A stretch of 64,000 nucleotides of DNA, taken from NCBI GenBank assembly GCA_032718475.1, contig JAUCBJ010000699.1, positions 62,001-126,000 of the forward strand, given 5' to 3'. Positions 1 to 64,000 of this stretch are shown one piece after another. The number at the start of each line of letters is the position of its first letter. The stretch's first letter is position 1. The notes under the pieces were generated by a model that worked only from the letters and a program-made list of their open reading frames with translations, searched no databases and was not told the origin of the DNA. Both the position numbers and the translations under genes were made by a program. Source of the stretch: Nemertoderma westbladi (Eukaryota; Animalia; Xenacoelomorpha).

Positions 1-703
1 GATTACTTATCGATATTATCCAAATATAACAATATTCCATCAACTGATATAATTAATAACCGACAGTCAATAGCAGTAAAAATGCGGTGTGGTATATGAA
101 CACACTGACTTGCGTGAGTTGATATGATTAGGTGAGATAGGATAACAGTTATACGTTTCTATGATCAAGCCTACTAATTATTATTGTTATTATCGTACAG
201 TGAATAAGAAATAATTATGCACGTACAGTTAGACAGACATAAATAGCACAATAATATAATGTAAGATTTTATATAGTTATTATGTAATAAATAAGTAAAT
301 GTATATCTATTTTGGACCAAAAATAAACGACAATAATGATTTATATTACCTGCAATCAATCACAGCACAATTTAAATTAAAGAAAAAGAGGAAAAATCAC
401 AAAAGTAATCAGATTTACGAACCAAAATTTACAAATTCTAAAACAGCACTATAAAGTATAAATCACATTAAATTTTATGTTTAACATTAAACATATTAAA
501 TACATTTTTACATATCAAATTGAATTATTCGTTAAACAAAAAGTTTAATATCTGCTCAATTTCCTGTCGACTGAACCCAAAAATTCAATTTCATTTCTGC
601 ACAAGTCAATTAACTAGAGTACAGCAAGCACAAATATACTGAATATATAATATAATATATAATATAAATAGAAATATAGACTATGGTAACTAAGTAGAAA
701 TGA

Positions 704-2827
704 TCAGCTTGTACACATATACGATAACATATAATCTAATTCTTCTGCAGAAAACCCCGGCACTTCTAAAGTGCTCAGCCGGCAATCCAAAAGTTCCCTA
801 CAAATGCGCACTTTATAATTGTTAGCACCGTCACTGCATGGTACATACTTCAATATCTTAACTTGATTATGTTTTAATAATCTTAAATTGTGTTCATTAC
901 ATAAATTGCCAATTTTCCTAAAATTACACCCGCCACGAGATCTACAATCAAATAAAAATAATTCTGCCAAGAAACGAATAGATGGTTTTAAAGAGGTCAA
1001 TAAACTTTGAGCAAACGAAACAAACCTAGATTGAATCATTATACATGGGTGATTGAACTGCACAATATTTTCTACGATATATCTATGTGTTGTACGGGGT
1101 AAGCCAAAAATAATCCTAACATTGATATTCCAAGCACTATAAATACGTGTACATTGTGGAGAAAAAAGGTCCCAAAGACTACTACCATAAAAACATGTGG
1201 CATAAATTCGTTGTATGTTACACAATTGATACGGATCCGCGAAATAAAATTCTTGTCGTAATGCATTTATCTTTCCTATGAATTGACCGCGTTTACGTAA
1301 AGTATCGGGTTCCATTGAATTCTTATAATCCATTACATTCCCAAGATGCAGCGCCTGCTTCACCCACGGAAGATTAACCCCATTTAAACCGATGTGAATA
1401 TGAGGCTCAGACCATATGGAGTCGAAACGTATACATTTAGATTTCGATTTATCAGGATCGGCGTTCGTGCTAAATACGAGGTTGTGTTCCTTTGCAAAAT
1501 CTTCACAAAGAGATACCATGTATTGAAGACCAAGTATGGAGGGGCAGAGCAGAAGAATGTCATCGGCGTAAGCTAAGATCCCTAAGTAAACCTTTCCTAT
1601 ATGGCACCCTACTTTCGAAGATCGTAACTTTTTTATCAACTTGTCTAGTAGTACACAGAACAAAATTGGGCTGGCCACGGAACCTTGTCTAACCCCGTTT
1701 GATAGAGTGAACGAGTCAGAATGCGAATTATTCCACCGCACACAACAGGATTGGTTACTGTAAATCCATAATAAAACACGAAGAAATAAAGCCGAGAAAC
1801 CTTTCTTAATTAGTTCTAGGAATAATTTGCCCCATTCAACCATGTCGAACGCCTTTGACAAATCTAGTAGACAACCATAGACCGGAGTAGAATGCCGGGA
1901 GTAATATCCAACGACCTCAGAGGCCGCCCAAGTACATTGGGTAGTACTGGAGCCAGACTGGAACCCAAACTGCAATTCGTCCAATAGCAACCTTTGTGAC
2001 TGGGATAGAAGCATTACCCACTCGAACAGTTTAATCAATAACGAGGATAGAGCAATCGCCCTGTAATTATTAGATGTATTCTGATTACCCAGTTTGTCTT
2101 TAATTAATGGAATAATAACACATGTCAGGATGAACTGCGGAACAAAACCGTGAAATAAGAAAGAGTTGAACAATTTACTAATATGTAACCGTAATTCAGG
2201 AGGACCATTAATCAAACAATCCGAGTCGAACCCAAAAGTAACGTCCGATTTTGAACTTTTTAATCTATGTAAGGCCTCGTCAACCAACTCGGGTGAGATT
2301 TTGTGAAAATCGTCTGTAGAACCTCTTAACTTATATTCAATTGTCTGTTTTAATTGTTCAATATTAGAGTCATACGGTTGATTGAATAAATCGGAGTAAA
2401 TACTGGCAAACTTATTGGCTATAGACTGTGGATCGGAACAATCATCAACTGTAGCACTAACAGTACAGGGAACTGAACGAAGTTTCTTAATCTCTCTAAA
2501 TATATCTGAGTTAGTTTGCAAACAAGCCTGTATAAGTTTATCGCGGCGAACTTTATCTGCAGACTTCTTCAATCTACGTACAGCGTACTTGTACTGTGCT
2601 CTAGTAACCCGGCGCATATGAAAGAGATGTTCATTCTCGGAAGCGTTGGGGCTGCCTGCTGATACCCATAAACTGTGCCAAAATATGGCTTCTTCCTTAA
2701 AAGGTTTTACATGATTTGACCAACCTGGCAAAATTGGCCTGTCAGCTGGTACATTGGACTCCCCTGTTTGTTTACCATTGCCAAGGCAACAACTGGAGCA
2801 CCCATCAATCGCTTCAAGAATTTCCAA
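704..2827 (-). mobile_element. 5'-truncated non-LTR retrotransposon (LINE; probably CR1/L2 group) with an intact 707-aa reverse transcriptase ORF segment
   Basis: RT motifs NYRAIAL, QFGF, LDLSKAFD, GVRQGSVASP, LAYADD. No endonuclease domain. The track start is TTG, so this is a truncation rather than a real start. Confidence 0.88.
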
Positions 2828-2859
2828 TGTGTATTTTTCGATATCCAGTCTATGGCTAG

Positions 2860-3150
2860 GATCGCTAATGTTTGGCTAAAGCCTGAAACACAGAAATTCC
2901 AAAGCCGGTCTTCTGGCATCAGGAAAAATACACACACTGACTGAATTGCATGAGTTTCTGTATACAATCTCCAACACAGAGTGAAAACCGCTCTGATTGG
3001 TCGACCGAACAAAGAATGAAGAAAAAGTTACACGTGGACACAGCTGATAGATGTCGTCATCTGAGTTCCGATGTTTAGAGTATTTGGCTTATTGCGACAT
3101 AAAATCGCTAGTTATGTCCGCTAAAGTACACATACAGAAGAAATGGCTTT
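2860..3150. repeat. Dispersed repeat, related copy at ~10600-10960
   Basis: Shared blocks such as CTCTGATTGG, CAGCTGA(T/C)AGAT(G/T)TCGTCATCTGAG and GTTATGTCCGC occur at both places. Confidence 0.7.
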
Positions 3151-3262
3151 TTATGTCCACTAAAACACCGGTACAGTAAGGAAACGGCTTTTTATGTCCG
3201 TTAAAACAACTACAGAGTACTTTGCGGGGAAAATAGCCAGCTAATTCCGCAAAAGCCTTTAC

Positions 3263-4182
3263 AGGGGTCAAATTAAGTAATAATATATCTAAATAAGTCT
3301 CAAACATCTTGCCTCATGGCTCGCCCCTTAGAACTCTTAAAAGCAATATAACTTCATAGTTTTTTAAGGAAAACTGGTAAATGAGATGTGTTAATTACGC
3401 ATACCTCGCAGTCTTAAGTAATTAATTATACAGTAGGTTAGATCGTTTTGAGAATAGGACCATTGGAAAGAGCGCCCTCGATAACCTCAGTACAAAGAAA
3501 AGTAACACGGATTAACCGGATATAGCTTGTTATTATAAAACATAAATTATAATACAGTAGAACCATTAGGGTTGTAAATAAAAACAAATTAAATTGAAGA
3601 TAAACTGTATATATATAAACTTATGTATTAAAAGAGGGCCCTATTTAATTATACAGAGTATACTGAAAATGGTTAGCGATACCATAATTAGATTATCGAT
3701 AGGGATGCGGCTTCCTTAAATGAGGCAATCTTGACGCAGCACAAAGAATTTTAAGAGGGGCCCCGATAAATTGCTCATTCATGCGTAACTGGTAACCTAT
3801 GCGATAGCTTGTCTTAAGTTTAGGCCCTTTGCTAACATTAACTCCAAAATAGTTACCAGTAGGGGAGCTGTATAGTATACCCTAGGGCTAAATAAGGCTG
3901 CAAGTCTATGGTTAGATGCTTCTAACGTTGCAAAATGCAGTATTATTGCCTAGTAACCAATTCATGGCTACCATATGGTTTTCACTTTGAGACATTTCGT
4001 CCTCTAGCGGCAGACTGGGGAACTTCAGACTACTCTGTGGCTCTGCAAAAGATATGGCCTATGCCGTAGTAGATGCCGTTTGGGGGGTCAAAATTAAGTA
4101 ATAATATATCTAAATAAGTCTCAAACATCTTGCCTCATGGCTCGCCCCTTAGAACTCTTAAGCAATATAACTTCATAGTTTT
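3263..4182. repeat. ~100-bp direct repeat pair (3263-3362 and 4084-4182) in a composite repeat
   Basis: GGGGTCAAATTAAGTAATAATATATCTAAATAAGTCTCAAACATCTTGCC...CTTCATAGTTT occurs twice, nearly identical. Confidence 0.85.
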
Positions 4183-4661
4183 GCGGATTGAAAATTACAA
4201 AGTTAGAGAAGATGTTAATTTTCAGATAATACGCCCTCTAGCGGTAGACTATGGAACTGCAGACGGTTGGATATAGGTAAGAGTAATTAGTAATCAGAGC
4301 TGTCACGAGAGGGGGGCGGGGCGCTTGGATACAACTATTATTAATAAGCTGTTGCTTGGTTAAAGCTAATTGGGGGGTCAAAGGTCAACGAAAAAGTGTC
4401 TGGATATAGATAAGAGTAATTAGTTGCCAGTGGGGGAGCGGAGCTGTATACCCTATGGCTAAGTATGGCTAAGAAATCAATGTATAAAGTAAAAGTAATA
4501 CAATTAATTAATTTAAAATAAAGTACAAATGAATAAATAAAGTAAAATAAAATGCAAATAATTAATTAAAATTAAATAAAATAAATAAAATATAAATAAA
4601 AATAAATATAAATAAATAGGTATTAATGAATAAAAGAGCCGCGGTGTCACTTATGACACCC

Positions 4662-4968
4662 TCTTGAGCCGGCTTTGTGACAGTTGGACATCACTGATGA
4701 CCCATTGTGTGTCAGGGCGCTAATCAGTCTGATTAATTAGGATAATCAATTAAACCATAATTAGGAGTCGTAAGACACCTATTAGGGTTTAATTGTACTA
4801 ATTAATTGATGACACCTGTAAATTAGGGTCTAATTAGCCTAATTGGGAGGTGTCACCCAGACAGTCTGGCGCCAATGACACCCAATGACACCCATAGGGT
4901 GATAATTAGGTGTCATATGACACACAATGGGTGTCAGTTCGGTCCAAGTGTCACAGAGCCGCCCAAGA
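4662..4968. mobile_element. MITE-like element with imperfect ~50-bp terminal inverted repeats
   Basis: Left TCTTGAGCCGGCTTTGTGACAG...CCCATTGTGTGTCA is the approximate reverse complement of right TGACACACAATGGG...GTCACAGAGCCGCCCAAGA. Confidence 0.6.
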
Positions 4969-4978
4969 CCCTACTACT

Positions 4979-5240
4979 GTGGTACACCTGCTATGTGCTG
5001 CAGGTGTCCAACCTTGTACTAACTATGGTACACCTATGTGCTGCAGGTGTCCAACCTTGTACTAACTATGGTAAACCTATGTGCTGCAGGTGTCCAACCT
5101 TGTACTAACTATGGTACACCTATGTGCTGCAGGTGTCCAACCTTGTACTAACTGTGGTACACCTATGTGCTGCAGGTGTCCAACCTTGTACTAACTATGT
5201 TACACCTATGTGCTGCAGGTGTCCTACCTTGTACTAACTG
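4979..5240. repeat. 43-bp minisatellite, ~6 copies
   Basis: Unit GGTACACCTATGTGCTGCAGGTGTCCAACCTTGTACTAACTAT. Confidence 0.95.
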
Positions 5241-5950
5241 TAGAATTTTGAACATATTGCAACTTTTTGATAAGCTTCTGGGGCAAACCATAATATAAGC
5301 TTTGCTGCTAATAAAAGCGTGATTGAGAGTCTCATGTTTTCGTCTCGGAAAGAAACGTCTCATTTTGGCTAAGTTTCTAAGATGATAGAAGGATTCACGA
5401 ACAACCAAGCAGATGTGTTTCTCAAGAGTAAGGTCTGCATCCATAATAACACCGCTGTTCCTTGCAGAATCGCTGCAATCTACATATTCGCCGCCAATAT
5501 ATCGGCTGGTTGACACAGCTGAGTACTAAAACGCGATTGCATAACAGTATTTCAGTTAGGGTTCAATTTGAGTAGATGACTTTCTATCCAACGTTTAACA
5601 TATCTTAAACATTCTTCAGTTAGTTTAACGTTGGAGTCAATATCGCTCGGCTTAAACGCAATATAAATTTGGGTATCATCTGCATATATATGATAGGAAA
5701 GTCCATACTTATGTATAACGGAGGATAGTGAACGGGTATAAATACTGAAAAGAAGCGGACCCAATACTGATCCCTGTGGTACACCGAATCTCAACAACTT
5801 TTTTGCTGAAAATGAATCTCCAATTGGCTAAATAGGACTGGAACCATTTCAAAGCAGCTCCACGGACACCAATATCGTTTTCAAGGACCTTTAGCAGAAT
5901 AGAGTGCTCGACCGTGTCAAAAGTGGCGCTTAAATCCAACATCCCAATGC
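5240..5950 (-). pseudogene. Degenerate L2/CR1-type LINE reverse transcriptase fragment
   Basis: Frameshifted pieces LDLSATFDTVEH, GVPQGSVLGPLLF, YADDTQIY and the L2-like C-terminal FYHLRNLAK. Confidence 0.85.
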
Positions 5951-6064
5951 AGCGTGCATTGGGAATGCTATGCCGGCTTATAAACAAAGTTGCATCCTCA
6001 CAACTCCCTACCATCCTTTCGCATAAGCATGCCATCCTTTGAGCTTTATGCTCATCCGATCAGC

Positions 6065-6520
6065 GATTTGCTGAGAACTTTCTAAGTCAGCTGTCAGAAT
6101 TTTGGTCTTTTTGGTGTTAACAAAAATACCAACACTAGAAGCAGCCTGTTCTAATAAGCTGAAGAGCCGTTCCCTCTAGTGATTCTGAGAGTACTCCTAA
6201 GTTATCAGCAAAGTTATCAGTTTGGTACAGCACTTGGCAGGATTTCCTTGACTTCTGGAGCCAGGTGGACTATCGCCAATGGGAATATCTGGGAGTATAG
6301 ATTCAGAGACACTTTTACTTCTATAAAGTTATCAGGCAATACCCTGTCATTATTGAGAAGCTTTTCAAAGTGGGCCTTCCAACCATTGAGGCGATCGGCT
6401 GGTGATTCAGCCTTAACCTTGGTGGTTGGTTGGCTTTTCCGCCCAGTAAGCAAGTTGATCGATTTCCATGCCTGGGATGATTGCCTGCTGTCGTCTGCAT
6501 CATTGATGGCATCAACAATG
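6065..6520 (-). pseudogene. Internally deleted fragment of the RTE-like LINE family of 7072-8567, opposite orientation
   Basis: 6065-6260 is reverse-complement homologous to ~7690-7870. The upstream part encodes WKAHFEKLLN, typical of the EN-RT linker. Confidence 0.65.
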
Positions 6521-6639
6521 CCCCCTTGTTGTGGTAGGCCCTAGGCCGCGGCCTATATGCCTAAATCCGCCATAGAGCCTAAAAATTAAAAAAAAAAATA
6601 GATTTAAATAGATACATTAAATACATAAACAATTTTCAT

Positions 6640-6935
6640 TACTAATTAATTATAATATTAAAATAATTATTATAATTAATTATAATATTAAAATAATTAT
6701 TATAATTAATTAATAAAATAAATAATTATTATAATTAATTAATAAAATAAATAATTATTATAATTAATTAATAAAATAAATAATTATTATAATTAATTAA
6801 TAAAATAAATAAATATTATAATTAATTAATAAAATAAATAAATATTATAATTAATTAATAAAATAAATAATTATTATAATTAATTAATAAAATAAATAAT
6901 TATTATAATTAATTAATAAAATAAATAATTAACAA
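6640..6935. repeat. AT-only ~29-bp minisatellite
   Basis: Tandem AATAATTATTATAATTAATTAATAAAATA units. Confidence 0.9.
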
Positions 6936-7071
6936 TTAAACCTATTTTAAATAAATATTTTAATAATTAATAATTAAATAAATGGTTAATAAAATATTAA
7001 ATAAATTATAATATACTAATAAAGTATTATAGTATTAAAATAATAGTAAACCAATTGACAGTATGATATCT

Positions 7072-8567
7072 AATTTAAAGCTCATCTATCCCATCATAGT
7101 AGACATGTACCGTACAACAAGAGTCCCACAAGAAATGAAAACAAATAAGTTGGTGCCAGTTCCCAAGAAGGGCAACCTAACACTCTATGGTTCTTTTCGG
7201 GGAATCTCATTGATCTCGATTGCTCCAAAGCTATACAAGCTATTCCTTTAAATCGCATCAGGGATCCCATTGAGAGACTGCTCCGTGGAAATCAGAATGG
7301 GTTCCGTAAAGGTCGTGGGACCATGGAGCCCATTTTGGCACTTAGAAGGATAATTGAAGAGTTATCAAAAAAGAAAGACAGGCATCTGGCTGTTATCTTT
7401 GTTGACTTCTTCAAGGCCTTTGATTCAGTCTCTCGCTCACGTATGTTCATCATACTTTCATTATATGGGATTCCTGATGAAATTATTGCAGCAATCAGAT
7501 CAGTATACGATGGTTCGACAACATTTGTGTCTACTGTTGACGGTGACACAGAACAATTTGAAGTGTTATGGGGCGTCCTCCAAGGAGACACACTTGCACC
7601 ATTCTTGTTCATAATTGTTGTTGACTATGTTCTACGCATGTCCTTAGATCATTATAATGATGATGGGGTGATGATAACTCCACCTACTGGCTCCAGAAGT
7701 CGAGGAAATCCTGCCAAGTACCTAACTGATCTAGACTTTGCTGATGACTTAGGAGTACGCTCTCAGAATCACTAGAGGGAGCCCAATGGCTCCTCTGCTC
7801 ATTAGAACATGCTGCTTCTAGTGTTGGTCTTTTTATTAAATCCAGAAAGACCAAAATTTTGACAGTTAACTTTGAAAATCCACAGCAAGTCTCTGATCGG
7901 ATGAGCATAAGCTCAAAAGATGGTAGGCTTGAGCATGTGGATGACTTCTGTTACCTGGGATCATGGATACGGAAGTCAGGTGAGGACCTTCGAATACGTA
8001 AGGGAAAGGCATGGGCAGCCTTGAATAGGCTTTCCAGGATTTGGAAGTCACCGAGAATTAATCGGAAACTTAAGGTGCGGTTATTTAGAGCAGCAGTAGT
8101 TCCAGTACTCCTCTATGGGAGTGCATGCTGGGCTCTAACTGCTGAGGACACCAAATCTCTGGACGGCACATTCACAAGAATGCTACGCCGGGTTCATTGT
8201 GTCAAGTTCAATGCACACATCTCCAACCAGACACTATATAACATTGGAGGTGTCTCATTGGTTCCCCCAAGCTTGACACTAGAACAAAATCGCCTCCGCT
8301 TTGCAGGACATTGCTTTCGCCGTGAGGACCAGCCAGTGCATAATCTTGTACTTTGGCAGCCTCTTGGAGTGAATAAGCATGGTGAACAGCCCATGACTTT
8401 CTTGAGACGCATCTTAAAGGACACTGGCCTTGAAGATGCGAATGATCTAGCAAATCTCATGGGTGATAGGGAGTTGTGGCGGTGCAATTTTGTCGATAAG
8501 CCGGCACAGCATTCTTAAAAATGCAGCTGCAATGCAGCATGCCGATCCTAGTAGTAGTAGTAGTAGT
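7072..8567 (+). mobile_element. 5'-truncated RTE-like LINE with (TAG)n tail and 12-bp target-site duplication
   Basis: Frameshifted RT (QNGFR, FVDFFKAFDSV, GVLQGDTLAPFLF, LDFADD, FCYLGS, RLRFAGH). (TAG)n tail at ~8549-8567. TSD AGTATGATATCT at 7060-7071 and 8568-8579. Confidence 0.9.
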
Positions 8568-11087
8568 AGTATGATATCTGATAAGTCCAGTAGTATACCG
8601 CGTACCGAATCCTAGTAACGAAATACCTTACTTGTACTTACAGTCAAAAAGGTGCCTGAGAATAGAACAATCAACAATACTTATACAAACTATCTTAAGG
8701 CGCGCGCGTGTGTGTGTGTTACGATAAAACAAATTTGGTGTACCGCCGTTGTACTAGGTTTTGGTGATTTTAACAAAATAACAATACCGGGCGCTAGCTA
8801 CTTGAATAAGCTAGTCGAGCGCTGTAGGCGCAATACTTACAAACTGACGTCAAAAGGGCTCTCTCATCCTATATTCACAACCCGGTCGGGCAATTACGAT
8901 GTTAGTAACTATGCACGTGATTGGCACTGATACCAGATTCTGATTGTGAGATAAGGAAATAGGTGTTAATTTACCACCGTACGAATAGCTGATCTGGTAT
9001 GTAATCTGATTCTAGAATTTTGTTACTGCGGCGGTCTGCAATAAATACCTATCAGTACGTGGCATGGGCGCGGTAGAGTGTTAGTAAACCTCCCTTTAGC
9101 CAAAATGCGTGCTGGTAGCAGAAAGCTGCCCCCTTGCCTGAGCAAATACTTTGGACTCAGACAGATCAGTCAAACTGCAAGGCCTACAGTGCTAACCGGT
9201 ACTGTACCACTAGTACGGCAAATCACCAAATTATAGAGCGCGCTGTTTGCACCTAGCGTACTTGCGCGTACTAACAAACAGCTTCGGCTCGCACCTGTAG
9301 GAGGTACAGGCTGACCGAGGGGTTTCTGTCTGAATCTGAGGTATTTGTTCCTACATTTTACGGCGTCCCAGGACGGCGTCACACTTTCCCCTGATCTAAG
9401 GTCTTATGGTGGGCAAAGTCGTCGAACAAAGTCTTACCTCCTCTAACATGGGCGTTCTCAGGCATCGGGTCATGCTTTCCAAATGCGAGTTCCCTTATGC
9501 GTCGTGGCCATCCCTTCCCCTTGCATTGCTGTGGCCTAAAGGTTTAGGCAGCCATTCTCCGAAGCGTTTGGCTGTTCGAGATAGATACGCTAAAACTACA
9601 TGTTCAGAGTTTGCAGTATATTTTAACGTAAATAACAAATGATTTATCGAAACTAAACTAAATAACTTTTACAAATCAGATATAGTGACAAGTTAGTATA
9701 AGACTAACAGTGCAAGTAATAAGTGCAAGTACAAGACAAGCTATAACTGATTGTTCGCGCTTTTAGACCTTTAGCAGTTTAACCTGCCAATTTTAGTTGT
9801 CCTCTTATTTATAAATCGACTTTAGCCTATATCGATTATTTAATGTACTGAAGTTACATCAGCCGAAGCCAGCGCCTGTGCGCGATCATTCACCCAGAGT
9901 TAAGGGAGACTGGATTTGGGTGCTTTGAAAGTTATTGCAATGTAGACCTACTGTATTATTCGATTGATCGTCACTATATAATCTCTGACAATATATTTAA
10001 TTTCGGGGAAATATTAACAGTTCCTTTAGGACGTGGTGCTTTAAGTATAAAAACAGAGTTATGACTTATACTAATCACAACGAGATGGCCACAGAGTTTC
10101 GTAAATAGCGCATTCTTTAGGAGATGCTTTATTATCTGTCACACTACTTCACACGACTTCACACTACTTCACACTACTTCGCACTGATCTGCCGACCGTC
10201 ACTGAATTTGATCATATATAAGGAGGATCGCAACTGACACATGTAGGGATTATGAAATAGCATTTAATTCACACAAAAACCACTATAATGTAAGTCGCTA
10301 TTGCTACCGGTAACCTGTTCCTCTTACCTTCAGTAATCAAGAAGATTGGGGGTTTTATGATTATTTATCGGTATTCTCCAAATATATCAGCAATATACAT
10401 ATATATAACATCAATTAATAACAGACCATAAACAGAAGTAAAATAACGCGGTGAACAGTCAGTATGTGTTACGTAATGCATTGAGTTCGAGTAATGCACC
10501 GAGTAATGTTACGAGGCAGCCAGGCAGTTCTTCAGTCAGCAATGTTCCATGAGTTTCAGGAAATAGTGCTCCAGTATAATAGATTTACGTTCTTATAATC
10601 AAAGCCATCTAATGTTTAGGCCAAAGTCTGAAACTTCCAAAACAGAAATATAGAAGATTCCAAGCCGGTTCTGAGGATCAGAAAGGTAAACAAAGACCGT
10701 AATGCATTGTGTGGTTTTCCATAGGCCTCTGTCCAACATAAAGTGAAAATCGCTCTGATTGGCTGAATAGGCAGAACAAAGAGGTTCCACGTCTACAGGA
10801 AATCAGCTGACAGATTTCGTCATCTGAGCTCCAATGTTTTAGAGTATTATGCGCATTGCGGCAAAAATGACTTGTTATGTCCGCAAAAGCACCTACACTG
10901 CGCATTGCGGGAAAAATGACTTGTTATGTTCGCAAAAGCTTTTACACTGCTCCCAGAAAATGGGATTTAAGTCTATAAAATATAAAAATCACAGTTTCTA
11001 AAATATAAAAATACTCTAAACGATTAGTCCTTCTTATGTGATCGGCGTTTACGAAGTTTTTTGAGGCTAGCAAGAGTCCTTTTCTCT

Positions 11088-11985
11088 TTGGGGCGAGCCA
11101 CTTTACTAGGAGGGCTATAACTCCTGGGTGAGGGGTGCAATACGATTGCATCGGAAGGTTTAGGGTTACGGTCGGTGTATCCGCCGGTCGAGGTTCCCGG
11201 TTGATCGACGATATCAACCTCAGTGGAACGAGGTCGTGATATATGTAGTAGAACACCCTATCACACGTTGAGATAGGGTATTCTACCATATAATAGTAGG
11301 GTATATTGTACAACAAAAGGCTACAGGGTATTTTTCACGAAATTCAGACATTTAACGGGTAGGGATACGGTAAAACGGACAACACCACGAGAAAGAGCAC
11401 CCCCGATTTGCCCAGAATCGATCAAAACCTCAAAATTTGAGATAAGGGTGTTCTAACTTTAGGACGGCAGAATAACTGAGCAGTAATAAAAATTTTTCCT
11501 ATTTCGGTATAGTTATATCAGCGTAGAAACGCTTCAGCGCGCTCAAATGTTAACGAAATTTTGAAATTTTTTTTCTACGGATACCTTTTTTAATTAATCA
11601 AAAACACGTATTTTTTATTTTTCTTAATTCGTTATAGTTCACTAATTACGGGTATTTGAACAGACGCAGCAACGACATTTCGCGGCGTTTCGCGATTCCC
11701 GACGTCGTAACTTTTGACCAGTTTCGAAATTCGAAAATCCGACAGACACGGGGTGTTCGATTTCGAAGAGCTTTCGAACGGTGTACTCGGCGTTCCGTTA
11801 GATCCTCGGGAAGTCTCTTCCAGTGTCAGTCTAGCTGAAGATTTTAATTTCGATTATGACTTCCGACATTTATGTCTTCCGGCACACACACACACACACA
11901 CCCCGACTTTTGAAAAACGGCCATAGTAATTATATCATCAGTTCGCTGATGGCTCGCCAACACTTCGTGACTCGTCCCACAGATA
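11088..11985. mobile_element. Putative non-autonomous Helentron/HINE-like element
   Basis: Subterminal inverted motifs TTGGGGCGAGCCAC (11088) and GTGACTCGTCCCACA (~11967-11981), plus an internal (CA)n microsatellite. The same end motif occurs at 16570-16772. Confidence 0.4.
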
Positions 11986-12394
11986 GTATGATAGTAGGCG
12001 CATTAAAAGGCGAAACTGGAATCAAATTTCCCGCGTGAGCCAATCACCTATTAAATATGTACTCCATGAACCCGCAACCCGCTTGTCTTTTCTTCTACCT
12101 TCAACCCCCCCCCCCCCCCCCCCTCCCTGCTCCCTCCACATACACCCTTAGTTACAGCAATTATAAACAATGGTTAATAATCATTATTGGGTATTCTTTG
12201 AGGTAGAGGATTATAAATGCTGCTACTGCAGCTGTGAATTTTTAAATTGAATATTGATTTTAATGGAGTACTGGTATACATTATTGAATAAACCTCAGAT
12301 AATCCACCACGCCTATAAAAATTACACAACTTACTTTACGTTAACATCCTTTCGTATAAACTAAAATTCGTAAACTAATTTATAAACTAAAAAT

Positions 12395-13621
12395 ATGCAC
12401 AACCTAAGCATCTGTAAAAATAATAAAACTTTATTTACTGTGTTTACTTTCGTGAGTGTGATACTTCTACTGTACCTGGTACAGAGGGGTGGTATAGTTC
12501 GAAATGGACTCCCTGTTTACAGAGAATTAGCGGTGATAAACGTGACGCAGAGATTGATAGAACAAATGGACGACAGAATATCTAACTCTGTTCAACCAAA
12601 TGGAACGAATGCGACTATTTCGCACGGAAAATGCCAGAAGAGAATGAATATTTTTTACCTTAAAACCCACAAAACCGGGTCCCGTACCACAGTTACCATG
12701 TTTATTAATCACGCTATCGCTAACAATCTCACACCCGCGTTGTCTGACAAAGAATCCTTCGTAAAACGGGGAGATAGGCAATGGAGTTACTGGTGGGGCC
12801 AACATTTAAACAAGTTCACACGACATCCTAATGTTTCATTTGTCCACGGGCGGTTTAACATTGATGTTAAAAGGCTGATGCCACGAGATACCATCTATAT
12901 TGTCGGCATCAGAGATCCTTCGAGACTTATCAAATCGTACATCACTTATTATCGTCCTTACTCTTACTTCCGAGACGAAAATCATGTTGTACTCAAAAAT
13001 TCGAATGATATTTATGAATCCTTCATAAATAACCCAAATGGTACGACGTTTAATAGACGTTCTTTTATAAATCCTTTGCTATACGAATTTGGCTACGATA
13101 TAGATTCACCCAATGAGAGTGATTATGATGGTATTATAAAAGAGATTGATGAGGAATTTGATTTGGTGATTTTATTGGAATATTTTGACGAATCGATGAT
13201 TTTGTTGAAAAATTTAATGTGTTGGGAATTTGAAGACGTCGTTTATAGGAGTAAAGGTGTGCAAAACGAAAAACTCTATATTTTTGATGCAGATAAACTC
13301 AGAAATATAAATATTGGGGATTGGAAACTTTACAAACACTTCAATAAAACACTTTGGGATAAAATAGAAATGTTTGGTTTTGAGAGAATGGAGAGAGATT
13401 TAAAAGTATTTAGAGAAATGAAACGGCGAATAAATTCCGACTGTTTAGATAAAAACTCAATTAAAATTAAAACGAATAAAGTAAAGTGTTTTATACTTTC
13501 GTGTGGTGACGAGAATATAACTGTCGGAATGTTAATTGATCTTACAAATAAGCGCAAAGATTCTAGTAAGGCTGTAGTTTTGTACCGCGAGGCAGCTATA
13601 AAAGATACCTTTATATGTTAA
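12395..13621 (+). CDS. Galactose-3-O-sulfotransferase (GAL3ST family)-like Golgi type II membrane sulfotransferase, 408 aa, uninterrupted CDS
   Basis: N-terminal TM segment, 5'-PSB FYLKTHKTGSRT, 3'-PB IRDPSRLIKSYITYY, family motifs EFDLVILLEYFDESMILLKNLMCW and DWKLYKHFNKTLW. Confidence 0.9.
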   Translation: MHNLSICKNNKTLFTVFTFVSVILLLYLVQRGGIVRNGLPVYRELAVINVTQRLIEQMDDRISNSVQPNGTNATISHGKCQKRMNIFYLKTHKTGSRTTVTMFINHAIANNLTPALSDKESFVKRGDRQWSYWWGQHLNKFTRHPNVSFVHGRFNIDVKRLMPRDTIYIVGIRDPSRLIKSYITYYRPYSYFRDENHVVLKNSNDIYESFINNPNGTTFNRRSFINPLLYEFGYDIDSPNESDYDGIIKEIDEEFDLVILLEYFDESMILLKNLMCWEFEDVVYRSKGVQNEKLYIFDADKLRNINIGDWKLYKHFNKTLWDKIEMFGFERMERDLKVFREMKRRINSDCLDKNSIKIKTNKVKCFILSCGDENITVGMLIDLTNKRKDSSKAVVLYREAAIKDTFIC

Positions 13622-13645
13622 AACTGAAACAATTTATTATCGTTA

Positions 13646-14245
13646 GTTATGGGTGAATGAATGGTTTCTTATTATTATTACTTTTGTTGGGCACACCTTT
13701 GCAAAGCCGGGAATGACGTCAATGAGGGATCGAGATGGTGACCTCCGGGTTGGAAGTCTGACACTCTAACCATTCAGCTAGCGGCTCAGGTAAACGGTAG
13801 ACCTGATAATACTGGTACCTTGTATGTCCGCAATTTACCTCATAATGTATAATAAATATACCGGTCGCATTTCTCTATGGGTATGACAGTCCTGTCTCAA
13901 TTAGTTGTTAGCGTGTTTAATTAATTAATCATTGTGGCCGTGATGGTTCATGGTTAATATACAATACCCTTACATTGTAGCGAGTACTGTAGAGTGTAGG
14001 CTAGGGTTGAGCACAGTAGCGGCATCAGATGATGGTATTGACAGATGGGAGGCCATGATGAGGTAAATTGCGGACATACAAGGTATCAGATGGTATTTCC
14101 AGGTCTACCTTGATCCTGATCCACTAGCTGAATGGTTAAAGCATCAGTTTTCCAACTCAGAGGTCACCAGTTCGAACCCTCCCACCTGGACGTCTTTGCC
14201 AACTTTGCAAAGTTGTGCCCAACCAAAGTTATAATGAAATAATAA
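13646..14245. mobile_element. Palindromic element with ~190-bp inverted arms, each containing an outward-facing tRNA-derived Pol III promoter
   Basis: 13670-13845 is the approximate reverse complement of 14055-14245. Arms contain an A box TAGCTGAATGG and a B-box-like motif (GTTCGAACC in the right arm). A second copy lies at 40927-41222. Confidence 0.75.
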
Positions 14246-14319
14246 TTAGAATTCATGAGGTTGGAATAGGTGGTATGTTTACATTACGTTATGTAATATA
14301 GATTCAGATTCTTTTTACA

Positions 14320-15975
14320 TCATCAACTGCAAAGACGCTGCTCACGGGGGATACGCGACCAACGTCCAAGCTCGATTTGAAGTCTATGGGAGCGGAGTCT
14401 ATAACGAGTAACGCAGTTACTCTCAAACAATCTGGAATATAACCGGCACTAGAAGAGTAAATATTACATATGACAAGGTCAGGATTGACTTATAAGTATG
14501 TAGCAAATTTCGATTTTGTTATTACGAATCTCGATTTTAATATTATTGCAACTAGTTTTAATACTGCACTCAGATTTAAGAATGGAATCTAGGTATTTAA
14601 TACACGGTGTTTTACTAGTCCTACACATATTTAAAACGAAGAATAAGGGGTCATCCTTGTTCCAAATACGAGTCTGCCGTTTAAATGATCTAATAATAGC
14701 ATCATTAATTAACGAATTTACATCAGGCAGACCTAATTCGGCAAAACATAAAAGATTAGGTGTCGTGATTCTGACATTGAGCAAAATCTTAACCAATCTA
14801 ATATACAAGTCATTTATTGGTTTTCTACTGCACGGAGAGAGCCATGTGTTACAAGAATACAGTATTGAATGTACCGACATACTGACTAACAGGGGGTTGT
14901 TATGTATATATTAACTTTAAAGTAAACACTAGTAAACATTAATTATTTTTGTCCTAGTCCTACCTCTTTCACAGCGACAAAAATGTCATATATTTTCTTA
15001 TAGAATATAGGCTTAGTTTTTGTGCAGTTTATTACCGGTATCATTTAGTTTATGGCGGGTAGGTTTTAGGGTTGGGTTTGCGATACATACCTGTATGTGG
15101 AGCATGGTATATTATATATTTTGTTTGTGTTTGTTGTTTGTGTCCTTTGAAGGCCCTAGGGGCTGAGAAGTATTTTGGGCTTAATGTCCTGATTCTATAT
15201 TTTTTTTGTAGTTTAAGGGGTGTAAGACTCTAGTGTTTACTTTAAAGTTAATATAAGAATACAGTATAATATATACAGTAATATTGCACTATGGAACACT
15301 ATTAACTTTAAGAAAAATGGCATGTTACAATTAGTGGCGCAGAAGATGTCGAATTTACGCACGTAACATCGCATATAACATACTTTTGCATGCATCTTAA
15401 TAGCTGTAGCAATTTTACCGTCCTCAGTAATAATCGCACCGAGATATACGTATAATTTTGCATTCTTAACTACTGTATCTTCGGGGCAATTTATCTCTTT
15501 CACTACCATTTATAACCATAAATTTTGTTTTACTAACATGAATAACCATGTTATGAGAAGTACAAAATTGTAACAAGATTTCTAATTTATTTTGACATTG
15601 TTCACGTGATGATGCGAAAATCGCAGTATCGTCCATAAACATAATGGCGTGAAGTGAGCTAAGGTAATCATTACTATAACATAGTTCGTTAAAAATTGTT
15701 ATCAATGCATCAATATATAACGTAAAGATAAATAAACTAGAGGGCGCACCTTGCCTTACTCCGGCCTCCATACGAATGTCGATGCAATTTAATTTCAAAA
15801 ATGTTTGACTATAAACAGCTTTAATTGCGTTAATCATATTTTTACCGCACCCAAGTGCTAATAGTTTGGTAATCAATTTAAATCTTGACACTCGGTCGAA
15901 GGCCTTAGAAAAATCGACGAAAATTATATACAATTTATGTTTATTAGTAATTGCATAGTCGATTAACATGCGTAA
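14320..15975 (-). pseudogene. Degenerate LINE (RTEX-like, tentative) RT and C-terminal region, interrupted by an insertion
   Basis: FVDFSKAFDRV, GVRQGAPSS, FMDDT, YVYLGA, LLNVRITTPN..FAELG, and SHRLQIELGRWSRIPREQRLC read on the minus strand near 14330-14400. Confidence 0.75.
14866..15254. mobile_element. 389-bp insertion with 13-bp TSD and an internal/terminal inverted repeat
   Basis: AAGAATACAGTAT at 14853-14865 and 15255-15267. ATATTAACTTTAAAGTAAACACTAG (~14908-14932) is inverted at ~15230-15254. Confidence 0.65.
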
Positions 15976-15997
15976 TACACCTACATATTGCTCCTAC

Positions 15998-16312
15998 ATA
16001 GGAGTCCATGCTGGGCTCTAATTGCGGATGATACCAAATTTCTGGATTGTACTTCTATTATATGAAAGTGTCTCATTAGTTCCCAAAGCTGGTCACTTAA
16101 AGGGAGCCGCCTCCGCTTTGCAGGACATTTCTTTCACCGTGAGGACCAGCCAATGCATAATCTTGTGATTTAGGGGCCTCATGAACTAGAATAAGCATGG
16201 TGGAGAAACCTTGACTTTCTTGAGACCCCTCTTAAAAGACACTGGCCTTGAAGATGTTGATAATCTGGCGAAACTCATGCGGGATAGGGAGCTGTGGAGT
16301 TGCAATTTTGTC
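15998..16312 (+). pseudogene. Short 3' fragment of the same RTE-like LINE family as 7072-8567
   Basis: Colinear similarity to ~8115-8495 (CGCCTCCGCTTTGCAGGACATT, GAGGACCAGCCA, ACTGGCCTTGAAGATG). Confidence 0.85.
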
Positions 16313-16569
16313 CACATTGATTATAAATTAATTACTTTGAGATTTGGAACTAAGAAATTTGGGATATGGAACTAATTAATTTGGAATTTGAACTACCGGT
16401 AACTAATTTGGGATAGAACTACCGGTAATTAAGTTGGGATTTCATTTTGGAATTATGAATATGGAATTAAATAACTGTGGATTTGGAACTTGGGGTGTCG
16501 AATTAATTAAGGATATTATTATTTTTTGCCTCAAATAATATCGATTACATCACTTTACTGAACACGTTC

Positions 16570-16772
16570 GTGGGGCGTCGCGCAGCGTCTTGTTTCGAAC
16601 TTGCGCAAGTCCGAATTGATCTGGAATCAAAAGTTCGAGAGGTATTTGCCCGAAACTTTCAAAAATATTTCATTACAGACGGACAGCCAGACAGACGGAC
16701 ATGAAATTTTGCCAAATTTACTAATTATAATTGTGATCTAAGGTTTGCCCTGACTGCGTGGCTCGCCCCACA
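16570..16772. mobile_element. Small Helentron/HINE-like element
   Basis: Inverted subterminal motifs GTGGGGCG..CGCAG and CTGCGTGGCTCGCCCCACA flank an (ACAG/ACGG)n microsatellite. Confidence 0.5.
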
Positions 16773-16913
16773 GTATCAAACCACACAGGTCGTATTATAT
16801 TATTAATATAATTATTAATTAATATTAAATAAAAAATTATTAATATATTATATAAAAATATTATATAAAAATAATTAATATTATCAATTAGTCGACAAAC
16901 CCTAAAATCAACG

Positions 16914-18334
16914 AGGTTGTGTGCGTCTTCCATTAACGGTGCCCATAGCCTACACCAGGTTGTGTGCGTCTTCCATTAACGGTGCCCAAAGCCTACACCA
17001 GGTTGTGTGCGTCTTCCATTAACGGTGCCCATAGCCTACACCAGGTTGTGTGCGTCTCCCATTAACGGTGCCCATAGCCTACACCAGGTTGTGTGCGTCT
17101 TCCATTAACTGTGCCCGTAGCCTACACCAGGTTGTGTGCGTCTTCCATTAACGGTGCCCGTAGCCTACACCAGGTTGTGTGCGTCTTCCATTAACGGTGC
17201 CCGTAGCCTACACCAGGTTGTGTGCGTCTTCCATTAACGGTGCCCGTAGCCTACACCAGGTTGTGTGCGTCTTCCATTAACGGTGCCCATAGCCTACACC
17301 AGGTTGTGTGCGTCTTCCATTAACGGTGCCCGTAGCCTACACCAGGTTGTGTGCGTCTTCCATTAACGGTGCCCGTAGCCTACACCAGGTTGTGTGCGTC
17401 TTCCATTAACGGTGCCCATAGCCTACACCAGGTTGTGTGCGTCTTCCATTAACGGTGCCCGTAGCCTACACCAGGTTGTGTGCGTCTTCCATTAACGGTG
17501 CCCGTAGCCTACACCAGGTTGTGTGCGTCTTCCATTAACGGTGCCCGTAGCCTACACCAGGTTGTGTGCGTCTTCCATTAACGGTGCCCGTAGCCTACAC
17601 CAGGTTGTGTGCGTCTTCCATTAACGGTGCCCGTAGCCTACACCAGGTTGTGTGCGTCTTCCATTAACGGTGCCCGTAGCCTACACCAGGTTGTGTGCGT
17701 CTTCCATTAACGGTGCCCGTAGCCTACACCAGGTTGTGTGCGTCTTCCATTAACGGTGCCCGTAGCCTACACCAGGTTGTGTGCGTCTTCCATTAACGGT
17801 GCCCGTAGCCTACACCAGGTTGTGTGCGTCTTCCATTAACGGTGCCCGTAGCCTACACCAGGTTGTGTGCGTCTTCCATTAACGGTGCCCGTAGCCTACA
17901 CCAGGTTGTGTGCGTCTTCCATTAACGGTGCCCGTAGCCTACACCAGGTTGTGTGCGTCTTCCATTAACGGTGCCCGTAGCCTACACCAGGTTGTGTGCG
18001 TCTTCCATTAACGGTGCCCGTAGCCTACACCAGGTTGTGTGCGTCTTCCATTAACGGTGCCCGTAGCCTACACCAGGTTGTGTGCGTCTTCCATTAACGG
18101 TGCCCGTAGCCTACACCAGGTTGTGTGCGTCTTCCATTAACGGTGCCCGTAGCCTACACCAGGTTGTGTGCGTCTTCCATTAACGGTGCCCGTAGCCTAC
18201 ACCAGGTTGTGTGCGTCTTCCATTAACGGTGCCCGTAGCCTACACCAGGTTGTGTGCGTCTTCCATTAACGGTGCCCGTAGCCTACACCAGGTTGTGTGC
18301 GTCTTCCATTAACGGTGCCCGTAGCCTACACCAG
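16914..18334. repeat. 43-bp tandem satellite, ~33 near-identical copies
   Basis: Unit GCCTACACCAGGTTGTGTGCGTCTTCCATTAACGGTGCCCGTA, no unique spacers. Confidence 0.97.
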
Positions 18335-19260
18335 ATTCCGTGTAGCACAGCAAGAAGGCTGTAGGTCAGTTTTCATGAATCTTCTTTAAATATACCTACA
18401 ATCTGTTCTGATTTAGTATAAAAGTACAGGACGAGGGTCAGTTATCACATACAGATTAAAATTGAGCAAGTCTATCCCAAAATCGGTATTTAAGAAACTT
18501 AAATAAATAAATAAGGAATTTAACCAAACTGCCAATAAGAATAAATCAAAGAAGAGAGGAACCCCCCTTGCTTCAACCGCACTCTTAATCTGCACCACCC
18601 CAACCCAAAGGAGCACAGAGGATTAATGAAAGGCAGAGGTATTAAGGGGTGTACCCCCCCCCCCTTAACAGGAAATTAGTGGTTAAAAGTAATATATTTT
18701 TAGAGGCAATCATTTTGCGAGATAAATAATATACCGATAATAACCGATAATAAGCAAGCTGGTTTATTAGTCACTTTACACTAGTAGTGCCTGCCTTGCC
18801 TATGTCCTATAGATGTAATTACCGTTGCCAAGTGGTGATGAGATAGATGATTGGACTGGTTCCAACTAATAGGCCATAGCTAGTATGCCAAGGAATGAGG
18901 GAGGTATAGAGTGACGAGGGCATTTTGAAGACTTAATTACGTTTAGATCAATTAAAACACATTTTCTTAAAGCAAATCACTTCAACTAATTAAAAACTAT
19001 AATGGAATAGGGTATGGGGATTACAGCTGTATAATTTTTAAGCCTAATTATTTATATCTTATACTATAAAATAATTAATTTTCATTAAAAGAAAGGCTTG
19101 AAAATGCCGTTTTTACCCTAACCAACATAATTAATTTTAATTTAATTAATTAACTGCTATTATCTTAGCTTCTCGAAGGCCACACGCAAATTCAACTTTG
19201 GATAGATTTAATCGATATTTGGCTGAGTTATTAACGTTTAAAACTGAACACGACAGAACA

Positions 19261-21497
19261 ACAGACACACCGATTGAGTTAGTGGTACCTGTATGCTAAA
19301 CTCGCTTACTTCCGTCGCTCGCTCCCACAGACACACCGATTGAGTTAGTGGTACCTGTATGCTAAGCTCGCTTACTTCCGTCGCTCGCCCCACAACAGAC
19401 ACACCGATTGAGTTAGTGGTACCTGTATGCTAAGCTCGCTTACTTCCGTCGCTCGCTCCACACTGACACACCGATTGAGTTAGTGGTACCTGTATGCTAA
19501 ACTCGCTTACTTCCGTCGCTCGCTCCACAACAGACACACCGATTGAGTTAGTGGTACCTGTATGCTAAACTCGCTTACTTCCGTCGCTCGCTCCACAACA
19601 GACACACCGATTGAGTTAGTGGTACCTGTATGCTAAACTCGCTTACTTCCATCGCTCGCCCCACAACAGACACACCGATTGAGTTAGTGGTACCTGTATG
19701 CTAAACTCGCTTACTTCCGTCGCTCGCTCCACAACAGACACACCGATTGAGTTAGTGGTACCTGTATGCTAAACTCGCTTACTTCCATCGCTCGCCCCAC
19801 AACAGACACACCGATTGAGTTAGTGGTACCTGTATGCTAAACTCGCTTACTTCCGTCGCTCGCTCCACAACAGACACACCGATTGAGTTAGTGGTACCTG
19901 TATGCTAAGCTCGCTTACTTTCGTCGCTCGCCCAACAACAGACACACCAATTGAGTTAGTGGTACCTGTATGCTAAACTCGCTTACTTCCGTCGCTCGCT
20001 CCACAACAGACACACCGATTGAGTTAGTGGTACCTGTATGCTAAACTCGCTTACTTCCGTCGCTCGCTCCACAACAGACACACCGATTGAGTTAGTGGTA
20101 CCTGTATGCTAAACTCGCTTACTTCCGTCGCTCGCTCCACAACAGACACACCGATTGAGTTAGTGGTACCTGTATGCTAAACTCGCTTACTTCCATCGCT
20201 CGCCCCACAACAGACACACCGATTGAGTTAGTGGTACCTGTATGCTAAACTCGCTTACTTCCGTCGCTCGCTCCACAACAGACACACCGATTGAGTTAGT
20301 GGTACCTGTATGCTAAGCTCGCTTACTTCCGTCGCTCGCCCCACAACAGACACACCGATTGAGTTAGTGGTACCTGTATGCTAAACTCGCTTACTTCCGT
20401 CGCTCGCTCCACAACAGACACACCGATTGAGTTAGTGGTACCTGTATGCTAAACTCGCTTACTTCCATCGCTCGCCCCACAACAGACACACCGATTGAGT
20501 TAGTGGTACCTGTATGCTAAACTCGCTTACTTCCGTCGCTCGCTCCACAACAGACACACCGATTGAGTTAGTGGTACCTGTATGCTAAGCTCGCTTACTT
20601 TCGTCGCTCGCCCAACAACAGACACACCAATTGAGTTAGTGGTACCTGTATGCTAAACTCGCTTACTTCCGTCGCTCGCTCCACAACAGACACACCGATT
20701 GAGTTAGTGGTACCTGTATGCTAAACTCGCTTACTTCCGTCGCTCGCTCCGCAACAGACACACCGATTGAGTTAGTGGTACCTGTATGCTAAACTCGCTT
20801 ACTTCCGTCGCTCGCTCCACTGACACACCGATTGAGTTAGTGGTATCTGTATGCTAAGCTCGCTTACTTTCGTCGCTCGCCCAACAACAGACACACCAAT
20901 TGAGTTAGTGGTACCTGTATGCTAAACTCGCTTACTTTCGTCGCTCGCTCCACAACAGACACACCGATTGAGTTAGTGGTACCTGTATGCTAAGCTCGCT
21001 TACTTCCGTCGCTCGCCCACAACAGACACACCGATTGAGTTAGTGGTACCTGTATGCTAAACTCGCTTACTTTCGTCGCTCGCTCCACAACAGACACACC
21101 GATTGAGTTAGTGGTACCTGTATGCTAAGCTCGCTTACTTTCGTCGCTCGCCCAACAACAGACACACCGATTGAGTTAGTGGTACCTGTATGCTAAACTC
21201 GCTTACTTTCGTCCCTCGCCCAACAACAGACACACCGATTGAGTTAGTGGTACCTGTATGCTAAACTCGCTTACTTTCGTCGCTCGCTCCACAACAGACA
21301 CACCGATTGAGTTAGTGGTACCTGTATGCTAAACTCGCTTACTTCCGTCGCTCGCCCCACAACAGACACACCGATTGAGTTAGTGGTACCTGTATGCTAA
21401 ACTCGCTTACTTTCGTCGCTCGCCCCACAACAGACACACCGATTGAGTTAGTGGTACCTGTATGCTAAGCTCGCTTACTTCCGTCGCTCGCCCCGCA
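19261..21497. repeat. 68-bp tandem satellite, ~33 copies
   Basis: Unit ACAGACACACCGATTGAGTTAGTGGTACCTGTATGCTAAACTCGCTTACTTCCGTCGCTCGCTCCACA. Confidence 0.97.
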
Positions 21498-21530
21498 ATG
21501 AATCGTATCTGTAGCGGTAGATTTATTTAA

Positions 21531-22121
21531 GGTGGTTCGACACGTAAAATTTTTTCCTAATTATTTTCTGGAAACATTCCCATTAGATTCAAAATTCGTG
21601 GTAAAATCCAAGAAATATGTAATATTTGAAAATTATAATTATAATATTCGAAATTCTGTATAAGGGTCTAACATTTCATGGCCAATGGATTTACAGATCT
21701 CGAGAAAAAGGATGAAAAGGATGAAATTACCTCCGCGATAATCGCGAAAGGAGTAAACGGAGCTGAAAGTCAAATCTCTTCTATAAAAGGTTCCTTATTA
21801 GTGCTTTTAAGTTTTGGAAGATTATGAATAAGTTGATGTGAGTTGGATTTTCGGAATCTACATAAAATTCTGCTCCAGTGGGGGAAGTCTGGGAAAAAAA
21901 TTTCAAAATAAATACATTTCAGAAATTGAGCCAAATTTTGAAAATTGGCGCACCGCTTTGAAAAATTTCACCGAAAAATGCTTATAACCTTTGCTTGACA
22001 TTCAAGTCATGGGAGTTTGGGTTTTGGAATGTACATAGAATTTTGAATCTAATAGGATGGAATCCAGAAAATATTTAACATGTTTTTTTGTGTTGTATTT
22101 ATGTTTAACATTTTTTTCACC
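21531..22121. mobile_element. Non-autonomous Kolobok-like DNA transposon
   Basis: TTAA flanks at 21527-21530 and 22122-22125, GGTG...CACC termini, and subterminal inverted block ATTAGATTCAAAATTC / GAATTTTGAATCTAAT. Confidence 0.6.
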
Positions 22122-22470
22122 TTAATAATACCTTCAACGTGAATATTGCTTCAAATTTCCTATAAAATGTCGGGAGACATACTAAATGGCGTTTGGGGTA
22201 CATTTTTTTTTAGATAACATGATTGCGATATTCGTTTATGCTACAATATTCGTTGCTCTCTGAAACTTAAAAGTATTTGTACTGCGATCTTGTAAAGTAT
22301 TAGATTACACATGATGAAGTATCATAATAATTAATAACTTCGTAAAACCTAAAATGATAATTATTATTGGAAGAAACTAAATAATTGATAATAAATGACA
22401 GATAAAAAACACCAGTCACTTTGTATATTTAAGCAATTTTTAGAACTACAGTGAGGGTTGTGGATTACTT

Positions 22471-23166
22471 CTACATTCTTGGTAGCACTGGTATATCAGA
22501 CAGATTGTGTTCTACTAAAACCCGCCGTCTTAGCCTTTCCATTCCGTTGTCGTACGCAGTTTGTCTTTCCACAGTGAACCGAAACTTGTCCAAACTTTTA
22601 ACGTAAACATCGTAAACTAAAACTCTTATTTTCTGCGCTTTGTGCAGATCCCGAATTCTATTTAACTTTTTTCGTTTAATAAACTTTGTGCGTTTTAGTT
22701 TTCGTTTCTTCTGACGCATAACTGTTATTTTTCGTCCGGGATACATTTTGATTCCACGGAAATGATTGAGCAGAATTTGTTTGGGGGTTTCTGATGAAGT
22801 AGAACCCAAACACGGCAACAACACGGAGTTGTTTATCCGGCAACGGAGACTAAGACTGGATGATAAACCGCCACTCATATAAATACTCGTACCGGTAAAA
22901 TAAGAGGAATAAGAAGATATCAGAGGTTTCGTAAACTTCTGTAAATCTATTACATTTTCCTTTGGTAGGCCTATGCCATTTAGGAATACTCGAGTCCTGA
23001 GGTTTGTGAGTCTGAAAGAGTTTGAACAAGTCGACAATGTCGGCGAAGGATCTATTGTTAACCGCGGAGATTTCTGGACTCGCGGAAATATAAGTGAGTT
23101 ACCTGTAGTTGGCCGTTTCTGAAAACATTCGCCAAGGAACAACCGAATACTTGGAAAGATTGGCAT
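22471..23166 (-). CDS. Basic 231-aa protein, tentatively mitochondrial ribosomal protein mS38 (AURKAIP1/Cox24, DUF1713-like)
   Basis: ATG-initiated ORF with an R/S/L-rich, acid-poor N-terminus resembling a presequence. TVMRQKKRKLKRTKFIKRKK resembles the Cox24/mS38 motif [20 protein letters not shown] as recalled from memory. Confidence 0.5.
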   Translation of the reverse strand: MPIFPSIRLFLGECFQKRPTTGNSLIFPRVQKSPRLTIDPSPTLSTCSNSFRLTNLRTRVFLNGIGLPKENVIDLQKFTKPLISSYSSYFTGTSIYMSGGLSSSLSLRCRINNSVLLPCLGSTSSETPKQILLNHFRGIKMYPGRKITVMRQKKRKLKRTKFIKRKKLNRIRDLHKAQKIRVLVYDVYVKSLDKFRFTVERQTAYDNGMERLRRRVLVEHNLSDIPVLPRM

Positions 23167-23617
23167 GTTGCGTTACAGACATACAGCAGTACAGAGCGAC
23201 GTCGAATTGGAAGGCATGTGCTGAACTCGAACAGTTAGCCAGGTTGCAGGGTTGGATGGTTGGAGTTGGAGGGAGAGGAGGGTTAAGTGACGCAATTGGG
23301 TTAATAGATTTAGGTAGGCCTACCGTAGTTATACCGGTACTGTCTGACTGTTTATTTAACTCTTAACTGTTATAGGTTGATGGCAGAACAGCAGAATACA
23401 GGAATAAAGCAGTAAAGTAAACTGCTGTTATGTTTAAGGTATCTTTGGCCGTGTACAGTTGTATCGTATGGTAGATCTACCTACTGGTACCGGCACCGGA
23501 ACCTATTAATGTCAGAATGTTACTCAAACAGTTATTATACAGTTATATAGACAGATGGTATGGGGGGGGGGGGGGGGGGGTGAGGGGGGTAAACTCTACG
23601 CTGCTACGCCTAATCCT

Positions 23618-23855
23618 AATACTGGGTTATCGTTCATATGCGTACCGATGGTGTTACAGTGGTGGTGTTTTCTAACCAAAACAATAAACTAATCTCCATT
23701 ACTTAATTAACGGAAAAGGAGCAGGTTACAGTGGTGGGCTTTTCTAACCAAAACAATAAACATTATCTCAATAACAGGGCATTTCATACTTATAGTCTTA
23801 TTTTTGCAATACGAAAATACCATCGGTACGGATATGAACTATAACTTAATACTGT
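23618..23855. mobile_element. Small MITE-like element
   Basis: Inverted pair GTTCATATGCGTACCGATGGT / ACCATCGGTACGGATATGAAC. Confidence 0.6.
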
Positions 23856-24071
23856 AATACCTGAATCTGAATAGGCCTACTCGCCTACCTGCCTTGCCTA
23901 CTGTTGTACTGTATGCATGCAGATATGTGAATACACACCACACGACACACACCTACCTACCACGCTACCAGGACCAGCACCAGCCAGCCAGCACCAGGTT
24001 AGGTTACCACCCTACGCCTACACACACATGCGAGACGCGACACGCCTATTGCTTACATCCTGCATCCAGAC

Positions 24072-25990
24072 CAGGGCTTGCAAAGGGGTCCTACTAAATA
24101 CTACAAAAAGCACAAAACAAGCACAAAAAAGCACAAAAAAGTCAAGAAAAGCACAAAAAAGTCAAGAAAAGCACAAAAAAGCACAAAAAAAGCACAAAAA
24201 AGCACAAAAAAAGTAAAAAAAAGCACAAAAAAGTAAAAAAAAAGCACAAAAAAACATTCTCACATCAAGAGACATGGGGGGGGGGGGGGGGGGGGCGAAA
24301 ATATAAGAGATATTGTTACAGACACCCCCCACATACGAAGGTAACCCATACGCCTATGATTGATTAATTTGCAATGTTCTGACCTACAGTATGTAAATAA
24401 CCATAATAAATATAATAAGAAAATAAACATAATAAAACACATACAGTATAGAGATTAATAGCTTAATAAAACTACAGTAAATTACGATCGTGGGAAAGAA
24501 CACCCAGGATGTAAGGCACTCATGGGGGTCGTTAATTAAGGTAAAATAAAATAGAATATTGACATATAAGATAAGTACGCATGAACTCCTAAACAACATT
24601 GCAAACAATCTGGCAGTTATAGAAATTTCAAAGTATACAGTAGTGTTACAACAGCAGTGGTTAAACCCAGGCAGGAACTGTGTTTCCAACAGACGCAGAT
24701 ATCGTAACCAAGGCAGTTCCGACCTAAGCAAGATTCTTGCAAGTATGACTATGACTAATAATCATCATACTTAGTTTTTTAGTTTAGTTTAATACACTCT
24801 TTAATAATTCACATAAACATTCATTTAAAAAAAAACTTGTCCTCAGACGTTATCGATCACCCACTCGAGAGGTTCGGGCAGACCGTGATGTGATAATTGT
24901 ACAGTATGTCGATTTATCGGTGAATAAATTAAAGTAATTAACCAGAACGCTGATAAGTTGACATAATGTGACAATAACAAAGTCTATTACAGTATTATAA
25001 GTTCTATCCTGATATTTGAATTGAACCATCTTTACATTCTGACATTAGCCTGATATTGCACTTGGGTGTTCGTGGTAGGGCTGTACCTATGTAAGTGCTC
25101 GTGCTGGTGCTCACTCACTGGCAGCTATATGACATGAAAGCATACTGGACATGTGATTATCGTTCCGGTAGCCTAGACACTACTGCACTACATGATATTG
25201 CATCTATCATCTGTTCTATTACAAGCTCAATAAACGATCAGTTTGCTTTTTTGTGCTTTTTTTTTTACTTTTTTGTGCTTTTTTTTACCTTTTTTGTGCT
25301 TTTTTGTGCTTTTTTTGTGCTTTTTTGTGCTTTTCTTGACTTTTTTGTGCTTTTTTGTGCTTGTTTTGTGCTTTTTGTAGTATTTAGTAGGACCCCTTGC
25401 AAAGTAGGTTTTTGTACACCTAGGTTTTTATCGATTTTTGTCAAAAACCTAAAATTTGAAAAAAGCCTAAAACTAGGTTTTTAGGTTCACAAAAAAGAGC
25501 CAAATTGCTTGTTTTTTGAAAATTTCTGATGGCAAAAATATGAACCCCACAGACTAAAGTCTTTTGAGTTTCTGTCTTTTAACTAAGCCGACAATAAAAC
25601 CTCACTGCTGGCAGCTGGACTGACTAATATTACCCTATCCCTTTTTAAAACAAAAATCAAATAGATTACGGTATTCAGATATTTTAATATATTGTAGGCT
25701 TACAGGTATCTACTGATCTACCAGTGCTGTATAAAATATAATCTTGAACAATTGCGGCCCCATATAATTTATCTAACCATAACGAATGAACTGATGAACC
25801 AATTCAGCTCAGGCAGTCAGGTCAGGTCAATGAGTCAATCTAATCAATCAATACAGCAATATACAAATACAACCTGACAGAAATACTACAAAAACCTAGC
25901 AATAACATTCAAAAACCTTCAAAAAACCTGCAAAAACCTAACAAAAACCTAATTTTTGTTTTAAAAAACCTAAGGTTATTGCCAGCCCTG
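24072..25990. mobile_element. hAT-type MITE (~0.6 kb of own sequence) carrying a nested insertion
   Basis: TIRs CAGGGCTTGCAA / TTGCCAGCCCTG and 8-bp TSD ATCCAGAC at 24064-24071 and 25991-25998. Confidence 0.85.
24085..25396. mobile_element. Foldback-like element with ~160-bp repetitive TIRs and 7-bp TSD (Galileo/P-like, tentative)
   Basis: GGGGTCCTACTAAATACTACAAAAAGCAC... is mirrored at the right end. TIRs are built of AAAAAGCAC subrepeats. TSD TTGCAAA at 24078-24084 and 25397-25403. Confidence 0.8.
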
Positions 25991-26532
25991 ATCCAGACAC
26001 CTAGACCTACTGCTGTACTGGCAACTTGTAGTTGTCTGGCTCTGTAGGCTGGTGGGTAAAGGAGCAGCTAACAGAGGTGTGTTGAAAGGAACCAAAACAA
26101 TAAACGAGAGTTACGAGTTAGGAAAATGTAGGAAACCGAATTTAATTGAGAATCGAATCAACAACTTGATGATCAACAGTCAGATGTCAGGATGTATAGG
26201 TCTACGTCTGTACGTCTACCTACCCCGCTACCGGCAGACTGCTACCCTACCTCGGTGTGTAGGCGTATGTAACAGATCGATGGACAAGCCACCAAGCACA
26301 CTACAGCAATACTCAGTAACTAGAATTATCAGTAGGCACGTAAGCTATGTAGGTAAGCAGGTAAGTTATGCGGTAAGCAATAAAAAGTAGACCTACCGCT
26401 ACCGAGTACTGGTACATGCATTCTAACATTAGTTATAAAACACAATACATGCAATACGGTACCTTTTTTTACAATTACTTAAGTTTAAGTAGAGTTTATG
26501 AGTTGTCCCATGAAAGGTTGTCCTTGGTAATT

Positions 26533-27077
26533 TGTGACGGGATCCAGGAAGGATCCCGGTTTATCCGGTTTGTCAATTCACGCGAACCCGCCGTGTGTGA
26601 AAGATAAAAGAGTTTACGTTGTTCGTTGTATATAATATTCGGGATATGTATAGTATAGATATAGATAATGGATAAGATAAATATTGTTGTACGCGGAAGG
26701 CGGGAAACGGTAATTTAAATCCCGGTACTTCCCTAGCTAAACTATTGCTACTGTAACACCAATAACACTGAGATAACTGAATGAGATGATTACTGCCAAC
26801 TGGTTATATTGCACGGGTTGGCCTTGTTACTGTACCTAACCGATGCCTTTTCCCCCCTCTGATTGGCTAATGTCCCTATTGGCGCCCTTTGGAGTGTTTC
26901 CGTTCACTCCAGCTATTCTCTCTCGGTTAGGGGTTTGGCCCCTGACCCTCATTGTGTGTTTCTCCTTCCCACTTTGTTGGGGTGACACGAGTTGTTAGTT
27001 ACCCAATCTCGTGGCCCCCAATATTGCTTAACGGTTGACTTTATGGGTTTGTGTTAGCGGAATTGAATAAGCTAACA
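26533..27077 (-). repeat. 3' LTR (545 bp)
   Basis: TGTGAC...GCTAACA, direct repeat of 39985-40528. Confidence 0.97.
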
Positions 27078-27087
27078 CTCCCCCCCA
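27078..27087 (-). other. Polypurine tract (plus-strand primer)
   Basis: Minus strand TGGGGGGGAG immediately abuts the 3' LTR. Confidence 0.85.
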
Positions 27088-27779
27088 TGCTATCTTCCCG
27101 GTGAGAAGATAGCATCCACCTCAAGTGCGCTACAATTCCGCTGGATCCCGATCTATTATCGGGTGTGGGGTGGAACTATTTTCTTTCGGAGCCGGCTTTC
27201 CAGGCCGCTCCCTATGGGTATGATATCGCTACCCGTTTCGCCTGGCGTCCCATGTCGGGCCGATCGTGCGCTCCTCACATGACTTTTGTTTCCCCAACAC
27301 TTCGCCACTTTAACTCTACTCTGTTCTCACCCTGACTCTCCTCTACTTCTCCTCACTACCGCTCTAACTCTCGGACTTCCCTGTCCCTCACTCAGCCTCT
27401 TATTCCTCCCACACACTTGAATTGCATTCGCACTCTCTCTGCACTCTGCACTATCACCTCTTACTCGACCTCCCTTTGACTACCCCATCCCTTCTTACGA
27501 ATCTCACTCCCCCTTTGTGCCGTCGCACTCAAGAAATGTGAAGTCGTCTGGTGTCTCGTCCATAGTACCATAGTCAGTTAGCCCCCCAGTCCCAGTAGCT
27601 AATTGAGAAAGGTTGAATGACTATAGTACTTACTTCGAACGTATATTTCATTGCTAAACTACTGATTACTACGTACATACATATAATTGCACTTATTTAA
27701 TTATTTGCATCAGTTTGAATTTGTACTTAATAGTTCGTACGTCCCACGTGGCGCCTTCCAGGCGTACCACATTGAAGTC

Positions 27780-30389
27780 TCAGTTCATCCCCCCTGACTT
27801 TGGGAACCACCTCAAGTCTTTCCCTTTGCCGTCCTCCTCCCTGGGTCGTTTCCTGGTCACTACCGCTCCTCTGGGATCCGCTTTCTGTCTTCGGACCCTC
27901 GCCGCCACCTCCTTACTGATCCCGGTCGTTGGCTCCCTGGGTGCTGGTGTTATCAGCTCCCGATATCGCTTCGCGGGTGGCCCCTCCAAATGGCCCTGTT
28001 GTCTCCCCCTGGTGGCGTCCCATATGATCATCTTCATTGCCCGCGGCACGTGCTCCGCCAGGAAATCCCTAAACTCCCCTCGGTTCTGTGGCGTCCACCT
28101 GTCCAAATACCTTTGTGTATTCATCACCCCGGCATACGACGCCGCCGTTGCTACCTCTTGATAGGTAAACGGTAGCCTCCGCTTTATGATTTCCATGTGA
28201 GCCTCCTGATTGATGAGGAAGAAACCCCACTTGAACTCCTGGGCCTTCATGCGCTGGCGCGTCATGGCCCCGACGTCGGCCCACTCCTCGAATCTTCTGA
28301 ACTTCTCTTCGTCGTCCATCCAGTCGCACTGGCGTCCGTAGTGTCCCCGAAAGTTGCACTTTGGACATCGGTTATGCAACCGTGGACACGCCCCCATCCT
28401 GTGGCTCGACTCGCGGCAGTAGAGACAAAAGGTTCCCTTTTGGAACCGGTACAAACAGCTCCTTTCCTGGTGGGTCTGTCTCCCACAGTAGTCGCAACCG
28501 AGTACCAATGTCTCCCGCCTCACGTCGTCTTTCGTCCCAAGCGATCTCCGCGGTCTGTGGAGTCGCTGGTAGGCGAACTTCTGTACGTTAGTGTCCCTGT
28601 CTACGTCGATCTCTCCGCCCCTCTCGGGCATCGTCTCCCCGAATACTACCCGTGGTGCCGTCCCCGGTTGCTCGCCCAACCTGATAGTGCTCCCCGCGAA
28701 ATCCATCGCCGGCTCCTCGTGCACCCAGGCCCGCTTGCCGGGTCTATCCCAAAAGGCCCTCGCCCCACTGGCCGTCACCACCCTCCCGCCAACCCAGTCC
28801 GTGTCCGAGTGGCCAATCCTCTCGATGGGCGGCACCTCTCCGAACTCGTCGTCATGTTCCTCCTCCTCTGGCAGTGGCTCCAACCCCGGTATCCCGATGG
28901 ATCCACTATGTCCCTTCCCGCCTTGGCTCTCGCCCGTAGCTCTCCATCCCTCTAGCTCCCTTAACTTCCTTGGCGGTTGGTCGCCTTCGGCGCCCGCTGG
29001 TGTGGGCATCGCTTGCAACCCCGACGTCGACTGTTTCGGCGATCCCACCGTCCATCCCAGTTCTCGCCCTAGAGACTCCCCCGAACTCCCTGACGAAGTC
29101 CAACGAAGTTCGTCTAAGCCTGCCTGTTCCTCGAAGCCGTAACTCTGCGTCCTGGCCTCCTCCTCCCTCTCCTCTGCTTCTATCCTCTCCCGTCTAGCGA
29201 CTTCTTCCAGTCGCTTTGCCTTTCGTCTATCCGTCTCTAGCTGCTCCCATCTCTGATACGGCGTATCTGTCTCCCCGTCTATCAGATGTCGGCTGTTGTA
29301 GTACACCGACTCGCCCTTCAGCCCCGGGTGGTCTACCAGACCGTCGAAGGCCGTTTTAAAGGCTCTCCTGTAGCTTAGGGGTGATCCCGATAACAGAAAT
29401 GCCGCTGGTTCCCTCTCGATAACCGCGGTCAAGAATAAGTTAAGCAAACTTATCATCATCCAATCTTCCTGCAGGATATATCGCTTCTGATATACCTTTA
29501 TCGCTCCTCTGCGGAATTGATATACCTCTTGCCTCCCCGGTCTCGCTCCCCACTTTAGCGAGTTCGCTAGTTCTGCTCCGTATTCCTCCCTGAACTTCCC
29601 CCAGTCCATCGGTTTGTGGCATACGAGCCCCAATAGCTGGCCCATTGCAACCGCCCCGCATTGGCCTGTGTTCCCGACTACCCCCAACCCATCTGGTGCC
29701 GTCATAGCCATCAAGACCTTCTGCATATCCAGAAGGTTGGTGGCGTCCAGACCGATGATTCTCTCCGCGTCCTCGCGAATCGCCGATCCCACCTTCGTCG
29801 TCGACTTCTCTCTTACCAAGACTTGCACCGCTTTCGGCAACCGGTTTAATTTCGGCCCCTCCTTCTTCCCATACGTTCCTAGATCGAATAAGAAAATGTC
29901 CCCATTTGGCGCGGCCAAATGTAGGAGTATGGTCCTGGCCGACCCCGCTGATCCTCGTCTCGAACCCTCCTCGTCTTCCACGGTTCCCTCGTCGTCTAGG
30001 ATCATATATCCTCCCCTGTTGACGGACTCTATGAATCTCTTCCAATCCTTCTTCGGCGACTCCCTCGGGTACTTCGGAATCCTGAACTTCGCCTCGTCCC
30101 CTTTCACCACGTAGTGGAAGTGTTGGAAGATCGCGTTGTCCAGCGATGGCGTCCCGTAGGTCCCGACCAGCCGCTGTTCGTGCATCTCCCGGAAGTGGTC
30201 CTGCAGCGCTCGTGCCGCGTGACCCTTTTCCAACCTCTCGTAGTATCCTCTCGTCTTCTCTTCCGGATGCCTCTTGGTGAAATCCACCAGTATCTCCTTT
30301 CCTCCTGACTCCGCCTTTCTCTTTCTGATCAGTTTTCCCACCATTTCGAACTCCTCCGATCGCTCACCTATAAGGTGGTGCCTTACCAA
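27780..30389 (-). CDS. Retrotransposon accessory ORF: DEDDy-type 3'-5' exonuclease domain, acidic linker and three CCHC zinc knuckles
   Basis: ExoI ILDDEG (D132/E134), LLHLA..IFLFDL, LPKAVQVLV, ExoII KVGSAIRED (D207), NLLDM, QLLGLVCHKP, DW, ExoIII-like QKRYILQED (Y304, E308/D309). Knuckles CDYCGRQTHQERSC, CLYCRESSHRMGAC, CPKCNFRGHYGRQC. Track start is TTG; the first ATG is at 30344. Confidence 0.8.
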   Translation of the reverse strand: MVRHHLIGERSEEFEMVGKLIRKRKAESGGKEILVDFTKRHPEEKTRGYYERLEKGHAARALQDHFREMHEQRLVGTYGTPSLDNAIFQHFHYVVKGDEAKFRIPKYPRESPKKDWKRFIESVNRGGYMILDDEGTVEDEEGSRRGSAGSARTILLHLAAPNGDIFLFDLGTYGKKEGPKLNRLPKAVQVLVREKSTTKVGSAIREDAERIIGLDATNLLDMQKVLMAMTAPDGLGVVGNTGQCGAVAMGQLLGLVCHKPMDWGKFREEYGAELANSLKWGARPGRQEVYQFRRGAIKVYQKRYILQEDWMMISLLNLFLTAVIEREPAAFLLSGSPLSYRRAFKTAFDGLVDHPGLKGESVYYNSRHLIDGETDTPYQRWEQLETDRRKAKRLEEVARRERIEAEEREEEARTQSYGFEEQAGLDELRWTSSGSSGESLGRELGWTVGSPKQSTSGLQAMPTPAGAEGDQPPRKLRELEGWRATGESQGGKGHSGSIGIPGLEPLPEEEEHDDEFGEVPPIERIGHSDTDWVGGRVVTASGARAFWDRPGKRAWVHEEPAMDFAGSTIRLGEQPGTAPRVVFGETMPERGGEIDVDRDTNVQKFAYQRLHRPRRSLGTKDDVRRETLVLGCDYCGRQTHQERSCLYRFQKGTFCLYCRESSHRMGACPRLHNRCPKCNFRGHYGRQCDWMDDEEKFRRFEEWADVGAMTRQRMKAQEFKWGFFLINQEAHMEIIKRRLPFTYQEVATAASYAGVMNTQRYLDRWTPQNRGEFRDFLAEHVPRAMKMIIWDATRGRQQGHLEGPPAKRYRELITPAPREPTTGISKEVAARVRRQKADPRGAVVTRKRPREEDGKGKDLRWFPKSGGMN

Positions 30390-30816
30390 GGCGCAATATA
30401 AGTGAGTGATGCAGTTAGGATGGTCTGTACGGTCTGATAATGGCCTATTTTCTATCTAACTACGCCCTTTTAGCCTAATTTCTATTACTTAATTTTGTAG
30501 CTAACAAATGTACCTTATTTGCAATTTCTGTCCGTTGCTTTAATTATGTTCCAGAATAATTTTCCTCCTGTTACCATAATTTGTAATTTTCTTAGCCCTA
30601 TTTATTCTATTTTATTTCTAACCTATTTCTACTATTTACTGCTTATGGATTATTCTATTTCATAATCCACATTCTGACCTACGCTATGGGCCTGTGCAGT
30701 ACAGCAGTATATGTCGCGTGGCCTACACGATCTATCCAACTGTACTCATATGCCCCCCTCTTGCTACTAACTACTAACTAATATCTATACTATGTATACC
30801 CTTCTACCTCTCTCTC

Positions 30817-31420
30817 TTACTAATCGGTACTACGTACCCTCTTACTACTCTCTAACTAACTAACGGTACTACGTACCCTCTAACTCTAACTCTACTAACG
30901 GTACTGCATACCCTCTTACTACTCTCTAACTCCACTAACGGTACTACGTACCCTCTTACTACTCTTCCAACTCTACTAACGGTACTACGTACCCTCTTAC
31001 TACTCTCTAACTCCACTAATGGTACTACGTACCCTCTTACTACTCTTCCAACTCTACTAACTGTACTATGTACCCTCTTACTACTCTTCCAACTCTACTA
31101 ATGGTACTACGTACCCTCTTACTACTCTTCCAACTCTACTAACGGTACTACGTACCCTCTTACTACTCTTCCAACTCTACTAACGGTACTACGTACCCTC
31201 TTACTACTCTTCCAACTCTACTAACGGTACTACGTACCCTCTTACTACTCTTCCAACTCTACTAACGGTACTACGTACCCTCTTACTAACCTCTAACTCT
31301 ACTAACGGTACTACGTACCTTCTAACTGACTAACTAACTAACTAACTAACTCTAGGTACTACGTACCTTCTAACCGACTAACTCTAGGTACCACGTACCT
31401 TCTAACTAACTCCTAACTAA
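30817..31420. repeat. Internal 41-bp tandem array (~15 hairpin-bearing units) between pol and the accessory ORF
   Basis: Unit ACTAACGGTACTACGTACCCTCTTACTACTCTTCCAACTCT with the palindrome GGTAC-TAC-GTACC, degenerate at both edges. Confidence 0.93.
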
Positions 31421-31538
31421 CTAACTCTAATTTTTATTTATTTTATTTTTTATTTTTATGTGTAGGAAGGGCGTCTCGCCCTCAATCCCACCCCCCTCAG
31501 TCCAAACTTGGACGACTAAACTACACTCTAACTCCACC

Positions 31539-34500
31539 CTAAGGTGCCCCTTCTAATAGACAGCATTTCCCTACAGCTCTCCTGTAGGTTTTTCTGTCTT
31601 TCGCACCGATCTTTCCACCTATCCGCACTTCTACCGATCGGACATCGGAGTAAGTGCCTACGACTCTCGCCAACCGCCACTGGTTGTTGATGATAGTATC
31701 ATCCGTAACGATTACGAGATCTCCCTCTCTTAACTCCCTATTTGACTTCCTCCACTTGCTTCTTCTGTGAAGCGTGGGTAGGTATTCCTCAACCCACCTC
31801 CTCCAATACTCTGCGCTTATTGCTTTAGCGACCTTCCAACTCTGGCGGGAATGTATGTCATCTGGGTCTACACCCCGCATATCGATGGTCGCTGGCCTTT
31901 CCATTAGAAAATGGCTGGGTGTCAGCACATCTAATGACTCAGGGTCATCATTCTCCGGATATAGCGGTCTGCTATTAATGATCCCCTCGCACTTCGCAAG
32001 CACTGTCCTTAAGACGTCCTCAGTGACCATGTGGGTGTTCATTAGCTTCGTCATAAGACGCTTTGAACTGCCCACCAGTCTCTCGACGCATCCTAGTGTA
32101 TGTGGTGCATACGGCGTCCTTCTCTCCCACTTTACTTGTCGTCGTCTCATGGCCGCCCTGACTTCCTCCCCTTCCAAGATGTCCAAGGCCTCTGCCATCT
32201 CGTTCTCTGCTCCCACAAAGTTGGTTCCGCTGTCGGAGTACATTACTGCGATCGTCCCACCTTTGCGGTCTCTGAATCTTTCTAATGCATTAATAAATGC
32301 TGATGCGGTTGCATCTTGGGCGAGTTCTATCCCTACCGCCCGCGTGTTGTTACATACGAAGATAATACCGTAGCGTTTCTCCGTGTGCCGCATCACCTTG
32401 ATCTTTATCGGCCCGAACATGTCCACACCGCAATGTGTAAATGGCGGGTCGTGCTGTCTTACTCTACTCGCTGGTAGTGGCGCCATCTCTTGTATGGCTC
32501 GCTCCTTCTTCGCTCGTCGGCAGGTCTGGCATTGCCCCACTACCGCTTTTACCTTCTTCCTCAACTGCTTGACCCAAAAGGTCCTCCTTATCTCCGTGAG
32601 AGTTCGGTTGGTGCCCCCGTGCAATATCGACTTATGGGAGTCCCAGATAATCTGGTGGACTATTGGCGATCCTGTGGGAATGATGATGGGTTTCGGTGGT
32701 ACGACTATGCTGTTGTTGTATCCCACCCTAGAATTCATTACTAGAATCCCGTCGTCATTAAGTTGTGGCGACAGCGTGATCAGCTCGCTGTCCCGTCGAA
32801 GGTGCTGTTGGTTACCGACGCGTTCCACCTCGTCGCCATAGTTCTTCCGTTGTTCATAGCGGATGACTGCCTTGGCCGCTCCTTCCAGATCTATGGTTGT
32901 CCTGATCTTCTTGTCTTTGCCAACTCCCGCGAGGAAATTCCCGAAGGCTCTCCAGTACGCCACTAATTTCTTGGTCTTATACCAACTAGAGCTGTAGCTG
33001 AGGAGTTTATCTGTCGGGTTATCGCACAGTTCTTCTGGTTTAGGTTGCACGTCCCTTATCTCCCTCACCATCTGGGAGTATATCTCTTCTCCCTCTGAAT
33101 CTCCCTCTTCTCCTTCTGACACTACCTCTCCTGAGTCCGGGTCCACCTTTCTCATCGGCGGCCAGGCCTCCTTGTCGCTCAGAAACTGCGGCCCGTGTTG
33201 CCACAATCCTTCCTTTTTTAAGAAAGTGTGGCGTGCCACGCCCCTTGATAACAAGTCCGCTGGGTTCTCGTCCGTTGGGCAGTAGTGCCACCTTTCCAAT
33301 TCTGTGGTCGCCCTTATCTCGTCCACCCTGTTCGCGACGAATATTGGGTATCTCGTCCTTTCGTTATGTAGCCAACCAAGCACTACCATGGAGTCCGTCC
33401 AGTAGTGTGTCTCCACTATGTTGGGAATAGTATCCACTAGGTAGGCTGTGGCTCTAACTCCTAGTCTCGCAGCTGTCAATTCTAATTTGGGAACTGATGC
33501 TGAATCTGGCGGCGTTGACTTTGCTTTGCTAAAGGCCAGTCTGGGCTTGTGAGCCCCCTCTCGTTGTACTAAATAGAGTGCCGCTCCGTACGCCTCCAAC
33601 GACGCATCGGAGAACATGTGTAGGTCCAGATTCGTCATGTTCCCATCCGGGAAATACACTCGTGGCATGTTGTATGTTCCCATCTTCTCCAAGTCTCCTG
33701 TCCACTTACTCCACTGTTTCTTGATTTCCTCTGGTACCTCTACGTCCCACTCATCCTTCAATTTGTATACTCTCTTGAGTATCTGTTTCCCCGTGACTAA
33801 TAATGGGGATGCTAGACCTAGGGGATCGTATATCCTTGCTATATACGACACATAGCCCCTCTTCGTGTGGATGTCTGCGCCCTCCTGGCTCAGCTGATAC
33901 TTCAGTTCGTCTGTCTCTCTGTTCCACACGATTCCCAATGCCTTCTGTTGAGATTCTGTTCTCTTGTTCGCCATGTCCTGCCCTTTGGCTGTTGTGGGAT
34001 TATCCATGGTCGATTCTGGTCTCTTGTCCTCTATCGCCTTGATAAATTCTTCCGAACTGGATTGGAATTTGGTCAGGTTAAAGCCGGATCCTTTTAGGAT
34101 GTCGCGAACCTCGCGCCCTGTGTCCAGTATCTCCTTAACCGTATTTCCAGACTCCATTCCGTCGTCTACGTAGAAGCCGCGTCGAATCATATCGACGGCC
34201 CTAGTGCTGTATCTATCTTCCTTCCCCTTCACCGTATCTCTCACTGCCATAGTCGTCGTAAATGAAGACGACTTGGCTCCCATATTTTGTACTACCATCT
34301 TATATGCCGGTATTATCGACGGTTCTTCCTCGCCGTTATACCATAAGAAGCGTTGACTGTCGCTATCTTCCTCCGTTACACGGACTTGGTTGAACATGCC
34401 TTCTATGTCACACGTGAAGGCGTGTTTCCCATTTCTAAATCTAAGTAGGACCTCTATCCCCGAGTTGTATATGTTTGGACCTTCTAGCAGGTAGTCGTTT

Positions 34501-36932
34501 AAGCATTTTCCGTTGGTCTTTGCCGATGCGTCAACTACCATCCGCAGTTTACCTTTCTTTGGGTCTAAAGCCACGTGGAGTGGCAGGTAATATGTCCTGT
34601 CCGTGTTTGGTTCGTCGACCGGTAACTCCACGGCCCATCCTTTCTCGACGTACTTCTTAATCGTTCTGTGGATGTACTCATTCTTCTCGGGGCTCCGTTT
34701 TAGTGTTTGTTTCAGCTTGCGGAGTCTCGTGAGTACCATCCCTCTATTATCGGGCAGTGGTAACTTCGGTAGTTTCCATACCATTCCTACGGTGTACCGC
34801 CCCTCGTCGCACTTCATAGACTCCTCTACGCTCTGCTGAGCCTGTTTGTCTTCCACCGAGGTCCCGACCCCGGTCTCCTTTAATCCTTCAAAATCCTGTC
34901 TGAGCAGTCTTTTAAGTTGCTCCTCTGCTCTCTCATCACTCATTTCCTGCATAGTTCCCGCGAACATGCATCCTGATGTCTCCGACATCCTAAATGGTAT
35001 CTTGCTCTTGATTGGGCCACTTAGCGTCCACCCGAATGGTGTCAGTATTGCCACCGGGTCAGACTGCTTGTCTTCGCCGAAGACCGTTTGCATTCTTTCG
35101 TGGGCCGTTGGGCAGTCCATTCCTACTATGATGGATACCTTCCTAACGTCCACATCTGGGATTGAGAAGTCAATATCGTCCAGAAATTTATATTGTTCGA
35201 CCTCGATGTTGGTTGGCCGTCTGGCATTGATGTTTATTGACTCTATCACTTGGATGGGGTCGATGCTAGCCCCATAGTCGCATCCTGGTGCTATTGCTGC
35301 GATGGTGCACCGTCCGGTTCTCATCTCCAGGACCTCATCTTTGCTGGAGATGGTTGTTACCGCCATTCTGCTTGGCCTCGTTCTCAATCCTATTTCTTCG
35401 GCCACCCAATCCTCGACTAATGTGAAGGCAGCTCCACTATCAACCAGCATTAGTGTTGTTACTGATCGATTGCCTTCTCCAATCACTCGTACGGGTACTA
35501 CCCCAAGTAACACCGTTCCTCTCTTCTTCGCCCCTACTGTGCTCGTTGCCATCGTTTGGCCTTTCCTTTGACCGAACTTGACCGGCATCTCCTTGCATTC
35601 CCTAGCTCTATGTCCACTCATCACACATCGCGAGCAGATCTTGTTGCTCGCCGCATAATCTATCTGATCTTGCCTAGATAGCGCTTGCCAGTACCTGCAG
35701 TTCATGGTTTGATGAAGCGCATTTGTATGTAGCTGGCATTTGCTCTTTGGGTCGTAGCCCTCCTTATACAGTGCATCGCGTATCGCAGCTGCGTTTGTAC
35801 CAAAGTCCCTACTATTCTTATTGTTTGGATTCGGCCTACTGGACGTACTGGGGTTATATTTATTCGTGTTGTTATTGTTCCCCTGTCCGTTCCATGGTGT
35901 GGTCTTACTTTCGGCTACCTGTGGACTTGCAGTCCCCTGCGTCGCTGCATATGGCAGTGATTGCCTGAGCCTCGGTAATGCGTTTGATGTATTGTGCTCT
36001 GGTTTCGGTCTATGGTAATCCGTCTTCGGTCCCTTCCCCAGGCTATCTTCGCTATAGACTGGGTCGGTTATTAGTTCAGCTTCGTAGTTTAAGAAGCTTG
36101 ACATTTCTTCTAAACCCGGTTCCGCACCCTTCCTATCTCGAGTGGAGAAAGCGATTTTCCTCCACTTGTTGCGCAACCACATCGGTAGTGCCTGCGCTAT
36201 CGTGGTGATGTTGTTGGACGCATTGAGTTCGTATGGCGCGTCTAGTGTCTTTAACACGATCAGCGCCTTCTCAACCTTGTTCGCAAATGTCTTAATGCTA
36301 ACGGGATTATCCTGTAGGCCACCCGATGTTATGCCTCTCAGGGTCTGCCTGATGATCTTGGCTGGGTGTCCGTATTCCCTGTCCAGTGCCCGCCATGCTG
36401 TCGTGAAGCCGCCCTCTCTGCCCTGATATTGCCTCACGATGTCATATGCTGGGCCTCCTGTGTATACTTGCAAATACTTTAGGCACTCCGTCTGCGTTAA
36501 GTTCTTTGTTAGTATTTCATTGCTATACATACGCCGAAACTGGAGATATTCTTCCGGCCTACTCCCATCGAATTTGAATGGTTCCACGGGTGGTAATTCG
36601 ATCCTTGTTTTTAATGCATCGATCAATGTGGCCATCCCCATCGCCTGCGCTTCCAATGGATTCGATGGATGTTGTATAGTTCCTCCTGTTGGGTGCCGTC
36701 CGCTCGTTCTATTTTCTGCCTTTCTATGGCTTGGGTATATCATTGGGGGTAGCGGCCCCCTCCATATTTCTGTGTCACACGACCTATTTTCATCCAATGG
36801 TCTCGTTGTCCTTGCTCCTATCGGGGTATATTGTTGATATTGCGATGGGGGAATGTCACCCTGTCCCCCCCCCCCCCCCCCACCGGTATTTATGGTATTG
36901 GGGTTGATGTTAATATATTGGGGCCCATGCAT
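31539..36932 (-). CDS. pol: Bel/Pao gag-pol polyprotein (capsid-like domain, zinc knuckles, aspartic protease, RT, RNase H, integrase), 1797 aa
   Basis: FKFDGS..EYLQF (Bel/Pao gag), CSRCVMSGHRAREC, LVDSGA, FYVDD, LHMFSDAS..AYG, HHCC, GVDMFGP / SDSGTNF / VERLV, YWRRWVEEYL. Confidence 0.96.
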   Translation of the reverse strand: MHGPQYININPNTINTGGGGGGGQGDIPPSQYQQYTPIGARTTRPLDENRSCDTEIWRGPLPPMIYPSHRKAENRTSGRHPTGGTIQHPSNPLEAQAMGMATLIDALKTRIELPPVEPFKFDGSRPEEYLQFRRMYSNEILTKNLTQTECLKYLQVYTGGPAYDIVRQYQGREGGFTTAWRALDREYGHPAKIIRQTLRGITSGGLQDNPVSIKTFANKVEKALIVLKTLDAPYELNASNNITTIAQALPMWLRNKWRKIAFSTRDRKGAEPGLEEMSSFLNYEAELITDPVYSEDSLGKGPKTDYHRPKPEHNTSNALPRLRQSLPYAATQGTASPQVAESKTTPWNGQGNNNNTNKYNPSTSSRPNPNNKNSRDFGTNAAAIRDALYKEGYDPKSKCQLHTNALHQTMNCRYWQALSRQDQIDYAASNKICSRCVMSGHRARECKEMPVKFGQRKGQTMATSTVGAKKRGTVLLGVVPVRVIGEGNRSVTTLMLVDSGAAFTLVEDWVAEEIGLRTRPSRMAVTTISSKDEVLEMRTGRCTIAAIAPGCDYGASIDPIQVIESININARRPTNIEVEQYKFLDDIDFSIPDVDVRKVSIIVGMDCPTAHERMQTVFGEDKQSDPVAILTPFGWTLSGPIKSKIPFRMSETSGCMFAGTMQEMSDERAEEQLKRLLRQDFEGLKETGVGTSVEDKQAQQSVEESMKCDEGRYTVGMVWKLPKLPLPDNRGMVLTRLRKLKQTLKRSPEKNEYIHRTIKKYVEKGWAVELPVDEPNTDRTYYLPLHVALDPKKGKLRMVVDASAKTNGKCLNDYLLEGPNIYNSGIEVLLRFRNGKHAFTCDIEGMFNQVRVTEEDSDSQRFLWYNGEEEPSIIPAYKMVVQNMGAKSSSFTTTMAVRDTVKGKEDRYSTRAVDMIRRGFYVDDGMESGNTVKEILDTGREVRDILKGSGFNLTKFQSSSEEFIKAIEDKRPESTMDNPTTAKGQDMANKRTESQQKALGIVWNRETDELKYQLSQEGADIHTKRGYVSYIARIYDPLGLASPLLVTGKQILKRVYKLKDEWDVEVPEEIKKQWSKWTGDLEKMGTYNMPRVYFPDGNMTNLDLHMFSDASLEAYGAALYLVQREGAHKPRLAFSKAKSTPPDSASVPKLELTAARLGVRATAYLVDTIPNIVETHYWTDSMVVLGWLHNERTRYPIFVANRVDEIRATTELERWHYCPTDENPADLLSRGVARHTFLKKEGLWQHGPQFLSDKEAWPPMRKVDPDSGEVVSEGEEGDSEGEEIYSQMVREIRDVQPKPEELCDNPTDKLLSYSSSWYKTKKLVAYWRAFGNFLAGVGKDKKIRTTIDLEGAAKAVIRYEQRKNYGDEVERVGNQQHLRRDSELITLSPQLNDDGILVMNSRVGYNNSIVVPPKPIIIPTGSPIVHQIIWDSHKSILHGGTNRTLTEIRRTFWVKQLRKKVKAVVGQCQTCRRAKKERAIQEMAPLPASRVRQHDPPFTHCGVDMFGPIKIKVMRHTEKRYGIIFVCNNTRAVGIELAQDATASAFINALERFRDRKGGTIAVMYSDSGTNFVGAENEMAEALDILEGEEVRAAMRRRQVKWERRTPYAPHTLGCVERLVGSSKRLMTKLMNTHMVTEDVLRTVLAKCEGIINSRPLYPENDDPESLDVLTPSHFLMERPATIDMRGVDPDDIHSRQSWKVAKAISAEYWRRWVEEYLPTLHRRSKWRKSNRELREGDLVIVTDDTIINNQWRLARVVGTYSDVRSVEVRIGGKIGAKDRKTYRRAVGKCCLLEGAP

Positions 36933-39916
36933 CTATCCGCAATAATTCCCCCCTCCCCTGGGTATATGTTATATCCTTTCGTGCTGTAGTCATACTGCTG
37001 CACTGGTACCGGTATAGGCCTATCAGCTTCTGGCCTACCTGCCGGTATGTACTCCGCGACTTCCGGGTTTAATTCCGTCGTCCGCGCTATCCTATCGCCT
37101 ACATTATTCCTGTCAGCATGGCCTATGGTATATGCAGTAAGGCCTACAGTATGTCCTACAGTCTGTATGTATTGCTCGGGATCGAAGTTTATTCTTCTCG
37201 AATAATCCTCCCCGCGGTTACCGTACTCTCGATCCGTTGGTATATCCCATCGGAAAGTTTCTCTTCGACCCTCTCTACTACTCTCGTCTACGTGCCGGTA
37301 CATCGCTATCCGTCCTCGCTCTCCTGTCGTTCGCGGCGATACTTCTTCTGCTGTCTTCTCTTCTCCTCCTCTCAGTGCAATATTCCCGCTCATGAGATCT
37401 CTCGTCGACCTCCCGGTTAAACTCCACTGTTCTTCTTCCCTCTTCTGATCGGGCTCGACGCTTCGTCCGCCCTCTCGCGACATCGACCTGCTTCTCTCTG
37501 CTCGATCGCACGCCGCTGGGGATACTCGCAATCCCCCTATTACTCTCCGTCGCCGGGTGTTGCGGTTTACCTGATTCGGCCCGCGCATTATCCACTGACG
37601 GCTGTGGGACACTCTCTGCCCCCCCCCCCCCCCTTCGCCACTAATTTCTCGTTGTGGGGCTCCTGTAGCCCCCCCCCCCCACTCGCCACATATTATACCG
37701 CTACCTCTAACTTCTCTTCTACACCCCTCTCCAGTCGACACTATATTTCTACTGCGGCTGGGTTCACTTACCCCTGCCTCTCTCTCCACTACTACTTGGC
37801 CTATCGGGCCTACTCCGGGTTGGCTCAACCCCGCCACCTCCTGCCTACTAACTACGTGGCCTACCATGCCACCGTCGGGTCGACTCAACCCCGCCACCTC
37901 CTGCCTGCTAACTACGTGGCCTACCAGGCCACCGTCTGTCGGCTCATGCACGTCCGACGCGTTCGCGTTAATAGCACCTATATTAGAAACGGAATTATTT
38001 TGTTCGTTCGAAATAGAATCATTTGGATTATTTTGCGCGACTACGTTATTTGAATTATTTTGTAAATTCGGGCTTGGATTATTATTTAAATTATTTGAGT
38101 TATTATTATTTTCTAAATTTAAATTATCATTCGGATTATTTTGCACGTTTAAATCAAAATTATTATTTAGGCTATCTGTATTTAAATTCAAATTACTACT
38201 ACCAGGCAAAGTATTTCCTGCAATATAAGTTTGGTTAGGATTATCCGATACGGTACCATTAATATTAACGTCGTCTACAGTAGCATTATTATTACCCCCC
38301 CCCCCCCCCCCCCCGCCCGTACGGTCACACCAGTTTCGTGTCTGTCGTGCGGTCCCTGTAAGTGGGGTATTAATAAATGTATCCACGGCCCCTGGCTCCT
38401 CGAGAATATTCGAGCCAGCCCCGCTCTCAGATGCCCCTATCCGCGCCAGTTCTAGTTCGCGTATGCGTCTAGCCTTGTACTCTATAAGCTCCTTTTGCTC
38501 TCTTTCCATTTTTTCTCGCAAACGCTTCTCTCTTGCCATTCTCTCCTGGTCCTCCCGTGCGTTCTGGTTGGCCAGTTCCGCCTCTCTCTTAGCTCGCTCC
38601 CTTCACCTCGCCTCACGCTCTCTACGCTCACTTTCCTCTCTCGCCTCACGTTCCTTGCGTTCCTTTTCCTCTCTCGCCTCACGTTCCTTGCGTTCCTTTT
38701 CCTCTCTCGCCTCACGTTCCTTGCGTTCTGCCTCACGCTCTTTGCGTTCTGCCTCACGCTCTTTGCGTTTACTTTTCTCTCTCGCCACACGCTCCTCTTG
38801 TTCCCTCCTTTCTATTTCCTCACACTCCTTAAGGCTTTCCACGGCCTTCTCGGCCCTCTCCCTGGTTTCTCTAATCAGTACTGCTTCCCTCTCTAGTTGT
38901 ATTCTCCCCTCCTCTAACCGCCTATTTAACTCTCTCTGACCTTGTTCTATCAGGTTGAGATGGTACGTGGCATTTATCTCTCTCACCCGTCTTTCTTTCA
39001 CGGAGGATGTAGCAGACTTATCGGTTACGACGGATTCCCTCCGCCTTCCCGACCTACTAACTCTCCCCCCCTTTCCAGAACTTCCCCCGACCGACGAGAT
39101 CGAATCCTCAGGCTCAACCTCGGATTCGCCCTCCTCAGGTCTCCTCCAACCCACAAATTTTACACCCTGGGCATCGACTAAGTATGGCCCTACGTACACT
39201 GCACTAGGTTGCATACCCCTACACCGCCATAAATCACACAGTTCCTCTGCAACCCCTCTCGCTCTCTCCTTGGCCAGTTCTCTCTGCCCGAAACGCATTA
39301 GATAGCTAAAATGTCTATTCGACTCATCTAGTCCTCTCGTTAACTTCACCTCATCTATCTCCGTCCCCTTCTTGGCCTCCTTTAGTAGCTTCCGGGTCGC
39401 GTTGTAGGCCCGTCGAAGTTGATCAGAAACCCCGACGTCCTCGTTGCCGACCTCTCCTCCGTCTCTCCGGGTCCGACGTCGTACCGGCGGCCCCACCGTC
39501 GCCGTTCCGGTGGGCCGTCCGTCGCCCTCGGCCTGTAGCTGGCCAGCGACATCGGTACCGACATCTCCCCCGTCTCTCCGGGTCCGGCGTTGTACCGTCG
39601 GTCCCACCGTCGCCGTTTCGGTGGGCCGTTCGTCGCCCTCGGCCTGTGGCTGGCCGGCGACGTCGGCACGTCGACCCTCGTTCTGTGTCGACTCGTCTCC
39701 TTCTCCTTCCAACTCACCCTCTCGGTCTCTCAACTCGACTCCCCCTCCTCTCGACTCGACCTCTGGCTCCAGACGGCCCCCCTCGTCCTGAACTGCCGGA
39801 TCACCCGTTACCGATGGGTCTGGCGACGTGGGCCTATACCGCCTGGTCGCGGCCTCACGGATCGTTAGTTCTTCGTCCGGGGTCCGCGTCGGTGTCATCT
39901 CTCCTGACTGACTCAT
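36890..39916 (-). CDS. Long low-complexity/coiled-coil gag-upstream ORF (~1000 codons), interrupted by one in-frame TGA at 38603-38605
   Basis: Track ORFs 38603-39916 and 36890-38539 are in the same frame and separated only by one TGA (AGG TGA AGG GAG CGA). Contains E/R-rich coiled-coil repeats, an Asn-rich tract and Gly runs. Confidence 0.65.
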
Positions 39917-39984
39917 CTCTCTTCAATAGATTGGTGGCTGGTAGTTACTGAGTTCAACTAGGGCGGCAGCTCTGATTCAATTAC

Positions 39985-40528
39985 TGTGACGGGATCCAGG
40001 AAGGATCCCGATTTATCCGGTTTGTCAATTCACGCATCCCCGCCGTGTGTGAAAGATAAAAGAGTTTACGTTGTTCGTTGTATATAATATTCGGGATATG
40101 TATAGTATAGATATAGATAATGGATAAGATAAATATTGTTGTACGCGGAAGGCGGGAAACGGTAATTGAAATCCCGGTACTTCCCTAGCTAAACTATTGC
40201 TACTGTAACACCAATAACACTGAGATAACTGAATGAGATGATTACTGCCAACTGGTTATATTGCACGGGTTGGCCTTGTTACTGTACCTAACCGATGCCT
40301 TTTCCCCCTCTGATTGGCTAATGTCCCTATTGGCGCCCTTTGGAGTGTTTCCGTTCACTCCAGCTATTCTCTCTCGGTTAGGGGTTTGGCCCCTGACCCT
40401 CATTGTGTGTTTCTCCTTCCCACTTTGTTGGGGTGACACGAGTTGTTAGTTACCCAATCTCGTGGCCCCCAATATTGCTTAACGGTTGACTTTATGGGTT
40501 TGTGTTAGCGGAATTGAATAAGCTAACA
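39985..40528 (-). repeat. 5' LTR (544 bp)
   Basis: Direct repeat of 26533-27077. By eye it differs by ~5 substitutions and one homopolymer indel. Confidence 0.97.
40225..40335 (-). promoter_or_regulatory. Predicted LTR Pol II promoter: CCAAT boxes, TATAA (40260-40256) and overlapping Inr-like TCATTC/TCAGTT (TSS ~40234-40230)
   Basis: Minus strand reads GCCAAT...AGCCAATCAG...AATATAACC...TCTCATTCAGTTAT, with TATA-to-Inr spacing of 26-30 nt. Confidence 0.55.
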
Positions 40529-40926
40529 TAATTAATAACATTCATTGGAAATACATGCATGCATGCAGTTAGATTTGAATTTCCCGCCCACACAAAGTGT
40601 TTATCCATGAATGAATGATGAAAATCATTAAAATTGAAGCTTCAGTAGCCCTTGGCTAATATACCGGTATAAGAGATCGTCTACTGTAGGCGCATATATA
40701 TATATAATTGGGGCTGCGGGTGCTGCTTTCGGTTGAAATTAACTTATGAACTTAATTTCGGGAATATTTTATTTCCTTTTCAAAACCAAAATATTAACCT
40801 AAATTTATCACAGTTGACTGTTAACATTTTACTCCTAGCTACAGTATGGGTCGTTTCTAATTCTCCAATATAAGAATCGATACTCGGCATTATAGCTATA
40901 CCAAATTGGAGTAATTTATTATTGGT

Positions 40927-41222
40927 GTTATGCGTGAATGAGGTGTTTCATATATTATTATAACTTTTTGTTGGGCACAGCTTTTACAAAGTCGGCATTG
41001 ACGTCCAGCTGGGATCGAACTGGTGACCTCCGGGTTAGGCTATGGGGAGGTAAATTGCGGACATACAAGGTATCAGGTAGTATTTCCAGGTTTATCTGTT
41101 ACCTGAGCCGCTAGCTGAATGGTTAGAGCGTCAGACTTCCAACCCGGAGGTCACCAGTTCGATCCCACCTGGACGTCAATGCCGACTTTGTAAATGCTTT
41201 CCCCAACAAAAAGTTATAATAA
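40927..41222. mobile_element. Second, internally deleted copy of the tRNA-derived palindromic element
   Basis: Left arm 40950-41036 is the reverse complement of ~41138-41222. tRNA-like head at 41105-41175 with A box TAGCTGAATGG and B box GTTCGATCC. Confidence 0.75.
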
Positions 41223-41951
41223 AATTGGAGTACACCAATTGGAAATCTGCATCCTCCGCTTTCCTCTGCATATCCTCTAAATTCAATTTAATTAGGATTA
41301 ATCATTGAGGTAACCACAATTATGAATAAGAATGTTACATTACAAGTGTTATGGGGACTCCCCATAATTATTGCAAGTATGCTGACCATAATCGACGCAA
41401 TCAAAATAAAGCAATAAAATCGACTCAAATAGCAGCTGATTACTCCCAAAAATAACACTATCCTGTTCTATTGACTTTCGTTTATTTTTTTTTGGTTATT
41501 AAATATAAATTGGTTGGAATATTTTTAGGCAAAATACTTTCTGGGTCAGAGTGCTGATAATGTAGATAGTTTTGATAAAGTATATAGTGCACTATCGGTT
41601 ATATAGGATGTTTTTTTACTGGAAATGATGCACACACAAGTCATTCGCCCGTTTCGTATTAGTGCTGGAATGGTGAAAGCGCATTTAAGGCATAATGGAT
41701 TATTAAAACTTGTTATATATTTACACATACTGGCACATTCTGAAAAATAAAATTGATACATGCAAAGAAAAAAAGATTTTTTGTTTGATAAGGATAGTCT
41801 TATAGTTTCACATTTATATTATAAATTTACTATGCATTTACATTTGTTTACAAGAAAGTCTATTATTATTGCCTTAATTAATGAATAATTCGCATAATAT
41901 TAATTAATTAATCTCATAAATATAGCGTAGAATATCTATTTTATCAGTTTA

Positions 41952-43163
41952 TTATAACTTTGCTTTAGTTTCTGGCTTCGCTAATAGCGGTGAAAATTTA
42001 AAATTTGGATCAGTAACAGCTGGCCTCTGGTACCGAAACCCAGTAATATCCCATCGAGTCATCCCATCTAGCGACAAATCCGCGCAAATTTTACCCAAAA
42101 CAGAGGCAAACTTGTAGGCATGACCAGCGCCGCAGCATACAATAACCTCTGGATGACCAATAGAGGCGAGGCTATCCACCACAAATTCGCGATCTCTTGT
42201 TACTGTGTAGAGACACGTCTTGGAATATAGAATATCTCCAAGAGACCCTGGTATTACCTCTGAAAGGAACTTAACGCACGCATCCAACCTCACCTGGTCC
42301 ACATCAAATGTTCTCGTATCAGCAGTGGTTGGAGCTCGACAATAATCGATACCAACTTTAGTACCACTGTTCCCATGAATAGGAAGGCCGTAGATATCAT
42401 ACTTATCAGCATGATAGATGTAGCAAGGAAACCGTTCCTTCGTGAAGTCTTTGATATTCGGAGTTGCAAAGTAATGAACTTGTTCTTGAGATACGACAAC
42501 GGGAATGTTTGCTCCAAATTGATTTATTACCTGATTCACCCATGCCCCGGAAGTTACAATTACCTTCCTTGCAAAAAAATCACCCTTTGTTGTTGTAACA
42601 CATGTATAATGGCCAAATGATTTGCAGTGGATAATCTTTGCTTCTTGCACTATATGAGCGCCATGTTTCCGCGACAACTGAATATGAACAGCATTGGCCA
42701 ATGCTGCATCAACTAGCCCACCTTCAGGGTCAAAATGAGCCAAGTGTTCTCCAACTAACTTAAATTGAGGAAACTTCTCCATCATATCTTGAGTATCCAG
42801 TTGATAACAAGTATTTCCTGTTTCTCGCATAGCCATCATGTAATCAGCTGCCACATGTTCTCTACCACTACCTTTCCTTGCTATGTCTACTGCCCCTGTT
42901 TTATATACCAACTGTAAGCCACTTTCTGCTTCAACATGCTCCCAACATTGGTAGGCCCCCGCAGCTAGACGGCAGTATTTACCATCATGGTATAGGTAAC
43001 GAATGATTCTGGATTCATCCTGCGATCCTCCATTATGATGACCAAGTTTGAATTGTTCCAGGCCGATGACATTTTTACCAAGTCGCTGTGATAACCAGTA
43101 GAGGGTGGAACTGCCAATACCTCCAAGGCCAATAACCAAACATTTGTAAATGGTTTCAGACAT
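41952..43163 (-). CDS. Monomeric sarcosine oxidase / N-methyltryptophan oxidase / PIPOX-family flavoprotein with PTS1 (AKL), 403 aa, uninterrupted CDS
   Basis: FAD-binding VIGLGGIGS, GGSQDESRIIR, covalent-flavin Cys motif KTCLYT, GHAYKFASVLG, C-terminal KAKL. Confidence 0.9.
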   Translation of the reverse strand: MSETIYKCLVIGLGGIGSSTLYWLSQRLGKNVIGLEQFKLGHHNGGSQDESRIIRYLYHDGKYCRLAAGAYQCWEHVEAESGLQLVYKTGAVDIARKGSGREHVAADYMMAMRETGNTCYQLDTQDMMEKFPQFKLVGEHLAHFDPEGGLVDAALANAVHIQLSRKHGAHIVQEAKIIHCKSFGHYTCVTTTKGDFFARKVIVTSGAWVNQVINQFGANIPVVVSQEQVHYFATPNIKDFTKERFPCYIYHADKYDIYGLPIHGNSGTKVGIDYCRAPTTADTRTFDVDQVRLDACVKFLSEVIPGSLGDILYSKTCLYTVTRDREFVVDSLASIGHPEVIVCCGAGHAYKFASVLGKICADLSLDGMTRWDITGFRYQRPAVTDPNFKFSPLLAKPETKAKL

Positions 43164-43514
43164 ATCTTATATATGTTGTTACTGAATATAAGAAGAAATA
43201 TTTAACCTTATTGTATAGTAGATATATGTCTATAAATTATTGATATGGTCCACCTAAATGGTTTAAATATGTGAAGATCTATTTTATGTTAAATACGCAA
43301 ATACTTATAGAATAGTATTTGATAGTATTTGATAAATTAATGATACCATTACATACTGTAGATGGATAGAGTAAGATCAGCAATTCCACAGTATCCTGTG
43401 AGTTTTGTTCATTGTATTTGAAAGCAAAGCCCACACTATAACTGTATAGTTTTGTATTATTTTCATTTGTAATATTTAATAAACTGAAATTGTAGTTTCC
43501 ATAACAGTAGGATC

Positions 43515-44405
43515 TAAAGAGAGACCATGGAGCCTAATCTGGTGCTTAGAAGTATAATCGAAGAGTGATCAACAACAGAAAGACAGATATCTGCCTATTA
43601 TCCTTGTTGTCTTCTTTAAGGCCTTCGACTCAGTCTCTTGACCATGTATGTTCTGCATACTTGCAGTATATGGAATTCCTGAGGAAATATTTGCAGCTAT
43701 CATATCACTGTATGATGGTTCCACCACTTCTGATGGTGATTCAGATCTATTCAAAGTCTTATGGGGAGTCTTCAGGGTGATACACTTGCACAATTCTTAT
43801 TCAAATTATGGTTGATTATGTTCTGCACATGTCCTTAGACCATCTAAATAAATATTGGGTGATGGTAACACTACCCACTGGCACAAGAACTAGGGGAAAG
43901 CCAGCAAAGTACCTTACTGATCTAGACATTGCTGATGACTTAGGGTTACTGTCAGAGTCACTAGATAGAGCCCAAAGTCTCCTCTACTCATTGGAGCATG
44001 TTGCTTCTTGTATTTATCTTTTTGTAAACTCCCAAAGGACCAATATTTTGACAGTGAACCTTGACAGCCCTCAATACCTGATTGTAAGGGCATAAGATCC
44101 AGGGGTGGCTTGCTTGAGCATGTGGATGACTTCTGCCCCTTGAGGTCATGGATCTGGAAGTCAGGTGGAAACCTTCGGATATGTACGGGGAATGCATGGG
44201 CAGCATTTAATAGTCTGTCCAGGATTTGGAGGTCCCATAGAATAAAACGGAACCTCAAGCTTCGGTTATTTAGGGTAGCAGTAGTCGCAGTCTTATATGG
44301 AAGTCCATGCTAGACTTTAACTGCAGACAACACCAGATCTCTGGATGGCACTTTTATAAGAAGCTGGGTTCATTGTGTCAAGTACAATGAACACATCTCC
44401 AACAT
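43515..44405 (+). pseudogene. Older degenerate copy of the RTE-like LINE family
   Basis: Colinear with ~7315-8230 (YLTDLDIADDLG, LEHVDDFC), with many stops and frameshifts. Confidence 0.85.
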
Positions 44406-44999
44406 TGGGAATGAGTTCCACTTGGTAACATAATTGCCTGTTGTTATGGAGGATATTTATTTGTACTGAATACAGTACAGTAGGTTTAACTCATTTACAC
44501 AAACTAGGCTGGGTAGTGCAACATGTGGAGTCTAATTGATATAATGATCATTATTGGTTCTGTTTAAAAAAGTGTTTCAAAAAAATTGATTTTTATAAAC
44601 TTTCCAAAACCCCATAATGTTATATACCTATGCAGGTCTAGTTTTACGGAACTGACGCTAAAAAATACCAAATTAGCAACCAAAGTATACAAATTTGTGT
44701 AATACTTTGGATAATTTTTTTCTGGTATACATTTTATAGAATACTTTGGATGACATTTATCTCAAAGTATACCAAAAATGAAAAAATTAAATCAGTGGTA
44801 ATTCTCCTCAATGGATATCTATTTTTTATCAATATATAGGCCTGTATACCACACTCAGAAACAATAACTCATTTATTTATACTGGTACCCAGTATACAAA
44901 ATACACGGCAATGGTAGTTATTAGTCTTAGGTCCTACCCCTGTAATTCATGGATGAATTATCTATGCAAATATTAGTCTATGCTAGTTTCTAGAATTCG

Positions 45000-47000
45000 T
45001 GATTGGTTAGGTAAGGAAGCCATGAAACGTTTCATCATTATCATCGTAACAATCAAATAAAATTTCTCGCCCCATCACCTACTTTTCCTCTGTCTCTAAC
45101 AATACCTGGTAGATCTACTACTTAAGACTCAGTTTGCTTTCCCCTTTTAATACATGTCTTTCTATCAACCTTGATATATTTAGGAGGAAACAATGAACTG
45201 GATAGATTGTGTAACTCATATTAGTGATTGACCTAATATTAACTCAATGCTATGAACATCTCATAGTCCATCACTTAAATAGAAAAACACTATGCTTTCA
45301 AGCGATTTGGTTCTACCAGAAAGTTCAAAGAAGTCATAGGCACTGTTAATAACTTCACCTTTCAACTCCAGTTGATCCATTTCCTGTTTTATGAGGGAAC
45401 CTAACTCATCCGGGGCGCCTTTTCCATGGCCTGTTTCGAAGAAATGATAGGTTATGCCCAAATTATCTGAGAGAGAAACCATATCATTCAAAGCAAAGCG
45501 ACTCTTGTACTGATTGGCAGCACCATCAGACCACCTTATAAACTTATTAATAAAGTGACCCTCTTGACGCAGGTACTGAACTATTTTTTGAATGACAAGT
45601 GGAACAAAATAATGATTGTGATGTTTGCTGTCCGATATAAATGCCATGTTAATAGATTGACCAGCTGTTAAGTAAATTCTCACGGGATGAATATTATGAT
45701 TTACAATTTGTTCCAATGTGCTTGTTGAATTTCATTGTCATGAGTGACAGTGAAATTCTCAGCAAAATCCATCCAAGCTAAAACTTGACCCTCCTGCAGA
45801 GACTGAGAAAGATAATGGCGAGCCTCATACTGGTGTGAACCTTGAAATAAATGCCGCGAAATAAATTTAAAATCAATGATTATTAACTTAACAAGGTTGT
45901 CGCATCAGTTTCAATTTAATTTAAAACCCACTTGTTGCTCTCTTTCTCTTTTACCCATGATTTATATTTTAATTTTGAGTTTGCTTTGTATGATAAGGAT
46001 AAATAATTTGATCGCTACCGCAAACTGGATCAGGGTGGATTTTGTAGCAATCAAAGGGTTTGCAGGCACATCCACTTTCTGATTTCATACGAGAGTTAAA
46101 AGTGAACTCGATAGGCAAATTGCTAACTTTCAACTTCGACCCAGAGCAACCATTGCCTCGAGCTTGAATCGAAAGTTCGTGCAATATGTACACAAACAAA
46201 CACGACGATCTGATCCTTGGATATTTCTAACACAAGATGGTTTACATGACCAGAAGGAAGAGAAACCGAGTGGAAATGATGGGTATTTCGTCCTAAAAAT
46301 GGTGAAAGCTTCTCTAGCATTGATTGCAAAAGCACAAATAACGCCTTTCTTGGATGGTAAAGCTCTCGAAATCTCATCATCTAGGTAGAAATTTTAAATA
46401 GTATCTTTCCATTTTAAAATATACGTCTTGAATTTTCTTTCATTAAAGCTACACCATATAAACATTATGTTGAAGCCAAGATTTTGACGAATTGTTTGCC
46501 AAGATTTTCCCTCCTTATGCATTTCTGCTATTAATTTCTTTTTAGACTTTCTATCTAGAACATTAAATACTGACATTTATTTTCCTTTTTATTATTCTCT
46601 TTCCTGATTTCACTTTTTTAACTTTACTGGTACATTTTTTTAAATGCATTTTCTCTCAGTTTGGTGTTCTCTTTAGCAAGAATGGTGATTTACTCCTCAA
46701 GTTCTTTTATCGTCCTAGATTGTTGCCCTCAGACACAACATGAAGTTGTTTGTGATTCCGATACTGACTTGATGGTGCTGCTACCACCACTTGAGATTGC
46801 ATTTTTCTGGAGCCTTTTATGTCCATAACGTCTCTGTTTTAATCTCCGGTTTTCTCTGACCCTACAGTATCTGCCAATTCCTTATCAACCTGCACATTAT
46901 TCGCTTTAATTTTTGTATATTTATCATGCTCATACTCTTTTTCTTAATTTTTTCTTTCTCATAATAATCTTTATTCTTTCTCCGGTATATAGTACTGGTA
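45000..47000 (-). pseudogene. Fragmented DDD/E DNA transposase (Sola2-like, tentative)
   Basis: Minus-strand pieces WMDFAENF (~45750-45775), RWSDGAANQYKSR and HFFETGHGKGAPD. Multiple frameshifts; termini not identified. Confidence 0.6.
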
Positions 47001-47887
47001 CTACCATTTGCGCTGTAACATGTACTTTTCGGTTTTAACGTTTTTCTACTAGAATGTTTTTACCTAACCTTATGAGGGCTGTGAGCTGTTAGCTGTAGGT
47101 GTAGGCCTACCACTGTTAGCTGTAGGCATATGCCTACTTACTGCTGTTAGCTATAGGCGTAGGCCTACCACTGTTAGCTGTACTGTAGGCATAGGCCTAC
47201 CATGACAACGGCTTCTTACTAGCTTTCTTTTTGTTTTCGAAGTTCCATGCATATTGGAAATTTTAGTTAATTTTTTAGTTTTAAGTTTGTTCTCCCATAT
47301 TTCCCAAATGTATATGCAATAAGTCTACGCAATAAATATACTGCTCATTTATTATGCTAATTTAAGCTACTAAAAGAGTTGACCAGTATTGGACAATGGG
47401 CCTACCCGTTGCTATACATAGGGTATAGGCCTACAAGTTTATTGTACTCCAGTCACCGACTTTTTGCTCATGTATGTGCCATGTTATGTTACTGCCTAAC
47501 CAAGTAGTTTCAGCTCTAAACCAAACTCCGAACTCATCGCGAAGCTCGCAGTTTAGTCCGACAATCGGAATCATTCAACGTCTAAATACTACCACTACTA
47601 CTGTATACTACTGTACCAGTACAACACAGTGTATTTATTTTACTTCTGTAGGCTTACTGACTGGCTGAATTAGTATCAATTCTACAATTTATAAATACCA
47701 CCCATTTATGGAAATGGCAGATCAAATGATAAAAGTTGCTGATCAAATAGGCCAATATAGCTATAGCAGTTCAGCGGACTATTGATTTTCTGACTCATTC
47801 TTATAAATCTACACGTTTCCAGTCTTAAATCTTCCGCTTTTTAGTAGGTAGGCCTACATATCATCTGTGAATCGGGCTTACCGCTTA

Positions 47888-48347
47888 CCGGTGTACAAGG
47901 CTGAAATAACTCCCTCTTGAAATGACTCCCCAGTCATCTCAGCCTAGGCTGAGAACACTCCTCAGTCGTCTCAGCCTAGGCTGAGAACACTCCTCTCCTC
48001 AGTTGTCTCATCCTAGGCTGAGAAAACTCCCCAGTTATCTCAGCGTAGGCTGAGAACACTCCCCTTAGGCTGAGATGACTCCCCTTAGGATGAGATGACT
48101 CCTCTAATTGAGTAATAATTCATTTTTTTTCGTACCTGTGTTATTTTCGTATATTGCAAAAATAAAACTGTAACCTATGTTATTGAGTTATCGTTTATTG
48201 TTTTGGTTTAGAACATCCTGCCTCTGTAACCTGCTCCTTTCCGTTAATTAAGAAATCCAGGGCGAAAACTGGGGAGTGTTCACAGCCTAGGCTGAGAAGA
48301 CTGGGGAGTCATATTTGGTGGGGAGTTATCTCAGCCTGTTACACCAG
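47888..48347. mobile_element. MITE with ~28-bp TIRs and internal subrepeats
   Basis: CCGGTGTACAAGGCTGAAATAACTCCCC / GGGGAGTTATCTCAGCCTGTTACACCAG, with internal CCTAGGCTGAGAACACTCC repeats. Confidence 0.7.
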
Positions 48348-48559
48348 CACCTTTCTACTGTACCTGTACTGTATAAAGACATAACAGTAAACGACAGTAC
48401 GATATACGGTATACTGCAGGACAGCTACAGTATCAGCCAGGCAAATAAGTATTAAGTAGGCCTACTTGTTTAGTTTCATTATCAACCTCAACAATGGCGA
48501 CAACGATGGTCCAAAAAATATGGTGATTCTCTGTGTGTATACTTTGTATAATTTTATGG

Positions 48560-51500
48560 CACCATTACCTAAAACTATCTCTATTAGCGAAGCCTAATTC
48601 AAAGTCAAAGTATTCACCGCCATTACCTAAAACTTCCTCTATTAACGAAGCCTATTTCAAAGTCAAAGTATTCAACGCCATTACCTAAAACTTTATCTAT
48701 TAACGAAGCCTAATTCAAAGTCAAAGTATTCACCGCCATTACCTAAAACTTTATCTATTAACGAAGCCTAATTCAAAGTCAAAGTATTCACCGCCATTAC
48801 CTAAAACTTCCTCTATTAACGAAGCCTAATTCAAAGTCAAAGTATTCACCACCATTACCTAAAACTTTATCTATTAACGAAGCCTAATTCAAAGTCACAG
48901 TATTCACCACCATTACCTAAAACTTTATCTATTAACGAAGCCTAATTCAAAGTCACAGTATTCACCACCATTACCTAAAACTTTATCTATTAACGAAGCC
49001 TAATTCAAAGTCAAAGTATTCACCACCATTACCTAAAACTTTATCTATTAACGAAGCCTAATTCAAAGTCACAGTATTCACCACCATTACCTAAAACTTT
49101 ATCTATTAACGAAGCCTAATTCAAAGTCACTGTATTCACCACCATTACCTAAAACTTTATCTATTAACGAAGCCTAATTCAAAGTCAAAGTATTCACCGC
49201 CATTAACTAAAACTTCATCTATTAACGAAGCCTAATTCAAAGTCAAAGTATTCACCGCCATTACCTAAAACTCTATCTATTAACGAAGCCTAATTCAAAG
49301 TCGAAGTTTTCACCACCATTACCCAAAACTTCCTTTATTAACGAAGCCTAATTCAAAGTCAAAGTATTCACCGCCATTACCTAAAACTTCCTCTATTAAC
49401 GAAGCCTAATTCAAAGTCAAAGTATTCACCACCATTACCTAAAACTTTATCTATTAACGAAGCCTAATTCAAAGTCAAAGTATTCACCGCCATTACCTAA
49501 AACTTTATCTATTAACGAAGCCTAATTCAAAGTCAAAGTATTCACCGCCATTACCTAAAACTTTATCTATTAACGAAGCCTAATTCAAAGTCAAAGTATT
49601 CACCGCCATTACCTAAAACTTTATCTATTAACGAAGGACAAAGTATTCACCACCATTACCTAAAACTTTATCTATTAATGAAGCCTAATTCAAAGTCAAA
49701 GTATTCACCACCATTAACTAAAACTTTATCTATTAACGAAGCCTAATTCAAAGTAAAGTATTCACCGCCATTACCTAAAACTTCATCTATTTACGAAGCC
49801 TAATTCAAAGTCAAAGTATTCACCACCATTACCTAAAACTTTATCTATTAACGAAGCCTAATTCAAAGTCAAAGTATTCACCGCCATTACCTAAAACTTC
49901 ATCTATTAACGAAGCCTAATTCAAAGTCAAAGTATTCACCGCCATTACCTAAAACTTCATCTATTAACGAAGCCTAATTCAAAGTCAAAGTATTCACCAC
50001 CATTACCTAAAACTTTATCTATTAACGAAGCCTAATTCAAAGTCAAAGTATTCACCGCCATTACCTAAAACTTCATCTATTAACGAAGCCTAATTCAAAG
50101 TCAAAGTATTCACCACCATTACCTAAAACTTTATCTATTAACGAAGCCTAATTCAAAGTCAAAGTATTCACCACCATTACCTAAAACTTTATCTATTAAC
50201 GAAGCCTAATTCAAAGTCAAAGTATTCACCGCCATTACCTAAAACTTCATCTATTAACGAAGCCTAATTCAAAGTCAAAGTATTCACCGCCATTACCTAA
50301 AACTTCATCTATTAACGAAGCCTAATTCAAAGTCAAAGTATTCACCGCCATTACCTAAAACTTCATCTATTAACGAAGCCTAATTCAAAGTCAAAGTATT
50401 CACCACCTTTACCTAAACTTTATCTATTACCGAAGCCTAATTCAAAGTCAAAGTATTCAACGCCATTACCTAAAACTTCCTCTATTAACGAAGCCTAATT
50501 CAAAGTCAAAGTATTCACCGCCATTACCTAAAACTTCATCTATTAACGAAGCCTAATTCAAAGTCAAAGTATTCACCGCCATTACCTAAAACTTCATCTA
50601 TTAACGAAGCCTAATTCAAAGTCAAAGTATTCACCACCATTACCTAAACTTTATCTATTACCGAAGCCTAATTCAAAGTCAAAGTATTCACCACCATTAC
50701 CTAAAACTTTATCTATTAACGAAGCCTAATTCAAAGTCAAAGTATTCAACGCCATTACCTAACACTTCCTCTATTAACGAAGCCTAATTCAAAATCAAAG
50801 TATTCACCACCATTACCTAAAACTTTATCTATTAACGAAGCCTAATTCAAAGTCAAAGTATTCACCGCCATTACCTAAAACTTTATCTATTAACGAAGCC
50901 AAAGTATTCACATACCATTACCTAAAACTTTATCTATTAATGAAGCCTAATTCAAAGTCAAAGTATTCACCGCCATTACCTAAACTTTATCTATTACCGA
51001 AGCCTAATTCAAAGTCAAAGTATTCAACGCCATTACCTAAAACTTCCTCTATTAACGAAGCCTAATTCAAAGTCAAAGTATTCACCGCCATTACCTAAAA
51101 CTTCATCTATTAACGAAGCCTAATTCAAAGTCAAAGTATTCACCGCCATTACCTAAAACTTCATCTATTAACGAAGCCTAATTCAAAGTCAAAGTATTCA
51201 CCACCATTACCTAAACTTTATCTATTACCGAAGCCTAATTCAAAGTCAAAGTATTCACCACCATTACCTAAAACTTTATCTATTAACGAAGCCTAATTCA
51301 AAGTCAAAGTATTCAACGCCATTACCTAACACTTCCTCTATTAACGAAGCCTAATTCAAAATCAAAGTATTCACCACCATTACCTAAAACTTCATCTATT
51401 AACGAAGCCTAATTCAAAGTCAAAGTATTCACCACCATTACCTAAAACTTTATCTATTAACGAAGCCTAATTCAAAGTCAAAGTATTCACCGCCATTACC

Positions 51501-54500
51501 TAAAACTTCATCTATTAACGAAGCCTAATTCAAAGTCAAAGTATTCACCGCCATTACCTAAAACTTCATCTATTAACGAAGCCTAATTCAAAGTCAAAGT
51601 ATTCACCGCCATTACCTAAAACTTCATCTATTAACGAAGCCTAATTCAAAGTCAAAGTATTCACCGCCATTACCTAAAACTTCATCTATTAACGAAGCCT
51701 AATTCAAAGTCAAAGTATTCACCGCCATTACCTAAAACTTCATCTATTAACGAAGCCTAATTCAAAGTCAAAGTATTCACCACCATTACCTAAACTTTAT
51801 CTATTACCGAAGCCTAATTCAAAGTCAAAGTATTCACCACCATTACCTAAAACTTTATCTATTAACGAAGCCTAATTCAAAGTCAAAGTATTCAACGCCA
51901 TTACCTAACACTTCCTCTATTAACGAAGCCTAATTCAAAGTCAAAGTATTCACCGCCATTACCTAAAACTTCATCTATTAACGAAGCCTAATTCAAAGTC
52001 AAAGTATTCACCACCATTACCTAAACTTTATCTATTACCGAAGCCTAATTCAAAGTCAGAGTATTCACCACCATTACCTAAAACTTTATCTATTAACGAA
52101 GCCTAATTCAAAGTCAAAGTATTCACCACCATTACCTAAAACTTTATCTATTAACGAAGCCTAATTCAAAGTCAAAGTATTCAACGCCATTACCTAACAC
52201 TTTATCTATTAATGAAGCCTAATTCAAAGTCAAAGTATTCACCGCCATTACCTAAACTTTATCTATTACCGAAGCCTAATTCAAAGTCAAAGTATTCAAC
52301 GCCATTACCTAAAACTTCCTCTATTAACGAAGCCTAATTCAAAGTCAAAGTATTCACCGCCATTACCTAAAACTTCATCTATTAACGAAGCCTAATTCAA
52401 AGTCAAAGTATTCACCGCCATTACCTAAAACTTCATCTATTAACGAAGCCTAATTCAAAGTCAAAGTATTCACCACCATTACCTAAACTTTATCTATTAC
52501 CGAAGCCTAATTCAAAGTCAAAGTATTCACCACCATTACCTAAAACTTTATCTATTAACGAAGCCTAATTCAAAGTCAAAGTATTCAATGCCATTACCTA
52601 ACACTTCCTCTATTAACGAAGCCTAATTCAAAATCAAAGTATTCACCACCATTACCTAAAACTTCATCTATTAACGAAGCCTAATTCAAAGTCAAAGTAT
52701 TCACCGCCATTACCTAAAACTTCATCTATTAACGAAGCCTAATTCAAAGTCAAAGTATTCAACGCCATTACCTAAAACTTCCTCTATTAACGAAGCCTAA
52801 TTCAAAGTCAAAGTATTCACCGCCATTACCTAAAACTTCATCTATTAACGAAGCCTAATTCAAAGTCAAAGTATTCACCGCCATTACCTAAAACTTCATC
52901 TATTAACGAAGCCTAATTCAAAGTCAAAGTATTCACCACCATTACCTAAACTTTATCTATTACCGAAGCCTAATTCAAAGTCAAAGTATTCACCGCCATT
53001 ACCTAAAACTTCATCTATTAACGAAGCCTAATTCAAAGTCAAAGTATTCACCGCCATTACCTAAAACTTCATCTATTAACGAAGCCTAATTCAAAGTCAA
53101 AGTATTCACCACCATTACCTAAACTTTATCTATTACCGAAGCCTAATTCAAAGTCAAAGTATTCACCGCCATTACCTAAAACTTCATCTATTAACGAAGC
53201 CTAATTCAAAGTCAAAGTATTCACCACCATTACCTAAACTTTATCTATTACCGAAGCCTAATTCAAAGTCAAAGTATTCACCGCCATTACCTAAATCTTC
53301 ATCTATTAACGAAGCCTAATTCAAAGTCAAAGTATTCACCGCCATTACCTAAAACTTCATCTATTAACGAAGCCTAATTCAAAGTCAAAGTATTCAACGC
53401 CATTACCTAAAACTTCCTCTATTAACGAAGCCTAATTCAAAGTCAAAGTATTCACCGCCATTACCTAAAACTTCATCTATTAACGAAGCCTAATTCAAAG
53501 TCAAAGTATTCACCGCCATTACCTAAAACTTCATCTATTAACGAAGCCTAATTCAAAGTCAAAGTATTCACCACCATTACCTAAACTTTATCTATTACCG
53601 AAGCCTAATTCAAAGTCAAAGTATTCACCACCATTACCTAAAACTTTATCTATTAACGAAGCCTAATTCAAAGTCAAAGTATTCAACGCCATTACCTAAC
53701 ACTTCCTCTATTAACGAAGCCTAATTCAAAATCAAAGTATTCACCACCATTACCTAAAACTTCATCTATTAACGAAGCCTAATTCAAAGTCAAAGTATTC
53801 ACCACCATTACCTAAAACTTTATCTATTAACGAAGCCTAATTCAAAGTCAAAGTATTCACCGCCATTACCTAAAACTTCATCTATTAACGAAGCCTAATT
53901 CAAAGTCAAAGTATTCACCGCCATTACCTAAAACTTCATCTATTAACGAAGCCTAATTCAAAGTCAAAGTATTCACCGCCATTACCTAAAACTTCATCTA
54001 TTAACGAAGCCTAATTCAAAGTCAAAGTATTCACCGCCATTACCTAAAACTTCATCTATTAACGAAGCCTAATTCAAAGTCAAAGTATTCACCGCCATTA
54101 CCTAAAACTTCATCTATTAACGAAGCCTAATTCAAAGTCAAAGTATTCACCACCATTACCTAAACTTTATCTATTACCGAAGCCTAATTCAAAGTCAAAG
54201 TATTCACCACCATTACCTAAAACTTTATCTATTAACGAAGCCTAATTCAAAGTCAAAGTATTCAACGCCATTACCTAACACTTCCTCTATTAACGAAGCC
54301 TAATTCAAAGTCAAAGTATTCACCGCCATTACCTAAAACTTCATCTATTAACGAAGCCTAATTCAAAGTCAAAGTATTCACCACCATTACCTAAACTTTA
54401 TCTATTACCGAAGCCTAATTCAAAGTCAAAGTATTCACCACCATTACCTAAAACTTTATCTATTAACGAAGCCTAATTCAAAGTCAAAGTATTCACCACC

Positions 54501-57500
54501 ATTACCTAAAACTTTATCTATTAACGAAGCCTAATTCAAAGTCAAAGTATTCAACGCCATTACCTAACACTTTATCTATTAATGAAGCCTAATTCAAAGT
54601 CAAAGTATTCACCGCCATTACCTAAACTTTATCTATTACCGAAGCCTAATTCAAAGTCAAAGTATTCAACGCCATTACCTAAAACTTCCTCTATTAACGA
54701 AGCCTAATTCAAAGTCAAAGTATTCACCGCCATTACCTAAAACTTCATCTATTAACGAAGCCTAATTCAAAGTCAAAGTATTCACCGCCATTACCTAAAA
54801 CTTCATCTATTAACGAAGCCTAATTCAAAGTCAAAGTATTCACCACCATTACCTAAACTTTATCTATTACCGAAGCCTAATTCAAAGTCAAAGTATTCAC
54901 CACCATTACCTAAAACTTTATCTATTAACGAAGCCTAATTCAAAGTCAAAGTATTCAACGCCATTACCTAACACTTCCTCTATTAACGAAGCCTAATTCA
55001 AAATCAAAGTATTCACCACCATTACCTAAAACTTCATCTATTAACGAAGCCTAATTCAAAGTCAAAGTATTCACCACCATTACCTAAAACTTTATCTATT
55101 AACGAAGCCTAATTCAAAGTCAAAGTATTCACCGCCATTACCTAAAACTTCATCTATTAACGAAGCCTAATTCAAAGTCAAAGTATTCACCGCCATTACC
55201 TAAAACTTCATCTATTAACGAAGCCTAATTCAAAGTCAAAGTATTCACCGCCATTACCTAAAACTTCATCTATTAACGAAGCCTAATTCAAAGTCAAAGT
55301 ATTCACCGCCATTACCTAAAACTTCATCTATTAACGAAGCCTAATTAAAAGTCAAAGTATTCACCGCCATTACCTAAAACTTCATCTATTAACGAAGCCT
55401 AATTCAAAGTCAAAGTATTCACCACCATTACCTAAACTTTATCTATTACCGAAGCCTAATTCAAAGTCAAAGTATTCACCACCATTACCTAAACTTTATC
55501 TATTACCGAAGCTAATTCAAAGTCAAAGTATTCACCACCATTACCTAAAACTTTATCTATTAACGAAGCCTAATTCAAAGTTAAAGTATTCAACGCCATT
55601 ACCTAACACTTCCTCTATTAACGAAGCCTAATTCAAAATCAAAGTATTCACCGCCATTACCTAAAACTTTATCTATTAACGAAGCCTAATTCAAAGTCAA
55701 AGTATTCACCGCCATTACCTAAAACTTTATCTATTAACGAAGCCAAAGTATTCACATACCATTACCTAAAACTTTATCTATTAATGAAGCCTAATTCAAA
55801 GTCAAAGTATTCACCGCCATTACCTAAAACTTCCTATATTAACGAAGCCTAATTCAAAGTCAAAGTATTCACCACCATTACCTAAAACTTTATCTATTAA
55901 CGAAGCCAAAGTATTCACCGCCATTACCTAAAACTTTATCTATTAACGAAGCCAAAGTATTCACATACCATTACCTAAAACTTTATCTATTAATGAAGCC
56001 TAATTCAAAGTCAAAGTATTCACCGCCATTACCTAAAACTTCCTCTATTAACGAAGCCTAATTCAAAGTCAAAGTATTCACTGCCTTTACCTAAAACTTT
56101 ATCTATTAACAAAGCCTAATTCAAAGTCAAAGTATTCACCGCCATTACCTAAAACTTTATCTATTAACGAAGCCAAAGTATTCACATACCATTACCTAAA
56201 ACTTTATCTATTAATGAAGCCTAATTCAAAGTCAAAGTATTCACCACCATTACCTAAAACTTTATCTATTAACGAAGCCAAAGTATTCACCGCCATTACC
56301 TAAAACTTTATCTATTAACGAAGCCAAAGTATTCACATACCATTACCTAAAACTTTATCTATTAATGAAGCCTAATTCAAAGTCAAAGTATTCACCGCCA
56401 TTACCTAACACTTCCTCTATTAACGAAGCCTAATTCAAAATCAAAGTATTCACCGCCATTACCTAAAACTTTATCTATTAACGAAGCCTAATTCAAAGTC
56501 AAAGTATTCACCGCCATTACCTAAAACTTTATCTATTAACGAAGCCAAAGTATTCACATACCATTACCTAAAACTTTATCTATTAATGAAGCCTAATTCA
56601 AAGTCAAAGTATTCACCACCATTACCTAAAACTTTATCTATTAACGAAGCCAAAGTATTCACCGCCATTACCTAAAACTTTATCTATTAACGAAGCCAAA
56701 GTATTCACATACCATTACCTAAAACTTTATCTATTAATGAAGCCTAATTCAAAGTCAAAGTATTCACCACCATTACCTAAAACTTTATCTATTAACGAAG
56801 CCAAAGTATTCACCGCCATTACCTAAAACTTTATCTATTAACGAAGCCAAAGTATTCACATACCATTACCTAAAACTTTATCTATTAATGAAGCCTAATT
56901 CAAAGTCAAAGTATTCACCACCATTACCTAAAACTTTATCTATTAACGAAGCCAAAGTATTCACCGCCATTACCTAAAACTTTATCTATTAACGAAGCCA
57001 AAGTATTCACATACCATTACCTAAAACTTTATCTATTAATGAAGCCTAATTCAAAGTCAAAGTATTCACCGCCATTACCTAAAACTTCCTCTATTAACGA
57101 AGCCTAATTCAAAGTCAAAGTATTCACCACCATTACCTAAAACTTCCTCTATTAACGAAGCCTAATTCAAAGTCAAAGTATTCAACGCCATTACCTAACA
57201 CTTCCTCTATTAACGAAGCCTAATTCAAAATCAAAGTATTCACCACCATTACCTAAAACTTCATCTATTAACGAAGCCTAATTCAAAGTCAAAGTATTCA
57301 CCACCATTACCTAAAACTTTATCTATTAACGAAGCCTAATTCAAAGTCAAAGTATTCACCGCCATTACCTAAAACTTCATCTATTAACGAAGCCTAATTC
57401 AAAGTCAAAGTATTCACCGCCATTACCTAAAACTTCATCTATTAACGAAGCCTAATTCAAAGTCAAAGTATTCACCGCCATTACCTAAAACTTCATCTAT

Positions 57501-60500
57501 TAACGAAGCCTAATTCAAAGTCAAAGTATTCACCGCCATTACCTAAAACTTCATCTATTAACGAAGCCTAATTAAAAGTCAAAGTATTCACCGCCATTAC
57601 CTAAAACTTCATCTATTAACGAAGCCTAATTCAAAGTCAAAGTATTCACCACCATTACCTAAACTTTATCTATTACCGAAGCCTAATTCAAAGTCAAAGT
57701 ATTCACCACCATTACCTAAACTTTATCTATTACCGAAGCCTAATTCAAAGTCAAAGTATTCACCACCATTACCTAAAACTTTATCTATTAACGAAGCCTA
57801 ATTCAAAGTCAAAGTATTCAACGCCATTACCTAACACTTCCTCTATTAACGAAGCCTAATTCAAAATCAAAGTATTCACCGCCATTACCTAAAACTTTAT
57901 CTATTAACGAAGCCTAATTCAAAGTCAAAGTATTCACCGCCATTACCTAAAACTTTATCTATTAACGAAGCCAAAGTATTCACATACCATTACCTAAAAC
58001 TTTATCTATTAATGAAGCCTAATTCAAAGTCAAAGTATTCACCGCCATTACCTAAAACTTCCTCTATTAACGAAGCCTAATTCAAAGTCAAAGTATTCAC
58101 CACCATTACCTAAAACTTTATCTATTAACGAAGCCAAAGTATTCACCGCCATTACCTAAAACTTTATCTATTAACGAAGCCAAAGTATTCACATACCATT
58201 ACCTAAAACTTTATCTATTAATGAAGCCTAATTCAAAGTCAAAGTATTCACCGCCATTACCTAAAACTTCCTCTATTAACGAAGCCTAATTCAAAGTCAA
58301 AGTATTCACTGCCTTTACCTAAAACTTTATCTATTAACAAAGCCTAATTCAAAGTCAAAGTATTCACCGCCATTACCTAAAACTTTATCTATTAACGAAG
58401 CCAAAGTATTCACATACCATTACCTAAAACTTTATCTATTAATGAAGCCTAATTCAAAGTCAAAGTATTCACCACCATTACCTAAAACTTTATCTATTAA
58501 CGAAGCCAAAGTATTCACCGCCATTACCTAAAACTTTATCTATTAACGAAGCCAAAGTATTCACATACCATTACCTAAAACTTTATCTATTAATGAAGCC
58601 TAATTCAAAGTCAAAGTATTCACCGCCATTACCTAACACTTCCTCTATTAACGAAGCCTAATTCAAAATCAAAGTATTCACCGCCATTACCTAAAACTTT
58701 ATCTATTAACGAAGCCTAATTCAAAGTCAAAGTATTCACCGCCATTACCTAAAACTTTATCTATTAACGAAGCCAAAGTATTCACATACCATTACCTAAA
58801 ACTTTATCTATTAATGAAGCCTAATTCAAAGTCAAAGTATTCACCACCATTACCTAAAACTTTATCTATTAACGAAGCCAAAGTATTCACCGCCATTACC
58901 TAAAACTTTATCTATTAACGAAGCCAAAGTATTCACATACCATTACCTAAAACTTTATCTATTAATGAAGCCTAATTCAAAGTCAAAGTATTCACCGCCA
59001 TTACCTAAAACTTCCTCTATTAACGAAGCCTAATTCAAAGTCAAAGTATTCACCACCATTACCTAAAACTTCCTCAATTAACGAAGCCTAATTCAAAGTC
59101 AAAGTATTCAACGCCATTACCTAACACTTCCTCTATTAACGAAGCCTAATTCAAAATCAAAGTATTCACCACCATTACCTAAAACTTCATCTATTAACGA
59201 AGCCTAATTCAAAGTCAAAGTATTCACCACCATTACCTAAAACTTTATCTATTAACGAAGCCTAATTCAAAGTCAAAGTATTCACCGCCATTACCTAAAA
59301 CTTCATCTATTAACGAAGCCTAATTCAAAGTCAAAGTATTCACCGCCATTACCTAAAACTTCATCTATTAACGAAGCCTAATTCAAAGTCAAAGTATTCA
59401 CCGCCATTACCTAAAACTTCATCTATTAACGAAGCCTAATTCAAAGTCAAAGTATTCACCGCCATTACCTAAAACTTCATCTATTAACGAAGCCTAATTA
59501 AAAGTCAAAGTATTCACCGCCATTACCTAAAACTTCATCTATTAACGAAGCCTAATTCAAAGTCAAAGTATTCACCACCATTACCTAAACTTTATCTATT
59601 ACCGAAGCCTAATTCAAAGTCAAAGTATTCACCACCATTACCTAAACTTTATCTATTACCGAAGCCTAATTCAAAGTCAAAGTATTCACCACCATTACCT
59701 AAAACTTTATCTATTAACGAAGCCTAATTCAAAGTCAAAGTATTCACCGCCATTACCTAAAACTTCATCTATTAACGAAGCCTAATTCAAAGTCAAAGTA
59801 TTCACCGCCATTACCTAAAACTTCATCTATTAACGAAGCCTAATTAAAAGTCAAAGTATTCACCGCCATTACCTAAAACTTCATCTATTAACGAAGCCTA
59901 ATTCAAAGTCAAAGTATTCACCACCATTACCTAAAACTTTATCTATTAATGAAGCCTAATTCAAAGTCAAAGTATTCACCACCATTACCTAAAACTTTAT
60001 CTATTAACGAAGCCAAAGTATTCACCGCCATTACCTAAAACTTTATCTATTAACGAAGCCAAAGTATTCACATACCATTACCTAAAACTTTATCTATTAA
60101 TGAAGCCTAATTCAAAGTCAAAGTATTCACCGCCATTACCTAACACTTCCTCTATTAACGAAGCCTAATTCAAAATCAAAGTATTCACCGCCATTACCTA
60201 AAACTTTATCTATTAACGAAGCCTAATTCAAAGTCAAAGTATTCACCGCCATTACCTAAAACTTTATCTATTAACGAAGCCAAAGTATTCACATACCATT
60301 ACCTAAAACTTTATCTATTAATGAAGCCTAATTCAAAGTCAAAGTATTCACCACCATTACCTAAAACTTTATCTATTAACGAAGCCAAAGTATTCACCGC
60401 CATTACCTAAAACTTTATCTATTAACGAAGCCAAAGTATTCACATACCATTACCTAAAACTTTATCTATTAATGAAGCCTAATTCAAAGTCAAAGTATTC

Positions 60501-63500
60501 ACCGCCATTACCTAAAACTTCCTCTATTAACGAAGCCTAATTCAAAGTCAAAGTATTCACCACCATTACCTAAAACTTCCTCTATTAACGAAGCCTAATT
60601 CAAAGTCAAAGTATTCAACGCCATTACCTAACACTTCCTCTATTAACGAAGCCTAATTCAAAATCAAAGTATTCACCACCATTACCTAAAACTTCATCTA
60701 TTAACGAAGCCTAATTCAAAGTCAAAGTATTCACCACCATTACCTAAAACTTTATCTATTAACGAAGCCTAATTCAAAGTCAAAGTATTCACCGCCATTA
60801 CCTAAAACTTCATCTATTAACGAAGCCTAATTCAAAGTCAAAGTATTCACCGCCATTACCTAAAACTTCATCTATTAACGAAGCCTAATTCAAAGTCAAA
60901 GTATTCACCGCCATTACCTAAAACTTCATCTATTAACGAAGCCTAATTCAAAGTCAAAGTATTCACCGCCATTACCTAAAACTTCATCTATTAACGAAGC
61001 CTAATTAAAAGTCAAAGTATTCACCGCCATTACCTAAAACTTCATCTATTAACGAAGCCTAATTCAAAGTCAAAGTATTCACCACCATTACCTAAACTTT
61101 ATCTATTACCGAAGCCTAATTCAAAGTCAAAGTATTCACCACCATTACCTAAACTTTATCTATTACCGAAGCCTAATTCAAAGTCAAAGTATTCACCACC
61201 ATTACCTAAAACTTTATCTATTAACGAAGCCTAATTCAAAGTCAAAGTATTCAACGCCATTACCTAACACTTCCTCTATTAACGAAGCCTAATTCAAAAT
61301 CAAAGTATTCACCGCCATTACCTAAAACTTTATCTATTAACGAAGCCTAATTCAAAGTCAAAGTATTCACCGCCATTACCTAAAACTTTATCTATTAACG
61401 AAGCCAAAGTATTCACATACCATTACCTAAAACTTTATCTATTAATGAAGCCTAATTCAAAGTCAAAGTATTCACCGCCATTACCTAAAACTTCCTCTAT
61501 TAACGAAGCCTAATTCAAAGTCAAAGTATTCACCACCATTACCTAAAACTTTATCTATTAACGAAGCCAAAGTATTCACCGCCATTACCTAAAACTTTAT
61601 CTATTAACGAAGCCAAAGTATTCACATACCATTACCTAAAACTTTATCTATTAATGAAGCCTAATTCAAAGTCAAAGTATTCACCGCCATTACCTAAAAC
61701 TTCCTCTATTAACGAAGCCTAATTCAAAGTCAAAGTATTCACCGCCATTACCTAAACTTTATCTATTAACGAAGCCTAATTCAAAGTCAAAGTATTCACC
61801 ACCATTACCTAAAACTTTATCTATTAACGAAGCCAAAGTATTCACCGCCATTACCTAAAACTTTATCTATTAACGAAGCCAAAGTATTCACATACCATTA
61901 CCTAAAACTTTATCTATTAATGAAGCCTAATTCAAAGTCAAAGTATTCACCGCCATTACCTAAAACTTCCTCTATTAACGAAGCCTAATTCAAAGTCAAA
62001 GTATTCACCGCCTTTACCTAAAACTTTATCTATTAACAAAGCCTAATTCAAAGTCAAAGTATTCACCGCCATTACCTAAAACTTTATCTATTAACGAAGC
62101 CAAAGTATTCACATACCATTACCTAAAACTTTATCTATTAATGAAGCCTAATTCAAAGTCAAAGTATTCACCACCATTACCTAAAACTTTATCTATTAAC
62201 GAAGCCAAAGTATTCACCGCCATTACCTAAAACTTTATCTATTAACGAAGCCAAAGTATTCACATACCATTACCTAAAACTTTATCTATTAATGAAGCCT
62301 AATTCAAAGTCAAAGTATTCACCGCCATTACCTAAAACTTCCTCTATTAACGAAGCCTAATTCAAAGTCAAAGTATTCACCGCCTTTACCTAAAACTTTA
62401 TCTATTAACAAAGCCTAATTCAAAGTCAAAGTATTCACCGCCATTACCTAAAACTTTATCTATTAACGAAGCCAAAGTATTCACATACCATTACCTAAAA
62501 CTTTATCTATTAATGAAGCCTAATTCAAAGTCAAAGTATTCACCACCATTACCTAAAACTTTATCTATTAACGAAGCCAAAGTATTCACCGCCATTACCT
62601 AAAACTTTATCTATTAACGAAGCCAAAGTATTCACATACCATTACCTAAAACTTTATCTATTAATGAAGCCTAATTCAAAGTCAAAGTATTCACCGCCAT
62701 TACCTAAAACTTCCTCTATTAACGAAGCCTAATTCAAAGTCAAAGTATTCACCGCCTTTACCTAAAACTTTATCTATTAACAAAGCCTAATTCAAAGTCA
62801 AAGTATTCACCGCCATTACCTAAAACTTTATCTATTAACGAAGCCAAAGTATTCACATACCATTACCTAAAACTTTATCTATTAATGAAGCCTAATTCAA
62901 AGTCAAAGTATTCACCACCATTACCTAAAACTTTATCTATTAACGAAGCCAAAGTATTCACCGCCATTACCTAAAACTTTATCTATTAACGAAGCCAAAG
63001 TATTCACATACCATTACCTAAAACTTTATCTATTAATGAAGCCTAATTCAAAGTCAAAGTATTCACCGCCATTACCTAACACTTCCTCTATTAACGAAGC
63101 CTAATTCAAAATCAAAGTATTCACCGCCATTACCTAAAACTTTATCTATTAACGAAGCCTAATTCAAAGTCAAAGTATTCACCGCCATTACCTAAAACTT
63201 TATCTATTAACGAAGCCAAAGTATTCACATACCATTACCTAAAACTTTATCTATTAATGAAGCCTAATTCAAAGTCAAAGTATTCACCACCATTACCTAA
63301 AACTTTATCTATTAACGAAGCCAAAGTATTCACCGCCATTACCTAAAACTTTATCTATTAACGAAGCCAAAGTATTCACATACCATTACCTAAAACTTTA
63401 TCTATTAATGAAGCCTAATTCAAAGTCAAAGTATTCACCGCCATTACCTAACACTTCCTCTATTAACGAAGCCTAATTCAAAATCAAAGTATTCACCGCC

Positions 63501-64000
63501 ATTACCTAAAACTTTATCTATTAACGAAGCCTAATTCAAAGTCAAAGTATTCACCGCCATTACCTAAAACTTTATCTATTAACGAAGCCAAAGTATTCAC
63601 ATACCATTACCTAAAACTTTATCTATTAATGAAGCCTAATTCAAAGTCAAAGTATTCACCACCATTACCTAAAACTTTATCTATTAACGAAGCCAAAGTA
63701 TTCACCGCCATTACCTAAAACTTTATCTATTAACGAAGCCAAAGTATTCACATACCATTACCTAAAACTTTATCTATTAATGAAGCCTAATTCAAAGTCA
63801 AAGTATTCACCGCCATTACCTAAAACTTCCTCTATTAACGAAGCCTAATTCAAAGTCAAAGTATTCACCACCATTACCTAAAACTTCCTCTATTAACGAA
63901 GCCTAATTCAAAGTCAAAGTATTCACTGCCTTTACCTAAAACTTTATCTATTAACGAAGCCAAAGTATTCACATACCATTACCTAAAACTTTATCTATTA
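48560..64000. repeat. Large 58-bp satellite array (>15 kb, runs off the window) with 57-, 46- and 47-bp variants and higher-order repeats
   Basis: Unit (A/G)CCATTACCTAAAACTT(T/C)ATCTATTAACGAAGCCTAATTCAAAGTCAAAGTATTCACC. Short variants lack 12 bp (TAATTCAAAGTC). Confidence 0.98.

Follow-up and report, generated by a model that had tools for sequence, protein, structure and literature searches.

A young, polymorphic Bel/Pao retrotransposon of Nemertoderma westbladi maintains a predicted DEDDy-type exonuclease gene with three zinc knuckles in the env position

Why retroelements carry 3'-5' exonucleases is a question that has been standing since a 2017 report on rotifers (PMC5408684, in the part accessible). 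A locus in Nemertoderma westbladi poses it again: what is the long third gene (ORF3) that a Bel/Pao element carries between pol and its 3' LTR, and what does it do there? The window, by which we mean the whole 64,000-nucleotide stretch of contig JAUCBJ010000699.1 that was analysed and to which all coordinates refer, also carries LINEs and a sulfotransferase gene.

The element is an LTR retrotransposon of 13,996 bp on the minus strand, running from 40528 to 26533 (Table 1). Its two LTRs are identical at 539/544 aligned columns (99%), the differences being five substitutions and a single 1-nt indel; the element is young and recently inserted. In 3/4 sequencing runs (two samples, two studies) there are contigs in which 26527 is followed immediately by 40529, the joint sharing 5 letters. 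Therefore, the insertion is polymorphic, and an empty allele exists in other samples. The preliminary description of this locus had placed the element in Bel/Pao, and this is upheld because its 1797-aa ORF contains DUF1759, an aspartic protease, RT, Pao peptidase/RNase H, integrase and DUF5641 (Pfam on pol: Peptidase_A17, E 3e-40; DUF5641, E 4e-19; DUF1759, E 1e-10). From the definition of the Belpaoviridae we found the two LTRs, the target duplication, the polypurine tract and a Gag followed by PR-RT-RH-IN with Bel/Pao-specific families. An 18-nt primer site for tRNA-Arg or tRNA-Gly was not found at the 5' LTR edge, and no TGG start of the tRNA type was seen after the 5' LTR, the host tRNA set lying outside this comparison. 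In the present copy the gag region is broken by an in-frame stop (38603-38605) and by a frame change near 36890-36932; G homopolymers lie nearby and may reflect assembly errors. A search of metagenomes with pol yielded one locus, L144, from 18 candidates; it is the sole relative retrieved, matches in the integrase part at 33% and does not extend far enough to cover the sequence behind pol.

Table 1. Features of the Bel/Pao element and of ORF3 (window coordinates)
Feature	Coordinates	Strand	Remarks
5' LTR	39985..40528	-	544 bp, TG...CA ends
3' LTR	26533..27077	-	545 bp, TG...CA ends
Target-site duplication, left copy, 5 bp	26528..26532	.	flanks 3' LTR
Target-site duplication, right copy, 5 bp	40529..40533	.	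flanks 5' LTR
Primer-binding position	39971..39984	-	no TGG start; pairs with LTR 40225-40238; candidate self-priming site
Gag region, first part	38603..39916	-	437 aa, coiled-coil-like; stops in frame in present copy
Gag region, second part	36890..38539	-	549 aa, low complexity; frame shifts before next ORF
Gag capsid/knuckles and PR-RT-RH-IN, Bel/Pao type	31539..36932	-	1797 aa; YVDD and integrase D,D,E motifs
41-bp tandem array, 12.7 copies	30818..31327	.	inside 1.2-kb pol-ORF3 spacer
ORF3	27780..30344	-	854 aa from ATG; good Kozak context
Predicted DEDDy-type 3'-5' exonuclease domain, aa ~96-320	29385..30059	-	D117, E119, K184, D192, W265, Y289, E293; D294 adjacent
Linker, aa ~321-600, charged, low hydrophobicity	28545..29384	-	predicted disordered (composition)
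Three CX2CX4HX4C zinc knuckles, aa 617-630, 640-653, 660-673	28326..28496	-	
Individual knuckles	28496-28455, 28427-28386, 28367-28326	-	
ORF3 C-terminal part: ~110-aa domain without assignment and basic tail	27780..28325	-	
Polypurine tract	27078..27086	-	adjoins 3' LTR

ORF3 had been described as an uninterrupted frame of about 850-870 codons, inside the LTRs and in the sense of pol, with exonuclease-type motifs, three perfect CX2CX4HX4C knuckles and no env-like membrane anchor, and all of this was borne out. The stop-free frame extends upstream of the ATG and covers 30389. The ATG itself has A at -3 and G at +4, and lies 1.2 kb beyond the pol stop, behind the tandem array. The motifs are ILDDEG (aa 115), LLHLA (140), FLFDL (151), KVGSAIRED (184), NLLDM (203) and QKRYILQED (286); our residue numbers are 15 lower than those used before, so that D132/E134 are here D117/E119. 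From its N-terminus the protein consists of a basic stretch, a globular region, a charged linker of ~280 residues, the knuckles, a further domain and a basic tail, with about 300 residues between nuclease and knuckles. More than one CX2CX4HX4C motif arose in 0/20000 shuffles of the ORF3 protein. No membrane anchor was found in ORF3, the top 19-residue hydropathy being 1.33, and by this signal-peptide and membrane-anchor measure an Env role is ruled out. There are basic patches at both ends of ORF3, and such patches are common in a protein so rich in K/R. We also considered whether the knuckles were copied from those of the element's own Gag; this origin is unsupported, as the two share just a 17-residue match (E 0.025).

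The claim that ORF3 encodes a DEDDy exonuclease fared less simply, with the profile, alignment and language-model comparisons agreeing with it and the libraries failing to: Pfam, NCBIfam and PHROGs returned no exonuclease match even at E 10, and the PF01612 cut-off was not reached. The predicted assignment is based on a custom profile, on alignment and on language-model features. For the profile, 60 PF01612 matches were fetched from bacterial genomes and 57 were used (L141-L143 were left out). The resulting HMM of 57 bacterial DEDDy domains matched aa 101-210 at 12.9 bits, against 5.7 for the best of 1000 shuffles, and gave no score with reversed ORF3 or with pol. Against the same set hhalign scored 33.2 at a probability of 55% (best of 150 shuffles, 21.4). 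The local profile match is limited to ExoI-ExoII. Global hhalign and an independent MAFFT alignment both placed D117/E119 on ExoI, K184/D192 on ExoII, W265 on the S-x-W motif and Y289 on the invariant Tyr, and the column of the last Asp (ExoIII, Y-x3-D) holds E293 in ORF3, with D294 next to it. Across the 56 rows of the MAFFT alignment, ORF3 included, D, E and Y are invariant, and the identity of ORF3 to the DEDDy rows is 11-18%. Moreover, in the ESM Atlas aa 90-345 scored 0.94-0.95 and 25/30 matches fell in PF01612-bearing clusters, in which some but not all members carry PF01612 (34% in the best such cluster).

For the DnaQ/RNase H-like fold expected of a DEDDy nuclease, single-sequence AlphaFold failed to give a model (pLDDT 32). 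On the DEDDy alignment, from which one of the 57 rows (L122) was excluded, it reached a pLDDT of 73 and a pTM of 0.74, values made partly circular by the alignment input; support independent of that input comes from the ESM Atlas features and the HMM. Foldseek with this second model returned 52 PDB matches at E<=0.001, including Egalitarian, EXD2, TbRND, Nibbler and Rrp6; the E-values of the top 20 lie within one order, and the ranking singles out no donor. Nor did sub-family profiles pick one: the EXD2-like profile scored 6.6 bits (reached by 0/1000 shuffles), RNase D 0.5, Pol I 0.2 and NrnC -2.0, and when the EXD2-like set was used by itself, global hhalign gave a misalignment. Of the family resemblance that had been suggested, the DEDDy fold is supported, and no greater closeness to WRN, EXD2 or Nibbler than to RNase D, Rrp6 or Egalitarian was demonstrated. 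'Intact' holds for the open frame; at ExoIII, Asp is replaced by Glu293. As a prediction, a DEDDy fold with residues D117/E119/D192/Y289/E293 is well supported, and we lean towards ORF3 being catalytically active.

An ORF of this kind could be a one-off capture, present or intact in a single copy. However, coverage in 4/4 runs extends to every one of the element's 30 bins, the whole of ORF3 included, in line with the expectation that the ORF would be present and not decayed in other copies. In run X1, 1499 contigs align to the 661-bp nuclease core (29400-30060); similarity is below 90% for 277 of these, and the listed variants include no indels. Among the best-supported 40 of 70 variable places, each scored on its own as a departure from a single copy and shared among related copies, 33 are synonymous against 12.5 (31%) expected (P 3e-11), equivalent to a crude dN/dS of about 0.1 under the same change types as the expectation. 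None of the seven listed replacements falls at the five catalytic positions. The listed variants at codons 293 and 294 are silent, which makes E293 a family trait. Beyond this core list, the whole-element listing gave 5/6 replacements in ORF3 and 12/13 silent variants in pol, and in minor copies the part after the third knuckle is deleted (joints 27764/27795->28330). The codon usage of ORF3 correlates with that of pol (r 0.68) and not with that of three neighbouring non-element ORFs (-0.26 to -0.41); these pol-like codon habits fit a long residence of ORF3 in the element. Silent changes thus exceed expectation in the nuclease core, which indicates that ORF3 is maintained by selection across a multi-copy Bel/Pao family and, together with the family-wide coverage, rules out a one-off capture. 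That ORF3 is a real, selected gene with a DEDDy fold we regard as highly probable.

The sequence itself is an orphan. Neither full-length ORF3 nor aa 1-372 or aa 590-790 found a homologue among 5.8 billion clusters, and aa 1-372 found none among 1.84 billion representatives. The PDB sequences gave one chance match only, with no sequence match to TbRND, and phages, viral contigs and metagenome contigs held no homologue.

What, then, might such a protein do for the element? We propose, with a probability of about 0.4 and by analogy, that the main role of ORF3 would be that of an accessory 3'-5' exoribonuclease which blunts small-RNA silencing of the element. ORF3 would be made from its own spliced or subgenomic mRNA, as its separate frame, the 1.2-kb spacer and the Kozak ATG suggest. 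Its three zinc knuckles would grip single-stranded RNA and its DEDDy-type domain would trim the 3' end of the RNA so held, RNA being the presumed substrate by analogy to trypanosome RNase D. The targets may be unmethylated piRNA or siRNA precursors, or sliced element RNA. Because ORF3 is separate, a trans-acting accessory protein seems favoured over an RT-coupled editor. Moreover, since retroelements with different modes of replication carry DEDDy ORFs (PMC5408684, accessible part), a shared need such as coping with host silencing may lie behind them; the separate ORF and the presence of DEDDy cargo in such unlike retroelements are what favour action on small-RNA precursors or sliced element RNA. 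Against this reading stand a domain without a library match in an ORF without a homologue in the collections searched, an hhalign probability of 55% with a local match to just ExoI-ExoII, and Glu for Asp at ExoIII. Mature piRNAs are 2'-O-methylated and resistant to such enzymes, which counts against it also, as do the replacements that make up 5/6 of the other listed ORF3 variants and the minor copies without the post-knuckle part. Furthermore, the ~300 residues from nuclease to knuckles compare with 28 in TbRND (PMC7797062, accessible part), kept residues do not prove cutting, as Egalitarian shows (bioRxiv 10.1101/2025.08.03.668247, accessible part), and in the account of the rotifer elements DEDDy ORF3 has no clear tie to higher copy number and its carriers are still covered by small RNAs (PMC5408684).

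The same domains could serve reverse transcription. Brought into the particle by its knuckles on genomic RNA, ORF3 might shorten the primer at its 3' end (this primer may be one that the element makes itself, by cleavage from its own 5' end), or work on the ends of the cDNA, taking off mismatched or untemplated bases before strand transfer. We judge this unlikely to be the main role, yet it has several points in its favour. No TGG tRNA-type site lies behind the 5' LTR, and the first 14 bases after this LTR pair at -10.0 kcal/mol with 40225-40238, a segment that closely follows a TATAA (40260); of 451 element windows, the two LTR copies rank highest for this pairing, which was reached by 20/2000 shuffles. 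However, the pairing test was chosen post hoc and includes two G:U pairs, the pairing formed in only 1/3 trial folds (that starting at 40238), and a second 9-nt complement lies at 40170 (29/2000 shuffles). The length of the element, 14.0 kb against 4.2-10 kb for the family (PMC8742986), and the nucleocapsid pattern of the ORF3 knuckles are consistent with an in-particle role, as is the 3'-end processing of element RNA suggested by Rodriguez et al. (PMC5408684) in the part accessible; an editor of RT, on the other hand, would be expected within Pol. Alternatively, ORF3 may cut nothing and bind element RNA as an adaptor of the Egalitarian, EXD1 or Exuperantia kind, for export, localisation or packaging, replacing Env as a route into the germ line. 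The Asp-to-Glu change at ExoIII, the long predicted-disordered linker and the basic patches at both ends are compatible with this, and Egalitarian is among the top Foldseek matches, a rank that means little with top-20 E-values within one order and a model built from a DEDDy alignment. According to the accessible part of bioRxiv 10.1101/2025.08.03.668247, Egalitarian binds retrotransposon RNA and carries that of the I-factor, and all five of its catalytic residues are kept although DEDDy catalysis is dispensable. The same source describes Exu and EXD1 as having lost their catalytic residues, unlike ORF3, which has the Tyr and an acidic residue at each of the four positions, with no change to them in any of the 40 listed variants; we consider an adaptor unlikely. 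Very improbable, lastly, is that the domain is not a DEDDy nuclease at all, or that the gene is a piece of host sequence, captured not long ago, that does nothing for the element. The lack of a Pfam match and of a homologue, the single-sequence pLDDT of 32 and the 11-18% identity to DEDDy rows speak for it, but three methods agree on fold and register, and purifying selection with element-like codon usage has already largely refuted the 'no role' version.

The significance of the locus is that a young, polymorphic, multi-copy Bel/Pao family keeps a predicted DEDDy gene under purifying selection, with knuckles that suggest the class of its substrate. Action on small RNAs, as in the counter-silencing role we prefer, would make ORF3 an animal case of a protein that is encoded by a transposon and suppresses silencing; action in the particle would give reverse transcription an additional step of editing or primer trimming. 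The isolated nuclease domain is small and easy to assay. A fuller scenario, tentative and in our view doubtful, is that Bel/Pao is a third independent retroelement class to have recruited its own DEDDy exonuclease, here fused to nucleocapsid-type knuckles and with an active, non-canonical D-E-D-E site, as a suppressor of the animal piRNA/siRNA pathway or a finisher of a self-made primer. Were it true, LTR superfamilies would have turned repeatedly and convergently to exonuclease cargo in place of Env.

Within the Belpaoviridae, the element shares its LTRs, the PR-RT-RH-IN order, Pao peptidase, DUF1759, DUF5641 and polypurine tract with the family, and differs from the ICTV profile (PMC8742986) in exceeding the 4.2-10 kb size range, in the absence of a visible tRNA-type primer site and in its third gene, third genes in that profile being only env-like. 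We found no Bel/Pao exonuclease in the literature searched, and the word 'exonuclease' is absent from the main text of four surveys (PMC3118150, PMC8556966, PMC6238403 and PMC12440569); Repbase, GyDB, subscription journals and the supplement sequences of PMC3118150 were outside this scope and might hold the architecture. The closest precedent is in bdelloid rotifers, where Juno and Vesta (Ty3/gypsy) and the Athena/Terminon elements carry an RNase D-like DEDDy ORF3 with DEED (Rodriguez et al. 2017, PMC5408684, accessible part), an account repeated in two reviews (PMC6431247, PMC6338049). A role in 3'-end processing of element RNA or in silencing was proposed there, and activity was not demonstrated in the part accessible. 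In both, an ORF of its own follows pol within the LTRs and encodes an RNase D-like DEDDy domain, a membrane anchor is lacking, and one acidic position has turned to Glu. By description rather than by sequence, the site is D-E-D-E here and DEED there; a Bel/Pao carrier, the three C-terminal CCHC knuckles and the long linker are not among the features which that account describes, and it gives neither activity nor selection, whereas purifying selection is evident here.

A second parallel is Trypanosoma brucei RNase D (TbRND), in which the CCHC domain is responsible for binding RNA and boosts cleavage strongly (PMC7797062, PDB 7c42-7c4c, as far as accessible). Both proteins have a DEDD exonuclease followed by tandem CCHC knuckles and no HRDC, and TbRND is among the best Foldseek matches (TMq 0.52-0.56, with the model built on the DEDDy alignment). 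In the same account, however, TbRND is a cellular mitochondrial enzyme with four knuckles, a 28-residue linker and the canonical fourth Asp. Because there is no sequence similarity, the likeness is one of architectural plan and not of membership. Egalitarian, EXD2, Nibbler/Mut-7 and Rrp6 share with ORF3 the order of motifs and, by a partly circular Foldseek comparison, the fold. To our knowledge, none of these four has a knuckle triplet. The preliminary description had offered the architecture as potentially novel, and here it has to be corrected: LTR retrotransposons whose env position holds a DEDDy ORF3 (PMC5408684) and a DEDD exonuclease with CCHC knuckles as a solved cellular architecture (PMC7797062) are both already published, according to the accessible parts of these reports. 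The novelty that remains lies in the Bel/Pao carrier, in a sequence without relatives in the collections searched, in the predicted D-E-D-E site, in the set of three knuckles and in the signal of selection.

The Gag capsid domain of the Bel/Pao element is preceded by approximately 1000 codons (36890-39916), an unusual length, with coiled-coil, Asn-rich and Arg/Gly-rich composition and two interruptions in the window's copy. The spacer between pol and ORF3, the third gene of the element, holds two tandem arrays (30818-31418), one of 41 bp (12.7 copies) and one of 32 bp, whose length differs between copies. Moreover, a stretch resembling a branch point and acceptor lies directly upstream of the ORF3 ATG. 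Minor copies in the sequencing runs lack ORF3's C-terminal part through deletions of 27764-28330 and 27795-28330, which begin immediately past the third zinc knuckle.

Other features of the window are listed in the table. The FAD oxidase resembles sarcosine/pipecolate oxidase, the satellite has a strong GC skew, and the inverted arms are possibly a MITE or foldback element.

Other genes and repeats in the window
Feature	Position	Strand	Remarks
LINE-type reverse transcriptase fragment	704-2875	-	
LINE-type reverse transcriptase fragment	7149-8518	+	
Galactose-3-O-sulfotransferase-like ORF	12386-13621	+	Intronless; Pfam E 2.5e-52
LINE-type reverse transcriptase fragment	15466-15993	-	
Inverted arms	24083-25398		~150 bp, made of short repeats, separated by 1 kb
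FAD oxidase, DAO family	41952-43163	-	Intronless; exceeds NCBIfam cut-off for N-methyl-L-tryptophan oxidase
58-bp satellite	48560-64000		>200 copies; reaches window end

No tRNA-type primer site was found after the 5′ LTR of the Bel/Pao element (39971-39984). These bases pair with an LTR segment (40225-40238) just downstream of a TATAA. A second LTR complement, exact over 9 nt, occurs at 40170 (40162-40170) and includes one of the five substitutions between the two LTRs. The pairing of 39971-39984 with 40225-40238 is a candidate Tf1-like self-priming signature.

Follow-up and report, generated by a model that had tools for sequence, protein, structure and literature searches.

An LTR retrotransposon on the minus strand of the window (i.e., the whole stretch of DNA analysed, 64,000 nucleotides) raises the question of how its reverse transcription is primed. 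The initial annotation had found no tRNA-type primer-binding site (PBS) behind its 5′ LTR; it had suggested that the predicted 5′ end of the element's own transcript pairs with the PBS position, as in Tf1, and that an extra nuclease could be linked to this. Our analysis suggests that the idea of self-priming was right and the partner site wrong: a segment inside the LTR, 40170-40162, is likely a better partner than the predicted 5′ end.

A BEL/Pao Element without a tRNA-Type Primer-Binding Site

The element, an LTR retrotransposon of the BEL/Pao superfamily, occupies positions 40528-26533 (13,996 bp, ~14 kb). Its main features, all on the minus strand, are as follows:

39985-40528, minus strand: 5′ LTR, 544 bp, TG...CA, from self-BLAST and from LTR ends and differences
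26533-27077, minus strand: 3′ LTR, with one substitution within the proposed primer segment
40529-40533, with its other copy at 26532-26528, minus strand: 5-bp target-site duplication AATTA, flanking both LTRs
38603-39922, minus strand: N-terminal gag-region frame, 439 aa, no Pfam match, in-frame stop at its end
36890-38602, minus strand: second gag-region frame, 570 aa, in the same phase as the first, no Pfam match
31539-36932, minus strand: BEL/Pao gag-pol, 1797 aa
27780-30344, minus strand: ORF3, ~854 aa, three CCHC-type knuckles, N-terminal part a possible DEDDy 3′-5′ exonuclease
27078-27115, minus strand: polypurine tract, preceded by a 13-bp hairpin
39976-39984, minus strand: PBS position GTAATTGAA, abutting the LTR, no TGG

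The two LTRs are 98.9% identical by self-BLAST (five substitutions and one indel), so the insertion is young. The gag-region frames are split by an in-frame stop and differ in phase from pol. Gag-pol contains DUF1759, protease, reverse transcriptase (RT, with YVDD), Peptidase_A17 (the Pao RNase H region), integrase zinc finger and DUF5641 domains in a gypsy-like order, and the closest proteins among the matches listed (at least 120) were BEL/Pao polyproteins with 32-37% identity, all with PF05380. By its domain set and order, its TG...CA LTRs, its target duplication and its polypurine tract, this is a genuine BEL/Pao element. Pfam detected no chromodomain, and Pol is of the BEL/Pao type, unlike the Ty3/gypsy chromovirus Pol of the Tf1/sushi group. 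Named BEL/Pao clades include Sinbad and Suzu. A quick RT/RNase H tree (70 rows) contains no named BEL/Pao reference elements and can neither separate one origin from several nor place the window element, whose Pol formed a long branch (2.8, at most 38% identity) of unsure position.

Several repeats lie within the element. About 1000 codons of the gag region (36890-39922, minus strand), upstream of the conserved capsid domain, are of low complexity and contain 111-, 60- and 33-bp repeats. Between pol and ORF3 (30818-31418) there is a 41-bp tandem array of 12.7 copies together with a 32-bp repeat, and a G-run just past the pol stop looks like a leftover polypurine tract. The hairpin at 27087-27115 directly precedes the polypurine tract, and one relative (L001) has an inverted repeat at the same place, near 6430-6455. 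Elsewhere in the window, a 58-bp satellite array runs from 48400 to the window end at 64000, while 704-2875, 7149-8518, 15466-15993, 12386-13621 and 41952-43166 include further reverse-transcriptase fragments and two single-frame host genes, a galactose-3-O-sulfotransferase and a sarcosine oxidase-like gene. The neighbouring host gene is nearest to marine-invertebrate sarcosine oxidases, at 50-54%.

Immediately after the 5′ LTR comes GTAATTGAATCAGAG. As originally reported, there is no TGG from 39984 to 39915, i.e., up to the first ATG at 39916. No tRNA gene was found within the 64-kb window and no tRNA match in the element, for which Rfam returned two weak, sub-threshold snoRNA matches.

An Internal LTR Segment Is Complementary in Register to the PBS Position and Leader

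The letters and coordinates of the three LTR matches described previously were all correct on recheck. Positions 40234-40225 form 10 pairs with the PBS position, including two G-U pairs; 40170-40162 is its perfect complement over nine Watson-Crick pairs; and the third, partial match near the LTR start corresponds to 40519-40512, with eight pairs. The last of these was rejected as a primer source, because it lies upstream of the TATA box and would be absent from the 5′ transcript. The remaining features needed here are:

40225-40234, minus strand: site first proposed as primer, 10 pairs with two G-U, judged secondary
40227-40260, minus strand: predicted start region, with TATAA (40260-40256) and the initiator-like TCATTC (A at 40234) and TCAGTT (A at 40230)
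40162-40170, minus strand: proposed self-primer 3′ end TTCAATTAC, nine Watson-Crick pairs with the PBS, predicted cut after 40162
40183-40195, minus strand: upstream arm of a 13-pair anchor helix, in register, two G-U
39951-39963, minus strand: leader arm of the anchor helix, downstream of the PBS

The initial annotation cautioned that short AT-rich matches can occur by chance. Each match alone is only modest when judged by 5000 dinucleotide shuffles of the LTR: 10 nt with at most two G-U pairs arose anywhere in the LTR in 3.1% of shuffles, and nine Watson-Crick pairs in 1.3%.

In the Tf1-like form first proposed, transcription would start at 40234 and the first ~10 nt would serve as primer. 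Its 10 pairs are contiguous up to the LTR edge, and such a match fell inside a 17-nt window at the guessed start in only 0.08% of the 5000 shuffles. However, the pair at the priming end would be a G-U, the duplex energy is just −7.1 kcal/mol, and the fold that contains it lies 11.8 kcal/mol above the best one. Initiators are typically spaced about 30 nt from the TATA box, and the canonical-looking TCAGTT, overlooked earlier, has its A at 40230, exactly 30 nt from TATAA; a start there would leave a mere 6 nt, and six pairs, of the site. Together with the variation and the relatives described below, this makes priming by the first 10 nt from 40234 quite improbable.

The preferred partner, 40170-40162, behaves differently. 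When its register (40162 opposite 39984) is continued past a loose middle, pairing resumes up to 40195/39951, so that 26 of the 34 positions are paired, with 23 Watson-Crick pairs. No other ungapped register in the LTR is as good, and none of 3000 shuffles matched its score, at a length picked after the extension had been seen. The duplex energy of the 34-nt register is −30.2 kcal/mol, as against −7.1 for the 10-mer, and forcing the 9-bp helix costs 4.8 kcal/mol above the best fold, as against 11.8. The PBS position also scored higher with its own LTR than with any of 36 foreign LTRs (36/36). The 9-nt core is shorter than that of every scored relative (10-15 nt). In the 3′ LTR, the substitution at the equivalent of 40168 disrupts this core; it is absent among the 40 of 64 family variants listed. 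An intron in this LTR was considered and rejected: the element strand has no GT(A/G)AG donor, and the best complement is contiguous. The window element has no poly(A)-type signal downstream of the predicted cut.

Variation within the Family

Related copies were collected as Logan contigs from four runs, representing at most three samples, in which depths do not equal copy numbers. The family is large and variable. Among the 40 of 64 variants listed, none fell in the PBS position, and the only one within 40159-40178 was at 40166, where pairing is kept as G-U. The G-U pair of this copy at 39955 would be A-U with the letter most common in the family, which makes up 82-100% of the summed depth across the four runs; that letter improves the anchor helix. 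Contigs frequently diverge from the window right behind 40233, so that the 5′ end first taken as primer is variable in the family, although some copies have a G inserted behind 40233 (element strand) with which a G-U pair would still be possible.

These observations bear on the simplest alternative, that the matches arose by chance in AT-rich DNA and that the PBS position is a decayed tRNA site. Single short matches do turn up in 1-3% of shuffles, and the gag region of this copy does contain an in-frame stop. Against this, the near-identity of the LTRs marks a young insertion, the variants listed leave the PBS position intact, the 34-nt register exceeds all 3000 shuffles, and the own LTR surpasses every foreign one. 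We regard this alternative as largely refuted and very improbable.

Relatives without TGG Keep the Complementarity with Different Letters

Relatives were sought in metagenome contigs, where 408 stretches were confirmed and the best 80 of them yielded 79 BEL/Pao loci. No relative came from two scans of viral contigs. We scored 36 loci, comprising 27 with a readable LTR and no TGG, three of TGG type, and six whose LTR was incomplete or rearranged. The other 43 of the 79 were excluded because they nearly duplicate scored families, lack the LTR-PBS junction or, in L005, L008 and L021, have no LTR or none with a clear end; this sorting was only partly done base by base.

All 27 non-TGG relatives have a complement of 10-15 nt between their own LTR and a site beginning 0-6 nt past the LTR end. 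In 21 of them the complement appears only once a GT-AG intron is removed, the match then spanning the joint, with the end of one exon followed by three to seven letters from the start of the next; in the other six it is contiguous. The partner lies inside the LTR and ends in AC (19/27) or AT (6/27), as 40170-40162 does. The PBS 9-mers themselves are diverse (25 distinct in 27 relatives, beginning with GT in 19 and AT in six), so the complementarity is kept while the letters differ. When each PBS was paired with the LTRs of other relatives (n = 702), the mean score was 7.0 and values of at least 10 occurred in 4.3%; none of 100,000 permutations reached the sum of the own pairs. Decoy joints with non-splice dinucleotides never gave the best match. 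The three TGG relatives had scores of 4.5-5.5 and no own-LTR complement (0/3). Scores of 4.5-8.5 came from the remaining six loci, namely L066, whose 5′ LTR is rearranged, and five whose LTRs are incomplete. Self-priming in place of a tRNA-type PBS, as suggested from the window alone, is made likely by this 27/27 against 0/3 distribution. A TGG site in three scored relatives, and its absence from 27, also indicates that a tRNA-type PBS is not universal in BEL/Pao.

In nine relatives the LTR end was fixed by comparing two copies, and all nine scored 10-15; in the other 18 of 27 it was placed by eye, often with the match already seen. The figure of 27 overstates the number of independent cases because it includes close kin (L036/L050/L037, L069/L070 and L022/L044). 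No LTR similarity was found between the window element and the relatives, and, given its long-branch Pol, homology of the sites between them rests on position and pattern rather than alignment. Contiguous forms are scattered among spliced ones in the quick tree, four changes being needed; L064 (contiguous) is sister to L017 (spliced), with an identical primer end. Of the 22 relatives that were folded, 14 showed the PBS helix with an ensemble probability of at least 0.7, and 16 had a poly(A)-type signal downstream of the predicted cut.

The relatives also bear on a start at 40234. In L001 the TATA box is 36 nt before the splice donor, which would place the primer at the very 5′ end. In four others, however, the nearest TATA box is 138-144 nt upstream of the partner, which is therefore not 5′-terminal, and in general the partner is internal to the LTR and mostly reached across the intron.

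Some loci had unusual structures. L029 (494-962) has two alternative acceptors with one primer end, and L065 (580-960) and L046 (6341-6759) each have a second donor upstream in the LTR. In L019 (1-13142), BEL/Pao sequence is arranged in tandem and the same LTR start occurs three times; this resembles the tandem Tf elements reported earlier (PMC11042837), but could also be an assembly effect. In L048 (9196/15681) both LTR copies end in TA instead of CA, with a target duplication present.

RNA Folding and a PBS Look-Alike in U5

Two further features lie in U5:

40025-40033, minus strand: PBS look-alike, which sequesters 40170-40162 in the minimum-energy fold
39990-40010, minus strand: 8-bp hairpin, 5 nt upstream of the PBS, z −2.4

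The PBS helix of this copy is outside the best fold because the look-alike captures the primer segment; its ensemble probability is 0.002, at +4.8 kcal/mol, and the helix with 40234-40225 is unpopulated too. When the helix with 40170-40162 was forced, at that same cost over the minimum, the fold contained an adjacent helix just 3′ of the cut together with the U5 hairpin. These adjacent helices recall the three-duplex structure described for Tf1 in a preprint (bioRxiv 10.1101/2022.12.06.519325). The variants at 40166 and 40028 share one pair of the competing U5 helix, and could compensate that helix rather than the PBS helix.

Look-alikes that can pair with the primer segment also occur ~25-95 nt before the LTR end in L036, L045, L029, L073, L070, L064, L041 and L014. 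Over 23 elements, look-alikes of the PBS in the own U5 were enriched (sum 152.5 against a permutation mean of 129.8, p = 3e-5, with composition and kinship uncontrolled), which hints at a switch. The look-alike may be such a switch, or a shield for the 3′ LTR copy.

A further alternative is a pairing between LTR and leader that is real but regulatory (in splicing, packaging, dimerisation or a translation switch), with an unrecognised host RNA, e.g., a half-tRNA, as primer. The segment of this copy does favour the U5 look-alike, such look-alikes are enriched, and half-tRNA priming occurs in Copia lineages (PMC6317226). Nevertheless, the paired site is exactly at the PBS position, the 25 different 9-mers of the 27 relatives each match their own LTR, which one set of host primers is unlikely to track, and the complement is missing where a TGG site exists. 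A purely regulatory role is in our judgement rather unlikely.

A Proposed Mechanism of Self-Priming

Given the anatomy of the element, the in-register complementarity, its recurrence with different letters in relatives and its absence where TGG is present, we consider it quite likely that this element, which lacks a tRNA site, primes reverse transcription with its own RNA, 40195-40162 folding onto 39984-39951 with a cut after 40162. As read from the sequence, transcription would start near 40230, and the LTR segment 40195-40162 would pair with the PBS and leader (39984-39951). The primer would then be a capped 5′ fragment of ~70 nt, held by 9 + 13 pairs. Cleavage behind 40162 would free the 3′ end that primes; as in Tf1, the enzyme would probably be the element's RNase H. 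Minus-strand strong-stop DNA would copy U5 back to 40161 and transfer to the 3′ LTR, which would provide the whole sequence 5′ of the cut.

In most relatives, the primer end would arise only on splicing of the intron in the 5′ LTR. The intron would be spliced from the 5′ LTR copy and inherited via the 3′ copy, so that strong-stop transfer to the 3′ LTR would explain its persistence in the LTR. Splicing of the 3′ copy would give intron-less forms like the present element, which we infer to be the intron-less form of a system with a splice-built primer. With moderate confidence we extend this to a broad part of BEL/Pao, in which tRNA priming would have been replaced by a self-primer assembled by the spliceosome, the intron being removed from the 5′ LTR copy and kept in the 3′ copy. 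The window element would be an intron-less, long-branch descendant, whose ~70-nt primer on an extended duplex toggles between U5 decoy and PBS.

ORF3 and the Proposed Link to a Nuclease

The N-terminal part of ORF3 is possibly a DEDDy 3′-5′ exonuclease. The lead came from Atlas features (0.93), PF01612 being present on 50% of that cluster. No homologues were found among longer proteins, 1.84 billion representatives, Pfam or PDB sequences, and a single-sequence structure model had a pLDDT of 32. The suggested link between the extra nuclease and self-priming was not supported. In a tblastn search against the 79 relative loci, ORF3 had no match, and the distance from the pol match to the 3′ LTR motif was 31-543 nt in 25 of the 28 loci scored for it (the contigs of the other three end sooner), which leaves no room for ORF3 there. 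As no relative has ORF3, a role in priming was rejected as unnecessary.

Comparison with Known Systems

According to the ICTV, the PBS of Belpaoviridae is 18 nt long and binds host tRNA-Arg or tRNA-Gly, and their genomes measure 4.2-10 kb (PMC8742986). The window element resembles them in the gag-pol domain set and order, in its TG...CA LTRs of 0.5 kb and in its polypurine tract; unlike them, it has no tRNA PBS and an ORF3 without homologues, which brings it to 14 kb, above the range given. The Sinbad paper (PMC554778) and a BEL/Pao survey (PMC3118150) did not mention tRNA or priming in a word look-up, and the accessible parts of PMC3601003, PMC4558846, PMC6934838 and PMC12440569 were uninformative on how BEL/Pao elements are primed. 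Searches of the open literature showed no account of BEL/Pao elements that prime themselves or build a primer by splicing, although one may exist in subscription journals, Repbase Reports or supplements, and a full-text literature search with short Tf1-like motifs gave unrelated matches only.

Like Juno and Vesta of bdelloids, which have a DEDDy ORF3 (PMC5408684), the element has an additional ORF placed after pol and before the 3′ LTR, and its product may belong to their nuclease class. The accessible text presents Juno and Vesta as rotifer lineages, not as BEL/Pao, and describes no link to priming; the nuclease call here is a lead from Atlas.

Self-priming has been described for Tf1/sushi elements; for Tj1, Tcn1 and TAR Copia elements it is a proposal (PMC4600332, PMC6317226, bioRxiv 10.1101/2022.12.06.519325 and PMC11042837). 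For the plant TAR Copia elements (Houba, Osr-1) and Tcn1 it was likewise predicted from sequence, outside Tf1/sushi, which shows repeated origin; these are Copia or chromovirus elements, and the available portion of the source describes no splice-built primer (PMC6317226).

If our reading is true, self-priming extends to a third LTR superfamily, and most families would need host splicing before they can be reverse transcribed. It would provide exact, testable junctions and cut sites, and account for BEL/Pao elements without a findable PBS. It also predicts repeated loss of the LTR intron, this element being one product, and BEL/Pao elements would be freed from tRNA supply and from silencing by 3′ tRNA fragments.

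The closest parallels are with Tf1, Tf2 and Tj1, and with Tf1/sushi in general, which likewise have no tRNA PBS, a PBS position that pairs with the RNA of their own LTR, and possible flanking helices. In Tf1, RNase H is described as freeing the primer by a cut between bases 11 and 12 (PMC7175516). The Tf1 primer is the 5′-terminal ~11 nt of the mRNA (its first 11 nt), whereas here the better PBS partner lies ~60-70 nt inside the transcript, counted from the predicted start, and is predicted to end a ~70-nt fragment that is held by a second, 13-bp anchor. Again unlike Tf1, the primer of most BEL/Pao relatives is predicted to be assembled across a spliced intron. Tf1/sushi elements are Ty3/gypsy chromoviruses, and the window element belongs to another superfamily, BEL/Pao. 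It probably primes like Tf1, yet outside the Tf1/sushi group, with an internal segment that in most relatives would be built by splicing.
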